64,000 nucleotides of DNA from Acidobacteriota bacterium (GTDB lineage: Bacteria; Acidobacteriota; Thermoanaerobaculia; UBA5066). Below, piece after piece: positions 1 through 64,000 of this stretch (positions are counted from its first letter, which is position 1; each line of letters starts with the position of its first letter). The translations under genes and the position numbers were made by a program. Below the pieces are notes generated by a model. The model saw only the letters and a program-made list of their open reading frames with translations, was not told the origin of the DNA and did no database searches. Location of the stretch: assembly GCA_008363385.1 (NCBI GenBank), contig RHKY01000031.1, forward strand, positions 6,522 to 70,521, written 5' to 3'.

Positions 1-784
1 TCCGGGCCCCCGTGTCGCCGCGGCCGACCAGCTCACGGAGCCGCTTCGAGTACGCGGCATCCCCTTCCCCTGCGATTCGCAGACGCCAGCCCGACAGCCC
101 CTCGCCTCGCACCACCTCGAGGAACGCCTCGACGAGGCCCTCGAGGTTCTTCTTCTCGTGCAGCCGCGAGAGAAAGAGGACCGTCCGGCTCCTCGTCGCG
201 GGCGGCTCCGCGGGCCCGCCGAAAAGGTCCTCGTCGACACCGAGCGGGATCACGACGCCCGGCCTCCGGGAGACCTCTCGAGGCGCGAGCCGCCGCTCGT
301 CCTCCGTGGTCCACTGGATCCGGCTCGCGGCTTCGATCGCCCGGCGTCCCGCCAGTCCGAGGAACAGCCGCTTCCTCAGCCGCCCCTGCGCGAGGCTCCA
401 CGGGTCGAGCTGCCCGAGCGGCCGGATCAGGTACGGCACGCCAGCCCGTCGCGCGGAGCGCGCGGCCGCCAGCGTGGCGTGGGCGAAGACCCCGTGGACA
501 TGGACGACGTCGAAGCTCTCGACGTTGCGCCTCAGCCAGTGCGCGAGTCCCGGCGACGCCTTGACCGACTCCGACGCGAGCCGGGCGAAGAAGAACGCGG
601 GGAGCCCCTCGAACACCGTCTCGCGTCCGATCTCCACCGGCAGCCTCCCTGCGCCGTCCGCGTCCGTCGCCGCGAGAACCGCGTCGACGCCAGTCTCCCT
701 CAACGCCCCGCACATGCGGATCACCGCCACGCTCGGACCACCGTACCGGGGCGCCACGGCCGGGATCACGTGGAGGGCGCGCAT
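1..784 (-). CDS. Glycosyltransferase family 4 (partial; C-terminal part lies beyond window start)
   Basis: Not in ORF track because it runs off the window. My translation from ATG 784..782 gives MRALHVIPAVAPRYGGPSVAVIRMCGALRETGVDAV...TVLFLSRLHEKKNLEGLVEAF, the GT4 N-domain plus onset of the C-domain (EX7E-type fold). Start overlaps stop of downstream gene by 19 bp. Confidence 0.7.
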   Translation of the reverse strand, partial: MRALHVIPAVAPRYGGPSVAVIRMCGALRETGVDAVLAATDADGAGRLPVEIGRETVFEGLPAFFFARLASESVKASPGLAHWLRRNVESFDVVHVHGVFAHATLAAARSARRAGVPYLIRPLGQLDPWSLAQGRLRKRLFLGLAGRRAIEAASRIQWTTEDERRLAPREVSRRPGVVIPLGVDEDLFGGPAEPPATRSRTVLFLSRLHEKKNLEGLVEAFLEVVRGEGLSGWRLRIAGEGDAAYSKRLRELVGRGDTGAR

Positions 785-1947
785 GCCGGCTCCCTCTCCG
801 CCTTCGCCCCGCGCGAAGCCCCCATCGGCGCGTACCGCTTCAGCTTCAACCAGTGCTTCTCCCACCCGTGCCAGCTCGCCAGCGCCACCAGGACGCTCAC
901 GGTGCCGCACAGGAGCATGAAGACCAGCCGCCCCGGGAGGAGCGAGCCCGCGACCCGGGGAAGCCACGCGTCCTGCCAGTGCCGGGCCAGGACGTCCTGG
1001 ACGAACGGGTGCACGACGTAGATCCCGTACGAGTAGGCCCCCAGGAAGACGAACGGCCGGAAGGAGAAGAGCCTCGCTGGCCATCCCCTCGCTGCGCCGG
1101 TCAGGGCCGCGACGAGGAGGGCGGCGAACAGGACGTTCACGGCCAGGGTCCCGACGACCATCAGCGCGGCCGTCCGTCCGGCTCCCCAGCCGCTGGAAAG
1201 AAGGGCTGCGAGGACCACGAGCGCCGCCCCCGCCGCCGGCCCCGCGAGCTTTCTCGCTCTGTCAAGCGCGGGGTCCTTCGACTCCCAGGCCGCGACCAAC
1301 GCCCCGAGCATCAATCCGTCGAGCCGAGTCGGCGTCGCGACGTAGAGCGCCAGGACCGATGCTCCCATCGTCGTCGCGATCCAGCGCGCCGCGACCGAGA
1401 GCCCGATCACCGCAACGGCGAAGGGCACGATCCGCTTCGCCCCCAGAGCGAGCACTCCGAGAGGCCAGAGGAGATAGAACTGCTCTTCGATCGCGAGCGA
1501 CCAGAAGTGAGCGAGGCCGACGTAGTCGTTCTTCAGCGCGAAGAGCCAGTTGCAGCCATAGAGCCAGTACCAGGCCTGGTGGTCCCCCGAGGAGTTCGTC
1601 ACCAGCCACCAGCCGGGCGCCACCGCCGGCCAGATGAAGAACGCGATCACGAGCGCGAGGTAGTAGAGCGGGAAGATCCGGACCGTCCGCCGGAGGTAGA
1701 AGCTCCGGAAGTACGCCTCCGATCCCCGTGCCCGGATCAGGATCCGAGTGATCAGGAACCCGGAAAGGACGAAGAACATGTCCACGCCGTTCGATCCGAG
1801 TCGCCCGAGCGCGAAGACCATCCGGTCCGCCGCCGTGTCCAGGCTCATCTCCTGGACGAAGTGACGGATCATGACGGCGAGCACGGCGACCCCGCGGACC
1901 CCGTCCAGGGGGCCTATCCGGGGCTCGGATCCGGAAGGATGCGTCAC
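766..1947 (-). CDS. Acyltransferase family 3 (OafA/YrhL-like) integral-membrane O-acyltransferase
   Basis: Multi-TM protein with GVDMFFVLSGFLITRIL and HFWSLAIEEQFYLLWP motifs. The track ORF extends to 2283 but the Arg/Gly-rich N-extension overlaps the upstream gene. GTG at 1947..1945 sits 30 bp after the upstream stop (1980) with a GAAGG RBS, giving a 394-aa protein. Confidence 0.75.
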   Translation of the reverse strand: MTHPSGSEPRIGPLDGVRGVAVLAVMIRHFVQEMSLDTAADRMVFALGRLGSNGVDMFFVLSGFLITRILIRARGSEAYFRSFYLRRTVRIFPLYYLALVIAFFIWPAVAPGWWLVTNSSGDHQAWYWLYGCNWLFALKNDYVGLAHFWSLAIEEQFYLLWPLGVLALGAKRIVPFAVAVIGLSVAARWIATTMGASVLALYVATPTRLDGLMLGALVAAWESKDPALDRARKLAGPAAGAALVVLAALLSSGWGAGRTAALMVVGTLAVNVLFAALLVAALTGAARGWPARLFSFRPFVFLGAYSYGIYVVHPFVQDVLARHWQDAWLPRVAGSLLPGRLVFMLLCGTVSVLVALASWHGWEKHWLKLKRYAPMGASRGAKAEREPACAPST

Positions 1948-1979
1948 GAGGCCTTCGTTCGTCGGGCCGGGGGCACGCG

Positions 1980-3410
1980 TCAGCCGGCCAGCACCGGAAC
2001 CCGCCCGGTCGCGGGCGCCAGTTCCGGCCGGTTCCCCCGGTCGGTCGCCCGGCGCCCTGCGGGGGCCGTTCCGTCGATCAGCCCGACGATCCCGCCCGCG
2101 ATCAGCCCGAGCAGGAGATAGACGAAGGGATCGCCGAAGATCTGCGAAGCCGTGACGAAGACCAGAGCGTTGGCCAGGAGCAGCGAGAGAAGGCCGAATC
2201 CGAGCCTCGCCACGCCGGGTTCCCGGATCGCGAGGGACGCGACGCGACGCCGAAGCTCGCCCCCCAGCCTGACGACCAGCCACCCCGCCAGGAGCAGGCC
2301 GAGGATGCCCAGCTCGGCGGCGATCCGTCCGATCCCCGGCTCCGCGACGAGACCGATCGACGCATCCGCCCCGAAGTACTGCGTGCCCTGGGCCGACGAC
2401 CCGGCTCCCACACCGAAGAGCCCGTATCTCCGCAGGGCCTCCGCGGCGGAACCCACGGACTCCGTCAGCCGGCGCGTCGAGTCCTCGGCCACCGACCCGC
2501 CCCGGGAGACGAGGTGGGCAGTGGCGCGGGACTCGCTCGCGGCGAACGCCCCGCTCAGGAGCTGGTAGCCCACGATGGCGCCTCCGAGCACTACGACGGT
2601 CACCAGCCTCCGGGGGCGCTGCCGCGCCCGGAAGAGGAGGAAGAAGTAGACGGCCGCGAAGAAGACGAGCTCTGCGAGAGCCTTGCGACGCCCGGTGAAC
2701 AGGATCGCGAGGACGGCGACCGCCAACCCGAACGCCCCGTACGCGAGCTCACCCAGTCGTCGCCGACCCCGATCCCCGACGGTCAGCAGGATCAGGAGGA
2801 CGCATGCCGTCGTCGCAGCGTGCCAGGCGGCGACCTCCGGAGTCCTCAGGAGACCCGATGCCAGCTCGACCCTGAGGTTCTCCCCGTAGACCATCAAGCC
2901 CTCTCCGATCGGCCGGAGGACCGTCATCTCCGGCCAGAGCCGCGCGGCGAGCACCGAACCCGCCGCCAGCGTCCCCAGCAGCGCGTACGCCCGGAAGAGC
3001 GCGAGCAGCCGGCTCGTCCGGAGACTCAGGAGGTAGCCCGCCGAGGCGGCGGCGACCGGGCCCAGGTAGCTCAGGAACCCGATGCCCGAGATAACGGCGC
3101 TTCCCCAGCGCGCGTACGAGTGCAACGTCTGCACCAGGACCAGGAGGAAGAGAGCTGCGACGGGCACCCGGAACAGCCCGAATGTGGCCGATCGCTGCAA
3201 CCGCCGAAGCCCCCCCCGCGCGAACAGCCCGGCCGCGCAGAAGGTGAACAGGAAGAAGGCCAGGAGCACCATGTAGAACGCGTTCCCCGGCAGCAGCTTC
3301 CTCAGCGGATCCTGGAGAAACCCCGCGACCACAACCACGTGCAGGCCCGAGAACGGGCGGACCAGGCAGAACAGCGCCAGGAGGGCGGTCGCGACGACGA
3401 GGATGTCCAC
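1980..3410 (-). CDS. O-antigen ligase / Wzy-like polymerase family polytopic membrane protein
   Basis: 476 aa with about 10-12 hydrophobic helices and a central loop. Architecture typical of Wzy_C/WaaL proteins. No catalytic motif verified. Confidence 0.5.
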   Translation of the reverse strand: MDILVVATALLALFCLVRPFSGLHVVVVAGFLQDPLRKLLPGNAFYMVLLAFFLFTFCAAGLFARGGLRRLQRSATFGLFRVPVAALFLLVLVQTLHSYARWGSAVISGIGFLSYLGPVAAASAGYLLSLRTSRLLALFRAYALLGTLAAGSVLAARLWPEMTVLRPIGEGLMVYGENLRVELASGLLRTPEVAAWHAATTACVLLILLTVGDRGRRRLGELAYGAFGLAVAVLAILFTGRRKALAELVFFAAVYFFLLFRARQRPRRLVTVVVLGGAIVGYQLLSGAFAASESRATAHLVSRGGSVAEDSTRRLTESVGSAAEALRRYGLFGVGAGSSAQGTQYFGADASIGLVAEPGIGRIAAELGILGLLLAGWLVVRLGGELRRRVASLAIREPGVARLGFGLLSLLLANALVFVTASQIFGDPFVYLLLGLIAGGIVGLIDGTAPAGRRATDRGNRPELAPATGRVPVLAG

Positions 3411-4691
3411 CTAGGTCGCTCCCCGTCCGCCGACGGTCGCCGCTGCTGGCGGCATCGACAGCCGTCGCGCGCTATCGCGAGCGTCCACGTCCCAGATGTC
3501 CGTGCGGCGATCCGCCACCGCCCTCAGGGCCCGGAGGACCGCCTCCGCCGCCACGGGGAGGTCCTGGGTGTCCGCCAGGAGCTCCGAGCTCCTGCCGAGC
3601 CGCTCCCGCTCCCCGGGGTCGTCGGTCAACCGGCGCAGCGCCGCCGTCAGCCCGACCACGTCCCCGCAGGAGAACACGGCCGTGTTCCGACCGGGCTGCG
3701 CGGAGTCGGTCTCGCCGACGCACCCGATCCGGTCCGACGCCACGATGGGAAGCCCCACCGCCATCGCCTCCGTCACCACGAGAGGATGCGGGTCGAAATC
3801 GGACGCCACCACGAGGATGTCTCCGCCGGCGAGAAGCGACGGCATCTCCCGCTGGTTCACGAATCCCGACACCCTCATTCGACCTTCGAGCCCTCGCTCC
3901 CGGATGCGTGTCTCCACGGCTCCGCGAAGGGGTCCGTCGCCCACGAGAAGACCCGCGACGGGGACGGCGTCTGCCGCGAGCGCTCCCACGGCTTCCACCA
4001 GGTCGAAGGGCCTCTTCCTGGGCTCCAGCTTCCCGACCTGCAGCGCGACGAGCGCGTCGGGAGGCAGCTGGAACCGCTCCCGTATGGACCTCCGGCTCGC
4101 CGGCCGCTCGCCCGCGCCGGCGCGGAATCTCTGGACGTCCACCGGGCAGGCGCCGCGGAACATCTTCTCCGGCGGGACTCCATAGTGCCGGTAGTACGCC
4201 TCGTTGTTGTCCCCTATCGTGACGAAGGCATCGCAGCGCCCGAAGTGCCACCTCAGGATCGCCCGCTTCAGCGCTCGACGGACGACGCCCCGATCGTGGA
4301 GCAGCTCCGAGTCCCCGAAATGCAGCAGCGCCGCCCTCCCCGAGGCCCAGCGCGCCGCTCTCCAGATGGTCCGCTGGGAGTATCCGTGCAGCCAGAGCGC
4401 ATGGGGGTTGAACTCGTCCAGGTATCGGCCGACGCTCGGGTTGTCCATGTCGAGGAACCCGGCGGACCGGGGCCGGCGCCGGATGGGGAGGAAGACGGAG
4501 TCGTAGCCCGAGAGCAGGTCCACGTCCCAGGCGAACGTCTGGCCAAACCCGGAGTCGTGATAGGGCTTCACTCCCCAGTCGCAGCAGTAGAAGACCCTCA
4601 CCTCGAGGCCGGGGACACCGGCGAGAGTGCGGAACAGCGGTGCGTAGTGCTGGATCGGGTGGGAGATGACCACGCCGAGTCGAAGTGTCAC
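3411..4691 (-). CDS. Glycosyltransferase family 4
   Basis: C-terminal 426 aa of the 964-aa track ORF (N-part is Arg/Gly-rich overlap artefact). GT4 hallmarks: VTLRLGVVISHPIQHYAPLF N-term, GDGPLRGAVE, TEAMAVGLPIVASD. GTG start 4691..4689 overlaps TGA of upstream gene (GTGA). Confidence 0.8.
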   Translation of the reverse strand: MTLRLGVVISHPIQHYAPLFRTLAGVPGLEVRVFYCCDWGVKPYHDSGFGQTFAWDVDLLSGYDSVFLPIRRRPRSAGFLDMDNPSVGRYLDEFNPHALWLHGYSQRTIWRAARWASGRAALLHFGDSELLHDRGVVRRALKRAILRWHFGRCDAFVTIGDNNEAYYRHYGVPPEKMFRGACPVDVQRFRAGAGERPASRRSIRERFQLPPDALVALQVGKLEPRKRPFDLVEAVGALAADAVPVAGLLVGDGPLRGAVETRIRERGLEGRMRVSGFVNQREMPSLLAGGDILVVASDFDPHPLVVTEAMAVGLPIVASDRIGCVGETDSAQPGRNTAVFSCGDVVGLTAALRRLTDDPGERERLGRSSELLADTQDLPVAAEAVLRALRAVADRRTDIWDVDARDSARRLSMPPAAATVGGRGAT

Positions 4692-6496
4692 GCCGCCCTC
4701 CCGCGGACCCGACGCACGGCTGGCTCGAGGAGCTTCGCCCCCCCCGCGTACAGCCGGATCGCCCAGAACATCGCTCGGATCTCGCCGACGAGCTTGACCG
4801 GGATCCACCAGGGCCGCGACAGATGGAAGCGCGTGCGGACCTCGCGGAACAGCCTGCGCGGGAAGAACAGAAGAGCTTCCCGTGCCGTCCCCTCCCGGAG
4901 AGCGAAGTAGTAGTCGCCGACGCCGTAGTCCGGCCGCGCGCTCTTCAGGTGCGACCCCTTCCTGCGAGTTCCGCCGGACTCCGCACGGAGGTGCCGTATC
5001 CGAGCCGTCGGCTCGAACGCGACGGTCCACCCGGACCTCCGGAGTCTCCTCACGAACTCCGTCTCGAACCGGTGCGCCGTGCCGCGAAAGGCCTCGTCGA
5101 AGCCGCCGACACCCAAGGCCGCCACCCGGCTGACGGACAGGTTCCCGGCCATGCAGTTGGCGACGACGGCCGGCTGCGTGGAGTTGAACCGGAAATCGAG
5201 GTCTTGCACGAGGCCGGCGGCGGCGCGGCGGGAGGCCGGCGGATCGATCGGCTCCTCGCCCGGCTGGAGCACCATGCCGACGACGGCGCCCACGCGCGCG
5301 CCCCGGTGAGCCGCCAGGTGGCCGGCGATCAGGTCGCGGTCGGGCACGAGGTCGTCGTCGAGGAACAGGACGACGGGCCTCGTCGCGCGGAGCAGGCCCT
5401 GGTTCATCGCCCGGGGGATCGAAGGCTCCGCGAGCTGGATCAGGCGGATCGCGCCGGCGGCGCTCCAGGCCCGGAGCCGAGCGGCCGTCTCCGGCAGGTG
5501 CTCCGGCGTCTGGTCCACCACGATCAGCTCTCCCGGGGGAGGATCGAGGGCGAGAACTGCTGACACGGTCTCGACGAGCACTCCCTCGCGGCCGAAGGTC
5601 GGGATCACGACGGAGACCCGGGCCCCGTCGCGAGCAGACTCCGCGACTTCGATTCCGGAAGCCGACGTCGTCGACGGCCGGTCGTCGGAGGTCCCGGCCT
5701 TCCGAAACGCGAGCTGCACGCAGTACCCCGCCCAGCCGGCCACCAGCACCTCGAGGAACCTCCGGAGGCCGCTGACGAGCCGACTGGTCCGGTTCCCGTA
5801 GACCCTCTTCATCCACGCCCGGATCAGCCCCTCGGCCTCGTCCTCGAGGCCCAGGACCCCTTCGTAGAAGGACCTGTCCAGGAGCCGGAAGCCGTGCCGC
5901 TCGATCTTCGCGACGGTGCGGTCCGGGTCGAGCGCATACTGGTTGAAAGGAGCTGCGGGCTCGGCGCCGGTGTCCAACGTCTCGTACCGGCGCCGCGCCG
6001 CCTTCCGGCGACGCAGCCAGGACATCGCGGGGAACGACACGAAGGCGACCCCGCCTGGCCTCAGGATCCGGTCCATCTCCGCGACGATCGGCTCGAAGCC
6101 ATCCCGGAAGTGGCCGATCACTCCCTGGCTGATGTAGACGTCCACCGATTCGGCCTCCAGCGGCAGGCGCCTCACGTCCGCCGCGGCCAGGAGCATCAGG
6201 GGCTCTTCCTGGCGCACCGCCGTGAGGGTCCTCGTGGAGAAGTCGACGCCGAGGCAGCGGTAGCCCCGCCGCCCCAGATCGCGGACGACGTTGCTCACTC
6301 CGCACCCGGCCTCCACGCAGAGGCCACCGGCAGGGGCGTGCTTCTCGATCATCCTCAGCAGCGTGCCCGGCGTCCCGGCGCGGATCGACACCGAGAGTCC
6401 GGTACCGAGGAGGCGCTCCCAGTTGCGCCCCCAGAACTCAGGCGTCGCCGCCTGGTCGAAGAAGGCCAGCTCGCCGTCGACGAGGAGCTTCAGCAC
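4688..6496 (-). CDS. Bifunctional class I SAM-dependent methyltransferase / GT2 glycosyltransferase
   Basis: N-terminal MTase motif I (LCVEAGCGVSNVV, VDFS acidic loop). C-terminal GT2-A fold (VSVVIPTFGRE, VVLFLDDDLVPD). Single continuous frame of 602 aa. Confidence 0.75.
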   Translation of the reverse strand: MLKLLVDGELAFFDQAATPEFWGRNWERLLGTGLSVSIRAGTPGTLLRMIEKHAPAGGLCVEAGCGVSNVVRDLGRRGYRCLGVDFSTRTLTAVRQEEPLMLLAAADVRRLPLEAESVDVYISQGVIGHFRDGFEPIVAEMDRILRPGGVAFVSFPAMSWLRRRKAARRRYETLDTGAEPAAPFNQYALDPDRTVAKIERHGFRLLDRSFYEGVLGLEDEAEGLIRAWMKRVYGNRTSRLVSGLRRFLEVLVAGWAGYCVQLAFRKAGTSDDRPSTTSASGIEVAESARDGARVSVVIPTFGREGVLVETVSAVLALDPPPGELIVVDQTPEHLPETAARLRAWSAAGAIRLIQLAEPSIPRAMNQGLLRATRPVVLFLDDDLVPDRDLIAGHLAAHRGARVGAVVGMVLQPGEEPIDPPASRRAAAGLVQDLDFRFNSTQPAVVANCMAGNLSVSRVAALGVGGFDEAFRGTAHRFETEFVRRLRRSGWTVAFEPTARIRHLRAESGGTRRKGSHLKSARPDYGVGDYYFALREGTAREALLFFPRRLFREVRTRFHLSRPWWIPVKLVGEIRAMFWAIRLYAGGAKLLEPAVRRVRGRAA

Positions 6497-7677
6497 CCCC
6501 CCACGACCCCCGCCTCGGGGCCGAGGCCGGCGACCCCGGCGACGACGGATCTCAGCTGGCGGCCGGTCTCCTCCCAGGCGAAACGGGGCCAGACGGACCC
6601 CCTCGCCGCGCCCTCCATCGACGCGAGCAGATTCTTGTCCCCCGCTACCCTCGCGATCGCCGAGGCGAGCTGTCGGGGCCGGCCAGGCGGGACGAGCAGG
6701 CCGTTCGTGCCTTCCGTGACGACGTCGGGGATTCCCCCCACGCGACTGCCGATCACCGGGACGCCGCAGGCCAGCGCCTCCAGGACGACCCCGGGGAACG
6801 AATCGCTCCGGGACGGTACGCAGACGACATCGGAGGCCCTGTAGATCTGGGCCAGCTCGTGCTTCGGTCTCGCTCCCAGGAAGGTCACCAGATGGCGAAA
6901 GCGATCACGGATTCCCTTCCTCAGAGCCGCCGCCTCGGGCCCGTCGCCGACGATCTGGAGCTGGACGCCGTGACCCTCTTCTTCGAGGATGCAGACCGCT
7001 TCGATCAGGTCTTCGACGCCCTTCTCGACTGCGAGCCGGCCCACGAACAGGAGCTGGAGTCGCGTCGTCGCGGCCGGGCGCGGGCGTGGCTCGTCCCACG
7101 CCGGACCGAGCGCCTCCGGCTCGACCCCGTTCGGAACCACGAAGACCCGGCCGGGCCTCGCACCGCCGCGGACGGCCAGCTCCGCCATCGCCGTCGAGAG
7201 AGCGATCACCGCGTCGGCATCCTGATACGCCACGGCGGAGGCGTACTTGTAGAGCGCGGTCAGGGTCGCGTCGTACGTGCCACGGGGCCTTTCGAAAACG
7301 TCCCCGTGGGTCACCATCAGGACAGCCACCCCCAGCCGTCTGTTGAGGGCCCTGCCCGCAACCGCGGTGAGAACGTGCCCGTGACAGACGACCGCCATCG
7401 GCTCGCCGGGCGCGTAGTGCCGCAGAAGCGCGCGCCCGACCCCCGCCGCGAACGCCACCTCTCGCGGAACGTGGCTCAGTCGCCTCAGCGGCCGGAACTG
7501 CGGCGTGTCGACCGGCACGAAGTCGTAGGGGCCCCTCCCTGACGGCGGCGAGTCCGAGAAGAGCGCGGTCTCGAACTCCCTTCCGAGCTCGCGCGCATGC
7601 CAGGCCGCGACCCATCCGACGCTCCCCCCCGAGCCGCAGCCCGGAGCCGCGACGGCCACCCGGGGGCGCTTCCTCAT
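6490..7677 (-). CDS. Glycosyltransferase family 4
   Basis: 395 aa. FVGRLAVEKGVEDLIEA, EAMACGVPVIGSRVGGIPDVV, TGLLVPP motifs typical of GT4 retaining transferases. Confidence 0.8.
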   Translation of the reverse strand: MRKRPRVAVAAPGCGSGGSVGWVAAWHARELGREFETALFSDSPPSGRGPYDFVPVDTPQFRPLRRLSHVPREVAFAAGVGRALLRHYAPGEPMAVVCHGHVLTAVAGRALNRRLGVAVLMVTHGDVFERPRGTYDATLTALYKYASAVAYQDADAVIALSTAMAELAVRGGARPGRVFVVPNGVEPEALGPAWDEPRPRPAATTRLQLLFVGRLAVEKGVEDLIEAVCILEEEGHGVQLQIVGDGPEAAALRKGIRDRFRHLVTFLGARPKHELAQIYRASDVVCVPSRSDSFPGVVLEALACGVPVIGSRVGGIPDVVTEGTNGLLVPPGRPRQLASAIARVAGDKNLLASMEGAARGSVWPRFAWEETGRQLRSVVAGVAGLGPEAGVVGGC

Positions 7678-8642
7678 CCGCCGACCGTCTGCCCGGTCGT
7701 GTCGCAGAGCAGGGCGGCCGCCGCCAGGGCCAGCCAGACGCGCGGCGAGAGCGGCGCCTCCCGCCGGCAGGCGGTCAGATAGCGGAGCGCTCTGCGGTCC
7801 CGGCGGTCAAGAAGGCACTTCCCGATGAAGTAGCTGCCCGGGAGCGCTCCGGCTCCCGGCGGCCCGGTTCGCGTCGAGACGGTCGCGGCCTGAGCCAGGA
7901 TGTCGTCCTCGCTGGCTCCCGCTGCCCGGGCCTCCCGGGCCGCCATCGCGAGCTCGTAGAGCGCCTGCTGCTGCCGCTTCCTCACGGCGCTGATCCCTCG
8001 CTCCTCGTATCGGTACGCGTAGAGGAACTCCGGCACGAACGCGAAGCCCCCCCGTTCGGTGAGGCGGAGCCAGAGATCCCAGTCCTGCGCGAACCGGAAC
8101 GGCCCCCGATAGCCGCCCACGGCCCGATAGTCGTCCGCGCGGAACATCGCGGATCCGTGCCCGTTCGGACCTCTCCCGCGCGATCTCAGCGCCTCGGTCG
8201 CCTCGGCTGTTGCCGTCGGGCCCTCCTCCTCGAGAAGCAGCTCACCGTCCGGCCCGACGACGTAGGCGTGGCACGACACGAGCGACAGGCTCGGCTCGCT
8301 CGAGAGCAGCCCCGCCTGCTTCCGCAGACGGCCCGGCAGAGAGAGGTCGTCCGCGTCGTGCCGCGCGATGTACCTGCCGCGGCTCACGGAGCAGCCGAGG
8401 ACCAGCGCGGCGGTCAACCCCTGGTTCGTCCGGCGGTAGAGCCGGACCCTGCGGTCCTCCCTTTCGACCTCCTCGAGGTAGCGCGTCGTCTCGTCCGTCG
8501 AGCCGTCGTCCACGACGATCAGCTCGAGGTCCTCGAGGTCCTGTCCGAGCACCGAGTCCAATGAACGCCGGACGTACCTCCCCACGTTGTAGGCGCTCGT
8601 CACGACGGAGACGAGGGGAGGCTCCCCGCCCACGGATGTCAC
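7674..8642 (-). CDS. Glycosyltransferase family 2
   Basis: LVSVVTSAYNVGRYVRRSLDSVLGQ, LIVVDDGSTDET, DADD(L) GT2-A motifs. GTG 8642..8640 overlaps TGA of upstream GT2 (GTGA). The track ORF's longer N-extension is an out-of-frame overlap artefact. Confidence 0.75.
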   Translation of the reverse strand: MTSVGGEPPLVSVVTSAYNVGRYVRRSLDSVLGQDLEDLELIVVDDGSTDETTRYLEEVEREDRRVRLYRRTNQGLTAALVLGCSVSRGRYIARHDADDLSLPGRLRKQAGLLSSEPSLSLVSCHAYVVGPDGELLLEEEGPTATAEATEALRSRGRGPNGHGSAMFRADDYRAVGGYRGPFRFAQDWDLWLRLTERGGFAFVPEFLYAYRYEERGISAVRKRQQQALYELAMAAREARAAGASEDDILAQAATVSTRTGPPGAGALPGSYFIGKCLLDRRDRRALRYLTACRREAPLSPRVWLALAAAALLCDTTGQTVGG

Positions 8643-9643
8643 GGGTCCCCTCCGGGCGGACCGAGCCCCGACCGCACCCGGTCGAAGGCGCACGCCGCGC
8701 GGCCGACCCGGCTCCATCCGAGGAGTCGCGCCATCGACCGATACGCCCGCATGTCGCGCGACCCCGACTCCCGGCCGGCGGAAGCCGCCACCGCCAGCTC
8801 GAGCATGCGCGCCGCCTGCCCCTCCAGCCCCGCGTCCCCGGCGAGCCGGCAGAGGTGGAAGAGCTCTCTCGCGTACTGCCTCATGTGAGGGTCTTCCGAA
8901 GAGACGCCGGCCGCCTCGGCGTGGCGGAAGATCAGCTCGTGCGACTCGCAGCGCCAGGCCATCCTCACCGGGTCCCGCTCCCACGATCCGCTCGCGCGAT
9001 CGCCCCCGTGGTGCCGGGCATCCGCGAGGAACTCCGGGCACCAAGCGAGCCGGGCGCCGAGCGCTCCTGCCCGCGCGTCGTACTCCCAGTCCTCCTCCTG
9101 CCTCAGGCTCGTCCACGGCCCGACCCTGTCCGTGAGGGTGCGACGGTAGACAGGCGTCATTGTGTGCCAGACCCGCCCCGAGAGGAGGTGCGGGAAGAGC
9201 GTCTCCAGCTCCACTCCGGTCCGGGCTGCCGGGACGTCGCACCGGTCGCCTCCGATCACGTACTCCCGCGACTTGCAGTAGGCCACGTCGGCCCCGGGGC
9301 GGTCCCGCAGCGCGGAGACCTGGACCTCGAACTTCCGGGGGTCGAGCCAGTCGTCGCTGTCGAGGTACTGGATGTACTCGCCCCGCGCGGCAGCCCGACC
9401 CGTCTCCCGCGCCAGGCCGGGGCCCCCGTTCGGTCTCGTCAGGACGCGTAACACGCCCGGGTGCCGCGCCGCCAGCGCCTCCGCGGCCTCTCTCGTGTCG
9501 TCCGTCGACCCGTCGTCGACGACGACGATCTCGATGGGCCGATAGGTCTGCGCGAGGACGCAGCCGACCGCCTGGGCGAGGAGGGCCGCGCGGTTGAACA
9601 CCGGGATCACCGTCGAGACGAGGTCCGGGACGACGTTCTCCAC
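8639..9643 (-). CDS. Glycosyltransferase family 2
   Basis: VSTVIPVFNRAALLAQAVGCVLAQT, IVVVDDGSTDDT, YLDSDDW (DXD) motifs. 334 aa. Confidence 0.8.
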   Translation of the reverse strand: MENVVPDLVSTVIPVFNRAALLAQAVGCVLAQTYRPIEIVVVDDGSTDDTREAAEALAARHPGVLRVLTRPNGGPGLARETGRAAARGEYIQYLDSDDWLDPRKFEVQVSALRDRPGADVAYCKSREYVIGGDRCDVPAARTGVELETLFPHLLSGRVWHTMTPVYRRTLTDRVGPWTSLRQEEDWEYDARAGALGARLAWCPEFLADARHHGGDRASGSWERDPVRMAWRCESHELIFRHAEAAGVSSEDPHMRQYARELFHLCRLAGDAGLEGQAARMLELAVAASAGRESGSRDMRAYRSMARLLGWSRVGRAACAFDRVRSGLGPPGGDP

Positions 9644-9646
9644 GGA

Positions 9647-11497
9647 TCAGGCCTCGAACGCGGCGCCCGGGTGTGCGGCGAGCCACTCGTGAAGCACCCA
9701 GAGGGCCCAGAGCTTGACCCCGCCCCGGTCGGCGTCCAGGAGCCGTCGCGCCGCCGCCGGCTCCAGGAGCCCGCCCACGCCAGTCTTCTCGTCCAGGATC
9801 GCCGCCGTCATCCGCTCACGCCGCTTTGGGTCGAACCACCGCTGCGTCGGCAGGCCGAAGCCCTTCTTCGGTGCGTGCACGATCTCGCGATCGAGGTAGC
9901 GCTCGGCCAGCCGCTTCAAGAGGAGCTTCGTGACCGTCCCCCGGCCGTAGAGGCTCCGGATCTTGAGCTCCGACGGCATCGTCGCGACGAGCTCGACGAC
10001 GACGTGGTCGAGCAGCGGGACACGCACCTCGAGGCCGTGGAACATGCTCGCGACGTCGACCTTCGTCAGGATGTCGCCCGGGAGGTACCACCGGAAGTCG
10101 AACCACTGGATCTGCGAGCAGAGATCCAGGCCCTTCATCTCGTCGCGGGAGAGCTCGAGCAGAGAGGGGTGGCCCGTCGCCGCCTTCCGCCAGGGAGATC
10201 GCCAGAGCTGCCGCCGCTCCTCGAGCGTGAACGCCGCCCGCGACCGGGCCAGGACCTCCAGCGGGGCCCTCTGCCCCGCCCCCTCCCGGAGCCACGCGAG
10301 CACGGGCCTGCCGACGCGGCGAGCGAGGGCTCCCAGACTCCTCGAAGGGAACAGGAAGCTCTCCAGCGTGCCGGCGAGCCACGGGTAGCCCGCGAAGGAC
10401 TCGTCCCCGCCGTCTCCCGACAGCACGACTTTCACGAACCTGCGTGCCAGCCGTGACACGATCCAGGTCGGGACCGCCGACGAGTCCCCGAACGGCTCGC
10501 CGTAGTGCCGGGCCAGGATCGGCAGGATCTCGTCCGACCCTCCCTCCAGGACCTCGAGGTGATGCTCCACCCCCAGCGCGCGCGCCACCGCTCTCGCCTT
10601 GGGAGCCTCGTCGAACTCCTCGTCGTGGTGCCCGATCGTGAAGGACCGGACTCCCCCGGCCGCCTGCCTGGCGACGTAGGCCGTGACCAGGCTCGAGTCC
10701 AGGCCTCCGGAGACGAACGTACCGACCGGGACGTCCGCGACCCTGTGGAGGCGGACCGCCTCCTCCAGGCAAGCGTCGAGCCTCTCCAGCCACTCGTCCT
10801 CCGTCGGCGCGGTATCGGGGGCGAACCTCGGTGCCCAGTACCGCCGGGACTCCATGGTTCCATCCGCGTCGACGCGCAGCCACGTCCCCGGCTCCAGCTT
10901 CCGGAGCCCGGCGAACACCGTGAGGGGGGCGGGGACGTACAGCAGCTCCAGGTACCAGTCGAGCGCGACCGGGTCGATCCGTGACGGAGGATCGTCGAGG
11001 GCCCGGAAGGCGGACAGCTCCGACGCGAAGTCCAGCCTGGACCCGCGGTGCCAGTAGAGCAGAGGCTTGATCCCGAGCCGGTCCCGGGCCAGGAAGAGCG
11101 TCCGAGCCTTCGCGTCCCAGATCCCGAACGCGAACATCCCGCGCAGCCGCTCGAGGACGCCTTCGCCCCACTCCGCGTACCCGTGGAGGATCGTCTCGGT
11201 GTCGCTGCGGGTCCGGAACCGGTATCCGGCCCCCTCGAGCTCCGCCCGGAGCTCGAGGTAGTTGTAGATCTCGCCGTTGAAGGTGATCCCGAGAGTGCCG
11301 CTGTCGTCGAAGAGGGGCTGACGCCCGCCTTCCAGGTCGATGATCGCCAGCCGGCGGTGCCCGAGCGCCACCGGCCCGAGGATCTCCACGCCCCGGCCGT
11401 CGGGCCCCCGATGCGCCAGCGCGTCCGTGACCCGTTCGATCTCCGCGCCGTCCGGCCGCTGGCCGTCGAACCGCACGACGCCGGCGATCCCGCACAT
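9647..11497 (-). CDS. asnB: Asparagine synthetase (glutamine-hydrolysing) family amidotransferase
   Basis: N-terminal MCGIAG Ntn-glutaminase nucleophile. PP-loop SGGLDSS in synthetase domain. 616 aa. In glycan loci these act as sugar-carboxylate amidotransferases (WbpS-like). Confidence 0.85.
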   Translation of the reverse strand: MCGIAGVVRFDGQRPDGAEIERVTDALAHRGPDGRGVEILGPVALGHRRLAIIDLEGGRQPLFDDSGTLGITFNGEIYNYLELRAELEGAGYRFRTRSDTETILHGYAEWGEGVLERLRGMFAFGIWDAKARTLFLARDRLGIKPLLYWHRGSRLDFASELSAFRALDDPPSRIDPVALDWYLELLYVPAPLTVFAGLRKLEPGTWLRVDADGTMESRRYWAPRFAPDTAPTEDEWLERLDACLEEAVRLHRVADVPVGTFVSGGLDSSLVTAYVARQAAGGVRSFTIGHHDEEFDEAPKARAVARALGVEHHLEVLEGGSDEILPILARHYGEPFGDSSAVPTWIVSRLARRFVKVVLSGDGGDESFAGYPWLAGTLESFLFPSRSLGALARRVGRPVLAWLREGAGQRAPLEVLARSRAAFTLEERRQLWRSPWRKAATGHPSLLELSRDEMKGLDLCSQIQWFDFRWYLPGDILTKVDVASMFHGLEVRVPLLDHVVVELVATMPSELKIRSLYGRGTVTKLLLKRLAERYLDREIVHAPKKGFGLPTQRWFDPKRRERMTAAILDEKTGVGGLLEPAAARRLLDADRGGVKLWALWVLHEWLAAHPGAAFEA

Positions 11498-11498
11498 C

Positions 11499-12476
11499 TC
11501 AGCCCGCGGCCCGGTAGAAGCCGGCGATCCTGTCGATGATCTCGTCCAGCCGCGTGACCGGCTCGAAGCCGATCAACTCACGGATCCGGGTGATGTCGGG
11601 CACCCGTCGCGTCATGTCCTCGAAGCCGGACTGGTACGCCTCCTCGTAGGGGATCAGCTCTATCGCGGACGCGCTCCCGAGACGCGCCCGGACGCGTTCC
11701 GCCAGCTCGAGGATGCTCACCTCTTCCTGCGATCCGATGTTGTACACCTTGCCTCGAGCGTCCGGGCGCTCCATGAGCCGGCACAGCGCCACCACGACGT
11801 CGCCGACGTAGCCGAAGCAGCGCCTCTGGCTGCCATCGCCGTACACCGTCAGCGGCCGCCCCGCGAGGGCCTGCTGCACGAAGGTCGGCATGACCATGCC
11901 GTACCGGCCCGTCTGACGCGGCCCCACCGTGTTGAAGAGCCGCGCGACGGTCACCGGGAGTCCCTTCTCCCTGAAGTAGGCGATGCCGAGGAACTCGTCC
12001 AGCGCCTTGCTGCAGGCGTAGGCCCAGCGGCCCTTGCTCGTCGGGCCGAGCACGAGGTCGTCCTCCTCCGAGAACGGGAGCTTCGTCGCCTTCCCGTACA
12101 CCTCCGAGGTCGACGTGATCAGTACGGGCACCCGTCGCTGGGCCGCCGCCTCGAGAACGGCTTCCGTGCCTCTCACGTTCGTCTCGATGGTACGGACCGG
12201 GCTCTCGACGATGAGCTTCACCCCGACCGCGGCGGCCAGGTGGAAGACACCGTCGACCCCCTCGAGAGCCTCGGCCACGGTTCCCGCGTCCATCACCGAG
12301 CCTTGGACGAACTCGAACCCCTCGCTCCCTCTCAGGCCCGCAAGGTTCTCGAGGCTTCCGGTCGAGAGGTCGTCCAGGACGACGACCTGGGCCCCCTCGC
12401 CCACCAGGGCCTCGCAGAGGTGGCTCCCGACGAACCCCGCGCCTCCGGTGACGAGATACCTCGGCTGCAAGCTCAC
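11499..12476 (-). CDS. SDR-family NAD-dependent sugar epimerase/dehydratase
   Basis: TGGAGFVGSH Rossmann motif and YxxxK catalytic pair (YACSK). 325 aa. Confidence 0.8.
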   Translation of the reverse strand: MSLQPRYLVTGGAGFVGSHLCEALVGEGAQVVVLDDLSTGSLENLAGLRGSEGFEFVQGSVMDAGTVAEALEGVDGVFHLAAAVGVKLIVESPVRTIETNVRGTEAVLEAAAQRRVPVLITSTSEVYGKATKLPFSEEDDLVLGPTSKGRWAYACSKALDEFLGIAYFREKGLPVTVARLFNTVGPRQTGRYGMVMPTFVQQALAGRPLTVYGDGSQRRCFGYVGDVVVALCRLMERPDARGKVYNIGSQEEVSILELAERVRARLGSASAIELIPYEEAYQSGFEDMTRRVPDITRIRELIGFEPVTRLDEIIDRIAGFYRAAG

Positions 12477-12501
12477 TCTCCTTCCATTCCGTCGCTCGTG
12501 G

Positions 12502-13470
12502 TCAGACAGGCACGCGTGAGATGGCCACCCGCGCGCGGCGGAGCAGCCGGTCCTTCAGCGGAGGCGGCGGAACCTCGCGCATGACGTCCTCGAGCTTCTC
12601 GAGCATCTCCCCCGGCAGCTCTCGGCCCCGCCTGTCGGACGCGCCCGGGCCGTGCCATCGCCTCCAGAGGTCCGCGTACCTCATCCGGAGGCCTCGCGGG
12701 ACTTCGTTCTCCCGCCGATACCTCGCCAGCGAGACGAGGCTCGTCACGGTGCCTTCCCAGTAGAGCCAGTTGTTGCGGCGCGACTCGTGGCTGACCGAGC
12801 TCTCGACAGTCCGGTACAGGACGCCGACGTACCGGCGGTGCGCGAACTTCCCGGGCCCCTCGAGGACCCGCGCGATCAGGTCCGTGTCCGAAGCGCACCC
12901 GAACCGCTCGTCGAGCCCTCCCATCTCCTCGAGCCGCTCGCGCCGAAGCATGACTCCGTCCCCGGCCCAGAGCTGGTGCCCGTGCGAGGCCACCGCGTAC
13001 CAGTCCGCGCACGGCTTGACGTGGTCGGAGAACGGGTCGATTCCCGCGCCGCGCATCGCGTCGTCGGCCGGGAACCCGCCGATCGGCTCGAGATCCTCCC
13101 CACAGGTCAGCGTCCGGACTCCGGCTCCCACCACCGCGGGATCCTCGAGGGCCTCCACCAGCTCCTCGAGCGTGCGTGGCCGGAAAGCGTCGTCGGCGTC
13201 GATCTTCATCACGAGCGTCCCCGTGGCGCGGCGGAGGCACTCGTTCCAGTTCCCGGTCACGCCTCGGTTCCGGTCATTCCGGAAGACCCGGATCCGGTCG
13301 TCCGCGCGCGACAGCGCTTCCAGCCGCACGACCGTCTCGTCCGAGCTGCAGTCGTCGCAGGCGACGATCTCCCATCCCGCGAAGGTCTGTCCCTGGACGC
13401 TCCGCACCGTGCCCTCGACGAAAGGCCCCGCGTTGTAGGCCGGGAGGAGGACGGAGACGGAGGGCTTCAC
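12502..13470 (-). CDS. Glycosyltransferase family 2
   Basis: VSVLLPAYNAGPFVEGTVRSVQGQT, IVACDDCSSDET, KIDADD motifs. GTG 13470..13468 overlaps TGA of upstream GT4 (GTGA). N-extension of track ORF discarded. Confidence 0.75.
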   Translation of the reverse strand: MKPSVSVLLPAYNAGPFVEGTVRSVQGQTFAGWEIVACDDCSSDETVVRLEALSRADDRIRVFRNDRNRGVTGNWNECLRRATGTLVMKIDADDAFRPRTLEELVEALEDPAVVGAGVRTLTCGEDLEPIGGFPADDAMRGAGIDPFSDHVKPCADWYAVASHGHQLWAGDGVMLRRERLEEMGGLDERFGCASDTDLIARVLEGPGKFAHRRYVGVLYRTVESSVSHESRRNNWLYWEGTVTSLVSLARYRRENEVPRGLRMRYADLWRRWHGPGASDRRGRELPGEMLEKLEDVMREVPPPPLKDRLLRRARVAISRVPV

Positions 13471-14606
13471 CGGGCCTTCTCCTCGAGGACCTCGTCGTAG
13501 AGGTCCATGTACTCCTTCGCCATCCGATCCAGCGAGAACGCCGCCAGCGCCCGCCGTCGAGCCGCCTCTCCCATGCGGCGCCTGAGCTCCGGCTCCCGCC
13601 CGAGGGTCCACATGCGGTCGACCATCCGGTCGAGCTCCCCCTTGCCGATGACGAAGCCGGCCTCGCCATCCCCCAGGAGCTCCTCGGCGCCGGCCGCCGA
13701 GAGCACCAGCGGGATGCCGCACGCCATGGCCTCGAGGACCGCGTTCGAGCACCCCTCGCGCGGGGACACCAGCACCATCCCGTCGCAGCCGGCCAGCAGC
13801 CGTGGCACGTCGTTCACGAGACCGACGAAGTGCGCTCGATCCGCGACGCCCAGCTCCGCCGCCCAACGCTGTACCTCTCCGTCCGCCAGGTCACGGCCGG
13901 CGAAGACGACGTGCACCGTTCGGTCGGTCGCCTTCGCGAGGGCGAGCGCGATCAGAACGGGAAGCTGTCCCTTGTACGGGCTCAGGTTCGCTACGCAGGC
14001 CAGGACGGCGCCCCCTTCGGGGACTCCGAGGCGCCGCCTGAGCTCCAGGTCCGGCGGCATGGGACGGAACAGCTCCGTGTCGACGCCGTTCCGGATCACC
14101 TGCACCTTCCTGCTGGCCGGTCCGTCCGCGTAGAAGGCCTCCGCGATGTGCTCCGTCACCGCCACGATCCGATCCGCCATCCGCTCGCGCACCTCCCAGC
14201 TCCGCACGGGGCCGTGGCGATAAAGGTCCGACTTCCGGATCAGATACGCGGGCACCCGGCCCAGCCGCACCGCCCACGGCTCCGTCCACCAGGCGTTACT
14301 GCAGAAGGAATGGACGACGTCGAACCTCGAGAGCCCGACCGCGGCTACGGGCAGATTCCATATGAGCCGGCGGCGTGCCCCCTCCTGCATCGCCCAGCGC
14401 TGCTCCCGGACCTCGATTCCGAGGGCCTCGTAGGCCTCGCGAAGGTCACCCTTTCTTGACCGCACCCACAGGGTCGGCTGGAAGCGACCGCGGTCGAGGC
14501 GGCTCAGCAGGTTCAGGAGGGCCCGTTCGGCGCCGCCCGCGGTCATGTCGTGGTTCATGAAGAGGACCCGTCTCGCGCCTGGGCGACGGATCGGAAGACG
14601 CTTCAT
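13467..14606 (-). CDS. Glycosyltransferase family 4
   Basis: RVLFMNHDMTAGGAERALLNL N-term (GT4 N-domain). CVANLSPYKGQ, EAMACGIPLVLS, GFVIGKG C-domain. ATG 14606..14604 overlaps TGA of upstream gene (ATGA). Confidence 0.75.
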   Translation of the reverse strand: MKRLPIRRPGARRVLFMNHDMTAGGAERALLNLLSRLDRGRFQPTLWVRSRKGDLREAYEALGIEVREQRWAMQEGARRRLIWNLPVAAVGLSRFDVVHSFCSNAWWTEPWAVRLGRVPAYLIRKSDLYRHGPVRSWEVRERMADRIVAVTEHIAEAFYADGPASRKVQVIRNGVDTELFRPMPPDLELRRRLGVPEGGAVLACVANLSPYKGQLPVLIALALAKATDRTVHVVFAGRDLADGEVQRWAAELGVADRAHFVGLVNDVPRLLAGCDGMVLVSPREGCSNAVLEAMACGIPLVLSAAGAEELLGDGEAGFVIGKGELDRMVDRMWTLGREPELRRRMGEAARRRALAAFSLDRMAKEYMDLYDEVLEEKAR

Positions 14607-15784
14607 GCCTGGCGGGCCCCGAGGATCCGCCTCTTTATCGGCGACAGTCCCCCCTTCAATCGGTACCAGAAGCTGCGAACGAAGTAGCCCCGGAGCGTGC
14701 TGCGTCGGGCGTTCGCGTAGAAGCGAACGGCCTCGGAGATGCTGCGCCTCCGCCCCGGCGGCGCAGCCTCGGCCCCAGCGACTGGCCTCTCCCCGGCCAC
14801 CAGGCGCCGCCAGATCTCCGCGTGCCGCCGCGCGTAGGTCCGCCACGTCAGCTCTCGCACCCCGTTCACGCGTCGCCGGCGCTCCCGGCCGATCGCCTCG
14901 AACACCGCAATCAGCTCTGCGGCGTTCGAGAACGGATGCGTGATCCCCCCGTCGATGTCGAGGTGGAATCCCTGCGGTGTCGTGATCGTCTCGACCCCGG
15001 CGGCGAGAGCGTCCAGCGTCCCCATCGAGCCTTCGTCGAAGCCGGTGTACAGGTAGAAGTCGAAGCCAGGGATGGCCTCCAGCGTCGTCCGGTAGTCCAC
15101 ATCCATGTCCGTCGACCCCGGCTCGTACCGGACCGTCGCACCCGCCCCCTCCAGCAAGGGAACGACTCTCTCCCAGCCCCTTCCGAAGATCCGGAACTCG
15201 AACTCGCTCAGATCGACCTTCGCCGCCATCGCGACGATCAGGTCCTCCCGCTTTCGACCGTCCGGATACAGCCTCGAGGTGATCCCCACGACCAGCCGGC
15301 GCGGCGCGACCGCGGAATCGTGCGCGGGGAGCACGTAGCAGAGCTTCGACGGGTCGATTCCGCTCCGGACGAGCTGCCCGAGAGTGTCCGTGGACATGCA
15401 GATGCCGAGATCCACGGCCCGGTCCAGGCTTTCTTTGAGCGCCGCCAGCTTGAGCGGGTCGTCGATGTGGGTGACCAGCGAAGTGGCCTTCGCCCGTCGC
15501 GAAGGCGGTCCGTTCCTCGAGTAGTAGCCCGGCGCGGGGAACGCCGATGTCCAGGGCTCCGAGTAGGTCAACCAGTGGTTCACGTCCACCGACTCTGCCG
15601 GCGCCTCCCCCACGTCGACCTCGACGCCGAATTCGGGCAGGTGCTCGACCATGCGCCGTGCGAACTTGCCGATGATCCAGCCCGCGTTGAGGCTGTCCAG
15701 GACGATCCGGACGGTGAGCCTTCGGGTCCCGCCCGGGCGGTCCGAATCCCCGGCGGCCCGCTCCCTATGAGTCAATGCGCTCAT
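14603..15784 (-). CDS. Putative glycosyltransferase (GT1/GT4-like GT-B fold)
   Basis: 393 aa, first gene of operon. C-terminal GFDEGSMGTLDALAAGVETITTPQG resembles the GT-B C-domain (E-x7-E region). Family assignment not secure. Confidence 0.5.
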   Translation of the reverse strand: MSALTHRERAAGDSDRPGGTRRLTVRIVLDSLNAGWIIGKFARRMVEHLPEFGVEVDVGEAPAESVDVNHWLTYSEPWTSAFPAPGYYSRNGPPSRRAKATSLVTHIDDPLKLAALKESLDRAVDLGICMSTDTLGQLVRSGIDPSKLCYVLPAHDSAVAPRRLVVGITSRLYPDGRKREDLIVAMAAKVDLSEFEFRIFGRGWERVVPLLEGAGATVRYEPGSTDMDVDYRTTLEAIPGFDFYLYTGFDEGSMGTLDALAAGVETITTPQGFHLDIDGGITHPFSNAAELIAVFEAIGRERRRRVNGVRELTWRTYARRHAEIWRRLVAGERPVAGAEAAPPGRRRSISEAVRFYANARRSTLRGYFVRSFWYRLKGGLSPIKRRILGARQA

Positions 15785-16009
15785 TCGAACCGGTCGTCAA
15801 AGCACGGGCGGAAGCCATGCCGCCGCTCCAGGAAATGGCGAAACGGCTCGAAGTGCTTGCGGACCGCACGCCGCCACTCAATCATGGATCGCACGTCCTC
15901 TCATTGTCTTGCCTCTCCCGTCTCCCCGCCTTCATCCCTACTTGGTGGCCTCCTGCAACACGTACTCGGCTCCGGGCACCGCTCGTCGCCCCGTCCGCTG
16001 GACCGAAGA

Positions 16010-16747
16010 TCATTGCTCCGAGCTGCAGATCAGCCAAATCCCCTCTGAGGCATCGCCCGTCCACACCGATTCCAGAACGCGGACGACAGGGTACGACGCT
16101 CGACAGCGTCTTTCCCACCAGGCGGGGCTGTTGTTGTAGAAGCTCTGCAGGGTCTTCACCCATCCCTCGTCGCGCCCGCTTCGCGAGACGGGCACCATGT
16201 GAAACGAGGTACCCTTGACGACGCGCTGACACTCGCAGAGCACCCTCTCGATCCCTTCCTCGGTGAAGTGCTCCAACGACCCGATCGTGTAGGCGTAATC
16301 GAAGCTACCGTCGGGGTATGGCAGGGATGCTGCGTCGGCTACCATGAGTCGATCCCCTGCGATTCCCCGCTCCTTCGCCTTTCCGATTAGCAGATCCGAG
16401 ATGTCGCATCCGTGGACCTCGATCTCGGGGAATCGCTCGAGGAGGCTCATCGTCTTTCCGGTTCCGCACGCGATATCCAGGATCCGACCCTTTCGATCGC
16501 TCATCAGAAGCTGGATCTCCCGCCAGACGGTCTTCTCGCCCCACGTCTCCAGGATCTCGGCCATCTTGGGATCCCAGTAGACCTCGAGGTCTTGGGTGCC
16601 GGGCTGCGTGGTATTCCGATCCGGCCCCTGCTCCGTCGTTTCTCCCTTTGACCAGGACAGTCGTTTGCGAGCGGCCCGCAGCCCTCTCCACGCGATCGGC
16701 GGGCAGACCTCCCGGAGCACGTTCTTCACCATCTGCGACGCAGCCAC
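16010..16747 (-). CDS. Class I SAM-dependent methyltransferase
   Basis: ILDIACGTGKTM motif I, acidic CDISD motif II. 245 aa. Last gene of second glycan operon. Confidence 0.75.
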   Translation of the reverse strand: MAASQMVKNVLREVCPPIAWRGLRAARKRLSWSKGETTEQGPDRNTTQPGTQDLEVYWDPKMAEILETWGEKTVWREIQLLMSDRKGRILDIACGTGKTMSLLERFPEIEVHGCDISDLLIGKAKERGIAGDRLMVADAASLPYPDGSFDYAYTIGSLEHFTEEGIERVLCECQRVVKGTSFHMVPVSRSGRDEGWVKTLQSFYNNSPAWWERRCRASYPVVRVLESVWTGDASEGIWLICSSEQ

Positions 16748-16828
16748 AGCAACACACCTCCCATCACGTTCATCGAAGGTCGCCGCGCCTCGGCACCAGC
16801 GATCCCCGTATCGTCGGACCTGCTTGGA

Positions 16829-17581
16829 TCACGCCGAAGAAGATCGCCGAAGAAGGAAGCCGTGAAGACCGCCGACGTCTCGTTCCGCAATCAGCGAGTA
16901 CTCGCGGCGCCACAGCGCCTGTAGCCCGTCTCGGTTTCTCACATAGCCCGCGAACGAGCTGCGGGTACCGCGAAGTTGGCGCGCGGCAAGCGCCTTGACT
17001 TCCCGCCACCAGTACTCCACCGACAGCAGGCCGCTGGGCACGAAGAGGACGTACTCGGCCCCGGCCTGCGCGAGCCGAAAGAAGACCCGCTTCCACTCTC
17101 GATTCGAGAACGACGTCTCCACTCGGTGCAAGAGATACAGCCGCTCCGGATGGGTGGGCATTGGATCGCGAGTCAGGTCGAGGACACGGATCTCGTCACA
17201 CTCGTGGAACACCGCGGAGAGCCTCTTCCTCCAGCCGTCGCCGACATCGCTCACAGCGAGGTGGAGATCCGGGGCTTTCGACTTGAGGTTGAACTCGAGG
17301 TAGGCACCACCGACTCCGAAGGACTCGATCCCCGTCAGCCGCAGCTCCCTTACGACGGCGACGATGGCGTCGGCCCGAGCCGTGAGGTTGCCGGTCCCGT
17401 CCTTCTCGGCGCCCCCCGTGCAATGACGCAGCCACTCCTCCCGGACGGGGCTGATAGAGAAAAACGTCTCCCTTGGTTCCGTCCGAAGACCGTCCCAATC
17501 CTCGGCCGACCGCAGCGCGCCGGTCACCAGCACCGCGGAACTCCCCCCGAACGGGTAGTAGCGCCGCATCGTGAATCTCAC
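16829..17581 (-). CDS. Hypothetical protein (glycan-locus associated)
   Basis: 250-aa ORF with non-repetitive composition, co-directional and tightly packed in operon. No motif recognised with confidence. Confidence 0.35.
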   Translation of the reverse strand: MRFTMRRYYPFGGSSAVLVTGALRSAEDWDGLRTEPRETFFSISPVREEWLRHCTGGAEKDGTGNLTARADAIVAVVRELRLTGIESFGVGGAYLEFNLKSKAPDLHLAVSDVGDGWRKRLSAVFHECDEIRVLDLTRDPMPTHPERLYLLHRVETSFSNREWKRVFFRLAQAGAEYVLFVPSGLLSVEYWWREVKALAARQLRGTRSSFAGYVRNRDGLQALWRREYSLIAERDVGGLHGFLLRRSSSA

Positions 17582-17612
17582 TCAGACCGTCTTCCCATCT
17601 GCTCGTCGCGCC

Positions 17613-18380
17613 TCATTCCGGCCGCCTCGCGAGGCACAGAATGTGCCACGTGTTGGCCTCGATGCGCCGCTCTTCCTCGAACCCGGCGAGCCAGGAGACC
17701 GGAACGAGGTCGGCGCGTTCCAGGAGCACGCTCATCTCGGGCACGGAGAAGTACCGGTTCCTATGCTCTTCTCGCGTGACCTGATACCGGCCGTCGCTCG
17801 AGAGCTCGTACAGGCTGTAGCTGACGGTCCCGACCTGCTCCTCGACCTCGAGCTTTGTCTCGGCGATCCGGAGCAGCTCCGTTCCGCCCAGGTGCCACCG
17901 CCGCACGCCGACAGGTCGGTAGTGTCGGAGCATCGCCGGGGCATGCCAGAACTCGAAGACGAAGAGGCCGCCGCGCCGGAGGTGAGAGCGGACGCGTCGC
18001 AGGACCTGCTCGACCGCCTCGTTCGTCACTACGTAGCCGATCGAGTCGAACAGGCAGTAGGCCGCGTCGTATTCGTCTCCGACGCTCAGCTCCCGCATGT
18101 CCTGCACCCGGAAGTCGATCTCGAGATTCCGCTCGGCGGCCTTTGCCCGCGCGAGCGCGATCATGTCCGGGGAAGAGTCCACCGCCACGATCCGGTACCC
18201 ACGCCTCGCCAGCTCCAGGGCGTGCTCTCCGGTGCCGCACGCGAGTTCGAGGAGCCGCCGACAAGAGCCCACGCCGTGCTGCCGCAGGCAACGGTCCACG
18301 AAGCCCGCCTCTTCCGCGTACGGCTTCTCGGCGTAGATGACGTCGTACAGCGCCGCGTGTCGACCCGTGTAAGGCAGCAT
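17613..18380 (-). CDS. Class I SAM-dependent methyltransferase (sugar N-/O-methyltransferase-like)
   Basis: LLELACGTGEHALELARRGYRIVAVDSSPDM motif I/II. Resembles TylM1/DesVI-type aminosugar N-methyltransferases. Confidence 0.8.
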   Translation of the reverse strand: MLPYTGRHAALYDVIYAEKPYAEEAGFVDRCLRQHGVGSCRRLLELACGTGEHALELARRGYRIVAVDSSPDMIALARAKAAERNLEIDFRVQDMRELSVGDEYDAAYCLFDSIGYVVTNEAVEQVLRRVRSHLRRGGLFVFEFWHAPAMLRHYRPVGVRRWHLGGTELLRIAETKLEVEEQVGTVSYSLYELSSDGRYQVTREEHRNRYFSVPEMSVLLERADLVPVSWLAGFEEERRIEANTWHILCLARRPE

Positions 18381-18389
18381 GCTCGGGCC

Positions 18390-19523
18390 TCACCGCGCGG
18401 CCGAGGGCACGCCACGCCGCTTGCGGGCTTCCCCGATCGCGTCGGCCACGCGGTCGATCGAGCTCTCGGAGAGCCCCGGCGAAGAGGGTAGGTACAGCCC
18501 CGTCTCCCAGAGCCGGTCGGCCACGGGGCACGGCTCCGCCCGGAAGCCAGGCAGTCGGCGAAGACAGGGCTGCTGGTTCATCGGACAGAAGAACGTACGG
18601 GTCTCGATCCCCTCCGCGCGCAGGAAGGCGGCGAGCTCGTCACGTCCGAGCCCGAACTCCGGCTCCACGACCACGCCGTACATCCAGTAGACGTTCCTCG
18701 CCCACTCCTTCTCGACGGGCAGCCTGAGCCCGGGGATTCCCCTCAGCCGCGCCGAGTACCGACTTGCCACTGCCCGCTTGGCTTCCAGGATCTCCCCGAT
18801 CCGGCGCACCTGGCTGACGCCCATCGCGGCCTGGTACCCGGTCATGCGGAAGTTGTATCCGGCCACCTCGTGACGGAAGCGTGGCTGGGTGAAGCCGAGG
18901 TTCCGCAGCAGACGGAGGCGCTCCGCCAGAGCGTCGTCGTTCGTCACGACCATCCCGCCTTCCCCTGTCGTGACGATCTTGTTCGCGTAGAAGCTGAAGC
19001 AGCCCATGTCCCCGAAGCTGCCGGTGACGCGCCCGCGGCACGTCGCGCCGTGCGATTCCGCGCAGTCCTCGATCACCACGAGGCGGTTCCTGCGGGCGAT
19101 CTCCGTCAACCGATCCATGTCCACCGGGTGCCCGAAGAGGTGCACGGGGACGATCGCTCGCGTTCGCGAGCCGATCAGGGGCTCCACGCGGTCGAGGTCC
19201 AGGTTCCAGGTCTCCGCCTCCGAGTCCACCGGCACCGGGAGCGCACCGTTGTGGACGGCCGCGAGCGCGGTCGCGATGTTCGTGCTCGCGCTGACGAGCA
19301 CCTCGTCGCCCGGTCCGATCCCTGCCGCGGCCACCGCGAGGTGCAGCGCCGTCGTGCCGCTGCTGACGGCGACTCCGTGCCGACTGCCAACGAATGCCGC
19401 GAACGACTCCTCGAATTCGGGGATGGAACGTCCGAACGACCCCGAGATCTCGCCCCGCCTCAGCGCTTCGACGACGGCCTGGACGTCCTCCTCGGAGACG
19501 CTGGGATCGAAGACGGGGATCAT
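18390..19523 (-). CDS. DegT/DnrJ/EryC1/StrS-family PLP-dependent sugar aminotransferase
   Basis: Conserved PLP lysine region SFYANKIVTTGEGGMVVTND. ATG 19523 (MIPVFDPS...) overlaps TGA of upstream gene (ATGA). 377 aa. Confidence 0.85.
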   Translation of the reverse strand: MIPVFDPSVSEEDVQAVVEALRRGEISGSFGRSIPEFEESFAAFVGSRHGVAVSSGTTALHLAVAAAGIGPGDEVLVSASTNIATALAAVHNGALPVPVDSEAETWNLDLDRVEPLIGSRTRAIVPVHLFGHPVDMDRLTEIARRNRLVVIEDCAESHGATCRGRVTGSFGDMGCFSFYANKIVTTGEGGMVVTNDDALAERLRLLRNLGFTQPRFRHEVAGYNFRMTGYQAAMGVSQVRRIGEILEAKRAVASRYSARLRGIPGLRLPVEKEWARNVYWMYGVVVEPEFGLGRDELAAFLRAEGIETRTFFCPMNQQPCLRRLPGFRAEPCPVADRLWETGLYLPSSPGLSESSIDRVADAIGEARKRRGVPSAAR

Positions 19524-19933
19524 CTCTTGACTTCCACGAGCACCTTGTCCCGCTCCGGCCCGAGAAACGGCCCCTGCTTGACGCTGATGCACTGCATGTC
19601 CTCGATCGCCTCGATCGCGTGGACTCCGTGAATGAGGACGATCGCGTCCCCGCCCCGCATCGTCACCTCCCGGAGAAGCTCACCGTCGTCCGAGTAGAGC
19701 CGCACCGCAACGACCCCGAACTGGACCACGAACATCTGCTGCAGGTCGTCGACGGTCCGGCGGAACGGGCTGTGGAAATGCGGGGGCTCCACGAAGCCCG
19801 CGCGGTGGGCCAAGAGGCCGAACTGGAACGAGGACTCCTCCGGCGAGAAGAACGTCGTCTTCTCGACGCGGGTGTCCGCCCAGATCACCTCGGCATAGCG
19901 CACGCCTCCGTGCTCGATGACTTCGACGCTCAT
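19520..19933 (-). CDS. WxcM-like/FdtA-like cupin sugar 3,4-ketoisomerase domain protein
   Basis: 137-aa cupin: FFSPEESSFQFGLLAHRAGFVEPPHFH...GDAIVLIHGVHAIE resembles the dTDP-4-keto-6-deoxyhexose 3,4-isomerase (FdtA) fold. ATG overlaps TGA of wzt (ATGA). Confidence 0.7.
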   Translation of the reverse strand: MSVEVIEHGGVRYAEVIWADTRVEKTTFFSPEESSFQFGLLAHRAGFVEPPHFHSPFRRTVDDLQQMFVVQFGVVAVRLYSDDGELLREVTMRGGDAIVLIHGVHAIEAIEDMQCISVKQGPFLGPERDKVLVEVKR

Positions 19934-21243
19934 CGTCCTCCCTGCCTTTCTCGGCTCCCGGCCGGGACCGCTGCCTCCGACGGCGAGACGAGCTCCCCGG
20001 GACGCTCGATCCTCTCCGTCCTCCACGGGATCCGCGGCGCGAGGCGGCCCGGCGACACGTACCCCGGCATGGAACGCGTCAGGAGGCCGGAATCGTGGAC
20101 TTCCAGCGTGTATTCCAGCGGTTCCGGGAAGATGTACCGTCCTCTCGCGATCGCGGCGTTCAGCTCCAGGCGGTACCGGCGCTGCGCGAGGAGGTTCGCC
20201 GGGATCTCCGCTCGTGTCACGTACCGCCCCGCGCTCATGCGCGGGAACGCCGGCCCTTCCCCATCGTGGGTGCTCTCGACGAGGAGGATGCCCTCTTCGT
20301 CGAAGAGGCGGATGAACACGTGCAGCCCGTCGCAGTCCTGCAGCACCTCGAACTCCGTGACCAGCTCCACCGGCTCCCCGGTCACGAGCTCCCGCGGACC
20401 TCTCGAGCCCTGCGAGAGGGACGCGTCCAGGAGCCGGAACGCCGGGTCCGGAGGCAAGGCCGCCTTGAACAGCTCGACCTCCGTGGCGCCGGTTCCGGTC
20501 GATACCCCCCTCAGGTACTGCTCGACGACGGAGTCTGCCTCGCCGATCCCCTGCACCCGACCTTCGCCGAGCCAGACCGCCCTCGTGCACAGGCCTCGGA
20601 TCGCCGGCATGTTGTGCGACACGAAGACCACGGTCCGCCCTTCCCGAGATTGCTCGCCCATTCGCGCAAGGCACTTGCGCTGGAAAGTCACGTCACCGAC
20701 CGCCAGCACCTCGTCGACCACCAGGATCTCCGGATCCAGGTGCGCGGCCACCGCGAAGGCGAGGCGGACGTACATCCCGCTCGAGTACCGCTTGACGGGC
20801 GTGTCGAGGAATCGTTCCACCTCGGCGAACGACACGATCGCGTCGAAGCTCCGTCGGATCTCCGCTCGCGACATCCCGAGGATCGAGCCGTTCAGGAAGA
20901 CGTTCTCGCGCCCGGTCAGCTCCGGATGGAACCCGGTGCCGACCTCGAGGAGGGAGGCGACGCGGCCGCGGAGTCTCGCCCTGCCGCAGGTCGGCTCCGT
21001 GATCCTCGAAAGGATTTTCAGAAGCGTCGACTTTCCCGCGCCGTTCTTGCCGACGATGCCGAACGCCTCGCCGTCGGCCACCGCGAAGGAGACGTCCCGG
21101 AGCGCCCAGAACTCCGACTGCTCTTGCTGCTCGCGCTTCCGCCAGAGCGCCGCGAACGCGTCCCGCGCGGTCCTGTACCCCAGCTCCTTGACGCCACCGA
21201 GCCGGTAGCGCTTCGAGATGCCGTCGACCTCGATCGCGTTCAA
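19930..21243 (-). CDS. wzt: ABC transporter ATP-binding protein Wzt (O-antigen/teichoic-acid exporter type) with C-terminal carbohydrate-binding extension
   Basis: Walker A GKNGAGKST, signature YSSGMYVRLAFA, Walker B ILVVDE. About 190-aa extension after the NBD. Probable TTG start 21243..21241 (LNAIEVDGISKRY) overlapping TGA of wzm (TTGA). Confidence 0.8.
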   Translation of the reverse strand: MNAIEVDGISKRYRLGGVKELGYRTARDAFAALWRKREQQEQSEFWALRDVSFAVADGEAFGIVGKNGAGKSTLLKILSRITEPTCGRARLRGRVASLLEVGTGFHPELTGRENVFLNGSILGMSRAEIRRSFDAIVSFAEVERFLDTPVKRYSSGMYVRLAFAVAAHLDPEILVVDEVLAVGDVTFQRKCLARMGEQSREGRTVVFVSHNMPAIRGLCTRAVWLGEGRVQGIGEADSVVEQYLRGVSTGTGATEVELFKAALPPDPAFRLLDASLSQGSRGPRELVTGEPVELVTEFEVLQDCDGLHVFIRLFDEEGILLVESTHDGEGPAFPRMSAGRYVTRAEIPANLLAQRRYRLELNAAIARGRYIFPEPLEYTLEVHDSGLLTRSMPGYVSPGRLAPRIPWRTERIERPGELVSPSEAAVPAGSRERQGGR

Positions 21244-22073
21244 ACCAGGTCCGCGAATCGGCGCTCCATGCGCCGGAAGTAGAGCATCCCCGAGATCAGG
21301 AGGGTGACCGCCCAGGCGGCCGAGATCGCCAGCTCGGCCCACGGGAGCGGCAGCCCGAGCGTCGAAGCGCGGAAGGCCTCGACGACTCCCGTCATCGGAT
21401 TCAGCGCGACGAGGGATCGGACGCGCTCGGGCAGCGCGGACTGCGGGTAGACGACGGGAGTACCGTACATCCAGATCTGGACGACGAAGGGCACGACGAC
21501 GCGGACATCACGATACTCCACGTTCAGCGCGGCGAAGAAGAGGCCGATCCCGAGCGAGAGAGCCGCGGCAATCGCGACGACGACCGGGAGCGCTACGAGG
21601 GAGACGCCCGGGACGACCGAGAACCAGAGGGCCATGGCGCCGAGAAGGAGGCACGTGACGCCGAGGTCGACCCCGGCGACCGCCACTGCGGCCATCGGTA
21701 TCAGGACCCGAGGGAAGTACACCTTGGAGAGCAGGCTCGCGTTGCCCACCAGGCTGTTCCCCGCGGACTGCACGCTCGCGGCGAAGAAGGTCCACGGCAA
21801 CAAGCCCGAGAAGACGAACAGCGAGTACGGCATGTCACCCTGAGAGGGAATCCGGGCGATGTAGCTGAAGACGAAGGTGAAGATCGCCATGGCCACCAAC
21901 GGCTGCCCCCAGACCCAGAGCGCGCCCAGGACGGTCTGGCTGTATCGGACCTTGACGTCGCGCCAGGCGAAGATCGCCAGCAGCTCCCGATAGCGCCAGA
22001 TCTCCCCGACGTCGATCCCCACCCAGCCCGTCGAGGGCTCGATCGTCAGCGTCGGGGCCTCCACCTTCCTCAT
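21240..22073 (-). CDS. wzm: ABC-2 type polysaccharide export permease Wzm
   Basis: 277 aa from MRKVEAPTLTIEPS with six TM segments. Typical Wzm/TagG. N-extension of track ORF discarded. Confidence 0.8.
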   Translation of the reverse strand: MRKVEAPTLTIEPSTGWVGIDVGEIWRYRELLAIFAWRDVKVRYSQTVLGALWVWGQPLVAMAIFTFVFSYIARIPSQGDMPYSLFVFSGLLPWTFFAASVQSAGNSLVGNASLLSKVYFPRVLIPMAAVAVAGVDLGVTCLLLGAMALWFSVVPGVSLVALPVVVAIAAALSLGIGLFFAALNVEYRDVRVVVPFVVQIWMYGTPVVYPQSALPERVRSLVALNPMTGVVEAFRASTLGLPLPWAELAISAAWAVTLLISGMLYFRRMERRFADLV

Positions 22074-22126
22074 CCCCAGGTTCTCGCCTGTCGTCGCGTG
22101 GCCGCCGCCCGGGAGGAACCTCTGCC

Positions 22127-25100
22127 TCACGGGCGAGACGCTCCGACGTCCCGCAGCTGCCGATGCAGGATGCCCGCAGCGACCACGGGTGCGTAGCGGG
22201 ATTCGACCAGCGCTCGACCCCGCCCGCCAAGCCGGGTCCGGAGGCCGGCGTCCTTCAGGATACTGAGGACCGCCTCGCCCAGCGCAGGACCCTCGCCGTC
22301 GCACAGGAACCCCGTCTCACCCGCGAGGACGAACTCCTCCGGCCCCCCGCAGCGCGTGCTGACGACCGGAACCCCGCACGCCAGCGCCTCGAGGGCCGCT
22401 ATGCAGAGTCCCTCCTGCTCCGACGGGAGGACGAAGACGTCGAACGACTTCACGAGGCCCGGTAGGAGGTCCTCGGCTACCGCCGGGACCACGTGGACCA
22501 GGGACTCCAGTCCGAGCCGTCTCACTCGCGCGGCGGTCGAGGCTCGGAGCGGCCCGCCCACCAGCATGGCCGAGACCGAGGCTCCTGCCGCACGGCAATA
22601 CGCCAGCACGTCCACGAGGAGATCGACCCTCTTTCGCGGATCGTCGATCCGCCCGACGAATCCGATCCGCCCGTGCACCACGGCCGCCGGATCCGGTCGG
22701 AAGCGGATCGGGTCGACCGGAACCGGGAGGACGTTCCCGGGCACGGCGCCGCCGGCGAGCCGCGCGAGCCTCCCTCGCGTGTACTCGCTCAGAGGGAGGA
22801 CGGACCCCGCCTCCAGGATCTCTCTCTCGAGCCGCTCCACGAGGGGCCTGACCAGGATGGAATCGGCCGCCCGGCGCAGGGCCGAGAAGCCGAGCTCGCG
22901 GGAGCGGCGGTCGTCGCGCCACGGGGTGGCCACCCAGGCGACGAAGCGCCGCCCGCTATCCAGAAACGGCCGGGCCGCCAGACAGGTCCCAGAGGCCGCG
23001 AGGCATACGTCCGCCTCGTCGACCAACGCCGCCCAGGGCCTAGAGAGGCGATACTGGTTCGACTCGAGCTCCGGAAGCCAGGCGCCCAGCTCGTGGCCCT
23101 CGACGCCGTCGAACACCACGGTCAGCCTCGCGCCGACCGCTCCGATCCCGAGGCGGGTCGCCGTTGGCGAGAGGTAGGGATCCTCCGTGAAGGGCCGGTA
23201 CCAGGCGAGCACCGGCAAGTCGCCGGCGTCCCGGACTGTCTCCGTGGCGAACTTCGCCATCCTGGGAACGCCTCCCCCCCAGGACGGGGGAAGGGTGGAG
23301 ATCAGGACCCTCCTGGGGCGCCTGGGTCCCGGTGTCGGCACCGCCGAGGCCACGTCAGGCCGCGCCACCCGCCGTCTCTCGTCGAGTCCCAGCTCTGGCG
23401 CAAGCCGGTCCAGCACGAACCGGGCCCACCCTCGTAGCCCCCGGCCGGTATGGGCATCCCCCCGGCCTCGCACCCACTCGGCGACCGGCGGCGCGAAGCC
23501 CGTCTTCGCACGGGAGAGCACCGGCTCGGGTACGTCGGGCTCCACGGCCCGGGCCATCTCCGCCTTCGTCGGCGGGTCGGCGAGGCCAAGCGAAGCTGCG
23601 AGCCGGCGGGCAAGCTCAACGTCGACGAACGGGACGCGGATCTCGAGCGAGTGCGCCATTCCGGCCCAGTCGGCGTCCCGGAGGAGCTGGTTCCGCATGT
23701 ACCACGTCGACTCGAGCGCCGTGATACGAAGCCGGTCGGAGAGAAGGCCGGAGACCGTGCCCTCGAGGGCCGGCAGCGTGCCGAGGGCTTCCCATCCTTC
23801 CCGGACCAGGTCTGCGTCCAGGAACTCCGGCAGCTCCCACGGCATGAAGAGCCCTCGCCGCAGGAAGTACGCCCCTCCCAACGTCCCGCCGTACTCGAGA
23901 ACGCTCGCCCACTTCGGTGAGGCTGCACGGGAGGCCAGCGGAGCTACCACCCGTCGGAAGAGCCGTCCCGCGGCCGGGACCGCCGTGAACGGCGATAGCG
24001 CCCTGGCGGTACGCGGGACCTCGTAGAACGATGGATAGCCGCCGAACAGCTCGTCGCCCCCGAGTCCCGAGAGGGCTACTTTGAGGCCCAGCGACGCCGC
24101 CGCGCGGCTCACGAACCACGTGTTGACGCCGTCGATCGACGGCTGGTCCATCGCGGCAAGGATAGCGTCCAGGTCGTCGTCGAAGTCGCTCCGGGTGACC
24201 CGAACGGCCTCGTGCCGGATGCCGAGCGACGAAGCGACCTGCCGCGCGACCGGGACCTCGTCCATGGGCGTTCCTTCGTGTTCCGAGAAGCCCAGCGTGA
24301 CGGAGAGGACGTCGGCTCCGGCGTCCCGGCAGAGCCGCGCGATTGCCCTCGAGTCGAGACCCGCCGAGAGGAAGAGCCCGACCGGCACGTCCGACTCCAG
24401 GTGGTGCCGGACGCTGTCCAGGAGCGCCTCTCTCATGGGCGCGCGCTTAGCCTCGTCTCCGAGCCCGCCCCGCTGGCTCGCGACGAGGGCGTCCACGAGG
24501 TGAGCTACCCGTGCCCTTCGCGGCCCCGTGCCCTGCCGGTAGATCGCGACCTCTCCCGGAGCGAGGGCGCGAATCCCGCGGTGCAGGGTGAAGGGCTCCG
24601 GCACGTGGCCCCAGACGCAGAACCCCACCACGCCCGCAGGATCCGGAACGGCTTCCACCCCGCGCCCGGCGAGCAGGCCCCGGACCTGGGAGGCGGCACG
24701 CACGGTCTGTCCGTCGTCCGCCAGGTACAGCGGCTTGATCCCGTACGGGTCCCGCGCGAGGGCGAGCGATCGCTCGGCCTCGTCCCAGAGGGCGAGGGCG
24801 TACATCCCGCGGAGCCTTCCGAGCATGTCCGGGCCGTGCTCCGCGTAGAGGGCGAGGAGCACCTCGGTGTCCGTCCCCGTCCTGAAGACGTGGCCGCGTG
24901 ACTCGAGCTCCGCGCGCAGCGCCTTGAAGTTGTAGATCTCGCCGTTGAAGACGATCGTGAATCGACCCGTCGGGTCACGCATCGGCTGCGCGCCCCGGTC
25001 CGAAGGATCGAGGATGGCGAGGCGCCGGTGGCCCAGGGCCACGTCGCGGCGGTCGCTCTCCCAGTAGCCGTGACCGTCCGGTCCCCGGGCTGCCATCGCT

Positions 25101-25180
25101 TCCCGGATGCGCAGGGCCTCCTCCCTGTCGACGCGGGGCGCGTCAGGGTCGTAGGCGTGGATGGCGACGATTCCGCACAT
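22127..25180 (-). CDS. Fusion protein: asparagine-synthetase-family amidotransferase (N, ~610 aa) + GT4 glycosyltransferase (C, ~390 aa)
   Basis: Single 1017-aa frame. MCGIVAIH glutaminase nucleophile, SAGLDSR PP-loop, then a Pro/Arg linker and GT4 domain (RVLISTLPPSWGGGV ... EALACGVPVVSTRCGGPEEFV). Confidence 0.8.
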   Translation of the reverse strand: MCGIVAIHAYDPDAPRVDREEALRIREAMAARGPDGHGYWESDRRDVALGHRRLAILDPSDRGAQPMRDPTGRFTIVFNGEIYNFKALRAELESRGHVFRTGTDTEVLLALYAEHGPDMLGRLRGMYALALWDEAERSLALARDPYGIKPLYLADDGQTVRAASQVRGLLAGRGVEAVPDPAGVVGFCVWGHVPEPFTLHRGIRALAPGEVAIYRQGTGPRRARVAHLVDALVASQRGGLGDEAKRAPMREALLDSVRHHLESDVPVGLFLSAGLDSRAIARLCRDAGADVLSVTLGFSEHEGTPMDEVPVARQVASSLGIRHEAVRVTRSDFDDDLDAILAAMDQPSIDGVNTWFVSRAAASLGLKVALSGLGGDELFGGYPSFYEVPRTARALSPFTAVPAAGRLFRRVVAPLASRAASPKWASVLEYGGTLGGAYFLRRGLFMPWELPEFLDADLVREGWEALGTLPALEGTVSGLLSDRLRITALESTWYMRNQLLRDADWAGMAHSLEIRVPFVDVELARRLAASLGLADPPTKAEMARAVEPDVPEPVLSRAKTGFAPPVAEWVRGRGDAHTGRGLRGWARFVLDRLAPELGLDERRRVARPDVASAVPTPGPRRPRRVLISTLPPSWGGGVPRMAKFATETVRDAGDLPVLAWYRPFTEDPYLSPTATRLGIGAVGARLTVVFDGVEGHELGAWLPELESNQYRLSRPWAALVDEADVCLAASGTCLAARPFLDSGRRFVAWVATPWRDDRRSRELGFSALRRAADSILVRPLVERLEREILEAGSVLPLSEYTRGRLARLAGGAVPGNVLPVPVDPIRFRPDPAAVVHGRIGFVGRIDDPRKRVDLLVDVLAYCRAAGASVSAMLVGGPLRASTAARVRRLGLESLVHVVPAVAEDLLPGLVKSFDVFVLPSEQEGLCIAALEALACGVPVVSTRCGGPEEFVLAGETGFLCDGEGPALGEAVLSILKDAGLRTRLGGRGRALVESRYAPVVAAGILHRQLRDVGASRP

Positions 25181-25260
25181 TGCTTCAGGTCCCGAGGCGG
25201 CGCGCGGCTCGGCTGCCGGCGTGCGCCGTCGAGCGCGATCCGATGACTACCGCCGAGCCC

Positions 25261-26238
25261 TCACCGCTCCCTGGGGAGCCCGGACGGCTCCTCGGCCAGC
25301 ATGGAAAGCAGCAGCCTCCCTTTCTCCTCCTCCGGGGGTCCGACTCGGGCCAGCTCCCGGACGTGCCCCTTCCTCTTCGACGAGAACAGGACGATCCCTC
25401 CCGGGTTCACGGCAGCAGCGGCCCCAAGCAGGACGCTCGCGAGCGAAGCCGGGTCGCCTGCGTCGATCCCGAGCCGCTCCGACCAGGCCCTTCTTCGGGC
25501 CTCCTGCTTCATCGACTCCCCGAGCCTCGGGAGGGCACCCCTGATCGCACCCTGGGTGATGACGAACGATCCGGAGTAGTCGGGGCGCCGATCCGAGCAC
25601 ACCGACCACTCGAACTGGAGCACCGGAGGAAGACCAGCGCCCGCGTCGACGACGCCGTCGACGAGCCGGCGTGGGCTTCCGATCCCCCACGCTCCGATCG
25701 CCCCCTTGGACACCTGCGCCTCCAGCGCTGCCCGCAGGTCGTCTCCCAGGGCCTCCACGCCCCCTTCGTGCACGAGGAACAGGTCGATCCGATCGCAGCG
25801 GAGCTTCCGGAGGCTCGCCTCGAGCGAAGCGAGCATCGCCGGGACCGAGTACGCCGTCGACTTCGGCGGTCTCCCGACCTGAGCCACCGCGCCGGCGGCC
25901 TCCACGAGGCGCGCCTTCGCGCGAGGGAACCTCGCCACGAGCGGCCTGAGGATCCCCCGAGCGACGTCCATGGCCGCCCTCGCCCTGGGGGGCGGCAAGC
26001 CGAACTTCGACGTCACCGTCACTTCCCCGCGATGACGCGCGACCAGCTCCCCGACCAGCGCTTCCGCCTCTCCCAGCCCGTACGGCGGCGCCGTGTCGAA
26101 GTGCCGTATCCCGGCGTCGAACGCCGTCTCGAGGAGGGCCAGCGACTCCCGCCGACTCCAGCCGCCGTGCAGCCCAGAGGATCCGTAGCCGATCGCGGTC
26201 GTGCCACCCGGTCGCCCTGGGAATCCGACTTGCCTCAG
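25261..26238 (-). CDS. Aldo/keto reductase family oxidoreductase
   Basis: LRQVGFPG...GYGSSGLHGGW...LETAFDAGIRHFDTAPPYG AKR N-terminus. No ATG/GTG/TTG in frame near the conserved N-terminus. CTG 26238..26236 with GGAGGG 7 nt upstream overlaps TGA of GMC gene. Confidence 0.65.
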   Translation of the reverse strand: MRQVGFPGRPGGTTAIGYGSSGLHGGWSRRESLALLETAFDAGIRHFDTAPPYGLGEAEALVGELVARHRGEVTVTSKFGLPPPRARAAMDVARGILRPLVARFPRAKARLVEAAGAVAQVGRPPKSTAYSVPAMLASLEASLRKLRCDRIDLFLVHEGGVEALGDDLRAALEAQVSKGAIGAWGIGSPRRLVDGVVDAGAGLPPVLQFEWSVCSDRRPDYSGSFVITQGAIRGALPRLGESMKQEARRRAWSERLGIDAGDPASLASVLLGAAAAVNPGGIVLFSSKRKGHVRELARVGPPEEEKGRLLLSMLAEEPSGLPRER

Positions 26239-27824
26239 CGGATTCCCTCCGCGCAGAGATGGTCGCCGAGGCGAAGCGCAAGAGCGATCGCCGTGTGTGT
26301 CGGATTGGAGAAGCTGCCGCTCGGGAAGACGGCGCTGCTGCAGACGTAGCCGTTCGCGGTGCCAAGGATCCTGAGGGACTCGTCGACGACTCCCGGTTCG
26401 GCGCCATCCGTCATCCGGGCGGTGCCCATGTCGTGGTAGTTGTCCCATCCCTTGCCGAGCACGGCGGGGTCACGCGCGGATACGAGTCGCTCGATCCTCA
26501 CCTCGGCGAGGCCCGTGCTCTCGAAGGCCGACTTCACGCTCTCCGCGAAGGTGGCGAGCGTCTCCACCTCGGCCTGACCGAGACGCCAGTCCAGCTGGGC
26601 ACGACGCATCCCAAAGGCATCCCTGTCCTCGGAGAGGGTGACGCGGCTCTCCGCGTCGGGAGCCTGCTCGATGAACGCGAGCAACCGGAAGCCGCGGTCC
26701 GAGGGGTTGAAGGCTCGCTTGTGGACGAGGTACCGCCAGGCCTGTCTTACGATCAGCGGCCCGGAACGGATGAAGCTCCGCGAGGCCTCCGCGAGGACTT
26801 TCGCGCTCGGCCGGCCCTGCAAGACTCTCCGGGCCGCGATCCGTACCTGATGCAGCACCTGCGCGCTGATCTCCGAGTAGAACAGAACCAACCCACCCGC
26901 GTTAAGAGAGCGCGCCTCCTCCTGTCTCGCGGCGCTCAGGTAGAGCCGCGGCTGGTACTTGAACCCGCGCAGGTAGACCATGTCCATCAGCCGATGAACC
27001 GCCGCGGGATTCCGCGGCACGACGTCCGCGCACTCGAAGGTGGGGTGGTCGAGGAAATACCGACCCAGGGCATCCGATCTCCGGGCCCAGGGCGGCTCGG
27101 TGCCGTCCTCGAGAGGTTGCATCAGGAGGCGCGCCGATTCGATGCCACCGACGCAGAAGACGAAACGACGGCCCGCAATTCGGATGCCGCGACCCTCGAG
27201 CGTTCTGGCTTTCGCCGACACGATGCGGTCCCCGGAGCAGGCGAGCGCCGTGACCGTCGCATGCAAGATGCAGCGAAGGCGGGACGAGCGCTCGACCTCG
27301 GCACCGTGCAGGCGAGCGAAGTCCGGCTGAGGGCACCATCTCGAGAGATGGGCCCGCAGGTCGGGTCCGAACTCGGGCGCGGACAGACCGATGGCTGACC
27401 AGACACCCTCGTCGTCCTTGACGCAGCCGCCTAGCCCCTCGTACTCGAGCGCCGTCCTGTAGTAGGGCTCGAGGTCGTCGTACGTGATGGGCCAGCCGCT
27501 GCTCCGGATCCAGTCCCGTCTCGCGAAGTCGATCGGGCCGAAGGGCAGGATCTGTCCGCCCCATTGGGTCGAGGTGCCGCCGAAGGCGCGGAATCGCCCG
27601 AGGTTGATCCCGTTGTGGTTCCGGCCCACGTTCTTGGACCGATAGAGATCCTGCAGCTCCGGCTCGACGGTGGGCCCGCCCGACTCGAGCATCACGACGT
27701 CCAGGCCTCGGCGAGACAACGCGAGCGAAAGCGTGATGCCCACCGGGCCGGCGCCCACGACGCAGACGTCCGTTTCCAGAAGCTCCGGCAGGCCGTCGGT
27801 ATGGAGATCAGCGAGCATCGTCAA
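26235..27824 (-). CDS. GMC-family FAD-dependent oxidoreductase
   Basis: DVCVVGAGPVGITLSLAL dinucleotide-binding motif. C-terminal GMC_oxred_C-like region (GTARM, active-site His region). 529 aa. Confidence 0.75.
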   Translation of the reverse strand: MTMLADLHTDGLPELLETDVCVVGAGPVGITLSLALSRRGLDVVMLESGGPTVEPELQDLYRSKNVGRNHNGINLGRFRAFGGTSTQWGGQILPFGPIDFARRDWIRSSGWPITYDDLEPYYRTALEYEGLGGCVKDDEGVWSAIGLSAPEFGPDLRAHLSRWCPQPDFARLHGAEVERSSRLRCILHATVTALACSGDRIVSAKARTLEGRGIRIAGRRFVFCVGGIESARLLMQPLEDGTEPPWARRSDALGRYFLDHPTFECADVVPRNPAAVHRLMDMVYLRGFKYQPRLYLSAARQEEARSLNAGGLVLFYSEISAQVLHQVRIAARRVLQGRPSAKVLAEASRSFIRSGPLIVRQAWRYLVHKRAFNPSDRGFRLLAFIEQAPDAESRVTLSEDRDAFGMRRAQLDWRLGQAEVETLATFAESVKSAFESTGLAEVRIERLVSARDPAVLGKGWDNYHDMGTARMTDGAEPGVVDESLRILGTANGYVCSSAVFPSGSFSNPTHTAIALALRLGDHLCAEGIR

Positions 27825-27908
27825 GACCCCGACTCCTCGCGGTCGGCTTGCACGGACTCACGCGAGGCAGACGGACCGGAGGGCTCGGGCAGCGGCGGGC
27901 CCGGGCGC

Positions 27909-29843
27909 TCACGCGGATGATGGAATATCCGTGGGATCGTGCCGCTCCGAGCCGAGCCGCAGCCCGGCACGCACCCGGACGTCGGCGCCGGTTCCGGCCG
28001 CCTCTGCCTCCCGCTCCGCGATATCCCCTTCGAACGAGACCCGGAAACGGAGGAAGGCGACGTCGAGCTCCTGGCACATCTCCTCGACCGCGGTGACTCT
28101 CTCGCCGGGGATCTTCGGCGACGTCACCACCAGGCCCCTGACGCCATGCGACTTGAAGAGGCGCGGCAGGTCTCCGAGGGTGCCGAGGACGGCCAGGCCG
28201 TTCAGGGTGCGGCCCACCTTCTCAGGGTCGTCATCGACGAATCCCGCAGGGTGGTAGAGCGCGTCCGCGCGGGCCCGCAGCTCCCGGAGGGCTGCGGAGC
28301 CGCGCCGTCCGGCTCCGTAGAGGAGGACGGGGATGCCGTGGTCGACGGTGCGGGCGCGCCAGTGGGCGAGGAGCCGGTACGAGGCTCGCGTGCCGTTCGT
28401 GAGGAGGAGCAGGAGGAGCGCGTAGACGAGGAAGAAGCTCGCCGGAGCTTCGGTGCGGCCCACGACGCCGTCGACGACCCCCGAAGCGAGAGCCGAGGCC
28501 GCGACCGCCGCCGACGGGCGAAGCAGGTCTTCCACGCTGGCATGGCGCCAGCGGCCACGGTAGAGGCCGAAGAGCCAGAATGTCAGGAAGGTGACGACGG
28601 GCAGGACCGCCGCCAGCTCGAGGAAGAGCGGGCGGTGCCGCACGAGCCCCCAGTCGTCCCACTTCAGGCCGATCGCGCCGTAGGCCGCAGCCACGACGAG
28701 CGACAGGTCGACGAAGACGACGAAGAAGCCCCTCTTCAGGACGGGCGTGTCGTACAGCCGGAGCATCGTGCCGCGCTTGAGGAAGGCCAGCTCCTCGTAT
28801 CCCAGCCGGCCGATCCCGACGGCCGCGGCGAAGAGGAGGGCCAGGAGGAAAAGGGCTGCGTCGCGCGAAGAGACGAAGAGCGAGGCGAAGCCGACGAGTC
28901 CCAGGAGAAGGCCCGTCCCGTGGAGGAGAAGCACCGCGCGCCGATGCGTGAGGCCCATCGCGAGGAGGCGGTGGTGTATGTGGCGCTTGTCCGCTTCCAT
29001 GATCCCGGACGGCGAGGTCGCATCCATGAGGCGGAGGGCTCGCCGGACGATCGAGAGGAGCGCATCCGCGAGCGGGACGCCCAGGATCACGACCGGGACG
29101 AGGACGGCGAGACCCGCCGAGAGGATCGCCCCCCCTTGCAGGCATAGGCACGCGAGGAGGAAGCCGACGGAGCAGGAGCCGCTATCGCCCAGGAAGATCG
29201 ACGCCGGATGGAGGTTGTACGGAAGGAAGCCGGCGAGGGCGCCCAGGAGGATGAGCGACCCCGTGGCGTACTCCCAGCGGCCCGCGAGGATGAAAACACC
29301 GGAAAGGCTGGCGGCGGAGATCAGGGCCAAGCCGGCCGAGAGCCCGTCGAGGCCGTCGATCAGGTTGAACGCGTTGGTGACGGCGACGATCCAGAGAATC
29401 GAGAGCGGGATCGCGAAGAGGCCCAGCTCGATCCCGTACCCGAAGACGTGCACGTGGCTGCCCAGCCGGATCCCAAGGGCGACTGCCGCGCTCGCGCCGA
29501 GTACGTGCGCGGCGAGCTTGACGAGCGCGCGCCGTGGGCGCACGTCGTCCCATACCGAGATCGCGAAGACGGGGAGAAGGCCGATTCCGATTGCGGCGAA
29601 GGTAGAGAGCTTCGGCGGCTTCGGGACCGGGAGGACGCCAAAGGTGACGAGGAGGGCAGTGGAAAGGAGGGCGCCGACGACGGCCACGCCGCCGAGGCGC
29701 GGGATCGGGCTCTTGTGGACTTTACGTTCGTCGGGGACGTCCACCGCGCCGATCGCCGCCGCCATCCGCTTGGCAAGCGGTGTCAAGGCCAGCGCGAGCG
29801 CCGCCGCGATCCCTGCAGGAAGGAGCAGGAGGAGGACCTTCAC
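27909..29843 (-). CDS. Polyprenyl-phosphate N-acetylhexosamine-1-phosphate transferase (WecA/MraY family) fused to C-terminal CoA-binding-like (PglF/WbpM N-terminal type) domain
   Basis: VTNAFNLIDGLDGL and IFLGDSGS MraY/WecA motifs in an 11-TM domain. C-terminal PVLLYGAGRRGSAALRE...GFVDDDPEKVG...GLAVLG. Start placed at GTG 29843 (VKVLLLLLPAGIAAAL). Track ORF start 29972 adds an Arg-rich leader. Confidence 0.65.
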   Translation of the reverse strand: MKVLLLLLPAGIAAALALALTPLAKRMAAAIGAVDVPDERKVHKSPIPRLGGVAVVGALLSTALLVTFGVLPVPKPPKLSTFAAIGIGLLPVFAISVWDDVRPRRALVKLAAHVLGASAAVALGIRLGSHVHVFGYGIELGLFAIPLSILWIVAVTNAFNLIDGLDGLSAGLALISAASLSGVFILAGRWEYATGSLILLGALAGFLPYNLHPASIFLGDSGSCSVGFLLACLCLQGGAILSAGLAVLVPVVILGVPLADALLSIVRRALRLMDATSPSGIMEADKRHIHHRLLAMGLTHRRAVLLLHGTGLLLGLVGFASLFVSSRDAALFLLALLFAAAVGIGRLGYEELAFLKRGTMLRLYDTPVLKRGFFVVFVDLSLVVAAAYGAIGLKWDDWGLVRHRPLFLELAAVLPVVTFLTFWLFGLYRGRWRHASVEDLLRPSAAVAASALASGVVDGVVGRTEAPASFFLVYALLLLLLTNGTRASYRLLAHWRARTVDHGIPVLLYGAGRRGSAALRELRARADALYHPAGFVDDDPEKVGRTLNGLAVLGTLGDLPRLFKSHGVRGLVVTSPKIPGERVTAVEEMCQELDVAFLRFRVSFEGDIAEREAEAAGTGADVRVRAGLRLGSERHDPTDIPSSA

Positions 29844-29895
29844 GATCGTGATCCGATCACGAGCGATTCGGGGGGATTGTCCGTAGGCAGCAAGG

Positions 29896-30909
29896 TTAGT
29901 CCCGCGGGACCGGGGACGCAAGCGCGGGAGGTGCCGGAGGCGGTTCCGCCGGCTGCGGGCTTGCGAGGGCATTCCAGGTGCGCCGGAGTCCTTCTGGCAA
30001 CTCGGTTGCCAGGACGACTCCGAGTACCACCTCGAGCAGCACCGCGGACGCCGAGGAATGCCGGATGTCCCCAGCGCGCGGTGGCAGGTGCTCGACCGCG
30101 GAGGCGGAACCGCTCACGTGGAGGATGGAGTTCGCGAGGACCCGAACGGTCGTCGAGGAGCTTCTGCCAGAGTTCAATGGTTGCCCGTAGGCTGCGGGTG
30201 GGGCCGAGGCTGCCGCGAGGATTACCCCGACGACGTCCGCGACGTACGTGAAGTCCCGCGCCTGCTCGCCGTCGCCGTATATGGTCAGCGGGCGGCCGTC
30301 GCGGGCGGCAGCGAGGAACTTCGGGATGACGGCGGCGTAGGGGCCTTCTGGGTTCTGCCGCGGCCCGTAGACGTTGAAGAAACGGAGGCTGACGACCGGG
30401 AGGCCGAAGACGCGCCAGTAGAGCTCGGCCAGCTCCTCGCCCATTCGCTTCGAGAGGGCGTACGGGGAGAGGGGGCGGCCCTCTTCCCCTTCGACCTTCG
30501 GAAGTTTCTCGCTGTCACCGTAGACGCTGGAGGAGGAGGCGAAGACGACGGACCTTACCGCCGCATCCCGGCATGCGGTGAAGACGTTCGCGGTGCCGCG
30601 GGCGTTCACGTCGAGAGTCGTGGCGGGGTCCTTCATCGACCGGGGGACCGAGCCGATCGCCGCGAGATGGAAGACGTGGGCGGCTCCGTCGATCGCGGCG
30701 CGGCAGGCGTCCAGGTCCCGGATGTCTCCCTCGACGAAGCGGATCCGATCCCGGACGCCGGCCAGGTTCTCCAGCGTGCCGGAGAAGAGGTTGTCGAGGA
30801 CGGTGACCTCTGCCCAGCGGGCAACGAGGGCATCGACGAGGTGCGAGCCGATGAAGCCAGCGCCGCCGGTGACGGTGACGCGCTTGCCGCGAAAGTCGGG
30901 CTCGATCAT
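29896..30909 (-). CDS. SDR-family NAD-dependent sugar epimerase/dehydratase
   Basis: VTGGAGFIGSH, YALSK catalytic pair. ATG 30909 overlaps TGA of the dehydrogenase gene (ATGA). 337 aa. Confidence 0.8.
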   Translation of the reverse strand: MIEPDFRGKRVTVTGGAGFIGSHLVDALVARWAEVTVLDNLFSGTLENLAGVRDRIRFVEGDIRDLDACRAAIDGAAHVFHLAAIGSVPRSMKDPATTLDVNARGTANVFTACRDAAVRSVVFASSSSVYGDSEKLPKVEGEEGRPLSPYALSKRMGEELAELYWRVFGLPVVSLRFFNVYGPRQNPEGPYAAVIPKFLAAARDGRPLTIYGDGEQARDFTYVADVVGVILAAASAPPAAYGQPLNSGRSSSTTVRVLANSILHVSGSASAVEHLPPRAGDIRHSSASAVLLEVVLGVVLATELPEGLRRTWNALASPQPAEPPPAPPALASPVPRD

Positions 30910-32936
30910 GCCTTGACGAGCATCCCGGGGAAGGCGTCGCGGGGGACGATGTTGCGACTGTCGACGACGAGCGACGCGAGCTGGTAGAGCGCTGGGTCCT
31001 TGAACTGCCTGTGGGCGGTGGAGACGACGACGGCGTCGTGACGGCCTAACTCTTCGGCGGTGCAGGCTGCCGACTCCATCACGAAGGCGTGCTTGCGGCC
31101 GCGATGGGAGCGGGGGATGTACGGGTCGCAGTAGGCGACCTCGGCCCCGAGCTCGTGGAAGAGCTCGAGGAGCTCGAAGGAGGGCGACTCGCGGTCGTCG
31201 TCGATGTCGGCCTTGTACGAGAGGCCGAGTACGAGCACCTTCGCGCCCTTGATGCTCTTGCCTTGCTGGTTGAGCGCCTTGACCGTCCGGTCGACGACGT
31301 ACTCGGGCATCCGGGTGTTCACCTCGCCCGCGAGCTCGATGAACCGCGCCCAGACGCCGTGCTCCGCGGCCTTCCACGTGAGGTAGAAGGGGTCGAGCGG
31401 AATGCAGTTGTGCACGAAGACGCCGCCGGTGGCGGCGAAGGTGTGGGATCCGGGCACCTCGACCGAGAAGACGGGCTCGCTCCCCTCTTCGAGGCGGACG
31501 TCGAGGACCGGGACCACCGAGGCGCCCTTCCAGGGGATCGTGCGGCGGGGCGCGGTGACGCCCCGACGGCTCTCCGCGAGCCGATCGAGCTTCCGCTGCT
31601 TCTCGCCGCCCAGGAGGCGCGCCAGTCGCTGCAGGCTGGCCGTCCCGGGAATGCGAATCTGCGGCTGCTCGAGCCGGCGGATCGGTGCGGAGCCCGGGTC
31701 CTGGGGCAGGCCTTCGTCTGCGGCGAGTGCGGGCGCTGCCTCCTCAACCCCTCCGTGGACCGGGACGAGGTCGCCCGCCTTCAGGTCCTGCGCCTTCCGG
31801 ACGACGAGCTCGTCGTCTTCCAGGACCAGCATCGGGTGCCGGTCCGTGGTCCGGAGGATCCGGCCACCGGCCAGGCGGACGGTGGCGATCGGCCCTTCGT
31901 ACGGGCGCCGGAACAGGAACGAGACCGGCTTCCACGCCTCCTGGCCCGTCTGAGGGTCGATCGAAAGGGCTTCGAGTCCCGTCGGAAGGAGCGCCTGCCC
32001 GTCCGGCAAGTCGAGCCGCGTGTCGCTGGCCTGGCGCGACTCGAAGAGATCAGCCAGGCGCACGACCGTGTTGGACGAGCCGTCACGCACGCGGACCGAC
32101 TCCGTCCCTGCCAGGCAGTGTCCGCCCAAACCGGGACCCGGGTAGAAGGGCATGAAGCCGAAAGGCTTGGTCTTCGCGGCCTCGATGACCTCCCAGACGT
32201 CGATCCCCATCCGGTCGAAGACGACCTTCAGCTCGTTGACGAGGGCGATGTTGACGGACCGGAAGACGTTCTCGAGGAGCTTGGCCGACTCGGCGACCTC
32301 GGGGCTGCCGACGGGGACGACGCGGTCCACCGCGGCGCCGTAGAGGGCGCAGGCGGCCCGCTGCGAGGGCTCGTCGATGCCGCCGACGACCTTCGGGATG
32401 TTCTGCGTGTGGAAGCTGGGGTTGCCGGGGTCCTCGCGCTCGGGAGAGAAGGCGAGGAAGAAGTCCGTCCCGCAGGCGAGGCCCGTGGCCGCGAAGCGCG
32501 GCAGGAGCTCCTCGCGGGTCGTCCCGGGGTAGGTCGTCGACTCCAGGACGACGAGCTGTCCCCTGCGCAGGCGCCGGGCGATCTCGTCGGCGGTCTTCTG
32601 GATGTACGACATGTCCGGCTCGCGGTGCCGGCCGAGCGGGGTCGGGACGCAGACGATGACCGCGTCGCACTCCGGGAGGCGGTCGAAGTCGGTCGTGGCC
32701 GCGATCCGGCCCCGGGCGAACGCCGCTGCCACCCGCTCCGCCCCGATGTGCTTGATGTACGACTCGCCGCGGTGGAGCGCCTCGGGCTTCTTCGCGTCGA
32801 CGTCGAAGCCGACGACAGAAAAGCCGGACTCCTCGAAGAGGAGGGCGAGCGGAAGGCCGACGTACCCGAGGCCGATGACGCCGACCCGGGCGGTGCGGTT
32901 CTGGATGCTGTCGAGGAGGTGGTCGAGGGTATTCAT
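30906..32936 (-). CDS. UDP-sugar 6-dehydrogenase (UDP-glucose/UDP-ManNAc dehydrogenase family) interrupted by an intein
   Basis: RVGVIGLGYVGLPLAL NAD motif. Catalytic region GPGLGGH|C...|CIPLDPFYL split by a 237-aa insert. Host protein is about 439 aa without the insert. Confidence 0.8.
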   Translation of the reverse strand: MNTLDHLLDSIQNRTARVGVIGLGYVGLPLALLFEESGFSVVGFDVDAKKPEALHRGESYIKHIGAERVAAAFARGRIAATTDFDRLPECDAVIVCVPTPLGRHREPDMSYIQKTADEIARRLRRGQLVVLESTTYPGTTREELLPRFAATGLACGTDFFLAFSPEREDPGNPSFHTQNIPKVVGGIDEPSQRAACALYGAAVDRVVPVGSPEVAESAKLLENVFRSVNIALVNELKVVFDRMGIDVWEVIEAAKTKPFGFMPFYPGPGLGGHCLAGTESVRVRDGSSNTVVRLADLFESRQASDTRLDLPDGQALLPTGLEALSIDPQTGQEAWKPVSFLFRRPYEGPIATVRLAGGRILRTTDRHPMLVLEDDELVVRKAQDLKAGDLVPVHGGVEEAAPALAADEGLPQDPGSAPIRRLEQPQIRIPGTASLQRLARLLGGEKQRKLDRLAESRRGVTAPRRTIPWKGASVVPVLDVRLEEGSEPVFSVEVPGSHTFAATGGVFVHNCIPLDPFYLTWKAAEHGVWARFIELAGEVNTRMPEYVVDRTVKALNQQGKSIKGAKVLVLGLSYKADIDDDRESPSFELLELFHELGAEVAYCDPYIPRSHRGRKHAFVMESAACTAEELGRHDAVVVSTAHRQFKDPALYQLASLVVDSRNIVPRDAFPGMLVKA
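31407..32117 (-). mobile_element. Mini-intein (237 aa, no LAGLIDADG endonuclease) inserted at catalytic Cys of UDP-sugar dehydrogenase
   Basis: Block A CLAGTESVRV (Cys1). Block B TTDRH (TxxH). Blocks F/G VFSVEVPGSHTFAATGGVFVHN followed by +1 Cys (CIPLDP). Splice junctions verified against nucleotides (tgc at 32117..32115; aac-tgc at 31409..31404). Confidence 0.75.
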
Positions 32937-32965
32937 GCTTTTCTGTTGCGAGAGCGGCGCGGAGA

Positions 32966-33319
32966 CTATGGCGACTCGGGTGTCGGCGCCGGCGGTGACA
33001 GTGGCTCGAGGACAGCCACCAGCGGCGGGATGTCCTCGCGGACCGTCTTCCACACGCCCTCGAGGTCGACGGAGTCGTACCCGTGGATCAGGATGTCGCG
33101 GGAGCCCGCGATCCGGCGCCAGGGAACCTCGGGGTGGGCTTCTCGGTATTCGGCAGAAAGTCGCTTCACGGCTTCCCCGAGCACGAGCAGCTGGTGCAGA
33201 ACCGCGGACTGGGTCTTCTCGTCCGCCTTGAACGAAGGCAGGTCGAGCTCACCCAGGAAGGCCGCAGCGTTGCGGGCCGCGCGAAGCGCGTCGAGGACGG
33301 ACGCTTCATCGCGCTGCAT
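32966..33319 (-). CDS. hepT: HepT-like HEPN toxin (DUF86)
   Basis: R-x4-HxY motif (RDILIHGY). Downstream partner of the MNT gene. Confidence 0.75.
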
Positions 33320-33665
33320 AGAGGGGCTCGGCCGTCGACAGGATCTCGTTCCGGCGGATCCAGTTGGGGCTGCTCTCCACGGCCGAACGGACGAGCAGGT
33401 CGACCGGCCGACCGAAGAGCTCGGAGAGCTCGTCACGCATCTGCCCTTGATCCAGGAGGGACCAGATCGTGTCGGCCTGAGGCGTGAGAAGGAGGTCCAC
33501 GTCGCTGTCGGGCCCGAAACTCGCGCGCAGGACGGATCCGAAGGCCGCGAGCTCGGCCACTCGCCACCTCTCGCAGAACGCTGCGAGCGTCGCCGGATCC
33601 ACCGAGATCGACAGGCTCATCGAGGGCATTCTATCGACGGCGCTCGCCGCGAGCCTTCGGGTCAT
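33306..33665 (-). CDS. mntA: MntA-like minimal nucleotidyltransferase antitoxin
   Basis: [20 protein letters not shown]-x(n)-DxD Pol-beta NTase motif. Overlaps hepT start. Confidence 0.75.
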
Positions 33666-33695
33666 CGACCCAGGGGACGCCGAGGAGGGCCGCCT

Positions 33696-33983
33696 TCAGG
33701 TGCCCGCCTCCGCCTCACGGACCATCTCGGGCGTGATCGCGGGTGCGTCCTCGGGGACGTCGAACACCGGAAAGCCGCCCCGTTCCCGGACCTCACCCGA
33801 GGCCGTTGGACCGCCTCGCGCGGGGGCGGCGAGGCCCTCGTCGGCCAGCGCCTGTTCGAACTCGGGATCGAGCTTGGCGCATTCCTCTCCCAGGCGTCGG
33901 TGCCTACGCCGCGATCTGCTCGTACGAGAACTCCGGGATCCCTCTCGATCCAGGCCTGGGAGGCTACGGCGGACCTTCTTCAT
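33696..33983 (-). CDS. Hypothetical small protein upstream of mntA/hepT
   Basis: 95-aa ORF with Arg-rich N-term. Only positional support. Confidence 0.25.
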   Translation of the reverse strand: MKKVRRSLPGLDREGSRSSRTSRSRRRHRRLGEECAKLDPEFEQALADEGLAAPARGGPTASGEVRERGGFPVFDVPEDAPAITPEMVREAEAGT

Positions 33984-34149
33984 CGTCTTCGCGTTCGACA
34001 GGATCCAGGGGGGCCAGAGCAGCCCCTCGTGCCGTGTTCGTCGGCGGCGATTCGCACCCGATCAGGCGACCCTGGCTTCCACGTACTCGGCCCGGGTGGC
34101 GGGCACGTCCTCGCTGCGTCTGGACGAGGCCGGCGCCGACGAGCCGAGG

Positions 34150-34542
34150 TCACCCTCGGCCGAGGTCCCCCGCCCGGCGCGCGGCCTTCCGCATCAAGGC
34201 GAGGTACGCCGGGAGGCGCGAGTAGACCTCTTCGGCCATCGCGGCCTTGTAGAGGTGGCTGGTCCTGTTGCGGTCCTCCAGCATCTGGAAGACGACGTCG
34301 TCGCCTTCGTCCAGGAGCCCGATCTGAAACGCAGCCCGGAAGGCCTCCCGTGGGGAAAAGAGCCGCAGGCCCTCCGCCTCCGAGCGCACCTTCAGAGTCT
34401 TCCAGAGAAGCTCGAACGAGAACTCGAAGCGCTGGATGGCTGCGTCCCGGACGATGTCGGACTTCGGCTCCCGCAGCGCCTCGTCGAGCCTGGCCAGCGC
34501 CGACTCGAGGTCCGACAGGAGCGATTCAAGCGGCGCGGTCAT
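34150..34542 (-). CDS. HI0074-type nucleotidyltransferase substrate-binding (HEPN) protein
   Basis: IQRFEFSFELLWKTLK...NRTSHLY pattern of NTase_sub_bind family. Follows cognate NTase. Confidence 0.7.
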   Translation of the reverse strand: MTAPLESLLSDLESALARLDEALREPKSDIVRDAAIQRFEFSFELLWKTLKVRSEAEGLRLFSPREAFRAAFQIGLLDEGDDVVFQMLEDRNRTSHLYKAAMAEEVYSRLPAYLALMRKAARRAGDLGRG

Positions 34543-34846
34543 GCAGGGGCACCACGTCTCGAAGGGCGATCTCGCGGAACTGCGCGTCGACCTGCCGGAA
34601 GTCGACGACGTCCACTCGGGCCAGGATCGGGGCCGCGTCGAGGAGGTCGCGGAGGTCCGCCATGTCCCGGGCGTCGAGCGGGCGGCCCGCGTCCACCCCG
34701 ATGTCGTAGTCCGAACGGACGTCGGCAGAGCCCCGGGCCCGCGACCCGAAGAGGAAGACGCGCAGGGGACGGTATCCGGAGAGCGGTCCGGCTACGGCAG
34801 CATCGACCGCCTCCAGCAGCACTTCGGGTAGATCGGTTCGCGTCAT
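34526..34846 (-). CDS. HI0073-type nucleotidyltransferase
   Basis: LFGSRARGSADVRSDYDIGV NTase motif. 106 aa. Confidence 0.75.
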   Translation of the reverse strand: MTRTDLPEVLLEAVDAAVAGPLSGYRPLRVFLFGSRARGSADVRSDYDIGVDAGRPLDARDMADLRDLLDAAPILARVDVVDFRQVDAQFREIALRDVVPLHDRAA

Positions 34847-34998
34847 CGCGTTGTCAGCTCACCCTGGACTTCGGTCAGGCCCGCGGCGCGGTCAGGCCGC
34901 GAGGCACGGGAGGCGGCTCAGGTTCCCAGCCGGCCTTCTCGAAGGCCTTCGCCGCGGATCTCCCGGAGATGTTGCCGAACCGCGACACGAATCCGCCT

Positions 34999-35214
34999 TC
35001 AGACGGCCACGACGATGGGCGTACCCTGCGAGTCGGAGCTGCGCGCCGACAGGGCCTTCTGATCTTCGGCCCAGAGCCAGGCCCGAATCGCCTCCTGGAT
35101 GTTCTCGAGCGCCTCCTTCTCGTCCTTCCCCTGGGAGACGCATCCCGGCAAGGCAGGACACTCCACCACGAACCAACCTTCCTCGTCCTTCTCCAGAGTC
35201 ACGTGAAACAACAC
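34999..35214 (-). CDS. HicB-like antitoxin (UPF0150 family)
   Basis: HVTLEKDEEGWFVVECPALPGCVSQGKDEKEALENIQEAI, the HicB N-domain. GTG start. Confidence 0.6.
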   Translation of the reverse strand: MLFHVTLEKDEEGWFVVECPALPGCVSQGKDEKEALENIQEAIRAWLWAEDQKALSARSSDSQGTPIVVAV

Positions 35215-35235
35215 GGTCCTGCCTCCGATCGAATC

Positions 35236-35331
35236 CTACGCTCCCACACCGAGGTCCCGGGTCTCGACGACGTCGCCGGCCCGGAACTCGATGTAGAGGG
35301 TGTCGGTCTCGACGAAGTACTCGACCTTCAC
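35236..35331 (-). pseudogene. Truncated DUF2283-like ORF (31 codons)
   Basis: My translation: VKVEYFVETDTLYIEFRAGDVVETRDLGVGA*, matching the N-half of DUF2283 proteins (MKIEYDKEADALYI...). GTG overlaps TGA of the HEPN gene (GTGA). Normal length is about 65-75 aa. Confidence 0.3.
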
Positions 35332-35750
35332 GGCTTGCCGCCTTCCAGCAGGCTCGTCGCCAGGTCCACGGCCTGTCGCGCGATCGAGACGGCGTCCTCG
35401 GCGTCATCGCGTCCGAACAACTCCCACGGCGTGCGCCAGGTCCCCTCGTCTCCGTAGTCGGATGCGACGTGCACGGCTGCTCCCAGCCGCTCGGCGAGGG
35501 TTGCCAGCTTGTCGAGGGCGCTCTGGCTCGCGGTGGCCGTCGATTCGGCAGCGAGCTGCCGCAGCAGGCTCCCGGGGGCATGAGTCCTTCCGACCGGTCC
35601 GGCATTGGCGAGGACCGCCTTCGCGGCGTTCTCCGTCGCGAGCTCGCTGGTGTCGACGCACGAACGCCAACGGCCCAGATCGATGTCCTGGGTGGCCTCG
35701 CCCAGGTACCCCTTCGCCAGCTTGATCCGGTAGGCGACTTCCTCGTTCAC
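35328..35750 (-). CDS. HEPN domain protein (partner of upstream MNT)
   Basis: C-terminal 140 aa of track ORF. HEPN-like helical protein. GTG 35750 overlaps TGA of MNT gene (GTGA). Confidence 0.6.
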   Translation of the reverse strand: MNEEVAYRIKLAKGYLGEATQDIDLGRWRSCVDTSELATENAAKAVLANAGPVGRTHAPGSLLRQLAAESTATASQSALDKLATLAERLGAAVHVASDYGDEGTWRTPWELFGRDDAEDAVSIARQAVDLATSLLEGGKP

Positions 35751-36223
35751 CGCTTCGCTCCATCCAGAGCAATGGGCTGCGCGTCCGCCGACCTCGGCCT
35801 GACCCTCCAGACTTCGCCGTCGGGCGTGCGGACCCGGAAGAGGCCGCGAGCGAACATCCTGGCCCGCAAGGCTTCGAGTCGCCGGCTGGCGTGCCCCTCG
35901 GGGTCGAAGAGGACGTCCCCGTCGAGGGCGATGTCGAAGAGGAGCGACGACTCGTGCCTCTCCAGCTCGTCCAGCGTCCACACGATCGGCGAGACCATCC
36001 CCCGCCACGACTCGGGCAGGCTCATGACCAGCTCCACGACCTCGCGCACTGGACGCTCATGCCGGGCCCGGATCACGACGAGAAGGTCCCAGTCGCTCCC
36101 AGGCTCGGCCTCGCTCCGCGCTCTCGAGCCGAACGAGACGATGGCGACGAGGCGGCCGGCGAGCGAGCGCCGGAACGCCGCGACCAGCTCCTCACGCGAC
36201 GGGCAGAGCGATTGGAGGTTCAC
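35747..36223 (-). CDS. Minimal nucleotidyltransferase (MNT) domain protein
   Basis: VSFGSRARSEAEPGSDWDLLVV Pol-beta NTase motif. 158 aa. Confidence 0.75.
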   Translation of the reverse strand: MNLQSLCPSREELVAAFRRSLAGRLVAIVSFGSRARSEAEPGSDWDLLVVIRARHERPVREVVELVMSLPESWRGMVSPIVWTLDELERHESSLLFDIALDGDVLFDPEGHASRRLEALRARMFARGLFRVRTPDGEVWRVRPRSADAQPIALDGAKR

Positions 36224-36275
36224 TGACTTCGGGGCCTTCTCTTCGCGAGCTCGGAAGGATGCCTGAGCGACTGTC

Positions 36276-36329
36276 TCACGGCGCCTGGACGAGGCCGGCG
36301 CCGACGTCGGTGGCCAGGAGCGGGAGGCG
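36276..36329. repeat. Direct repeat copy B: duplicated 3' end of the S8 protease gene (50/54 identical to 36885..36938)
   Basis: tcacggcgcctggacgaggccggcgccgacgtcggtGGCCaggagcgggaggcg. On the minus strand it encodes RLPLLATDVGAGLVQAP*, identical to the protease C-terminus, with only synonymous differences. Confidence 0.85.
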
Positions 36330-36331
36330 GC

Positions 36332-36562
36332 TCAATCCCGGAGGAAGTCCTCGGGGTCGATCCCGGCCTGGCGCAGGATGGCCCGCAGGGTACCTTCGGG
36401 AATATCGCCCGGGTGGTTGGGAAGGGTCGTGTACCTGTTTCTTGCGGGGTGATACCAGATCTCGTGGCTCCCGGCCGCTTGCCGATCGAACTCGAATCCG
36501 CGACGCCTCAGCCGGGCAGCGATCTCCCGATAGCGGAATCCGGCAAGCCTCCCCAGGATCAG
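36332..36562 (-). CDS. hicA: HicA-family mRNA interferase toxin
   Basis: Not in ORF track (no ATG/GTG/TTG). My translation: LGRLAGFRYREIAARLRRRGFEFDRQAAGSHEIWYHPARNRYTTLPNHPGDIPEGTLRAILRQAGIDPEDFLRD*. Conserved GSH...HP and GTL..IL.QAG motifs. Candidate CTG starts at 36562 (overlapping hicB TGA) or 36556 (GGAGG 6 nt upstream). Confidence 0.6.
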   Translation of the reverse strand: MILGRLAGFRYREIAARLRRRGFEFDRQAAGSHEIWYHPARNRYTTLPNHPGDIPEGTLRAILRQAGIDPEDFLRD

Positions 36563-36789
36563 CCTCCGACGACGAGCGTCAGATCCAGCGGCTCGCTGAT
36601 GGGCGGCGGTTCGTCGAGTGGCTCCCGACCGGCCTGCGCGTCGAGGAGCTTCCTCGCAACGTCGCGAGCGATCTCGAGGGTCTCCGCGATCGTCCGCCCC
36701 TGGGCGACCAGCCCCTGTACGTCTTCCGATGACGCCAGGAAGACGCCCTCGGGCAGCCGCTCCACGTGAACTCGGATGATCCGTTCCAA
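36559..36789 (-). CDS. hicB: HicB-family antitoxin
   Basis: VHVERLPEGVFLASSEDVQGLVAQGRTIAETLEIARDVARKLLDA. TTG start. Confidence 0.7.
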   Translation of the reverse strand: MERIIRVHVERLPEGVFLASSEDVQGLVAQGRTIAETLEIARDVARKLLDAQAGREPLDEPPPISEPLDLTLVVGG

Positions 36790-36884
36790 GGGACAGCTCC
36801 TTCAGCGTCCGGGCTGCCGGCCAGTCGGATCGGCCTCCCGGACATGCTTCCGGCTCATTCTATGGTGGGTCGCGCGCGGGCCCT

Positions 36885-38192
36885 TCACGGCGCCTGGACG
36901 AGGCCGGCGCCGACGTCGGTCGCGAGGAGCGGGAGGCGCTTGGCGGTCTGGGTGATCAGGGTCCAGATCTCGAGCGGCGTGGCGGTGGGGTTGGCCTCGG
37001 CGAGGAGGGCGGCGATGCCGGCGACGTGCGGCGTCGCCATGCTGGTGCCCGAGAGGCGCTGGTAGCGCTCGGGCATCGGGAAGCTGGAGTGGACGTCGAC
37101 GCCGGGGGCGGCGACGTCCACCTGGCCTCCCTTCGGGTCGAGGCCGCGGTTGGAGAAGGACGGGACGCGCAGCTTCGGGTCGAGGGCGCCGACGGCCATC
37201 ACCGAGGGGCAGTTGGCCGGGTGGCCGACGGGGGCGAAGTGCCCGGTTCGCCGCTCGCTCTCGTTGCCGGCGGCCGCGACGACGAGCGTCCCCTTCTTCA
37301 GGCCGCGCTTGGCGGCCGTCTCGAAGACCTTCGAGTACGGCTGGCCAAGCGAGACCTCGGCCCCGAGGGACATCGAGACGACGCGGCAGCCCTTCGAGAT
37401 GGCCCAGTTGACGCCCGCGAGGATCCAGCCGTCCGCCCCGCCGCCGTTGTCGTCGAGGACCTTCCCGGCGTGGATCCCGGCCTCGTGGGCGACGCCGTAC
37501 CGGGGCATGTGGTACGGCGCCTTCGGGCCGCACGCGGTGCCGATGCAGTGGGTGCCGTGGCCGTGGCCGTCCTGCGGCTTCGACCCCGGGACGAAGCTCT
37601 CGGCGACGATCTCGCGGTGCGGGTAGTCGGGGTGCTTGAGGTCGAAGCCGGTGTCGAGGACGGCGACCTTCACTCCCTTTCCCGAGAAGGCCGAGCGGTG
37701 GACGTTCGTGGCTTGCAGGCCCCAGGTGTACTCGCTCTCGCCGAGGGCGGGCGAGCCGAGGAGATCCAGGGCTCCGGGGGCGGCTTCTGCCGCGAGCTGG
37801 GCAACGAGGTCGTTGACGGCGTCGCGGTAGCCGCGGAGGTACTCGGGGAGGTGGGACGGGTCGTCGTGAAGGGCGCGGACGGCCCTCTCCGGCTCGACGG
37901 CGAGGAGGGGGCCCTGGGCCGAGGCCTTCTCGGCGAGCGAGCGGGCTTGGTCGGGGTCCGCGTCGACGAGGGCGACCCCCAGCTCGTGGAGGACGTAGGC
38001 GTCGGCCTCGCCCAGGTCGTCTTCCGTGGCCCGGCAGCCGGCGAAGTCGGCGCTGCACGCCGCCCGCAGGCCGGCGGCGTTCCTGAGGTCCGCGACGCCG
38101 AACCCGTCCAGCCCCTCGCGGAAGAGGACGAGGAGCCGGCCGGTGGTGGCGGGCGCCTTCGCGGGCGGGGGTTCGAGGCGAGGCTTTCTCAT
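36885..38192 (-). CDS. S8-family subtilisin-like serine peptidase
   Basis: Catalytic triad regions VAVLDTGFD (Asp), HGHGTHCIGT (His), GTSMATPHVAG (Ser). 435 aa. No obvious signal peptide. Last 54 nt (36885..36938) form direct-repeat copy A. Confidence 0.85.
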   Translation of the reverse strand: MRKPRLEPPPAKAPATTGRLLVLFREGLDGFGVADLRNAAGLRAACSADFAGCRATEDDLGEADAYVLHELGVALVDADPDQARSLAEKASAQGPLLAVEPERAVRALHDDPSHLPEYLRGYRDAVNDLVAQLAAEAAPGALDLLGSPALGESEYTWGLQATNVHRSAFSGKGVKVAVLDTGFDLKHPDYPHREIVAESFVPGSKPQDGHGHGTHCIGTACGPKAPYHMPRYGVAHEAGIHAGKVLDDNGGGADGWILAGVNWAISKGCRVVSMSLGAEVSLGQPYSKVFETAAKRGLKKGTLVVAAAGNESERRTGHFAPVGHPANCPSVMAVGALDPKLRVPSFSNRGLDPKGGQVDVAAPGVDVHSSFPMPERYQRLSGTSMATPHVAGIAALLAEANPTATPLEIWTLITQTAKRLPLLATDVGAGLVQAP

Positions 38193-38198
38193 GTTCTT

Positions 38199-38215
38199 CT
38201 AAAGGGACACTTTAG
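38199..38215. promoter_or_regulatory. AT-rich palindrome CTAAAG-GGACA-CTTTAG 7-24 bp upstream of protease ATG, followed by a GC hairpin (38224..38246)
   Basis: 30-bp AT-rich island in 70%+ GC context. Inverted repeat read directly. Function inferred. Confidence 0.3.
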
Positions 38216-38442
38216 GATTCTCACGCCCCGGCGGTCAGCCGGGGCGTCTCGTCTCGGAGGGACCGAGTTCCCGGGGCCACTCCGGCCGCGTAGGCCTGCC
38301 CGCAGCGCGACGCACGTCGTTGGCCATCCGTTGGAGGACGAGGAGGATGCCGAGCTTCCGCTCTATGGGGAGTCGGGCCAGCTCCAGCCGCCTCTGGCGC
38401 TTCGCCTCGAAGATGGCGATCTCGGGTCCGCTCACGACGACG

Positions 38443-38961
38443 TCAGGTCCCACGGACACCTCCTGACCACGCGGCCCAACGCTCGGCGAGCCCGAACCTC
38501 TCGAGAATCGAAGCGAGCCGGCGCGCATCCACCTCCGCTTCCTCGAGCAGCTGTTGCGCCCGGACACGGTCCTTCGACCGCCCCGTCTGAACAGCAATGG
38601 CGAGAAGGTACTCCACCCGGACGACCCTCGTCGGAGTCCCTCCAACCGTGTGCGGCTGCGCGTTGCGCGCGGCCTCCAGCACCAGGGAGTTGTACGCCGG
38701 AAGGAGCTGCACCGGGATGCCATGAAGAACGACGTGCTCGCCCTGCGGGACTCCGCCGCGACTCTTCAGGAATGCCAGCTGCGGCTCCATCGTGACGACG
38801 GCAGCGTTCGCCTGGCTCTCGGATAGAACGACGAAGACGTCGAGGTCGTGCGTCGCGACCGGTTCAGCGTAGAAGAGCGCGGCCACAGCGCCCCCGATCG
38901 CGTACGTCTCGACGAGACCCGCCTCGACGAGCTCGTTCAGGACTTCGAGAACGGCTTCCAT
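38443..38961 (-). CDS. Pol-beta-superfamily nucleotidyltransferase-like protein (AbiEii/DUF2204-like)
   Basis: From M38 of track ORF: YAIGGAVAALFYAEPVATHDLDVFVV (G[GS]-x(n)-DxD). 172 aa. Paralog of the next gene. Confidence 0.5.
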   Translation of the reverse strand: MEAVLEVLNELVEAGLVETYAIGGAVAALFYAEPVATHDLDVFVVLSESQANAAVVTMEPQLAFLKSRGGVPQGEHVVLHGIPVQLLPAYNSLVLEAARNAQPHTVGGTPTRVVRVEYLLAIAVQTGRSKDRVRAQQLLEEAEVDARRLASILERFGLAERWAAWSGGVRGT

Positions 38962-38971
38962 CGTGATTCGT

Positions 38972-39538
38972 TCAGGCTCGCTGCTCGCCCGGCGGGAGGA
39001 TCTTCTCGAGGAGGTGAGTGACGCCGGCGCTGGCTGCCTCGCGCCGGATGTAGGCGAGGTCGATGGCCTCACCGCAGCCAGCGAGGACGGAGGCCGCGTC
39101 TCGGAGCTGGCGCTCGGATCCGGAGAGGGCGGCCCACTTGAGCTTCGAGACGATGGAGCCCTCCGGGGAGATGACGTAGACGTCGACGTCGAACAGGCGC
39201 GCCCCCCTCCGCCTCGCGAGCTCGCCGCGCTCGAAAGGCCGATCGGGGCACACGATCAAGTCCGCCTTCCATCCGGACTCGAGGTGGATGACATTGAGCA
39301 TCCCCCGGGTCCTCAGGGCCTCGGCGGCCTCGTCCCGGCTGACGTAGAAGCCCTCCTTCAGCTCGTCCAGCAGACGGCTCAGCTGCGCTGGCCGCGGGTC
39401 GAAGACGACGTCGACGTCCTGGGTGGCTCGTGGCTCGCCGTAGAAGGCGGAGGCGGTGGAGCCAGTGATCATCCAGGGTATCCCCGCGGCATTCAGGGCA
39501 GCCGCGAGCCGGACGAGGATGTCGCGTGGAGAGGTCAT
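38972..39538 (-). CDS. Pol-beta-superfamily nucleotidyltransferase-like protein (AbiEii-like), paralog
   Basis: From M73 of track ORF: ITGSTASAFYGEPRATQDVDVVFDP. ...SIVSKLKWAALSGSERQLRDAASVL resembles the AbiEii C-region. ATG overlaps stop of upstream small ORF. Confidence 0.5.
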   Translation of the reverse strand: MTSPRDILVRLAAALNAAGIPWMITGSTASAFYGEPRATQDVDVVFDPRPAQLSRLLDELKEGFYVSRDEAAEALRTRGMLNVIHLESGWKADLIVCPDRPFERGELARRRGARLFDVDVYVISPEGSIVSKLKWAALSGSERQLRDAASVLAGCGEAIDLAYIRREAASAGVTHLLEKILPPGEQRA

Positions 39539-39813
39539 CGGCTCGAGCCCGCGGCGCCTGTGAAGCGATCCGCCAGTGCGTCGCCGTAGATGCGCCGGAA
39601 GAGCTCTGTGCGAAGCCGGAAGTCGTCGTACTCCGGGTGACGCATCCGGATGCCCGCGAGGACGGCCTCGCGGGCGAGCTCCGACGCCGCGAAGGCTGCC
39701 TCGACACGCCCCTCCGGGCCGAGCCGGGCGTGGATCTCCCGGACCTTTCTCCAAGCCGCCTCCGAAGTGTCGAGGGGGCGAGAGAAGGGATGGGGATGTT
39801 CTGGCGAGGTCAC
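39535..39813 (-). CDS. Hypothetical 92-aa protein, first gene of NTase-paralog operon
   Basis: ORF with balanced composition. Positional coupling to downstream NTase gene. Confidence 0.35.
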   Translation of the reverse strand: MTSPEHPHPFSRPLDTSEAAWRKVREIHARLGPEGRVEAAFAASELAREAVLAGIRMRHPEYDDFRLRTELFRRIYGDALADRFTGAAGSSR

Positions 39814-39871
39814 CGGTAGATGGAGGCTCGATGGCCTACGCGGAACCTGTAGGTACCGAGCGCCGGCTGAG

Positions 39872-40123
39872 TCAGATGCTCGGCGCTCCGAAGAGCCTCT
39901 CGTGGGAATGCTTCTTTCCGGCTGCGTACTGGGCGCGGGCCTCGCGAATGCCCGCGAGATAGCGCGGGGAAGACGCCGCGAGGAGCTCCTCGAGGAACAC
40001 CTCTCGGTCTGCCTTCTTCATCCGCTGAACGGCGGAGATGATCACGGCCGGGCTCAGGTCCATCCGAACTGTCACCGGGGCCGTCCGGTCGCCGACGGAG
40101 GTCGTCTCTCGCTTCATGGTCAT
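39872..40123 (-). CDS. Hypothetical small protein (RHH/ParD-like antitoxin candidate)
   Basis: 83 aa. ...REVFLEELLAASSPRYLAGIREARAQYAAGK weakly resembles ParD-type antitoxins. Follows relE. Confidence 0.3.
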   Translation of the reverse strand: MTMKRETTSVGDRTAPVTVRMDLSPAVIISAVQRMKKADREVFLEELLAASSPRYLAGIREARAQYAAGKKHSHERLFGAPSI

Positions 40124-40174
40124 GCGCGTTCTATCCGGGGTCCGCTCCGCTCCCGCGTTTACGGCTCTTCCGGA

Positions 40175-40453
40175 TCAGCGCCCCAGGAGGCGCGCCACCC
40201 TCGCGTAGACGTCGCGGCGATGGCCGACCGTGACCACGACGACTGTGACCTTCTCTCCCTGGACCTGGTAGACGATCCGCCAGTCGCCGGTGCGCCAGGA
40301 GCGGAGGCCTTTGAGCTCGAAATGGAGCGGCTTTCCGAGAGTCGGGTCGGACGCGAGCTCGAGGACCGCTCTCCGGACTCTCTCGCGGACCGCAGGGTCG
40401 AGCTTCCGGATCGCGTCTCGGGCCGAGTGGGTGTAGACGACCGTCCAGGTCAA
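40175..40453 (-). CDS. relE: RelE/ParE-family toxin
   Basis: MTWTVVYTHSARDAIRKLDPAVRERVRRAVLELASDP...LRSWRTGDWRIVYQV typical RelE/ParE. ATGA overlap with antitoxin gene. Confidence 0.8.
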   Translation of the reverse strand: MTWTVVYTHSARDAIRKLDPAVRERVRRAVLELASDPTLGKPLHFELKGLRSWRTGDWRIVYQVQGEKVTVVVVTVGHRRDVYARVARLLGR

Positions 40454-40704
40454 CCCCAGACCTCGTCTTGACCGACGACGCGCCCCTCACGGAGGTCCTT
40501 CAGGCCCGAGCGGATTCGCTTCATCAACCGCGGGTCGGAAAGGATCTCCAGGGTCTCCAGGAGCCCCTCGTACTCGTCGACGGAAACCAGCACACCCGCC
40601 GGGTGCCCCGACCGGGTGATGACGAGTGGCTCGCCGAGGTCTTCAACTCGCGCCAGCAGCCCAGCCAGGTGGGCCTTCGCTTCGGAGAGAGGGACCTGCT
40701 TCAT
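40450..40704 (-). CDS. yefM: Phd/YefM-family antitoxin
   Basis: MKQVPLSEAKAHLAGLLARVEDLGEPLVITRSGHPAGVLVSVDEYEGLLETLE canonical YefM. Confidence 0.8.
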   Translation of the reverse strand: MKQVPLSEAKAHLAGLLARVEDLGEPLVITRSGHPAGVLVSVDEYEGLLETLEILSDPRLMKRIRSGLKDLREGRVVGQDEVWG

Positions 40705-40734
40705 GACCTGATTATGGACTAGAATTCAGACCAC

Positions 40735-42669
40735 TCAGTCCAGCGGGATCTCGGACTTCCAGTCGCCCTTCTCGTGGTAGGGGGGCTGGCCTTCCTTGTC
40801 GAGGACGAAGGTCTCGAGGACCAGGGCGTCCATGTTCGTCCGCATGAAGCAGCGGTAGCTGTCCTCGGGGGTGCAGACGATCGGCTCGCCGCGGACGTTG
40901 AAGCTGGTGTTGACGACGACCGGGCAGCCGGTCTTCTGCCGGAAGGCCTCGAGGATCTCCCAGTAGAGGGGGTTCGTCTCCTTGCGGACGGTCTGGATCC
41001 GGGCGGAGTAGTCGACGTGCGTGACGGCCGGGATCTCGGACCGGACGACGTTGAGCTTGTCGATCCCCCAGAGGGCCTCTTCCTGGGACGTCATCTTCCG
41101 CTGCCGCTTCTTCGCCACGTCGGCCACGAGGAGCATGTACGGGCTGTCGACGGCGAGGTCGAACCACTCGGCGGCGTGCTCGCGCAGGACCGACGGCGCG
41201 AACGGCCGGAACCCTTCGCGGAACTTGATCTTGACGTTCATCGTGGCCTGCATCCTCGGCAAGCGGGGGTCGCCCAGGATGCTGCGCGAGCCGAGCGCTC
41301 GCGGGCCGAACTCCATCCGCCCCTGGTGGAGGCCGACGACCTTCTCCTGCGTCAGGAGTTCGGCGACGGCGCCGGGGAGAGCTTCGCGCTCGACGCGGCG
41401 GTACGGGAGCTTCCGCGCGTCGAGGAAGGCCCGGATCTCCTCCTCGGTGTGGCGCGGGCCGAGGTAGGCCCCCTTCATCCCGTCGGCGTAGGGCGCGGGC
41501 TGGCCGTTCCCCTTCGCGGGTGCGACCCACGTGCCGGCCTTCTCGGGGCTCGTCCGCGGGTTGCCGAGGTAACGGTGCCAGAGCGAGAGGGCGATGCCGA
41601 CGGCTCCCCCGGCGTCCCCGGCCGCGGGCTGGATCCAGACATTCTCGAACGGCCCCTCGCGCAGGATCCGCCCGTTGCCGACGCAGTTGAGGGCGACGCC
41701 GCCGGCCATGCAGAGGTTCGTCAGGCCCGTCTCCCTGTGCGCGAAGCGGGCCATCTTCAGCATCGACTCCTCGGTGACCTCCTGGATCGACCGGGCGAGG
41801 TCGAGGTCCTTCTGTGTCATCTTCGTCTCGGGCTCGCGCGCCGGGCCGCCGAAGAGCTTCTCGAAGGCGCGGTTGGTCATCCGCAGGCCGTCGGCGTATC
41901 CGAAGTAGTCCTGGTTGAGCCGGATCGAGCCGTCGTCGCGGACCTCGACGAGCTTCTCCCGGATGAGGCCGACGTACTTCGGCTCGCCGTAGGGGGCAAG
42001 GCCCATGACCTTGTACTCGCCGGAGTTGACCTTGAAGCCCGTGTAGTACGTGAAGGCGCTGTAGAGGAGCCCGAGGCTGTCGGGGAAGCGGAGCTCGCGG
42101 AGGAGCGTCAGCTCGGTGCCGCGGCCGTAGCCGAGGGAGCTGGTCGCCCACTCGCCGACGCCGTCCATCGTGAGGATGGCGGCCTCCTCGAACGGCGAGG
42201 GGAAGAACGCGCTCGACGCGTGGCTCTCATGGTGGTCGCCGAAGAGGACCTTGCACGGCAGCGCCGCGCCCCGCTTCTTCGCAGCCTTCTCGTCGGTCTC
42301 GCCCGCGACCTTAGCCAGCTCGGTCCGGAGGACGTCCGGCAGCCAGAGCTTCTCCTTCATCCAGAGCGGCATCGCCTGGACGAACGAGGCGAAGCCCCGA
42401 GGGGCGTAATCGGTGTAGGTCTCCAGCAACCGGTCGAACTTGGTGAGCGGCTTGTCATAGAAGCCGACGAGGTCGACCTGCTCGGGGGTGATCCCGGCCT
42501 CCTTCAGGCACCAGGCGACGGCGTGGCGCGGGAAGCGGTGGTCGTGCTTCTTCCGCGAGAAGCGCTCTTCCTGCGCCGCGGCGAGGATCTCCCCGTCGAC
42601 GACGAGACACGCCGCCGAGTCGTGGTAGTAGGCCGAGATGCCGAGGATTCTGGTCAGGTTGCTGCTCAG
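40735..42669 (-). CDS. Carbamoyltransferase (NodU/CmcH/SxtI family)
   Basis: Track ORF (564 aa from TTG 42429) lacks the conserved N-domain. In-frame upstream translation gives SSNLTRILGISAYYHDSAACLVVDGEILAAAQEERFSRKKHDHRFP... with no ATG/GTG/TTG. CTG 42669..42667 overlaps TGA of the SxtK-like gene. Confidence 0.75.
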   Translation of the reverse strand: MSSNLTRILGISAYYHDSAACLVVDGEILAAAQEERFSRKKHDHRFPRHAVAWCLKEAGITPEQVDLVGFYDKPLTKFDRLLETYTDYAPRGFASFVQAMPLWMKEKLWLPDVLRTELAKVAGETDEKAAKKRGAALPCKVLFGDHHESHASSAFFPSPFEEAAILTMDGVGEWATSSLGYGRGTELTLLRELRFPDSLGLLYSAFTYYTGFKVNSGEYKVMGLAPYGEPKYVGLIREKLVEVRDDGSIRLNQDYFGYADGLRMTNRAFEKLFGGPAREPETKMTQKDLDLARSIQEVTEESMLKMARFAHRETGLTNLCMAGGVALNCVGNGRILREGPFENVWIQPAAGDAGGAVGIALSLWHRYLGNPRTSPEKAGTWVAPAKGNGQPAPYADGMKGAYLGPRHTEEEIRAFLDARKLPYRRVEREALPGAVAELLTQEKVVGLHQGRMEFGPRALGSRSILGDPRLPRMQATMNVKIKFREGFRPFAPSVLREHAAEWFDLAVDSPYMLLVADVAKKRQRKMTSQEEALWGIDKLNVVRSEIPAVTHVDYSARIQTVRKETNPLYWEILEAFRQKTGCPVVVNTSFNVRGEPIVCTPEDSYRCFMRTNMDALVLETFVLDKEGQPPYHEKGDWKSEIPLD

Positions 42670-42824
42670 AACAGCGTGTAGATGAACGGCGCGACGGCCG
42701 AGCCCTGCGAGACGACGAGGAGGAGGCCGACGAGGAGCAGGACGATGACGATCGGGGCGAGCCAGTACTTCTTGTTGTGCTTCAGGAACTCGCCGAACTC
42801 GGAGACGACTTGCAGCTTGCTCAT
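42666..42824 (-). CDS. DUF5989/SxtK-like small membrane protein
   Basis: 52 aa MSKLQVVSEFGEFLKHNKKYWLAPIVIVLLLVGLLLVVSQGSAVAPFIYTLF. Family characteristically adjacent to carbamoyltransferases. Confidence 0.55.
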   Translation of the reverse strand: MSKLQVVSEFGEFLKHNKKYWLAPIVIVLLLVGLLLVVSQGSAVAPFIYTLF

Positions 42825-42832
42825 CGCGGGCC

Positions 42833-43249
42833 TCAGTAGAGCTTCTCGTAGTGCTTCGGGTCGAGGTGGCGCGCCGGGTAGGGGTGCCAGTAGCTGTCGG
42901 CGGGGGCCGAGCGGCGGCGGAGCGGGTCCGAGCCGGTCAGGCGGCGAAAGATCCCGATCGGCGTGACGACGAGGTAGAAGACGACGAAGAGGACGACGCG
43001 GGTCATCACCCAGCCGAGCCCCTCGGCGAGCGTCATCCAGCCGCGGTGAGGGAGGGCGAGGGCCTTCGGCGCGGCCGCGCCGAGGAGGAAGAGGAGCGCG
43101 CCGATGCCGAGGAGGACAGGCGCCGCGACGGGGAACCGTCCGCGGAAGAGCCACCACCCGCCGATCGCGGCGAGGATCCCGCCCACCAGGAGCCCGAACG
43201 AGCGCAGCTCGCGGACGGAGGCGGGGGGGTGAGGCTGGGCTGGGCTCAT
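42833..43249 (-). CDS. SxtJ-like membrane protein
   Basis: 138 aa, 3-4 TM helices. Position and size match SxtJ partners of SxtI/SxtK-like genes. Confidence 0.5.
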   Translation of the reverse strand: MSPAQPHPPASVRELRSFGLLVGGILAAIGGWWLFRGRFPVAAPVLLGIGALLFLLGAAAPKALALPHRGWMTLAEGLGWVMTRVVLFVVFYLVVTPIGIFRRLTGSDPLRRRSAPADSYWHPYPARHLDPKHYEKLY

Positions 43250-43265
43250 CGAGCTCCCTGCAGAT

Positions 43266-43297
43266 CGAAAGTGATACTTTCGTTTATCCTGATAAAC
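43266..43297. promoter_or_regulatory. Divergent promoter region with two perfect palindromes: CGAAAGT-gat-ACTTTCG and GTTTATC-ct-GATAAAC
   Basis: Read directly. AT-rich 54-bp intergenic between sxtJ-like (minus) and AAA ATPase (plus) starts. Confidence 0.4.
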
Positions 43298-43302
43298 TGA
43301 GG

Positions 43303-44460
43303 TTGATGCTTCGACGGTCCCTGGCTCTCCCGTCTCGCCCCGAGACGACCTTCTCCCTCTGGGGACCCCGCCAGACCGGGAAGAGCACGCTCCTGCGCGC
43401 CACCTACCCGGACGCGACGTGGATCGACCTGCTGAAGTCCGACGAGATGGCGCGCTACCTGTCCCGGCCCGCGCTGCTTCGCGAGGAGCTGGAGGCCAGG
43501 CCCGCCACGGGAGTCGTCGTCGTCGACGAGGTGCAGAAGGTGCCGGCGCTCCTCGACGAGATCCACTGGCTGATCGAGAACCGCAGACGTGTCTTCGCGC
43601 TCTGCGGGTCGAGCGCGCGCAAGGTCCGGCGGTCCCACGCGAACCTGCTCGGAGGGCGCGCCGTCCGCTACGAGCTGACCGGCCTCGTGGCGCCGGAGCT
43701 GGGAACGGCGTTCGACCTGGACCGGATGCTGAACCACGGAACGCTTCCCCGGCACTACCTCTCCGACGAACCGCGGCCGCTCCTGCGGGCTTACGTGGGG
43801 GACTACCTGAAGGAGGAGATCGCGGCCGAAGGGATCGTCCGGAGGATCCCAGCCTTCTCGGGCTTCCTGGCGGCGGCCGCGCTCGCGGACGGCGAGATGG
43901 TCAGCTACGCGACGATCGCGCGGGACTGCGGCGTCTCGGCGCCCACGGTGAACGGGTACTTCGAGATCCTCGTCGACACGCTGCTCGGCCGGTTCGTCCC
44001 CTCGTTCACGCGCCGGCCGAAGCGCCGCGTGATCCAGGCCCCGAAGTTCTACTTCGCCGACGTGGGCGTCGTGAACGTCCTGGCCCGCCGCGGCCGGGTC
44101 GAGCGCGGGTCCGAGCTGTACGGGAAGGCGTTCGAGAGCTGGGTGCTGCACGAGCTGTGGGCCGCGTCCCGCTACCGGGAGCTCTACTTCGAGATCTCGT
44201 ACTGGAGGGTGGCCAGCGGGTTCGAGGTGGACTTCGTCCTGGGAGACATGGAGGCCGCCGTCGAGGCGAAGGCGGTCGAGCGCGTCACGTCCGATCACCT
44301 GAAGGGGCTTCGTCAGCTCGCCGTCGACCACCCGGAAACGCGGCAACGGTGGCTCGTCTGCCTGGAGCCCCGGGCCCGGAGGACCGAGGACGGGATCGAC
44401 ATCCTGCCGTACCGCGAGTTCGTCCGGCGCATCTGGAACGAGGAGCTGCCTCGCGGCTGA
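43303..44460 (+). CDS. AAA-family ATPase with DUF4143 C-terminal domain
   Basis: Walker A GPRQTGKST, Walker B VVVVDEVQ. C-terminal region typical of AAA_14+DUF4143 proteins. ATG at 43306 is the likely start. Confidence 0.75.
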   Translation: MMLRRSLALPSRPETTFSLWGPRQTGKSTLLRATYPDATWIDLLKSDEMARYLSRPALLREELEARPATGVVVVDEVQKVPALLDEIHWLIENRRRVFALCGSSARKVRRSHANLLGGRAVRYELTGLVAPELGTAFDLDRMLNHGTLPRHYLSDEPRPLLRAYVGDYLKEEIAAEGIVRRIPAFSGFLAAAALADGEMVSYATIARDCGVSAPTVNGYFEILVDTLLGRFVPSFTRRPKRRVIQAPKFYFADVGVVNVLARRGRVERGSELYGKAFESWVLHELWAASRYRELYFEISYWRVASGFEVDFVLGDMEAAVEAKAVERVTSDHLKGLRQLAVDHPETRQRWLVCLEPRARRTEDGIDILPYREFVRRIWNEELPRG

Positions 44461-44567
44461 ACCCCGGCAGCCTTCGAACGAGGTCTTCCCTGCTGACCGG
44501 GGAGAGCCGCGTTGAGGTAGTCGAGGAGCATCGCCGAAGAGATCCTATCTCACCGTGGAATCGATAG

Positions 44568-45548
44568 TCAGGCGGACTGCGCGCCCGCGGGCCTCGCCCC
44601 GAGCCACCAGTCGAGCGTCCTGGCGAGGCCGTCCTTCATCGTCGTGGTCGCGCGCCAGCCGAAGCGCTCGGCGGCGCGGGTGGTGTCGAGCTTCCTCCGC
44701 GGCTGGCCGTTGGGCTGGCTCGTGTCCCAGACGATCCCGCCCTCGAAGCCGACGAGGGCGCGGATCGTCTCGGCGAGGTCCTTGATCGAGATCTCCTCGC
44801 CGGAGCCGAGGTTGACGGGGTCCTCGCCGTCGTACCGCTCGGCCGCAGCGAGGATCCCCTCGGCGGCGTCCTCGACGTAGAGGAACTCGCGCGTGGAGCT
44901 GCCGTCGCCCCAGAGGGTGACGCTCGTCTCGCCGCGGTCCTTGGCCTCGAGGAACTTCCGGATCATGGCGGGGATGACGTGGCTGGTGACGAGGTCGAAG
45001 TTGTCGCGCGGGCCGTAGAGGTTCACCGGGAGGAGGAAGACGCCCGGGAAGCCGAACTCCTGCCGGTAGCCCTGGAGCATGACGAGGAGCGACTTCTTGG
45101 CGATGCCGTACGGGGCGTTCGTCTCCTCGGGGTAGCCGTTCCAGAGGTCCTCCTCGCGGAACGGGACGGGCGTGAACTTGGGGTAGGCGCAGATGGTCCC
45201 GAGCTGGACGAACTTCTCGAAGCCGGGAAGGCGCCCCTCCTCGATCCCCGCGCGGCAGGCCTCGATCAGGTGGATCCCCATCAGGGCGTTGTCGCGGAAG
45301 AAGCTGCCGGGGTGGAGGCGGTTGGCGCCGATGCCGCCGACCTTGGCCGCGGCGTGGATGACGACGTGCGGCCGCGACCAGGCCAGGCACCTCTCGACGT
45401 CCTCGACCCGCGTCAGGTCGAACTGCTCGATCCGCGGGACGAAGACCTCGGTCCCCGCGAGGGCCTGGAGCCGCTCGACGAGGTGGCTGCCGAGGAAACC
45501 GGCACCACCGGTCACGAGGACGCGCTTGCCGGCGAGGGTGATCGTCAC
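44568..45548 (-). CDS. fcl: GDP-L-fucose synthase (GDP-4-keto-6-deoxy-D-mannose 3,5-epimerase/4-reductase)
   Basis: [19 protein letters not shown] catalytic pair. [19 protein letters not shown] signature of Fcl. Confidence 0.85.
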
Positions 45549-45597
45549 TGCTGTCTTTTCGTCGCGATGGCGCTACGGCCGGATCCAGACGCGTCGT

Positions 45598-45990
45598 TCA
45601 GGCCGCAGCAACCAGAGGGATCGAGTAGAGCCCGAACGACGGGTCCGCCGTCATGACGGTCAGCTTCTCGACGAGCGCCTGCGCGACGAGAAGCCGGTCG
45701 AACGGGTCCCGGTGGTGCATAGGAAGCGACGCGACCTGCAGGGCATGCGAGTGAGCGATCGGAAGCGGCTCGAGCGCCTGGGCCGCCATCCGGGAGGGCA
45801 CGAACGTGGAGGGTGGCTCCGGGAGGGTCAGCTTGCCCAGGGCGTACTTGATCGCGATCTCCCACGCGGATGCGGCCGAGAGGTAGACGGTGTTCCGGCG
45901 CGAGACCAGGAGCCTGCGCGCTTCCGGCGACAGTCGTTCCGGCTCCGCGAGGCTCCAGAGCCAGCAGTGCGTGTCGACGAGGAGCTTCAC
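45598..45990 (-). CDS. vapC: VapC PIN-domain toxin
   Basis: MKLLVDTHCWLW...(D) N-term, PFDRLLVAQALVE..LTVMTAD acidic residues. ATGA overlap with antitoxin. Confidence 0.8.
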   Translation of the reverse strand: MKLLVDTHCWLWSLAEPERLSPEARRLLVSRRNTVYLSAASAWEIAIKYALGKLTLPEPPSTFVPSRMAAQALEPLPIAHSHALQVASLPMHHRDPFDRLLVAQALVEKLTVMTADPSFGLYSIPLVAAA

Positions 45991-46220
45991 CCTTCGAAGT
46001 CCCGGAGGACGTCCTCGGGAAGCGGAGCGTCGAAGTCGTCGGCGATCCGGATCTTCCCGGCGTCGAGGCCCAGCGGACGCCGCGGGCTCGACGCGTCGAA
46101 CGGGACCAGCCGGGCCACGGGCTTCCCGGCGCGAGCGATGACGATCTCCTCGCCGGCCTCGACGCGGACGAGAAGCTGCGAGAGGCGGGTCTTCGCGTCG
46201 TGAACGTTGACCTCGGTCAT
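45987..46220 (-). CDS. vapB: Phd/YefM-type (VapB) antitoxin
   Basis: MTEVNVHDAKTRLSQLLVRVEAGEEIVIARAGKPVARLVP. Confidence 0.7.
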   Translation of the reverse strand: MTEVNVHDAKTRLSQLLVRVEAGEEIVIARAGKPVARLVPFDASSPRRPLGLDAGKIRIADDFDAPLPEDVLRDFEG

Positions 46221-46241
46221 GGCAGTAGACTAAGTCCTCGA

Positions 46242-46670
46242 CTAAGTTAGATCAAGGGATTCGACCACCGTCGCCGCGAAGCGCTCGAGGTCGCCGATGT
46301 TCTTCTCGACGATGGCGCGGACGACGGCGGGGTCGAGGGTGGTGTAGTCGTGGACCGCGACGTTCCGGAAACCGACCACGGAGCGCATGGCGACGAGGAG
46401 TTCGCCGGACAGGGCGCCGCGGTTCGCGAGGATCTCGAAGGCGTTCCGCGCGTCGCGCGGGACCTCCCAGCCGTTCTCGGCGATCAGGTGGTTCGCCAGG
46501 TCGATGCAGGCCTCGGCCGCCCGCTGGAGGTTGAGGACGGCGAGGTCCTGCCGCATCCACTCCTTGTCGGGCTGCGGCACGAGGGCCGGCAGGTCGCGGA
46601 TCGTCCCGGTGGCCTTCCGGATGGTGGAGGCCTTCGCCAGGACGACGTCGCGGTCGGCCTTCAACGGCAC
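46242..46670 (-). CDS. hepT: HepT-like HEPN toxin (DUF86)
   Basis: R-x4-HxY motif RNVAVHDY. 142 aa. Confidence 0.75.
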   Translation of the reverse strand: MPLKADRDVVLAKASTIRKATGTIRDLPALVPQPDKEWMRQDLAVLNLQRAAEACIDLANHLIAENGWEVPRDARNAFEILANRGALSGELLVAMRSVVGFRNVAVHDYTTLDPAVVRAIVEKNIGDLERFAATVVESLDLT

Positions 46671-47074
46671 GTGCGGGCCCAGGCGGCCATCGCCTGCTCC
46701 ACGGGGCGGCGCTGGATCTTCACGTCGAAGTAGAGGGCGGGCGTGTACATCCGGAACTCGGCGAGCGCCCGGGCGTCCTCCACGAGGACCGGCACGCCGT
46801 GCTCGAGGACCTGCATCCTCACGATCGCGTCTCCGCGGCGGAGGTCGAGGAGGTCGACGGTGCGGTGGAGGTGCCGCTCGAGGCGCTGCGAGATCTCGAG
46901 CCGCTCGTCCGGCGAGAGGGCGCGATCGGCCCAGAGGGCGACGTCGACGTCGCTCTCGGGGCCGAGCCTCCCCGCCGCGGCCGAGCCGTGGACGTACGCG
47001 AAGCGGACCCCGACCGGGGCGTCCTGGAGGACGTCGCGGACGGCGGCGGCGATGTCTGGGTCGAGGGCGGTCAA
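46661..47074 (-). CDS. mntA: MntA-like nucleotidyltransferase antitoxin
   Basis: YVHGSAAAGRLGPESDVDVAL NTase motif. Confidence 0.75.
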   Translation of the reverse strand: MTALDPDIAAAVRDVLQDAPVGVRFAYVHGSAAAGRLGPESDVDVALWADRALSPDERLEISQRLERHLHRTVDLLDLRRGDAIVRMQVLEHGVPVLVEDARALAEFRMYTPALYFDVKIQRRPVEQAMAAWARTCR

Positions 47075-47081
47075 GGACGCG

Positions 47082-47330
47082 TCAGGAGACCGGGGAGCCC
47101 GGGGGGCCGATCGAGACGTCGCGCGCGAGGTCGACGGCCTCGACGCCGTCGAGGTCCGTGAGGCGGCCGACGACGTCCCCCGGCGCGCGGCCGGTGATCG
47201 TGCCGACCGACTCGAGGACGCCGTCCACCGTCATCCCGGCAGCCCGCAGGCGGCCGGCGACCTCGTGGAGGCGATCGCCGTGGAGCTCATCGACGGTGAC
47301 GACGACGGGGACGAGGCTGGTCGCGGTCAT
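47082..47330 (-). CDS. Hypothetical 82-aa protein (first gene of mntA-hepT operon)
   Basis: Strong RBS GGAGGTGA 4 nt before ATG. Its RBS plus first 29 codons are duplicated 602 bp upstream. Confidence 0.4.
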   Translation of the reverse strand: MTATSLVPVVVTVDELHGDRLHEVAGRLRAAGMTVDGVLESVGTITGRAPGDVVGRLTDLDGVEAVDLARDVSIGPPGSPVS

Positions 47331-47340
47331 CGCTCACCTC
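47242..47340. repeat. 99-bp perfect direct repeat, copy 1 (identical to 47844..47942)
   Basis: gcccgcaggcggccggcgacctcgtggaggcgatcgccgtggagctcatcgacggtgacgacgacggggacgaggctggtcgcggtcatcgctcacctc read at both loci. Confidence 0.9.
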
Positions 47341-47488
47341 CTTTTTCGTCTCCGGCTCCAGCGCGGCGGCGGAGCAAGAAGTCCCGGCACGCCACTGCTC
47401 GCCCGTGCAGCCCGTCTCCATGGGCGAGTCGGGCGACGGCCAGGTCCTCCTCGGCGAAGGCGAGCCAGGTCTCAGGCAGCCCGCTCAT
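47327..47488 (-). pseudogene. Truncated HEPN-domain gene fragment (about 54 codons) ending at the repeat boundary
   Basis: MSGLPETWLAFAEEDLAVARLAHGDGLHGRAVA resembles a HEPN N-terminus. Frame terminates inside repeat copy 1. Overlaps MNT stop. Confidence 0.35.
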
Positions 47489-47840
47489 ACAGCACGCGGC
47501 CGCTCCCGAGGATCTCGTCCCGCACGAAGGGCCGCTCGGCGACGAGTCGCTCCAGCTCGGCCGGGGTGTAGGCCAGGATGTCCGTGGCGACGACCGGGCG
47601 GAGGATCCGGCGAAGCTCGGCCAGGCGCCGGAAGAACGGTGCGTCCGTATCCAGGACGACGACGAGGTCGATGTCCGAGTCCTCTTGGGGGGCTCCTCGC
47701 GCAACGGATCCGAAGACCAGGACCGTCCGGACCCGGTGGTCCCGGGACAGGATCCCCACGTAGCGAGCCAGCTCCGCGCGAAGGAGCGCGAGGCGATCGC
47801 TCGGATCAGCCGAGTCCGGGGCGGAAAGCGAAGTCAACAT
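47472..47840 (-). CDS. Minimal nucleotidyltransferase (MNT) domain protein
   Basis: VLVFGSVARGAPQEDSDIDLVVV motif. ATG overlaps stop of a 32-codon leader ORF created by repeat copy 2. Confidence 0.75.
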   Translation of the reverse strand: MLTSLSAPDSADPSDRLALLRAELARYVGILSRDHRVRTVLVFGSVARGAPQEDSDIDLVVVLDTDAPFFRRLAELRRILRPVVATDILAYTPAELERLVAERPFVRDEILGSGRVLYERAA

Positions 47841-47843
47841 GAT

Positions 47844-47942
47844 GCCCGCAGGCGGCCGGCGACCTCGTGGAGGCGATCGCCGTGGAGCTCATCGACGGTG
47901 ACGACGACGGGGACGAGGCTGGTCGCGGTCATCGCTCACCTC
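47844..47942. repeat. 99-bp perfect direct repeat, copy 2
   Basis: Identical to 47242..47340. Carries RBS+ATG+29 codons of the 82-aa gene, here terminating after ...LRASC*. Confidence 0.9.
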
Positions 47943-48159
47943 GGAAAACTCCGAGGCTCCGCCCCCTTGGGTCGACATTCGATCGACGCCCGCACGGCTC
48001 ATCGGCTCCGGTTACGCCCCCCGACGAGCCTGTAAATCAGATGATGGGGCCGGGGAAGAAAAAAGCAATCAAAGCAGCGACCAGAGCGGCCGAAGGGTAG
48101 CAGATCGAGCCCGATCCGGCCAAATCGAGGAGCTTCCCGCCTGCCCCCGTGCGCGCCGC

Positions 48160-49677
48160 TCAGGAGGAGCGCGCCGGGCCGTTCCGGCGGCTCCCGTTCG
48201 CCCGTCCGGCGGGCTCGGCGCGGGCCAGGAGGAAGGCCTCGAGGAGCTCCGGGCCGGTCCCCGCGCCGCTCTTGACCCCCTCGTCGATGGCCGCGATCTC
48301 CTCCATCGCCGCGACGAGCTGGCCCAGCGTCCATTCCTGAGCCGCGAGCCACGAACGGTGGAGGACGAACGGGTGCCCGTCCACCGGGACGGGGGCGCCG
48401 CCGGGGCGCGGGCTCTTGAGGACCGGGAGGACCCGGTCGACGAACGTGCGGTAGTCCGCCCGGCGGATCCGCTCGTCGCCCCCCTTCGCCTCGGCCGCGG
48501 CGGCCTTCAGGGCGAGCATCCGGCGGACCTCGCCCGCCAGGAGGCCGAGGAGGGGGAAGAACGCGGCCTCTCCCCGGGGGCCCTTCTTGGCGCCGGGGGC
48601 GGGCCCGGCCGCGTCCTTTCCGAACGGCCGGAAGGCGGCGAAGTCGTCGGCGGCCATCAGCTTCTCGAGGAGGCGGAGCGCGGGGACGAACCGGCGCTGG
48701 GCCACGGCCTCGACGAAGTCCGAGCCGTACTCCTTCTTCTCGTCGGCCACGAGGCGGGCCGCGGCCTCGGCCGTGACGCGGCCGCCGGAGGCGCCGGCCA
48801 CGAGGCGGTCCAGCTCGAGGAGGAACGGGCGCGCCGAGAGGCGGCCCCTCTCGGTCAGGATGTCGAAGACCTCGGAGTCGACGGCGACGCCCCGCTCCAC
48901 CGCGCGCTCGAGGCCGAGCGCGATCAGCCGCTCGCGCCGCGAGGCGTCGTCCGGCGCCTCGAACCGGGCCGTCGGGGCGCCCCGGGCGAGCGCGGCGAGC
49001 GCGTGGTGCTCGGGGTCCGGCGAGACGGCGTGGACGAGGAGGACGTTGTCCCCGGCGCCGGCCCGCTCGGCGTAGTCCAGGAGCCGCCCGGCGGCGGTCT
49101 CGGCGGCCTCCCCCTCCTCTTCTCCCGCGAGCTCCAGGAGCGCGGCCAGCTCGGGCGTCCGGTCGACGCGCTTGACCCGGCCGGTGACCTTGCGGGCGGC
49201 CTCCTCGGCGCCGTTCTCGAGCGTGGCGCCCGCGGCCAGGACGAGCGCGCGGGCCTTGCGGGCCATGCGCGCGAGGGCCGCCGCGTCCTGCGGGGCGCCC
49301 GGGGCGGCGCCGAGGCCCGCCTCGCGAGCGTCGTCGAGGAGGGTGTCGACCTCCTCGGCCGTCAGCTTCCTGGCGCGGAAGAGGTCCGTCCCGTCCAGGA
49401 CGACGAGCCGGTTCGTGGCGAAGAGGGCCACGGTCGCCGCGTCGGCCACGGCCTCCTTCGTCCCCCCTCCCGCGGCGTCGTACTCGGAGACCTCTCCCTC
49501 GGGGAAGGCCGCGCGGAAGGCGGCGGTGCAACGGCGGGCGGCCTCGTGGACGACCCAGTCGTCGTCGCCGAGGACGAGGAGGACGGGCGGGAAGGGCGCC
49601 CTTCCGAGCGCGCCGAGGACCTTCGCCAGCGGGGCGAAGGGGTCGTCGCGGCGGGTCGTCCGGGGAGGGGCGGCCAT
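48160..49677 (-). CDS. DNA polymerase III delta-subunit (HolA)-like protein
   Basis: From M125 of track ORF: PPVLLVLGDDDWVVHEAARR, ATNRLVVLDGTDLF and a helical C-domain resemble HolA. Ala/Glu-rich inserts make it about 506 aa. TGATG overlap with queD. Confidence 0.45.
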   Translation of the reverse strand: MAAPPRTTRRDDPFAPLAKVLGALGRAPFPPVLLVLGDDDWVVHEAARRCTAAFRAAFPEGEVSEYDAAGGGTKEAVADAATVALFATNRLVVLDGTDLFRARKLTAEEVDTLLDDAREAGLGAAPGAPQDAAALARMARKARALVLAAGATLENGAEEAARKVTGRVKRVDRTPELAALLELAGEEEGEAAETAAGRLLDYAERAGAGDNVLLVHAVSPDPEHHALAALARGAPTARFEAPDDASRRERLIALGLERAVERGVAVDSEVFDILTERGRLSARPFLLELDRLVAGASGGRVTAEAAARLVADEKKEYGSDFVEAVAQRRFVPALRLLEKLMAADDFAAFRPFGKDAAGPAPGAKKGPRGEAAFFPLLGLLAGEVRRMLALKAAAAEAKGGDERIRRADYRTFVDRVLPVLKSPRPGGAPVPVDGHPFVLHRSWLAAQEWTLGQLVAAMEEIAAIDEGVKSGAGTGPELLEAFLLARAEPAGRANGSRRNGPARSS

Positions 49678-50123
49678 CAGGGCTGGGCCAGGCGCTCGAA
49701 GCCGGGGGCCACCAGCTCGACTGCGAAGACCGGGGTGACCTTCAGGGTGAGGGCCGCCAGCCGGCAGGGCCACCTCTCGGCCACGAGGCGCGCCTCGACC
49801 CGGCGCCAGATCCAGAGGGCGAGGTTCTCGGCGGTGGGGACGGTCTCCTCGAAGCCGGCGACCTCGGCGTTGAGGTGGCGGTGGTCGAGCGGGCGGTCGA
49901 CCTCCTCCTTCAGGATCCGGTCGAGGTCGAGGAGGTTGACGATCATCCCGTGCTCCGGGTCGGGCTCGCCCGCGACGTAGACCTCGAGCGCGTAGTTGTG
50001 CCCGTAGCCCGCCTCGTTGGCGCCGGGGCCGTACGTCCGGCGGTTCCACTCCTCGCTCCTGGCGGGGTTCCAGAGGCGGTGCGCGGCGTTGAAGTGGATC
50101 GTGCGGGAGAGGAGGAGGGCCAT
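49677..50123 (-). CDS. queD: 6-carboxy-5,6,7,8-tetrahydropterin synthase QueD (PTPS family)
   Basis: IHFNAAHRLWNP...C..GHNY, the conserved Cys-x5-HGH region of QueD/PTPS. 148 aa. Confidence 0.85.
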   Translation of the reverse strand: MALLLSRTIHFNAAHRLWNPARSEEWNRRTYGPGANEAGYGHNYALEVYVAGEPDPEHGMIVNLLDLDRILKEEVDRPLDHRHLNAEVAGFEETVPTAENLALWIWRRVEARLVAERWPCRLAALTLKVTPVFAVELVAPGFERLAQP

Positions 50124-50177
50124 GGGGCGCCGATTCTATTCGCGAGACGGCGCCGTCGCCCCGCCTACAATCTCCCC

Positions 50178-52142
50178 GTGATCATCCGGCCCGGTACGGC
50201 GCTGGGTCCGTACGAGGTCGTCGCGCCGCTCGACGCGGGCGGGATGGGGTCCGTCTTCCGCGGGAGGGACCCGCGCCTGGGGCGCGAGGTGGCGATCAAG
50301 GTGCTGCCCGTCGCCTCGATGAAGGACGAGCGGCGCGTGAAGCGGTTCCTCCGCGAGGCGCGCGCCGCCGCGGCCGTGACGCACCCGAACATCGTCGCGA
50401 TCTACGACGTGGGCGAGGCGGAGGTGGACCTGGCGGCGCCGGTCGGGGCGGAGCGGGTGGCGCTGCGGTTCCTGGTCGAGGAGTTCGTCGAGGGGCCGTC
50501 GCTCAGACGCCTCCTGCGCTCGGGGCGGCCGCCGCTCGGGCGGCTGGTGGAGATCGCCACCGGGATCGCGCGGGGGCTCGGGGCCGCGCACGAGAAGGGG
50601 CTGATCCACCGGGACCTGAAGCCCGAGAACGTCCTCCTCGACGCGCGCGGCACGGCCAAGATCGCCGACTTCGGCCTGGTGCGGTTCATCTACCCCGATA
50701 CCGCGGCGCCCGGCGACGAGGCGGAGAAGGACGACGTGACCGAGACGCTGACGCGGAGCGGTTTCGTCGTCGGGACGCTCGGCTACATGAGCCCGGAGCA
50801 GGTCCGCGGCGACCCGCTGGGCCCTTCGAGCGACCTCTTCGCGCTGGGGATCGTCCTGTACGAGATGCTCGCCGGCGAGACGCCGTTCTCCCGGTCGGCG
50901 TTCGGCGACCCGTTCACGGCGATCCTGAAGGAGCCGACGCCGCGTGTGCTGGAGCGGATCCCGGGGACGCCGCCGCGCCTGGCCCACGTGATCGAGCGGT
51001 GCCTGGAGAAGGACGCCGCCAGGCGCTACCCCTCGGCCGCGCGGGTCCTCGTCCACCTCGAGGAGCTCCGGCGCGAGCTGCGTCTGGACACGGGCCGCGC
51101 GGCGAGCCCGCGGGCCTCGGCCGTCCTGCCGACGGTCGCCGCGGCGGAGCCGACGAGGCGCACGGCTCGCCCTCTCGGCGGGGGGCACCAGCTGGCCCTC
51201 GCCCTGGCCGGGGGGGCGCTGGCGGTCCTCGTCGCGTTCGCGGGGGGCTGGGCCGTCGGGCGGACCCGGCCCGCCCCGGCCTCGGCGAACCCCGTCGACC
51301 CGCGCCTCCTGGCCGACTCGTGGCGCGCGACGCGCGTCCTCGACGGGCTGGCCGAGAGGTGCGTGGCGGCCGCCCTCTCGCCGGACGGGAGGAGGGCGGC
51401 GCTGGCGAGCGCGGGGGACGGCGTGGGCGCCGAGCTGATCGTCGCCGCGCCGAACTCGTCGCCGGAGGCCGCGACCGTGGCCGCCGGGTTCGCCTCGATC
51501 GAGGCGCCGGCGTTCGGGAACGCCTCGGTCCTCTTCGTCGGGGCGAGGGACGGCTCGCCGTCCGGGATCTGGCTCGCCCGCCTGGCGGAGGCCGCGGGGC
51601 TCTTGGCCGCGGCCGACGGCGAGCCGCAGCCGGTCGCCGAGGGGGGCGAGGACCCGGCGGTCTCCCCCGACGGTTCGCTCGTCGTCTTTGTCCGGCGCAG
51701 CGCCGGAGGCTCGCAGCTGTGGCTCGCCTCGCCCGGCGGGGCGAAGGCGCGGCCCCTCGTCTCGGCGCCCGGCAGGAGCCTCAGGCACCCGGTCTTCGTC
51801 GAGGGGGGAGGGGCGGTCCTGGCCGTGGACCTGGCGGATCCGGCCGGGCCCGACGCCGGGAGCGGGATCCTCTTCAGCTCGCCGCTCGCAGACGCGCGCC
51901 TCGTGCCGTTCGGGACGGGCCGCGCGGTGGACGCGGGCGTCCGCCCCGCGCCGCTCGGGGACGGGACGCTGATCGTCGTCTCCTGGCCCGACCGCAGCGC
52001 CTGGCTGCTCGACGGAGCGGGCGAGACCGCAAGGCGCCTCCCGTTCGGAGCCGGCCTCACCCACCTCGCCGCCTCCGCCGACGGCCGGAGTGTCCTCACC
52101 CGGACGGGGAACGGCCCGCTGATCCTCTGGCGGCGGGGGTGA
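50178..52142 (+). CDS. Serine/threonine protein kinase with C-terminal PD40/TolB-like beta-propeller repeats
   Basis: GTG 50178 (VIIRPGTALGPYEVVAPLDAGGMGSVF...). VAIK, HRDLKPENVLL, DFG kinase motifs. TM segment then repeated SPDG...(PD40) motifs. Confidence 0.8.
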   Translation: MIIRPGTALGPYEVVAPLDAGGMGSVFRGRDPRLGREVAIKVLPVASMKDERRVKRFLREARAAAAVTHPNIVAIYDVGEAEVDLAAPVGAERVALRFLVEEFVEGPSLRRLLRSGRPPLGRLVEIATGIARGLGAAHEKGLIHRDLKPENVLLDARGTAKIADFGLVRFIYPDTAAPGDEAEKDDVTETLTRSGFVVGTLGYMSPEQVRGDPLGPSSDLFALGIVLYEMLAGETPFSRSAFGDPFTAILKEPTPRVLERIPGTPPRLAHVIERCLEKDAARRYPSAARVLVHLEELRRELRLDTGRAASPRASAVLPTVAAAEPTRRTARPLGGGHQLALALAGGALAVLVAFAGGWAVGRTRPAPASANPVDPRLLADSWRATRVLDGLAERCVAAALSPDGRRAALASAGDGVGAELIVAAPNSSPEAATVAAGFASIEAPAFGNASVLFVGARDGSPSGIWLARLAEAAGLLAAADGEPQPVAEGGEDPAVSPDGSLVVFVRRSAGGSQLWLASPGGAKARPLVSAPGRSLRHPVFVEGGGAVLAVDLADPAGPDAGSGILFSSPLADARLVPFGTGRAVDAGVRPAPLGDGTLIVVSWPDRSAWLLDGAGETARRLPFGAGLTHLAASADGRSVLTRTGNGPLILWRRG

Positions 52143-52300
52143 CCGCGCTACGCCCTCGACTCCCCTCGTAGCCCGGACGGCGTGATGCAGAACGGGCTCT
52201 CGATCACGCGGTCGAAGACGACTCGCCGGGACCCGAAATGTAAAGTACGCCTGCGATTCGTCACGCGGCGGCGGCCGTCGAGGAGGGATGGCCTCGCGTT

Positions 52301-52699
52301 TCAGCGGTTCGGCAGCGTCGGCAGGCCCCGGACAGCCAGCAGCCGCTCGTCGGCCGTGACGAGCGTCAGCCCGTGGACAAGCGCCGTCGCGGCGATGAAG
52401 CGGTCCGCCGGGTCCTCGTGCGGGAGCGCGATGCGCCGGCTCTGGACAGCCACCTCGCGCGTCAATGGCGCGTCCCGTAGCGTGCCGGGCGCCTCCAGGG
52501 CCGCCTTCACCCACTCCTCGGCCGGGCGGTCGGGCCTCAGGGTCCCCTTCTCCACGAGGACGAGCACCTCCCACACGCTGATCGGCGAGAGCCAGAGCTC
52601 GTTCCTTCCGGACCTCAGGGCGGAGGCGACCCGGCGCGAGAGCCGCTTCGGGTCGGCGACGCTCCAGATCCAGATGTGGGTGTCGAGAAGGAGCTTCAC
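52301..52699 (-). CDS. vapC: VapC PIN-domain toxin
   Basis: From GTG 52699: VKLLLDTHIWIW...DPADRFIAATALVHGLTLVTADE. GTGA overlap with antitoxin. Confidence 0.75.
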   Translation of the reverse strand: MKLLLDTHIWIWSVADPKRLSRRVASALRSGRNELWLSPISVWEVLVLVEKGTLRPDRPAEEWVKAALEAPGTLRDAPLTREVAVQSRRIALPHEDPADRFIAATALVHGLTLVTADERLLAVRGLPTLPNR

Positions 52700-52938
52700 C
52701 GGCGGAGCGCCTCCCAGTCCCGGGCGGGCTTGGCCGGCGCGACGACGTCGCCGTCGATCCTCACCGACCCCGCGAGGCTCCCGAGCCACTCCCGTCGACG
52801 GGCGGGGGGCGGCGGCGGGACGACCTCGGCGACCGGCTCTCCGAAGCGAGTGACGAGGACGGGCCGGCCGCTCCTCTTCACCTCGGCCAGGATGGAGAGG
52901 CATCTCGCCTTGAAGACGGAGATCGCGACGGTGTCCAT
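52696..52938 (-). CDS. Phd/YefM-type antitoxin
   Basis: MDTVAISVFKARCLSILAEVKRSGRPVLVTRFGEPVAEVVP. Confidence 0.65.
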   Translation of the reverse strand: MDTVAISVFKARCLSILAEVKRSGRPVLVTRFGEPVAEVVPPPPPARRREWLGSLAGSVRIDGDVVAPAKPARDWEALRR

Positions 52939-53124
52939 GGCCCGATTAGATCATGGTCAATGTCCATGGTCCAACTCCGCTTCCCGCGCGCCTGCGGACG
53001 CCCGGCTCCCCGACGGCGGGTGCCCGGGAAGGGCCCCTCGAAGCCGAGCCGGCCAAGCCTCGCGACGAAGTCGCGCCGCTTACAGGGTCGCCACGGCACG
53101 GGCCGGCCCCTCGTCGAGGTCGAA

Positions 53125-53238
53125 GACCCGGGGGTCAGAGCTCCGTTCTACGTTCTACGGGGCGGTTACTTGACCCCGCGAGACCCGGGGGTCAGAGCTC
53201 CGTTCTACGTTCTACGGGGCGGTTACTTCACCCCGAGG
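53125..53238. repeat. 57-bp tandem duplication (2 copies), each with terminal inverted repeat GGGGTCAG...CTTGACCCC and internal GTTCTAC x2
   Basis: Copy 2 contains the last 5 codons plus stop of the FKBP gene. Copy 1 still reads ...RGVK* on the minus strand. Confidence 0.75.
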
Positions 53239-53690
53239 AGCTCGACGTCGAAGAGGAGGGTGGCCTTGGGCGGGATGACGCCCGGGTAGCCGCGGTCGCC
53301 GTAGGCGAGGTCGGAGGGGATGAGGAGGGTGCGCTTGCCGCCGACCTTCATCGTGGCGACGCCCTCGTCCCAGCCCTTGATGACGCGGCCCTGGCCGAGG
53401 GGGAACTGGAACGGCTTGCCGTTGTCGACGGAGCTGTCGAACTTGGCGCCCTTCTTGCCGTTCTCCCAGAGCCAGCCGGTGTAGTGCATCACGCAGGTCT
53501 GCCCGGCCTTCGGCGTGGCGCCGGTGCCCTCCTTGGTGTCCTCGTACTGGAGGCCCGACGGGGTCGTGATCATCTTCGACTCCTTCTTGGCGGCCGCCTT
53601 CTCGGCGGGGGCGGCGGCCTTCTCCTCGGAGGAGGCCGGGAGGGCGATGGCGACGAGCGCGGCGAGCGCGAGTCCGGCGATTCTCTTCAT
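53223..53690 (-). CDS. FKBP-type peptidyl-prolyl cis-trans isomerase (secreted)
   Basis: Signal peptide [62 protein letters not shown] core. Confidence 0.85.
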
Positions 53691-53774
53691 CCCAGGTCCT
53701 TTCGCTTGGGGCCTCGTGGCCCGGGGCGGGCGAAGTCTAGCGCGAGGGCGCGGGCGCAGGGTCCGGCTGCGCCG

Positions 53775-54773
53775 TCACCCGGCTCCCCTTCCGCGCGCGT
53801 CGGCGGCGGCCCGCGCGGCGCCGAGGAGGGCGCACGTGTCGTCCAGGATCACCTTCACCGGGATCCGCGAGAGGAGCGGCCCGAACCGCCCCTTGTCGCA
53901 GAAGGCGGTGAAGAAGGTCCCCTCGCGGAGCCTGGGGAGGATCTTCGGTGGGATGCCCCCTCCGAGGAAGACGCCGCCGGTGGCGAGGACCTTCAGGGCG
54001 AGGTTCCCCGCCTCGCCGCCGAGGATCGACGCGAAGCGCTGGAGGGTCCTCATGCAGACGTCGTCGCGGTTGTTGAGGGCGTTCTTCGCGATGACCGGGG
54101 CGTGGTCGCCCGCCTCGGCGAACTCGGCGGTGAGCCACTCCGGTTGAGGCCGTCCCGAACGGAGCCGCTCGAACCGGTAGAGGTTGCGCAGCCCCGGCCC
54201 GGAGAGGATCCGCTCGTAGGAGACGTGGCCGAACTCGCCCTCCAGGAACTTGAGGAGCTCGACCTCCTCCGGATGGCGCGGGGCGAAGGAGGCGTGGCCC
54301 CCCTCCGAGGCCTGGGGGACGAGCCTGCCGGCGATCCTGACGAGGTAGCCCTCGCCCAGGCCGGTCCCGGGAGAGAGGATCGCGGCGTTGCCGTCCGGCG
54401 CGGCGACCCCCTCGTTGAGGACGGCGAAGCCGGCCGGCGGCAGCTCGGAGACCCCCCAGCCGTTGGCGACGAGGTCGTTCACGAGGACGGCGACCGGGAT
54501 GGCGAAGGCGGCCCGCACGTCGGCCACGTCGACCCGCCACGGGAAGTTCGTCGCGATGCAGCGGCCGTCCTTGACCGGCCCGGCGATGCCGAAGCCCGCG
54601 GCCGCGACGGCGTCGTCCGGCCGGAGGAAGGCGCGGACGACCGCCTCGAGCCCCTCGAACTCGCGGACCCGGTACTTCTCGATCCGCCCCCGCTCGAGCC
54701 GCCCCTCCCGCTCCTCGAAGAGCGCGAGCCGGACGTTGGTGCCGCCGATGTCGCCGGCGAGGATCGTCATCAC
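53775..54773 (-). CDS. glk: Glucokinase
   Basis: ILAGDIGGTNVRLALF ATP motif. ROK-less Glk family. 332 aa. Confidence 0.85.
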   Translation of the reverse strand: MMTILAGDIGGTNVRLALFEEREGRLERGRIEKYRVREFEGLEAVVRAFLRPDDAVAAAGFGIAGPVKDGRCIATNFPWRVDVADVRAAFAIPVAVLVNDLVANGWGVSELPPAGFAVLNEGVAAPDGNAAILSPGTGLGEGYLVRIAGRLVPQASEGGHASFAPRHPEEVELLKFLEGEFGHVSYERILSGPGLRNLYRFERLRSGRPQPEWLTAEFAEAGDHAPVIAKNALNNRDDVCMRTLQRFASILGGEAGNLALKVLATGGVFLGGGIPPKILPRLREGTFFTAFCDKGRFGPLLSRIPVKVILDDTCALLGAARAAADARGRGAG

Positions 54774-54788
54774 GCCTCCGGGAACCGG

Positions 54789-55544
54789 TCAGAGCATCTC
54801 GACGGCCGTCCTCGGCTCGTCCTTCGGTGGCTCGGGGACGGGGTCGACGAGGAAGACGGTCCGCTCGCGCCCGCGGACCATCGAGATCGGAAGGTCGGTC
54901 CTCCCGAACATCGACTCGGCCACGACCTGGCGTTTCTCGCCCGGGGCCAGGAAGAGGACGGTCCGCGCCGCGTTCAGGAGCGGCAGCGTGAACGTGATCC
55001 GCTCGGGCGGCGGCTTCGGGGCGTCCGTCACCTTCACGACGAGGCGCGCGGCCTCGGCGAGCGCCGGGTGCGCCGGGAAGAGCGACGCCGTGTGCCCGTC
55101 CGTCCCCATCCCCAGGATCACCAGGTCGAGCGACGGGACGGCCGGGGGGGCGAGCCGGTACGTCGCGCGGATCAGCGCCTCGTACCTCTCGGCCGCGTCC
55201 GGGAGCGTCGGGTCGACGCGCAGGACGTTCTGCGGGGGGACGGCCACGTTGGAGAGGAGCGTCCGCCAGGCGCGGTAGTCGTTCCGCTCCGGGTCTCCCT
55301 GCGGGACGCACCGCTCGTCGCCGAAGAGGACGAGGATCTTCGTCCAGTCGATCTCGTCGCGGTGAGGGATCTCCGACAGCGCCGTGTACATCGACTCCGG
55401 CGAGGTCCCCCCGGCCAGCGCCACCGCGAAGACGCCGCGGGAGGCGACGGCCGCCTCGAACGCCTCGCGGAAGAGGCGCGCGGCGACGACCCCGAAGAGC
55501 TCGGGGTCGGGCGCGGTGACGAGCTCGGGGGCCACGGCGCTCAC
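54789..55544 (-). CDS. pgl: 6-phosphogluconolactonase
   Basis: 251 aa from GTG 55544 (GTGA overlap with zwf). VALAGGTSP, LGMGTDGHTASLFP motifs. Confidence 0.8.
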   Translation of the reverse strand: MSAVAPELVTAPDPELFGVVAARLFREAFEAAVASRGVFAVALAGGTSPESMYTALSEIPHRDEIDWTKILVLFGDERCVPQGDPERNDYRAWRTLLSNVAVPPQNVLRVDPTLPDAAERYEALIRATYRLAPPAVPSLDLVILGMGTDGHTASLFPAHPALAEAARLVVKVTDAPKPPPERITFTLPLLNAARTVLFLAPGEKRQVVAESMFGRTDLPISMVRGRERTVFLVDPVPEPPKDEPRTAVEML

Positions 55545-57046
55545 GGGCGCCTCCACCGGCGGCCGTCGCGCGCCAGGAGCGCCACGGCGGCTTCCGGGCC
55601 CCAGGTCCCGGCCTCGTAGTTCGGGTGGTCCTGCGGGGGGTGCTCGCGCCACGTGTCGAGGACGGCGGTGACGTGCTCCCACGCCGCCTCCACCTCGTCG
55701 CGCCGGGCGAAGAGCGTCCCGTCGCCGTTCAGGGCGTCCATCACGAGCCGCTCGTAGGCCTCGGGGCTGGCGGCGCCGAAGAACTCGGAGTACCGGAAGT
55801 CCATCTTCACCGGCTCGATCCGCATCGAGGCGCCGGGGAGCTTGGCCCCGAAGCGGAGCGCGATCCCCTCGTCCGGCTGGATCCTGAGGACGAGGACGTT
55901 CGGCTCCTGCGACAGGACCCCCGCGCGGCGGAAGAAGGCGATCGGGGGCGTCTTGAACGTGATGGCGATCTCGGTGACGCGCTTGGGGAGGCGCTTGCCG
56001 GCCCGGAGGTAGAACGGGACGCCGGCCCAGCGCCAGTTGTCGACGTGGACCTTCCAGGCGGCGTAGGTCTCCCGCAGCGAGGCCGGGGCGACGTTCGGCT
56101 CCTGCCGGTAGCCGGGGACCGGCTTGCCGTCGACGGCGCCGGGGGCGTACTGCCCCCGCACCGTGTCGCGCAGGACCTCCTCGGGCGTCTGGGGGCGGAG
56201 GGCGCGGAGGACCTTGACCTTCTCGTCGCGGACGGCGTTCGGCTCGAAGGCCACCGGCGGCTCCATGGCGACGAGGCAGAGGAGCTGCAGGACGTGGTTC
56301 TGGACGACGTCGCGGAAGACGCCCGTCTCCTCGAAGAAGCGGCCCCGCCCCTCGACGCCGATCGCCTCGGCGACCGTGATCTGGACGTGGTCGACGTACC
56401 GGCGGTTCCAGAGCGGCTCGAACAGGCCGTTGCCGAGCCGGAAGACGAGGATGTTCTGCGTCGTCTCCTTGCCGAGGTAGTGGTCGATCCGGAAGACCTG
56501 CCGCTCGCGGAAGACGTGCCCGATCTCCTCGTTGAGGGCCCGGGCGCTCGCCAGGTCGTGGCCGAACGGCTTCTCGACGACGAGGCGGGACCACGGGCCG
56601 CCCTCGACCGGCGCGACCAGACCCGCCTCCCCCAGGTGCTTCACCGTCGGGCCGATCCCGGAGGGGGGGATGGCGAGGTAGAAGAGCCGGTTCCCCGGCA
56701 GGCCTCGCTCCTTCTCGATCGCGGCGAGGCGCTCGCCGAGCGCGGCGAAGGAGTCCGCCCGCGCGTGGTCCCCGCGGAAGAAGAAGAGCCGCGCGGCGAA
56801 CCCGTCCCAGTCCGCGTCCTCCACCGGCTTCTTCCGCGCGAACTCGCCGACGGCCGCCTTCATCGCGGCGCGGTACTCCTCGTCGGTCCCGCCGCTCCGC
56901 CCGAAGCCGACGACGGCGGTGGCGGGCGCGAGCTGCCGGTCGCGGTGGAGCTCGAAGAGGGCCGGGACGAGCTTGCGCCTCGACAGGTCGCCCGAGCCGC
57001 CGAAGACGACGATCGTGGCCGGGCCGGCCGGGGGCGCGCCGCTCAC
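55541..57046 (-). CDS. zwf: Glucose-6-phosphate 1-dehydrogenase
   Basis: VVFGGSGDLSRRKL NADP motif, RIDHYLGKE active-site signature. 501 aa. Confidence 0.9.
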   Translation of the reverse strand: MSGAPPAGPATIVVFGGSGDLSRRKLVPALFELHRDRQLAPATAVVGFGRSGGTDEEYRAAMKAAVGEFARKKPVEDADWDGFAARLFFFRGDHARADSFAALGERLAAIEKERGLPGNRLFYLAIPPSGIGPTVKHLGEAGLVAPVEGGPWSRLVVEKPFGHDLASARALNEEIGHVFRERQVFRIDHYLGKETTQNILVFRLGNGLFEPLWNRRYVDHVQITVAEAIGVEGRGRFFEETGVFRDVVQNHVLQLLCLVAMEPPVAFEPNAVRDEKVKVLRALRPQTPEEVLRDTVRGQYAPGAVDGKPVPGYRQEPNVAPASLRETYAAWKVHVDNWRWAGVPFYLRAGKRLPKRVTEIAITFKTPPIAFFRRAGVLSQEPNVLVLRIQPDEGIALRFGAKLPGASMRIEPVKMDFRYSEFFGAASPEAYERLVMDALNGDGTLFARRDEVEAAWEHVTAVLDTWREHPPQDHPNYEAGTWGPEAAVALLARDGRRWRRP

Positions 57047-57050
57047 GCCC

Positions 57051-57947
57051 TCAGGCCTTCTTGACGGCGTGGCCGCCGAACTCGTTCCGGAGAGCGTTCA
57101 GGAACTGCGCCGCGTAGCTCGGGTCCTGCCGGGACCGGAAGCGGGCCTGGAGCGCGGCCGTGATCGCCGGCGTGGGGACGGCCCTGTCGACCGACTCGAC
57201 GACGGTCCACCGCCCCTCGCCCGAGTCGGCCACCCACGGGGCGATCCCGGTGAAGCCCGGGTTCGTCTCGAGCGCGTGGGCCGCGAGCTCGAGGAGCCAC
57301 GACCGGACGACCGATCCCTGCATCCAGAGCCGGGCGATCCGCGCGTTGTCCAGGCCGAGCCCCGAGGCCTGCATCAGCTCGAAGCCCTCGGCGTAGGCCT
57401 GCATCAGGGCGTACTCGACGCCGTTGTGGACCATCTTGACGTAGTGCCCCGCGCCCGACGGCCCGCAGTGGAGCCAGCCGTCGGGCGGCGCGAGCGTGCG
57501 GAAGACCGGGGCGAGGCGCGAGACGGGCTCCTCCTCGCCGCCGACCATCAGGCAGTAGCCGTACTGCAGGCCCCAGACCCCGCCCGACGTGCCGACGTCG
57601 ACGAAGTGGACCCCCTTGCGGAAGAGGTCGGCCGAGCGCCGCTGCGAGTCGTGGTAGCTGGAGTTGCCGCCGTCGAGGACGACGTCGCCGGGCGACAGGA
57701 GCTCGCCGAGCGCCGCGACGACGGACTCGGTCGGGTCGCCGGCGGGGACCATCGCCCAGACGGCGCGGGGGCGGGCGAGCCGCGAGACGAGGTCGGGGAG
57801 GCCCGCGGAGCGCGTCGCGCCGGCCGCGGCGGCCGCGTCGGCGGCGGCCGGGTCCCGGTCGGTGACGACGACGACGTGCCCCTCCCGCAGGAGCCGGCGG
57901 ACCATGTTTCCGCCCATCTTGCCGAGGCCGACGAAGCCGATCTCCAT
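57051..57947 (-). CDS. gnd: 6-phosphogluconate dehydrogenase (decarboxylating), short Gnd-like form
   Basis: 298 aa from MEIGFVGLGKMGGNM. ...GTSGGVWGL...HYVKMVHNGVEYALMQ. N-extension of track ORF discarded. Confidence 0.8.
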   Translation of the reverse strand: MEIGFVGLGKMGGNMVRRLLREGHVVVVTDRDPAAADAAAAAGATRSAGLPDLVSRLARPRAVWAMVPAGDPTESVVAALGELLSPGDVVLDGGNSSYHDSQRRSADLFRKGVHFVDVGTSGGVWGLQYGYCLMVGGEEEPVSRLAPVFRTLAPPDGWLHCGPSGAGHYVKMVHNGVEYALMQAYAEGFELMQASGLGLDNARIARLWMQGSVVRSWLLELAAHALETNPGFTGIAPWVADSGEGRWTVVESVDRAVPTPAITAALQARFRSRQDPSYAAQFLNALRNEFGGHAVKKA

Positions 57948-57985
57948 ACCGTCCTCCAGGCGCCGGGGGGCCTGCCGTCCCCGCG

Positions 57986-59146
57986 CTAACGCACGACCTT
58001 CTGCGTGCGGGAGAGGTTCTGGACCGCCTCGGCCCGCCGGGTCTCGATCGTGGCGAGGAGGTCGTCGTAGGCCTTCGCGAAGAGGACGACGCCGTCCTCC
58101 TGGAGCTTCTCGCCGACGGCCTCCACGTCGATGCCGGCGGCGGCGAGGTCCTCGAGCGTCCGGCGGGCGGCCTCGACGCCGTCCAGGACCGAGTCGCCCA
58201 GGTCGCGGCCGTGGTCCAGGAGGGCCTCGAGCGTCTTCTCGGGCATCGTGTTGACGGTGTCGGGGCCGACGAGGTTCTCCACGTAGAGGAGGTCGGAGTA
58301 GGCCGGGTTCTTCGTCCCGGTGGAGGCCCAGAGGGGCCGCTGGACGCTCGCCCCCCGCCCGGCCAGTGCGCGGAAACGCGGCGAGCCGAAGATCGACAGG
58401 AAGTCCTGGTAGACGACCCGGCTGTTGGCGACGCCGGCCTTCCCCTTGAGCGAAGCGAGGTGCTCCTGCTCGGCCGGCGAGGACGCCGCGGCGATCTTCT
58501 CGTCGAGGAGCTTGTCGACGAGCGTGTCGGTGCGCGACACGAAGAACGACGCCACGGAGCGGACCTTCGTGGGGTCCCCGCCCGCGGCGAGGAGGTCCTC
58601 GACGCCGGCGATGTAGGCAGAGGCAACGTCGCGGTAGTGGGCGCGGTTGAACATCAGCGTGACGTTCACCGAGACGCCGTGCCCGATCAGCGTCCGGACG
58701 GCCGAGAGGCCCGCCCGCGTGGCCGGGACCTTGATCAGGACGTTCGGCCGCCCGAGGAGGTCGTGCAGGCGGCGCGCCTCGTCGACCGTCGCGTGGGCGT
58801 CGTGCGCCAGCGACGGGAGGACCTCGAGCGAGACGTACCCGTCCTCGGGGTTCTCGGCGTGCTGGGGACGGAAGAGGTCGGCCGCCTCGGCGATGTCGCG
58901 GCGCGTCAGCTGGTCGTAGATCGAGAAGGCGTCCGCGCCCGCCTCGGCGTGCCGGACGAGGGCGTGTCCGTAGTCCCCCTCGTTCTTCTGGATCGACTGG
59001 CCGAAGATGCTGGGGTTCGACGTGACGCCGTAGACCGTCCCGTCCGAGATGAGGCTGCCCAGGCGCCCCTCGCGGATCATCCGGTTCGAGATGGTGTCGA
59101 GCCAGACGGCCTGGCCGCGACGGCGGTACTGCACCGGGAGAGACAT
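57986..59146 (-). CDS. tal: Transaldolase (long form)
   Basis: GVTSNPSIF signature, Schiff-base Lys region. 386 aa. Confidence 0.85.
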   Translation of the reverse strand: MSLPVQYRRRGQAVWLDTISNRMIREGRLGSLISDGTVYGVTSNPSIFGQSIQKNEGDYGHALVRHAEAGADAFSIYDQLTRRDIAEAADLFRPQHAENPEDGYVSLEVLPSLAHDAHATVDEARRLHDLLGRPNVLIKVPATRAGLSAVRTLIGHGVSVNVTLMFNRAHYRDVASAYIAGVEDLLAAGGDPTKVRSVASFFVSRTDTLVDKLLDEKIAAASSPAEQEHLASLKGKAGVANSRVVYQDFLSIFGSPRFRALAGRGASVQRPLWASTGTKNPAYSDLLYVENLVGPDTVNTMPEKTLEALLDHGRDLGDSVLDGVEAARRTLEDLAAAGIDVEAVGEKLQEDGVVLFAKAYDDLLATIETRRAEAVQNLSRTQKVVR

Positions 59147-59590
59147 GCCGGGACCTCCTTCTGGGGCTCCCGCGCCCGCGGGACCGACGGGGACCGTCGG
59201 GAAAACGTATCACGACCCGGCTCCGCCCCCCCTCGCCGGGTCAGCGCCGATTCCTGACCCGTCCCGAGGGTCAGCGCCGAACCCCGAGGCCCGACGAGAA
59301 TTCGCCGAATCGATCACACGCGGCGCCCGTCGCCAGGCCGCCCCGAGGCGCGCCGGGTGGCGCCGGCCTTGCAGAATCCACCGCGCGGAAGGAGCCGCAC
59401 GGGGGGCAAGAACCCTCGCATCCGACCTGCGAGGCTCCCGGTGACTCCTTCTGCTGTTCCTTTGCCGTCGATCGGACGGATGCGCCGGCCCGGGCGGAGG
59501 AGGAAGGGCCGCGCGGGAGGGGAGACCCGCCCGCGCGGCCCGGTTCTGCGTCCGCGGACCCGGCGCGGACCCGGCGCAGAGGCCCGAGCA

Positions 59591-59615
59591 GAACGTAGAA
59601 TGGAGCTCTGACCCC
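59591..59615. repeat. Partial inverted copy of the 53125..53238 repeat unit (GAACGTAGAAtGGAGCTCTGACCCC)
   Basis: 24/25 match to the reverse complement of ggggtcagagctccgttctacgttc. Flanked by further GGGGTCAG. Confidence 0.45.
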
Positions 59616-59648
59616 GTCCGAGTGACCCCATCCGAGTGAGGGGCGGGG

Positions 59649-62600
59649 TCAGCTGGCGGGGTCTTCCTGGCCGCGGAGGCCGTACTTGGCCATCTTCGAC
59701 TTGAGGGTGTTGCGGGCCAGGCCGAGGCGGCGGGCGGCCTCGCGGATCTTGCCGCTCGACTCGGAGAGGGCGCGCTCGATCAGCTCGCGCTCGACGCCCG
59801 AGAGGACGCGGTCGTAGGTCTCCGGGTCGAGCGGCTTGCCCGGCTCGAGCCGGACCGAGAGCGGCGGGGCCTCGGCGGCGTCGGCAGCCGCGGCGGCGGG
59901 CTCCGGCGGGGGCGCGGCGGCGCGCGGGGCGGCCGAGAGGAGAGGCGACTCGATCAGCCACGGGAAGTCGGCCTCGCTGAGGGCGTCGCCGGGCGACAGG
60001 ACGAGCGCGCGGTGGAGCGTCGCCTCCAGCTCGCGGATGTTCCCGGGCCACGGGTAGCGGTGGAACAGCTCGAGGACCCCCGGCGAGAGGCGGCGCGGGT
60101 CGGTCCCGAGGTCGCGCGAGAGCTTGACGACGAAGTGGTGGAGGAGGAGCGGCAGGTCCTCGAGCCGCTTCCTCAGCGGCGGCAGCTCGATCGGGACGAC
60201 GTTGAGCCGGTAGAAGAGGTCCTCGCGGAACTCGTTCCGCTCGATGGCGGTCGCCAGGTCGAGGTTCGTGGCCGCGAGGATCTTGGCGTCGGACTTCAGC
60301 GTCTGCGTCCCGCCGACGCGCTCGTACTCGCGGTCCTCGACGACGCGCAGGAGCTTGGCCTGGATGGCGAGCGAGGTCTTGCCGATCTCGTCGAGGAAGA
60401 TCGTCCCCCCCTGCGCCAGCTCGAAGCGGCCGGGCTTCCTCCGGTCGGCGCCCGTGAACGAGCCCTTCTCGTGCCCGAAGAGCTCCGACTCGGCGAGCGT
60501 CTCGGGGAGGGCGGCGCAGTTGAACTGGACGAACGGCCCCTGCGCCCGCGGCGAGAGGGAGTGGAGGATCCGCGCGACGAGGTTCTTCCCGGTTCCGGAC
60601 TCGCCGCGGATGAGGACCGTACCTGTCCCCGCCGCCGCCCGCGGGAGCATCACCTTGATCCGGCGGGCCGCCTCGGACGTGCCGACGAGGGCGTCGAGGT
60701 TCCAGCCGCGGGCCAGGTTCGCCTTCAGGCTCTCGTTCTCCACGGAGAGCCTCAGGCGCGCCTCGAGGAGCTCCTCGAGGAGGCGGGCGTTCTCGATGGC
60801 GACGGCGGCCAGGTCGGCGAAGGCTTCCAGGAACGCCCGGTCGGCCTCGCTGAAGAGGCGCGGGGCCCCCCGGTGGTCGACGTAGATGGCCCCGGAGACC
60901 CGCTCCTTGACCCGGAGCGGGACGCAGAGGAACGAGACGATGGCGTGGGCCAGGATCGACTCGCGCCCGGCGAAGCGCGGGTCGACGCGGGCGTCGGCCG
61001 CCAGGACCGAGACCCCCTCGGAGACGACCCGCTCGACGACGCCGCGGGAGATGGCCTCGGCCTCCTCCTCGCGCCCCGTCTTGAGGTTGCGCGCCACGCG
61101 GATGGAGACGCGGGACGTGACCGGGTCCGTCAGGAGGACCATCCCCCGCTCGGCGTTCAGCCGCCGGAGCGCCAGGTCGACGATGTCCTCGAGGAGGGCC
61201 GAGAGCTCGCGCGTGGAGTTGACGATCCGCGAGACCTCGTAGAGGCCGATGACGCCGTCGCCGGCGCTCTCGGCCGGGACGGCGTCGGAGGGGCTCTTCG
61301 TGGCGATCCGCTCGAGCGCCCCGCGCGCCCGCTCCAGCTCCCTGCGCGCCCCGATCCGCTCGAACAGCCTCGCGGCCGTCCCGAGGCGGGCGGTGGCGCG
61401 CGAGCGCTCGTCGGTCCTGACGCCCCACTCGTAGTAGGCGCGGCCCAGGTCGTACAGGACGCCGATGTCGGAGAGGAGCCGCGTGGCCTCCTCGAAGAGG
61501 CGGTCGGCCTCCTCGGGGCGGCGCTTGGCCCAGGCGATCCGCGCCTCGACCGTCAGGATCCGGCCCTTGTCGAACCGGTCGTTCAGCTCCTCGGCCAGCT
61601 GGCGGGCCCGCCCGGCCTCGCGCTCGGCCCGCGCCGCCTCGCCGGTGCGCAGGGAGAGGTCCGCCGCGGAGAAGAGGACCCGCCCGAGGCCCTCCTTCGT
61701 CCCCGAGGCCTCCATCGAGGCGAGGACCTCGTCGAGGTGTCGGCGCGCGTCGTCGAGGTGCTCGTGGTCCTTCTCGACGAGGGCCACGGCGTACAGGACG
61801 GCCGCGAGGAGCTCGCGGTCCCCCAGGTCCCGGGCCGCCGAGAGCGCGGCGGAGAGGGTCTTCTCGGCCCGCTCGAGGTCCCCCTTCTTCCGGAGGAGGT
61901 TCCCGAGCGCCACCTGCCCCTCGAGGACGTTCTTGCTCGTCCGGTCGTCCCCGAGGAGGTCCAGCATCAGCCGGAAGTTCGTCTCGGCCTCGTCCCAGCG
62001 GCCGAGCATCTCGTCGCACTGGCCGAGGTTCAGGTGCGCCAGCGCCTGCCCGCCCGAGGAGCCGAGGCGGCGGTGGATCTCGAGGGCCCGCTCGAACTTG
62101 GGCCGCGCCTCGCCGAACTCCCCCCGGCCGCACGAGAGGACCGCCAGGTTCGTCAGCGACGACGTGATCCCCCAGAGGTCGCGCGAGCGCTCGGCCTCGC
62201 GCAGGCACTCCTGCTCCATCGCCTCGCTCTCGTCCCAGCGGCCCGTCTTCCAGTACGTGGTGGCGAGCGCCGAGAGGGAGCGGCGGAGGAGCTCGGGCCG
62301 CCCCGAGGCGCGCGCCTCCTCGACGGCGGCCTGGAGCTCCGCCTCGGCGGCCGCCCAGTCGCCCCGCTGGAACGCCACCGCGCCGAGCGTGCCGCGCAGG
62401 AGGGCCTTCAGGTCGCTCGGCCCGGCCGGCCCGACCAGCTCCAGGCCCGCCCGCGCACGCGCCTCGGCCCCGGCGTGGTCCCCCCGGTCGAGGCCGGCGC
62501 GGGCCGAGGCGTCGAGGAGGCGGGCCCGCTCCTCCGCGGAGCCGACCTCGGCCAGCTCCACCTCGGCCCGGTCGAACAGGGTGCGCGCCGCCTCGGCGTC

Positions 62601-64000
62601 GCCGCGGCGGAGGCGGATCATCCCGACCTTGAACGTCAGGAGGGCCGCGCGGCGCCTCACCTCGGGCTCCCCCGCGTCGGGGCGGACGCCCAGCTCCTTG
62701 AGGAGGAAGTGGTAGGCCGAGAGCGCCTTCCGCCAGTTCCCCGCCCGGAAGTGGACGTCCCCCAGCTTCTCCCTCACGAGCGACTTCTCGGCGTCCCGGC
62801 CGAGGATGTCGAGGAACTCCAGGACCCCGGCGTAGAACCTCGCGGCCTGGTCGTACGCGAAGAGGCGCTCGGCCTGGGCCGCGGCCATCAGCCCGAGGCG
62901 GATCCCGCGCTCGGGGTCGCCCCCCCGGAGCGCGTGCGTGGCGGCGGCCGCGCCGAGGTCGGGGCGCGACGGGAGGCGGGACTCGAAGTAGGCCGCCGCG
63001 GCGTCGTGGAGCGCCCGGCGCGACACCTCGTCCAGGGCCGCGGCGAGGAGGTCGCGGATCCGCGGCGAGGGGAACTCGTAGAGCGTCTCGCCGGAGCGCT
63101 CCCGCGCCAGGAGGAGCCCTCCCGCCGTCAGGTCCCGGAGGTCGTCCGAGAGGTCGTCGGCGAGGTCGTCCACGGGGCCGGCCCCCGGAGCGGACGGCTC
63201 GCCCGCCTCGCCCGGGAGGACGCCCGCCAGGCGGCGGGTCAGCTCGAAGGAGAGGTCGGTCGGGACGACCGACAGGGCGGTGAGGAGCCGCCGCCTCCGC
63301 GCCGGGAGGGCCTGCAGGGAGGCGTCGAGCGCGTCGGCGGCGGCGCCGGGCTGCGAGAGCCGCTTCAGACGCGCCGGGTCGACCGTGATCCGTCCGTCGT
63401 CGAGCGAGACGACGCGCAGGGCGACGGCGTTCTCGAGGAGGCGCACGAGGGCGCCGGGCTGCCCCTGGGACTCGTGGAGGAGCGTCTGGACCAGCTCCTG
63501 CGGCAGGTCGGCGGTCCCCAGCATCCCCGCGGAGGCCTGCGTCACCTCGGCCTCGGTGAGGGGCGGCAGGGGCCAGGGGTTGACGTTCAGCTCGGCGTGA
63601 GGCGCGGTCCGGACGCCGCCCCCGAGCGTCTCGTCCTCCTCCCGCTCCGCCTCGATCCCCACGGTCCCGGCCAGGACGATCCGCGTCGCCTCGACGGCCT
63701 TGCCGAGGAACGACAGCAGGCCGATCGTCGCCCGGTCCGCCAGGTGGAGGTCGTCCAGGAGGAGGACGAGCGGCTGGTCGCCCACCTCCGCGGCCCGCGA
63801 GGCCTGGAGCGCCGCGAGCACCTCCTCGAAGAGGGCGAGGCGGCTCCGCTCGTCGGTCAGGCGGGAGATCGGGAGGTCCTCGACCTGCGTGGCGGCCAGC
63901 CGAGCCACGCGCGCCAGCGTGGCCCGCGCCGCCGCCCCGAAGGAGCCCCCCCGGCGCGTGAGGGCCGAGAGGACGTCCAGGATCGGCCGGTACGGGGTCC
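59649..64000 (-). CDS. Sigma-54-dependent enhancer-binding protein with N-terminal AAA16-type ATPase, TPR repeats and GAF domain (partial, N-terminus beyond window)
   Basis: Sigma54 activation domain [21 protein letters not shown]-like [16 protein letters not shown]-terminal Fis-type HTH. Frame stays open to the window edge (...[12 protein letters not shown]...). Confidence 0.8.

Follow-up and report, generated by a model that had tools for sequence, protein, structure and literature searches.

Short copies of the 3' end of an S8 (subtilase) protease gene border toxin–antitoxin (TA) cassettes that lie downstream of this gene in an acidobacterial genome. As the best explanation, to which we would give an even chance, these copies are scars of homology-anchored insertion, left either when circular DNA entered through a single crossover of the Campbell type or through homology-facilitated illegitimate recombination (HFIR). 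TA modules cluster in genomic hot spots, and the arrival of integrase-less TA cassettes is rarely visible. Here the scars of insertion are preserved, and hence the order of events can be read.

The DNA is from an Acidobacteriota bacterium (Thermoanaerobaculia; UBA5066), assembly GCA_008363385.1, contig RHKY01000031.1, positions 6,522–70,521 of the forward strand; this whole stretch of 64,000 nt is called the window. The species is of the Acidobacteria bacterium ACD type and is present in sequencing runs such as SRR35018973, SRR30804623, SRR28483939, SRR33667361, SRR36307055 and SRR7663065.

The duplicated protease tail and the hicBA cassette

The protease gene, the copies of its tail (T1–T3) and the cassette between the first two of them are as follows.

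36885–38192, reverse strand: S8 (subtilase) protease, 435 aa (Pfam Peptidase_S8, 3.6e-54), with duplicated 3' end
36885–36938, reverse strand: T1, the protease tail in its functional form, with the final 17 codons and TGA; invariant in 13 contigs of the species
36790–36884, reverse strand: spacer between T1 and hicB, containing ATAGAATG (TAGAAT, -10-like), which is seen also upstream of a cassette in locus L101
36559–36789, reverse strand: hicB-like antitoxin, 76 aa, with the N-terminal HicB/UPF0150-type domain only; weak matches
36335–36556, reverse strand: hicA toxin, 74 aa (Pfam HicA_toxin, 2.5e-19; 99% identical to P0121, HicA according to NCBI)
36275–36332, reverse strand: T2, a non-coding tail copy of 58 nt that abuts the hicA stop codon; 52/54 to T1
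34111–34140, reverse strand: T3, a copy of the last 30 nt of the protease tail (27/30) in which the stop tga has become cga; 9 nt past the stop of the HI0074-type gene

The protease gene is intact, its product is 100% identical to P0001, and the C-terminus, RRLPLLATDVGAGLVQAP, is kept throughout the subfamily. The repeat search and self-BLAST of the window confirmed the original prediction that the last 54 nt of the gene recur 609 bp away: positions 36276–36329 match 36885–36938 at 52 of 54 nt (96.3%, E = 1e-18). The prediction had counted 50 matches and four differences, all synonymous; the differences are in fact two, ctc/ctg (Leu) and gcg/gcc (Ala), and both are indeed third-position and synonymous in the protease frame, the C-terminal peptide being identical in the two copies. 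The boundary of the repeat is exactly the protease stop codon. When T2 is compared with the orthologs in loci L003 and L002, the match grows to 57–58 nt and includes one G past the stop; T2 has 56/57 identities to the former tail and 55/58 to the latter, and is closer to these other-species tails than to T1 (52/54). T2 is polymorphic in the population at two third-codon positions, again synonymously. To judge by the sequences, the synonymous nature of all the differences and polymorphisms fits an origin of both copies from real protease alleles. An imported gene end could show itself by an enrichment of lineage-specific substitutions over the final 100 nt of the protease gene, but the test was not significant (Fisher p = 0.22), a result that counts against homology-anchored insertion.

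In the 64 kb there are exactly three occurrences of the 21-mer ctggacgaggccggcgccgac, namely at 34120, 36285 and 36894, where chance alone would give 0.01. The first occurrence had been predicted as a related fragment at 34120–34140; it proved to extend to the whole of T3, whose local alignment score is 47 with the background maximum of 37. A search for further copies of the 54-mer found none elsewhere in the window, hence the tail is not a dispersed REP-type repeat.

The interval between T1 and T2 is a 555-nt cassette holding only hicB and hicA, in this order and, as had been claimed, exactly between the tail copies. All matches of the hicB-like protein are weak: the PDB HicB structures 6u0i (E = 0.006) and 6hpb (E = 0.007), and Pfam DUF1902 (E = 0.0013, under the cutoff); it has no NCBIfam match, and the DNA-binding domain is absent. 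The hicA gene, missing from the ORF list, has no ATG, GTG or TTG start; a CTG at 36556 (or ATC at 36559) overlaps the hicB stop. Since the hicA homologs have 74–75 aa, its length is native. The consensus promoter scan of the spacer between T1 and hicB yielded nothing, thus ATAGAATG is at most a putative promoter.

Around the junctions, the sequence at the hicA end is GGGATTGA, the tail reads GCCGCC...GCCGTGA, the spacer after T1 has AGGGCCCGC, and GACAGTCGCTCAGG lies past T2. The tail frame is open across hicA, which is usual for GC-rich DNA. A translated mini-ORF or a frameshift extension of hicA was considered and rejected, because the first start in this frame is a TTG only 19 codons from its end.

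The TA island, its relatives and a second repeat-flanked cassette

Further downstream of the protease, the island consists of the following elements.

35328–36223, reverse strand: MNT (158 aa, 35747–36223) and HEPN (35328–35762) cassette (Pfam NTP_transf_2 and HEPN)
35240–35330, reverse strand: 5' part of a DUF2283 gene, 31 codons, interrupted (Pfam DUF2283, 1.5e-6)
34999–35214, reverse strand: HicB-like antitoxin, 71 aa (Pfam HicB_lk_antitox, 2.1e-8)
34892–34920, reverse strand: putative degenerate piece of the tail with 14 exact nt, among them a preceding TGA; by itself at chance level
34150–34846, reverse strand: MNT (106 aa, 34526–34846) and NTase_sub_bind/HI0074-type HEPN (130 aa, 34150–34542) cassette (Pfam Polbeta, 1.5e-9; NTase_sub_bind, 2.1e-30)
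34062–34109, reverse strand: 3' remnant of gene X, ending in DVPATRAEYVEARVA and the stop, read from the sequence
33904–33943, reverse strand: 3' end of the DUF2283 gene, ending in GIPEFSYEQIAA and the stop; 94% to positions 1639–1673 of locus L100
32966–33665, reverse strand: MNT (33306–33665) and HepT (32966–33436), the last cassette of the island before the UDP-sugar dehydrogenase (Pfam NTP_transf_2, 8e-13; HepT-like, 8e-25)

A fragment had been predicted at about 34885–34920, and it is not above chance (gapped score 36, background 30–37). The 14-mer tgagccgcctcccg is exact at 34907–34920, and a 17-mer search with at most three mismatches gave five matches against 1.8 expected. Just upstream of this possible fragment, at about 34921–34995, an N-terminal hicA-like remnant can be read from the sequence; the Pfam search of the short hicA and HEPN remnants produced no match.

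The island has counterparts in a second species from sample ERZ27258528 (loci L100 and L101; protease 80% identical). The cassette with the 158-aa MNT is 80% nucleotide-identical to positions 604–1561 of L100, and the MNT–HepT cassette is 82% identical to positions 14–583; an exact look-up of the 158-aa protein gave no match. The homology of the DUF2283 5' part to the intact 67-aa gene of L100 ends at 35250 and the 3' part lies at 33943, which places about 1.3 kb inside the DUF2283 gene, with about 77 nt lost and without a repeat. In L100, HepT is truncated and fused to the start of the 158-aa MNT. Both the split and the fusion appear to be plain illegitimate events in the array.

Tail fragments of 27 and 34 nt bound other TA cassettes in the second species. 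The 34-nt fragment in L100 follows the DUF2283 gene and the 27-nt one in L101 directly follows the homolog of the gene X end, each 0–1 nt after the native stop. Together with T3, these fragments bear out the claim that related tail copies border neighbouring TA cassettes, and they support the suggestion that insertion has happened repeatedly. Every tail copy (T1, T2, T3 and those of L002, L003, L100 and L101) ends at the protease stop plus G, and the flanks diverge beyond this point. The 5' limits differ (58, 34, 30 and 27 nt) and have no shared motif, whereas the 27-nt 3' core and the 3' limit TGAG are common to all copies in two species and with different cassettes. The order of cassettes differs between the species.

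The original prediction called for a comparison of occupied and empty sites in related genomes, and the outcome was mixed. In L002 (protease 85% identical) the protease is followed directly by polysaccharide genes and there is no TA island, the downstream genes also differing from those of the window. However, a site lacking hicBA alone is absent among 13 independent contigs of the species, from different samples: all 13 are occupied and have both tail copies. A survey of tail duplication in the protease family, covering 60 loci drawn from scans of genomes and metagenomes together with L112 and L116–L119, detected it only in the species of the window; sister clades with the same C-terminal peptide have none. 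The profile search of genome contigs (alignment A1) gave relatives at most 56% identical among the matches listed, hence close relatives were not supplied by that search. The matches in L031 and L080 are unrelated long multidomain proteases. The 27-nt core was not found in viral contigs. In L112 a 54-nt repeat flanks the protease and an island, but as a parallel case it was rejected, being an unrelated REP-like hairpin element (CCCCCTTACCAAGGGGG).

The window contains one more cassette between direct repeats.

47844–47942, reverse strand: R1, upstream copy of a perfect 99-nt direct repeat that spans the ribosome-binding site and first 30 codons of an 82-aa gene (self-BLAST, 100%)
47341–47843, reverse strand: inserted cassette with MNT (122 aa, 47472–47840) and a truncated HEPN-like ORF (Pfam Polbeta/NTP_transf_2; NCBIfam MntA, 1.5e-9)
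47242–47340, reverse strand: R2, the downstream 99-nt copy and true start of the 82-aa gene (47082–47330), from self-BLAST and sequence

The left end of this insert is 3 nt before the MNT ATG, so that one boundary coincides with a module border, and the truncated HEPN, a fragment read directly from the sequence, is at the opposite end. Locus L104 of the same species has the upstream flank, a single R and the 82-aa gene, 100% identical over 2 kb; this is apparently an unoccupied allele of the site. The two inserts, 555 and 503 nt, have no terminal inverted repeats, and the duplications are of 54–58 and 99–102 nt. In total, there are two repeat-flanked cassettes in the 64-kb window versus none in about 1.6 Mb of other loci. 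As a TA cassette lies here between repeats of the 5' end of an unrelated gene, the protease tail sequence is not required for such insertion.

Origin of the tail copies

The original prediction interpreted the arrangement as site-specific integration of the attL/attR type, without an integrase in the window. The latter agrees with our Pfam search of all large ORFs in the 64 kb, which detected no domain of an integrase, a transposase or any other recombinase, and the 555-nt hicBA cassette has no recombinase either. The former is doubtful: direct repeats of a gene end and an intact protease are as expected, but the integrase is lacking and the 5' limits vary. The tail copies share only the 3' limit, that is, the end of the protease homology, and thus there is no fixed att site. 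The search for the attC cores R'' (RYYYAAC) and R' (GTTRRRY) revealed no GTT/AAC core pair at the tail ends. T1 and T2, folded as DNA on either strand, do no better than shuffled sequences (z from -0.13 to +0.50). There is no intI with an adjacent attI in 64 kb; since a CALIN needs no intI, this alone is compatible with action in trans. The tail has no Rfam match, the terminator scan found neither a terminator-like site nor a T-run, and no Xer/dif-like 11-6-11 dyad symmetry was seen by eye. A diversity-generating retroelement (TR/VR) was also discarded, since none of the differences falls on an adenine, a reverse transcriptase is lacking, and the peptide encoded by the copies is one and the same.

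Under homology-anchored insertion, DNA of a relative carrying the conserved protease end and a TA cassette would recombine with the resident protease gene. This could be a Campbell-type single crossover of a circularised fragment bearing only the last 27–58 nt of the gene or, alternatively, HFIR with the non-homologous end joined inside the resident tail. The product would be the protease with an intact tail, followed by the new cassette, the 5'-truncated old or duplicate tail and the former downstream DNA. Repeated rounds would stack cassettes, the older ones moving downstream with their tail scars (sequential displacement). From a cassette between direct tail repeats, RecA could excise a circle that would re-insert at any homologous tail, which would make reordering possible. 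We propose that TA cassettes dominate because their loss via recombination between the repeats is counter-selected (addiction). The repeats with their limits and their recurrence in two species, the relative without an island, the lack of a recombinase in the window and the second repeat-flanked cassette are observations; how the DNA recombined, the involvement of a circle, the direction in which each event went and the role of addiction are our inferences.

The common 3' limit, the varying 5' limits, the 99-nt case, the missing recombinase, the ordinary fold, the closeness of T2 to tails of other species with synonymous differences only, and the plain illegitimate events in the array all count for homology-anchored insertion, a reading as likely to be right as wrong. 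Differing 5' limits are expected if separate illegitimate joints or circle closures have set them. There is experimental precedent in E. coli, where most products of HFIR selections were single crossovers of truncated circles, with 109–950 bp of the anchor duplicated (PMC3240628). For T6SS (PMC5361080) and rhs (PMC2935791) arrays, models based on HFIR or on circles have been put forward, and the rhs model also accounts for core fragments of varying length (PMC2935791). On the other hand, in three of the four clear cases the tail starts 0–1 nt past the native stop (hicA and T2, DUF2283 and the 34-nt fragment, gene X and the 27-nt fragment). Joints at the stops, and 3 nt before the start in the 99-nt case, are too precise for random illegitimate joints, so that a defined cassette end of the integron-like kind explains them better. 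The occurrence of two structures in 64 kb and none in about 1.6 Mb, which hints at lineage-specific activity, is another argument against homology-anchored insertion. Moreover, a homology of 27–34 nt is at or below the length usually held to be efficient for RecA-dependent crossover; the short tail copies could be later truncations. Neither a donor arrangement nor a circle junction was found among the loci compared.

The precise joints favour an integron-like site-specific system, which we regard as a serious if unlikely possibility. An att-like copy of the tail (core GCGCCGGCCTCGTCCAGGCGCCGTGAG) would follow the last stop of each cassette, a recombinase would act in trans, and circular cassettes would enter at the protease stop codon, new ones at the front of the array. 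Tail fragments abutting the preceding stop in three cases out of four, the constant 27-nt core and TGAG limit in two species with different cassettes, and the cassette order differing as though shuffled are all consistent with this; the island-free L002 would mark the protease end as the insertion point, and the concentration of repeat-flanked cassettes in the window suggests lineage-specific activity. However, the 64 kb contain no recombinase, the 5' limits have no common motif, there are neither inverted core sites nor a stable fold, and the 99-nt example is based on unrelated sequence. In addition, a cassette block lies inside DUF2283 without any tail, and sister clades with the same C-terminal peptide lack the duplication. 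In a specific version that we consider rather doubtful, this would be a cassette-capture system of Acidobacteria, analogous but unrelated to integrons, with the protease 3' end as the primary attachment site and TA cassettes ending at the stop plus a 27–58-nt copy of the site, where a recombinase encoded elsewhere or dedicated host recombination would insert, excise and reorder cassettes. If capture occurred during break repair, a staggered double-strand break (two nicks 54–100 nt apart) or a template switch at replication would be filled in and a stray fragment ligated, leaving a long target-site duplication in which homology had no guiding part. The inserts without terminal inverted repeats, one of them ending in a truncated gene like a random fragment, and the unequal duplications (54–58 versus 99–102 nt) agree with that. 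We nevertheless find it improbable, as it leaves unexplained one repeat limit at a gene or module border (stop plus G; ribosome-binding site), the tail scars at several cassette borders in two species, and the greater closeness of T2 to other-species protease alleles than to T1.

Selection of the copies as RNA or DNA signals, such as a 3' stabilising hairpin or terminator GGCGCC-N11-GGCGCC, is very unlikely. The centroid folds of both T1 and T2 do hold the GGCGCCGGC...GGCGCC hairpin, and the shortest copies keep exactly this part. Still, the fold energy has z about 0 against shuffles, there is no T-run or terminator-like site, T3 lacks the second GGCGCC, and the match to the coding sequence, which runs as far as the stop, would have no explanation. 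As general accounts, similarity by chance, a REP-type dispersed repeat and an error of assembly deserve almost no credence: the genome does have a high GC content, and near 34900 the fragment is at chance level, but the 21-mer occurs three times versus 0.01 expected, the 54-nt repeat has E = 1e-18, no copies exist beyond the array, and the structure is present in 13 contigs and a second species. For T1, T2, T3 and the copies in L100 and L101 they are refuted.

Significance and comparison with known systems

The conserved end of a gene appears to serve as a landing pad, at which cassettes accrete ahead of older ones, and the same logic is seen at a second gene in the window. We know of no link between the TA operons found here and the protease. 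If the homology-based reading is true, ordinary TA cassettes are also moved by the displacement mechanism known from loci of polymorphic toxins (rhs, CDI, T6SS), and this would suggest why the surviving repeat-flanked inserts are addictive modules. If the site-specific reading is true, this is a new cassette-capture system. In addition, the locus supplies junction sequences that can be searched in reads for excision circles and empty sites.

In the rhs displacement arrays (Jackson et al. 2009, PMC2935791) and CDI/Rhs orphan modules, as here, an intact conserved gene is followed by modules bounded by same-orientation fragments of variable length. The proposed circular intermediate, homologous recombination and movement of older modules downstream (PMC2935791) are alike too. 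However, the displaced rhs module is the variable C-terminal tip of the protein with its immunity gene, whereas here the protease C-terminus is constant and the modules are independent TA operons (HicAB, MNT/HEPN); moreover, the fragments here (27–58 nt) are far shorter.

The T6SS effector–immunity modules of Vibrio cholerae (Kirchberger et al. 2017, PMC5361080) share the conserved upstream anchor, addition at the front and the backward shift of old genes, at times together with the 3' end of the former gene. These arrays have no known integrase, and the authors liken them to integrons (PMC5361080). Retention there is ascribed to the benefit of immunity genes, while here it would be TA addiction, and remnant tails at nearly every border make the present array more regular.

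Campbell-type insertion-duplication, as in E. coli HFIR (PMC3240628), similarly leaves a heterologous insert within a direct duplication of part of the anchor, one limit being the end of the homology of the circle. Those duplications were of 109–950 bp and came from a plasmid, whereas the present ones are natural and of 27–102 nt.

Integrons and CALINs also have compact cassettes, a repeat starting at the stop and an ordered array that is entered from one end and differs in cassette order among relatives; the attC arrays of chromosomal integrons are often rich in TA cassettes, which are numerous here as well. Here, unlike in integrons, there is no intI, attI, R''/R' cores (GTTRRRY) or significant hairpin, and the repeat is the end of a coding gene. 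Finally, islands and prophages in the 3' ends of tRNA, tmRNA and protein genes have direct repeats with the gene 3' end and leave the gene intact, and their tandem accretion is known; however, they carry an integrase beside att and are kilobases long, whereas the unit described here is 555 nt, holds hicBA only and has no integrase in 64 kb.

The protease tail and the toxin-antitoxin island

The last 54 nt of the S8 protease gene (36885..36938) recur 609 bp apart at 36276..36329. The repeat is confirmed, with self-BLAST among the methods used, and its start coincides exactly with the protease stop codon. The 50/54 identity with four differences in the original prediction is a miscount: the copies match at 52/54 positions, and both differences (ctc/ctg and gcg/gcc in the protease frame) are, as it stated, synonymous. 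Every gene around the repeat is on the minus strand.

Genes of the island, in order from the protease
36885..38192, minus strand, S8 protease (Pfam Peptidase_S8, 3.6e-54)
36559..36789, minus strand, hicB-like gene, first downstream of the protease
36335..36556, minus strand, hicA (HicA_toxin, 2.5e-19)
35328..36223, minus strand, MNT/HEPN pair, after hicA
next after the MNT/HEPN pair, minus strand, truncated DUF2283 gene
34999..35214, minus strand, HicB-like gene
34150..34846, minus strand, MNT/HI0074-type pair
32966..33665, minus strand, MNT/HepT pair
beyond the MNT/HepT pair, minus strand, UDP-sugar dehydrogenase, epimerase and glycosyltransferase

A protein of "Acidobacteria bacterium ACD" matches the protease at 100% identity. 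Since the protease is followed by toxin-antitoxin (TA) pairs and then by sugar genes, the region is a TA island, with the protease on one side and a cluster of polysaccharide genes on the other. The hicA gene, whose 74-aa product is annotated by NCBI, has no ATG, GTG or TTG start; the sole candidates, CTG (36556) or ATC (36559), overlap the hicB TGA (36554..36562), which suggests translational coupling or a non-canonical start. The UDP-glucose/GDP-mannose dehydrogenase contains an intein (Pfam Intein_splicing; 676–715 aa) in the window (30906..33053) and in contig L103 (7965-9995). Other contigs of this species (L090 9648-10967, L094 4108-5427) encode a 439-aa enzyme without it, hence the intein shows presence/absence polymorphism.

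The third copy of the tail is real as well: the 21-mer ctggacgaggccggcgccgac occurs exactly three times in 64 kb, with 0.01 occurrences expected. This copy (34111..34140) lies 9 nt past the HI0074-type gene and matches at 27/30 positions, its stop codon being mutated. The fragment near 34900, also proposed as a copy, scores 36 in a gapped scan against a background of 30–37, that is, not above it; given an exact 14-mer in common with the junction of hicA and the downstream copy, it is suggestive only. A REP element is ruled out by the lack of further tail copies in the window, and an assembly artefact by the same structure being present on 13 independent contigs of the species from different samples.

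Relatives, and tail scars in a second species

In L002, a relative with an 85% identical protease, the protease stop codon is followed after 72 nt by an epimerase and a glycosyltransferase, and the locus contains neither a TA gene nor a second tail. In L003 (80%), yet another gene is situated 76 nt past the stop. In all three genomes, similarity stops at the stop codon plus one G. As to the empty site named in the original prediction, L002 has the protease without the TA island but also differs in its downstream genes, and a site lacking hicBA only was not found in the 13 contigs of the species.

The downstream copy is closer to the tails of L003 (56/57) and L002 (55/58) than to the functional tail in its own genome. 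Within the species the functional tail is invariant; the copy is polymorphic at two sites (ctg/ctc, ggc/ggt), both third codon positions. These affinities and this polymorphism fit the descent of both copies from real protease alleles.

More distant protease loci (63–35% identity) show no duplicated tail. Many of them share the C-terminal peptide, and in several the protease is followed by small TA-like genes and then by polysaccharide genes, hence the position is a general hot spot. Two genes just upstream of the protease (38443..39538; 172 and 188 aa), with weak nucleotidyltransferase matches (DUF2204, AbiEii, E about 1e-3), are present in L002 and absent from L003; they may be a further TA-like pair of this hot spot.

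Contigs L100 and L101 of a second species, from the same sample as L003, were located via a homologue (73%) of the 158-aa MNT. They contain the block MNT107-HepT81-MNT158-HEPN138-DUF2283. Upstream of it, a 27-nt exact tail fragment directly follows the TGA of the preceding gene; downstream, a 34-nt exact fragment overlaps the DUF2283 TGA and is followed by a hicA-hicB cassette. Thus a second species also has tail scars at its cassette borders, and its cassette order differs from that of the window. With the third copy in the window and these two fragments, the proposal that tail fragments bound other TA cassettes too holds. All copies have the protease orientation and keep the last 27 nt, and their 5' reach varies (58, 34, 30 and 27 nt). 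In the hicA of the next L100 cassette (1755-1964), an in-frame TGA replaces the Trp (AGW) of homologues; with the W restored, the gene matches HicA at 3e-17. It is either a pseudogene or a case of a read-through stop.

The DUF2283 gene, intact in L100 (1474-1677, 67 aa), is split in the window (35250..33943): the 5' 31 codons are at 35240..35330 and the 3' end at 33904..33943, with about 1.3 kb in between and about 77 nt lost. The stretch inside comprises the hicB-like gene, the doubtful fragment near 34900, the HI0074-type pair, the third tail copy and a gene remnant. There is no flanking repeat around this insertion, and it is an ordinary illegitimate insertion-deletion. In L100, a truncated HepT forms a fusion with the start of MNT158. 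Given the split and the fusion, the island is a patchwork, not a tidy cassette array.

A 99-nt repeat around an MNT cassette

Self-BLAST also yields a perfect 99-nt direct repeat (47242..47340 and 47844..47942), which consists of the start of an 82-aa gene, namely its ribosome-binding site and first 30 codons. The 503-nt insert between the copies contains a 122-aa MNT gene and a truncated HEPN-like ORF. It begins 3 nt ahead of the MNT start codon, so that the truncated upstream ORF ends in an ATGTTGA overlap with the MNT start; its other end falls inside the HEPN gene. The insert is present in seven contigs of the species. In L104 the upstream flank is followed by a single repeat copy and the 82-aa gene, with 100% identity over 2 kb downstream; this looks like an unoccupied allele, an assembler mis-join being possible. 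The repeat has no sequence in common with the protease tail, and the architecture is the same: a TA cassette of about 500 nt between long direct repeats, one limit being a gene border. About 1.6 Mb of other retrieved loci yielded nothing comparable.

In most contigs of the species, an additional 60-nt segment that contains a CCCCCTCTCTCCAGGGGG hairpin lies directly upstream of the 99-nt repeat (L105 596-656, L110 697-757, L104 1-55); the window is without it (the site is between 47942 and 47943). A similar REP-like hairpin element (CCCCCTTACCAAGGGGG) flanks the protease and island in L112 (1019-1071 and 4993-5046). A 55–57-nt unit, 98% identical, is tandemly repeated at 53124..53235, just upstream of the FKBP isomerase gene and overlapping its start, with a 26-nt inverted partial copy at 59590..59615. 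Further variable TA cassettes are Phd/ParE (40175..40704), absent from L002 and L003, and VapB/VapC(PIN) (45598..46220), absent from L105, a 97%-identical strain; neither pair is flanked by repeats of a neighbouring gene end.

Origin of the repeats and known systems

Pfam scans of all large ORFs of the 64-kb window yield glycosyltransferases, sugar-modifying enzymes, an ABC transporter, a DUF4143 ATPase, central metabolism and more TA genes. No integrase, resolvase or transposase is among them, as the original prediction had it. Folding of either strand of the functional tail and of its downstream copy is no better than that of dinucleotide shuffles (z between -0.13 and +0.50). The tail has no integron-type inverted core sites, Rfam match, or promoter or terminator consensus, and the viral contig collection contains no instance of the 27-nt core. 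Of the proposed attL/attR-like site-specific integration there remain the direct repeats that include the gene 3' end, flank hicBA and leave the gene intact; however, there is no integrase in 64 kb, and the 5' limits are too variable for a fixed att.

Homology-anchored insertion is the favoured origin of the copies, with, in our estimate, about an even chance. DNA of a relative, with the conserved protease end and a TA cassette, would recombine with the resident gene, either by a single crossover of a circularised fragment that contained no more of the gene than its final tens of nucleotides, or by homology-facilitated illegitimate recombination (HFIR), a free end joining inside the resident tail. 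By either route, the gene would stay intact and be followed by the new cassette, then by a tail copy truncated at its 5' end, then by the old downstream DNA; repeated insertions would stack cassettes, and no integrase would be needed. Such insertion would explain why the copies end where gene homology ends, why their 5' limits vary and why the same architecture is seen at a different gene. Each step has a precedent. HFIR selections in E. coli gave mostly single crossovers of truncated circles, with 109–950 bp of the anchor duplicated (PMC3240628). A circular intermediate and homologous recombination were invoked for the variable-length core fragments strung behind intact rhs genes (PMC2935791), and HFIR with sequential displacement for T6SS effector-immunity arrays (PMC5361080). 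RecA alone could excise a cassette that lies between direct repeats and insert it again, and the differing cassette order in the two species may have arisen in this way. That the repeat-flanked inserts are TA modules may reflect survivorship, since loss of an addictive module by repeat recombination would be counter-selected.

Several observations fit homology-anchored insertion poorly. The downstream copy and the 34- and 27-nt copies each begin 0–1 nt past the native stop codon of the gene before them, and the 99-nt case is joined 3 nt ahead of a start codon; joints this tidy would seldom arise from random illegitimate recombination. Homology of 27–34 nt is short for RecA. Two repeat-flanked structures in 64 kb suggest lineage-specific activity. 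Neither a donor arrangement nor a circle junction nor the hicBA-only site was found, and the test for an imported protease gene end is not significant. For these reasons we retain an integron-like site-specific system with a recombinase acting in trans as a serious, if rather unlikely, rival, against which the attC, fold and integrase tests speak, and break-repair capture as a minor and quite improbable one. The precision of the joints leaves room for a more novel mechanism.

The layout resembles that of an integron, but attC, a significant fold and an integrase are missing; an island at the 3' end of a gene is similar too, but the locus has neither an integrase nor a fixed att. The rhs, CDI and T6SS displacement arrays are alike in function; however, they displace C-terminal domains of the anchor gene, whereas the modules here do not derive from the anchor, hence the locus is not a member of that group. 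It is an array of accreted TA cassettes whose anchor is the conserved end of an unrelated gene; scars are kept in two species, and a sister case at the 5' end of a gene, the 99-nt repeat, lies in the same window. As such, it offers a clear and testable record, left by nature, of the accumulation of TA cassettes that have no integrase.

Follow-up and report, generated by a model that had tools for sequence, protein, structure and literature searches.

Weak non-AUG start codons set low expression of certain bacterial genes, as in E. coli infC (AUU, autoregulated by IF3) and pcnB (AUU). Near-cognate start codons (CTG, ATC) have also reportedly been verified in Deinococcus deserti, by Baudet et al. 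in 2010. In D. deserti, proteomics verified an ATC start, and an N-terminal peptide established a CTG start (PMC4007540). In E. coli, starts at CUG, AUU, AUC and AUA have been measured, and CUG is a weak start, at 1-2%, or 0.02-3%, of AUG (bioRxiv 10.1101/063800). Near-cognate CTG starts as such are a known kind of feature, CTG being among the few codons at which initiation with fMet-tRNA can be measured. Overlapping or adjacent stop-start pairs (ATGA, TGATG), for their part, are translated by termination-reinitiation (Huber et al. 2019, PMC6728339; reviewed in PMC12548453). In an E. coli coupling reporter lacking a Shine-Dalgarno (SD) motif, the near-cognate codon AUA gave no downstream reading (PMC9955659), so coupling is no automatic licence for near-cognate codons. 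Our literature search found no direct published description of CTG as a restart codon in translational coupling.

The locus described here combines traits of these systems. The window, by which we mean the whole stretch of 64,000 nucleotides of DNA from an uncultured Acidobacterium that was analysed, holds three genes with a CTG at the place of a canonical start: a carbamoyltransferase gene (CT), an aldo/keto reductase gene (AKR) and the toxin gene hicA. As in the verified D. deserti and E. coli cases, CTG stands where a conserved protein has its initiator Met, and the bacterium is high in GC; unlike them, the window CTGs are candidate starts and all lie at stop/start junctions. Like ATGA and TGATG pairs, the window genes are co-directional with their upstream neighbours and lie -4 to +8 nt from them, and relatives hold the canonical ATGA or TGATG versions. 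They differ from such pairs in that the restart codon would be CTG (CTGA, TGA-N2-CTG and TGA-N8-CTG), whereas restart at AUA failed in the E. coli reporter. The CT junction has no SD, as in SD-independent coupling. Finally, as with infC and pcnB, homologues that have diverged keep a putative near-cognate start, here the hicA CTG shared by the window and loci L101 and L102, although the codon is CTG and not AUU.

The carbamoyltransferase gene and its start region

CT is the last gene of a coupled trio on the minus strand, with the following features:

40735..42657, minus strand: CT coding sequence (NodU/CmcH/TobZ family), 640 aa from CTG 42657, Pfam PF02543 and PF16861
42655..42657, minus strand: CTG, most likely the CT initiation codon, placed where the orthologues start, 8 nt past the DUF5989 stop, with no SD upstream
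42667..42669, minus strand: CTG proposed by the first-pass annotation, overlapping TGA 42668-42666 (CTGA); alternative or additional start leading to a 644-aa product
42427..42429, minus strand: TTG, first canonical in-frame CT start, used by Prodigal-type callers; 564-aa product (P0001) lacking 76 conserved residues
42666..42824, minus strand: gene for a DUF5989 (SxtK-like) small membrane protein of 52 aa, Pfam PF19451 (6e-25); its stop is the proposed point of CT re-initiation
42833..43249, minus strand: gene for an SxtJ-like membrane protein, Pfam PF19588 (8e-16), first gene of the trio

The SxtJ-like gene stops 8 nt before the DUF5989 ATG. Neither promoter-like sites nor minus-strand terminator-like sites were found in 40500-43500, so that none lies between DUF5989 and CT. 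The same three families (PF02543+PF16861, PF19588, PF19451) make up saxitoxin sxtI-sxtJ-sxtK; in the window they are likewise adjacent, but in the order sxtJ-sxtK-CT and within an Acidobacterium polysaccharide/glycosyltransferase cluster instead of a toxin pathway. The region surrounding CT and its neighbours is rich in toxin-antitoxin (TA) modules and glycosyltransferases.

An in-frame scan of CT, whose stop lies at 40735 on the minus strand, placed the upstream stop (TGA) at 42939 and the first ATG, GTG or TTG at TTG 42429. Of the 170 codons between these two points, ~76-80 belong to the conserved N-terminus. In the Pfam alignment the R codon at 42651 matches position 1 of the Carbam_trans_N profile, which bears out the earlier proposal that the N-terminal domain is encoded upstream of any canonical start. 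PF02543 is covered end to end (profile positions 1-346 of 346, E = 3.3e-97), as is PF16861, the C-terminal YrdC-like carbamoyltransferase domain (1-170 of 170, E = 3.5e-73). Sequence matches to 7xb6, GdmN and TobZ range from 1e-67 to 5e-82, and among these solved homologues the alignment with the best match starts at CT residue 11. Of solved structures, 7xb6, GdmN, NovN and TobZ are the closest, and from the Pfam domains and these matches CT is predicted to belong to the NodU/CmcH/TobZ-type O-carbamoyltransferases. The 640-codon frame contains no frameshift and no internal stop, and dN/dS over codons 2-76 is 0.09-0.17, compared with 0.08-0.31 in the remainder of the gene. By these sequence measures, CT is an intact gene under selection.

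We compared this start region with that of other genomes. CT homologues are 639-641 aa long and begin M/V/L-T-x-ILGIS; in 112 of 119 the start lies exactly 3 residues before ILGIS, the position of CTG 42657 in the window. Among CT ortholog loci of other genomes, 79/82 have a canonical start no more than 8 codons from ILGIS, and in a census independent of gene callers CTG was the only clear exception to canonical starts. The best match in the species-representative genomes scanned for CT orthologs is 75% identical. Relatives with DUF5989 upstream keep the same gene order, and in 13/14 of them CT starts -4 to +18 nt from the DUF5989 stop (117 nt in the remaining one, L008); SD motifs are absent within 24 nt of the CT start in 13/14. 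The junction of the closest relative reads TGATG. Aligning orthologs, as the first-pass annotation had advised, thus revealed canonical starts at the positions of the window's CTGs, ATG being the codon in the closest relatives of both CT and AKR.

The aldo/keto reductase and hicA junctions and the frequency of CTG

The two other junctions, which the first-pass annotation had brought together with that of CT, comprise these features:

25261..26238, minus strand: AKR coding sequence, 325 aa from CTG 26238, in CTGA overlap with the stop of a GMC-oxidoreductase gene; PF00248
26245..26250, minus strand: GGAGGG, SD-like motif, 6 nt upstream of CTG 26238
36332..36556, minus strand: hicA toxin coding sequence, 74 aa from CTG 36556, Pfam PF07927 (1.6e-18)
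36559..36789, minus strand: hicB-like antitoxin gene, stop TGA 36561-36559, 2 nt before the hicA CTG
36563..36567, minus strand: GGAGG, SD motif, 6 nt upstream of CTG 36556, within the end of hicB

For AKR, CTG 26238 was found to overlap the GMC-oxidoreductase stop (CTGA), and the GGAGGG described earlier (26250-26245) lies 6 nt ahead of it. The PF00248 match starts 15 residues after CTG 26238. Orthologues begin MKHVLLPG, which aligns to LRQVGFPG in the window, so that CTG 26238 is the orthologous Met; relative L100 has ATGA where the window has CTGA. The sole canonical option upstream, ATG 26448, would give a 214-nt overlap with the GMC gene, over sequence without coding signal. It is nevertheless the start given by NCBI, whose 70-residue extension we judge to be false because the orthologues favour CTG 26238. 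An apparent GMC-AKR fusion in a relative (P0142) contains local compensating frameshifts and was taken as a poor contig, not as evidence for fusion.

No canonical start exists in the whole stop-to-stop frame of hicA (36862..36332). This frame holds both CTGs suggested before, 36562 and 36556, of which the latter is the better candidate, since HicA orthologues start MGRLAGFRYREI and CTG 36556 falls at the orthologous Met. The CTG and its GGAGGCTGA context are kept in the hicBA module of L101/L102 at a DNA identity of only 77%, and metagenome contig WBZR01009847.1 repeats the window's hicA junction. A census of hicA, unbiased and independent of gene callers, resolved 76 loci, and in nearly all of them a stop directly precedes the start or overlaps it. 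All resolved starts were ATG, GTG, TTG or CTG, CTG being the sole non-canonical codon.

When 58 predicted genes were surveyed for codon usage, CT and AKR alone turned out to have no canonical start close to where the coding signal begins; hicA is too short for this survey and was found separately, as the third CTG case. Another 6.5 kb adjoining the window on its left yielded no further cases. CTG-start candidates therefore amount to 3 of ~61 genes in the 70-kb region (95% CI 1-14%), far above the ~0.05% of annotated non-canonical starts and to be compared with 1 CTG in ~260 N-terminally verified proteins of D. deserti (PMC4007540). This local rate, above the usual, suggests for the 70-kb region covered that the organism uses CTG with some frequency, one of the two options raised before. 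The window holds no tRNA genes, and infC, the initiator tRNA and 16S rRNA lie outside the sequence covered.

All three CTGs are at junctions suited to re-initiation, in agreement with the coupling that the first-pass annotation had offered as an alternative. The spacing from the co-directional upstream stop is +8 nt for CT, -4 for AKR and +2 for hicA, and every CTG start found (3 in the window, 2-3 independent ones elsewhere) lies within -4 to +8 nt. That all three genes of the window occupy coupled junctions is weakly significant (0.39^3 = 0.057). The independent cases include a Gemmatimonadales CT (L045), where a CTGA overlap with an SD places CTG at the orthologous Met, and a metagenomic hicA (L143) with TAA-CTG. 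In the unbiased CT and hicA censuses, other bacteria included, CTG occupies ~1-2% of coupled junctions.

Weighing the possible start codons

In our judgement CT is probably translated from the near-cognate CTG 42657-42655 as a translationally coupled gene, and the same logic extends to AKR and hicA. Initiator fMet-tRNA would read this codon, and the protein would be 640 aa long with MTRILGIS at its N-terminus. CT has neither SD nor promoter of its own and, in the tightly packed sxtJ-DUF5989-CT operon, would depend on ribosomes finishing DUF5989, which would re-initiate at the nearest acceptable codon, 8 nt past the stop (termination-reinitiation). In the same scheme, AKR translation would restart at CTG 26238 within the CTGA overlap, helped by the GGAGGG motif, and hicA translation at CTG 36556, 2 nt past the hicB stop, with the GGAGG motif. 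We infer the decoding of CTG as a start, its efficiency and its need for upstream translation from these sequence features. Against the CTG reading stand the lack of an SD at CTG 42657 and the very low strength of CUG starts in E. coli; moreover, the ATG of the closest CT and AKR relatives implies that these two CTGs are lineage-specific changes.

The first-pass annotation had placed the CT start at CTG 42669-42667. This codon does overlap the stop of the DUF5989 (SxtK-like) gene, but it is not the only start-like codon available, as had been claimed: CTG 42657, ATC 42648 and ATC 42639 are also in frame. Initiation at CTG 42669, alone or together with 42657, would produce 644 aa (MSSNLTRILGIS...) and appears unlikely to us, even if CTG 42669 or ATC 42648 may be actual or additional start sites. 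As an analogue of the common ATGA overlap, its CTGA matches the AKR start and the independent L045; the codon-usage coding signal of CT reaches to 42669, and post-termination ribosomes are able to re-initiate both upstream and downstream of a stop (PMC9955659). Yet in AKR and L045 it is the CTGA-overlapping CTG that is the orthologous Met, whereas in CT the orthologous position is 42657. Only 2/119 homologues start 4 residues before ILGIS, a distance taken as equivalent to CTG 42669; like 42657, this codon has no SD, and the exact 644-aa product is absent from the protein collection searched. A start at ATC 42648, which encodes the I of ILGIS, or at ATC 42639, both of them near-cognate in table 11, is very improbable. 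Both ATCs are in frame and adjoin the domain start, and the ATC start of D. deserti sets a precedent, but the ILGIS position is itself the start in just 1/85 ortholog loci. Both codons lie farther from the DUF5989 stop than CTG 42657, again with no SD, and the exact 637-aa product of ATC 42648 is also missing from the collection. A longer N-terminal extension can be ruled out, since the lack of any ATG, GTG or TTG between stop 42939 and TTG 42429 makes it impossible.

The CTGs might also represent start-codon erosion, that is, recent changes of ATG, GTG or TTG to CTG in weakly selected accessory regions (a polysaccharide cluster and toxin-antitoxin islands) of a clonal, GC-rich (70%) lineage, with CT, and perhaps AKR, hardly translated and turning into pseudogenes. 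The ATG found in the closest relatives at both the CT and AKR junctions agrees with this, and so do the identity of all strain copies, compatible with recent fixation, the match of TTG-to-CTG and A-to-C changes with GC-biased mutation, the output of CUG in E. coli (at most 3% of AUG) and the setting of the genes amid many TA modules and glycosyltransferases. Judged by sequence, the CT and AKR CTGs could be recent, slightly deleterious mutations. We nonetheless hold erosion to be quite unlikely, for the 76 N-terminal CT codons show no frameshift, internal stop or raised dN/dS, and the hicA CTG has been kept across 23% DNA divergence. Furthermore, all three lost starts would have become CTG and none of the other 6 non-start single-base neighbours (chance roughly 0.003-0.04), and the two censuses returned CTG as the sole (hicA) or only clear (CT) departure from canonical codons.

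That a sequencing or assembly error created the CTG, that the real CT is the 564-aa protein from TTG 42429, or that CT is fused to DUF5989 by frameshift or readthrough is scarcely credible. Contigs of at least 7 sequencing runs (Logan contigs of SRR25316600/602, SRR8109491-3, SRR26196969/70 and SRR7051043 were compared) match the window at 100% identity across all overlaps, as does a contig of NCBI assembly GCA_021405005.1. All runs covering the CT and AKR start sites have the same CTG, with 3 independent contigs over the former and 5 over the latter. The point error that had been named as a possible refutation is thereby ruled out as the source of CTG; these copies, being clonal and identical, give no population evidence of CTG maintenance. 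The 564-aa product is what Prodigal-type callers output, but it lacks 76 residues that every homologue keeps and that solved structures contain, and codons 2-76 are under purifying selection. As for a fusion, the junction (ACG CTG TTC TGA) has no slippery heptamer, readthrough of the TGA ends 4 codons on in the wrong frame, all relatives have separate starts, and the folding energy of the junction RNA is no different from that of shuffled sequences (z = +0.42).

Implications for annotation and for re-initiation

The expectation that standard callers would miss these genes holds for Prodigal-type calls, the basis of most metagenome catalogues: CT is shortened to 564 aa, AKR to 251 aa (P0121, 74 residues short), and HicA is lost, without any call outside NCBI. 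It does not hold for the NCBI annotation of CT and HicA. The 640-aa CT with M1 (MTRILGIS...) is already present there as KAA0253178.1 and MCE7956621.1, and the 74-aa HicA as KAA0253224.1 and others; both products require a CTG start, at 36556 in the case of HicA. Ortholog-anchored start calling corrects CT, AKR and hicA.

A broader reading, tentative and in our view rather doubtful, would make CTG a regular restart codon of this acidobacterial lineage, and perhaps of GC-rich bacteria generally, at junctions translated by termination-reinitiation. If true, post-termination ribosomes would tolerate a mismatch at the first codon position whether or not an SD is present, and CTG would be the start of a few percent of coupled genes, against ~0.05% in current annotations. 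Callers restricted to ATG, GTG and TTG would then systematically truncate or lose such genes in metagenomes. For hicA, a CTG start suggests a simple way of holding toxin output below antitoxin output. More generally, these junctions raise the testable hypothesis that re-initiating ribosomes may be less stringent on the first base of the start codon.

Probable start position of the carbamoyltransferase

The carbamoyltransferase (CT, NodU/CmcH/TobZ family) gene and its upstream neighbours are laid out as follows.

3' end at 40735, minus strand: CT gene (frame analysis)
Stop TGA at 42668-42666, directly upstream of CT: DUF5989 (SxtK-like) gene, 52 aa (Pfam)
Adjoining DUF5989 on its upstream side: SxtJ-like gene (Pfam)

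A frame scan placed the nearest in-frame stop 5' of CT at TGA 42939 and the first canonical start (ATG, GTG or TTG) thereafter at TTG 42429. By the conserved N-terminus, the only start-like codons of table 11 are CTG 42669, CTG 42657, ATC 42648 and ATC 42639. The first-pass annotation had described a conserved N-domain encoded upstream of any canonical start, and this is borne out by about 76-80 conserved codons. Pfam Carbam_trans_N is matched over 1-346 of 346 (E = 3e-97), its first aligned residue being the arginine codon 42651, and is followed by Carbam_trans_C.

To locate the start we used the 119 best full-length homologues (73-79% identity; 638-660 aa, mostly 639-641 aa). In 112 of them the protein begins exactly three residues before the conserved ILGIS motif (M/V/L-T-x-ILGIS), and the two closest open with MTRILGLS. 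The orthologous position in the window is CTG 42657, reading L-T-R-I-L-G-I-S, and not CTG 42669, which had been proposed initially. At the DNA level, ATG, GTG or TTG lies no more than 8 codons from ILGIS in 79 of 82 CT ortholog loci of other genomes. As judged from these alignments, the start coordinate is best corrected to 42657.

DUF5989 immediately precedes CT in 14 relatives, and 13 of these start CT -4 to +18 nt from the DUF5989 stop (117 nt in the remaining locus, L008), with junctions such as TGATG (closest relative), TAGTG and TGA-C-GTG. The window junction is TGA-GCAGCAAC-CTG, with a spacing of +8. No Shine-Dalgarno (SD)-like tetramer was found within 24 nt of the CT start in 13/14 of these relatives or in the window. 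Promoter-like and terminator-like sites were likewise absent from the window's junction, where RNA folding was unremarkable. The polysaccharide cluster to which CT belongs also encodes a paralogous second carbamoyltransferase (582 aa, starting at TTG), located in the 6.5 kb past the window's left end (contig L094, 17198-18946); the closest relative contig, L084, likewise has two.

Proposed CTG starts of the reductase and hicA genes

The aldo/keto reductase (AKR) and a second minus-strand gene have these coordinates.

22127-25180, minus strand: asparagine synthase (GATase_7 + Asn_synthase) fused to a GT4 glycosyltransferase domain, 1017 aa
25261-26448, minus strand: AKR in NCBI (KAA0253158.1, MCE7956316.1, MDL1949665.1), 395 aa from ATG 26448

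The proposal of AKR as a second CTG case was upheld: CTG 26238 aligns with the orthologue start (MKHVLLPG..., matched residue for residue by LRQVGFPG...), the motif GGAGGG precedes it by 6 nt, and the Pfam domain starts 15 residues further on. This CTG overlaps the stop of the GMC-oxidoreductase gene as CTGA, and the corresponding junction in the relative L100 reads ATGA. The NCBI start adds a 70-residue extension that overlaps the GMC gene by 214 nt and is devoid of coding signal. Orthologues and the L100 junction indicate that ATG 26448 is probably mis-annotated, the predicted product being 325 aa from CTG 26238. An ENA metagenome protein of a relative (P0142, 382 aa) is an apparent in-frame fusion of the GMC-oxidoreductase C-terminus to AKR; its short out-of-frame stretch (PARIRHVRAPWWLW) suggests indel errors in its contig.

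The hicA toxin gene has no canonical start across its whole frame. Of the two codons put forward, CTG 36562 and CTG 36556, the latter is the better candidate, as it matches the orthologue start (MGRLAGFRYREI). GGAGG lies 6 nt and the stop of the antitoxin gene hicB 2 nt upstream of CTG 36556. In two NCBI MAG contigs, L101 and L102, hicBA is only 77% identical in DNA to that of the window, yet the CTG and its context GGAGGCTGA(G)TC-CTG are shared, so the hicA CTG is old and maintained. In other organisms, too, hicA homologues have CTG as their start straight after the hicB stop: L101 1498-1503 (GCA_035431205.1), L102 395-400 (GCA_035357625.1) and L143 (Ga0315273_10023997). L101 and L102 are 99.3% identical to each other, but their bins belong to different phyla (Thermoanaerobaculia and 'Ca. 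Bipolaricaulis'), pointing to either mobility of the module or a binning error.

Toxin-antitoxin and nucleotidyltransferase/HEPN pairs (MNT/HepT, HEPN, PhdYeFM-ParE, PhdYeFM-PIN and HicBA among others) are unusually dense at about 33300-36800, 38400-40710 and 45600-47800, interleaved with the polysaccharide biosynthesis cluster. Nearby, a UDP-glucose/GDP-mannose dehydrogenase gene (30906-32936, minus strand, 676 aa) probably contains an intein, judging from a Pfam Intein_splicing match between its central and C-terminal domains.

We looked up the CT, AKR and HicA product variants by exact sequence. Starting at CTG 42657, the 640-aa CT with M1 matches two NCBI entries, KAA0253178.1 and MCE7956621.1 ('hypothetical protein EDX89_15330', Acidobacteria bacterium), whose source is given as 'Acidobacteria bacterium ACD', a MAG species of unclassified Acidobacteriota; neither the 644-aa nor the 637-aa variant had a match in this look-up. 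A 74-aa HicA is also annotated. For CT and hicA, though not for AKR, NCBI annotation thus already reflects CTG initiation. The claim that standard callers miss such genes holds for Logan (Prodigal-type), which truncates CT to 564 aa (P0001) and AKR to 251 aa, but not for these two NCBI entries.

Frequency of probable CTG starts

We surveyed 58 predicted genes with a codon-usage model derived from the window itself; in nearly all of them, no more than about 25 codons separate a canonical start from the point where coding signal begins. CT and AKR were the exceptions among real genes, the only other being a gene (59649-63992) with its 5' end at the window edge; hicA, too short for this survey, was counted as the third case. 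No additional case was found in 6.5 kb beyond the window. CTG starts hence amount to 3 of about 61 genes (4.9%, 95% CI 1.0-13.7%). The probability of at least three is 4e-6 at the annotated non-canonical rate of 0.05%, 2e-3 at the rate of about 0.4% that N-terminomics of D. deserti implies (PMC4007540), and 0.04 at 1.2%. All three CTGs lie at junctions spaced -5 to +10 nt, a class that makes up 39% of same-strand junctions (22/57; chance of all three, 0.057). SD use is moderate (21-31 of 55 genes versus a 22% background), and rough start usage (ATG 24, GTG 25, TTG 6) is already relaxed.

Censuses independent of gene callers gave one clear CTG start in 82 CT loci, in the Gemmatimonadales locus L045 (JASFRN010000157.1, MAG, 2010-2015). 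There CTG stands at the orthologous MNILGIS start and forms a CTGA overlap with the stop of the glycosyltransferase gene upstream, with GGGAGAGGGAGA ahead and the closest in-frame canonical start 95 codons upstream. In the two further outlying CT loci a canonical start is available 13 and 18 codons upstream, leaving CTG as the sole clear exception. The 76 hicA loci comprised ATG 55, GTG 15, TTG 4 and CTG 2, the latter being the window strain and the independent L143 (TAA-CTG); where a canonical codon is missing the orthologous codon is always CTG, never ACG, AAG or similar. This pattern favours retained function over random decay.

Proposed mechanism of initiation at stop-start junctions

The best reading of the three genes is CTG initiation, probably aided by coupling: the initiator tRNA would start at a near-cognate CTG on ribosomes that translation of the upstream gene brings to the site. 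With no SD and an 8-nt spacer, CT would do so by SD-independent termination-reinitiation, and the SD-less, tightly spaced junction in 13/14 relatives implies the same mechanism there. The CTGs of AKR and hicA would be assisted by a strong, optimally spaced SD. In hicA, a weak start after the antitoxin gene could plausibly keep toxin below antitoxin levels. In E. coli, CUG initiates at about 0.02-3% of AUG (bioRxiv 10.1101/063800), and AUA was unsuccessful as restart codon in one SD-less coupling reporter (PMC9955659). IF3 overexpression reduces re-initiation; lower IF3 stringency in the lineage may contribute.

Other explanations differ in weight. CTG 42669 is possibly the CT start, or an additional one, as its CTGA geometry recurs at AKR and L045. 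For CT and AKR, where ATG is found in the closest relatives, recent erosion of the start codon in a clonal strain is a possible account, but hicA does not fit it. A functional 564-aa CT is unlikely: it would miss the beginning of a conserved N-terminal domain, ASKHA-like, that solved homologues possess (7xb6, also GdmN and TobZ), and dN/dS against four orthologues is 0.09-0.17 for codons 2-76 versus 0.08-0.31 for the other 564 codons. As these values are alike, the segment deemed non-coding under a canonical-start model evolved as coding sequence. Initiation at ATC 42648, albeit a table-11 start-like codon, and a frameshift fusion are also unlikely. Sequencing error was ruled out by identical contigs from independent runs: independently assembled contigs of SRR25316600, SRR8109491 and SRR8109493 match the window at 100% identity across 6-10 kb, both CT-region CTGs included; the AKR region is identical in SRR25316600, SRR25316602, SRR8109492, SRR26196969 and SRR7051043; and a contig of GCA_021405005.1 is identical over the 13.4 kb shared with the window's left end.

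We regard CTG initiation here as an example of a known phenomenon and as a modestly interesting lead rather than a new kind of system. What goes beyond the ordinary is the local density of CTG starts and their exclusive association with stop-start junctions, found too in independent cases elsewhere.
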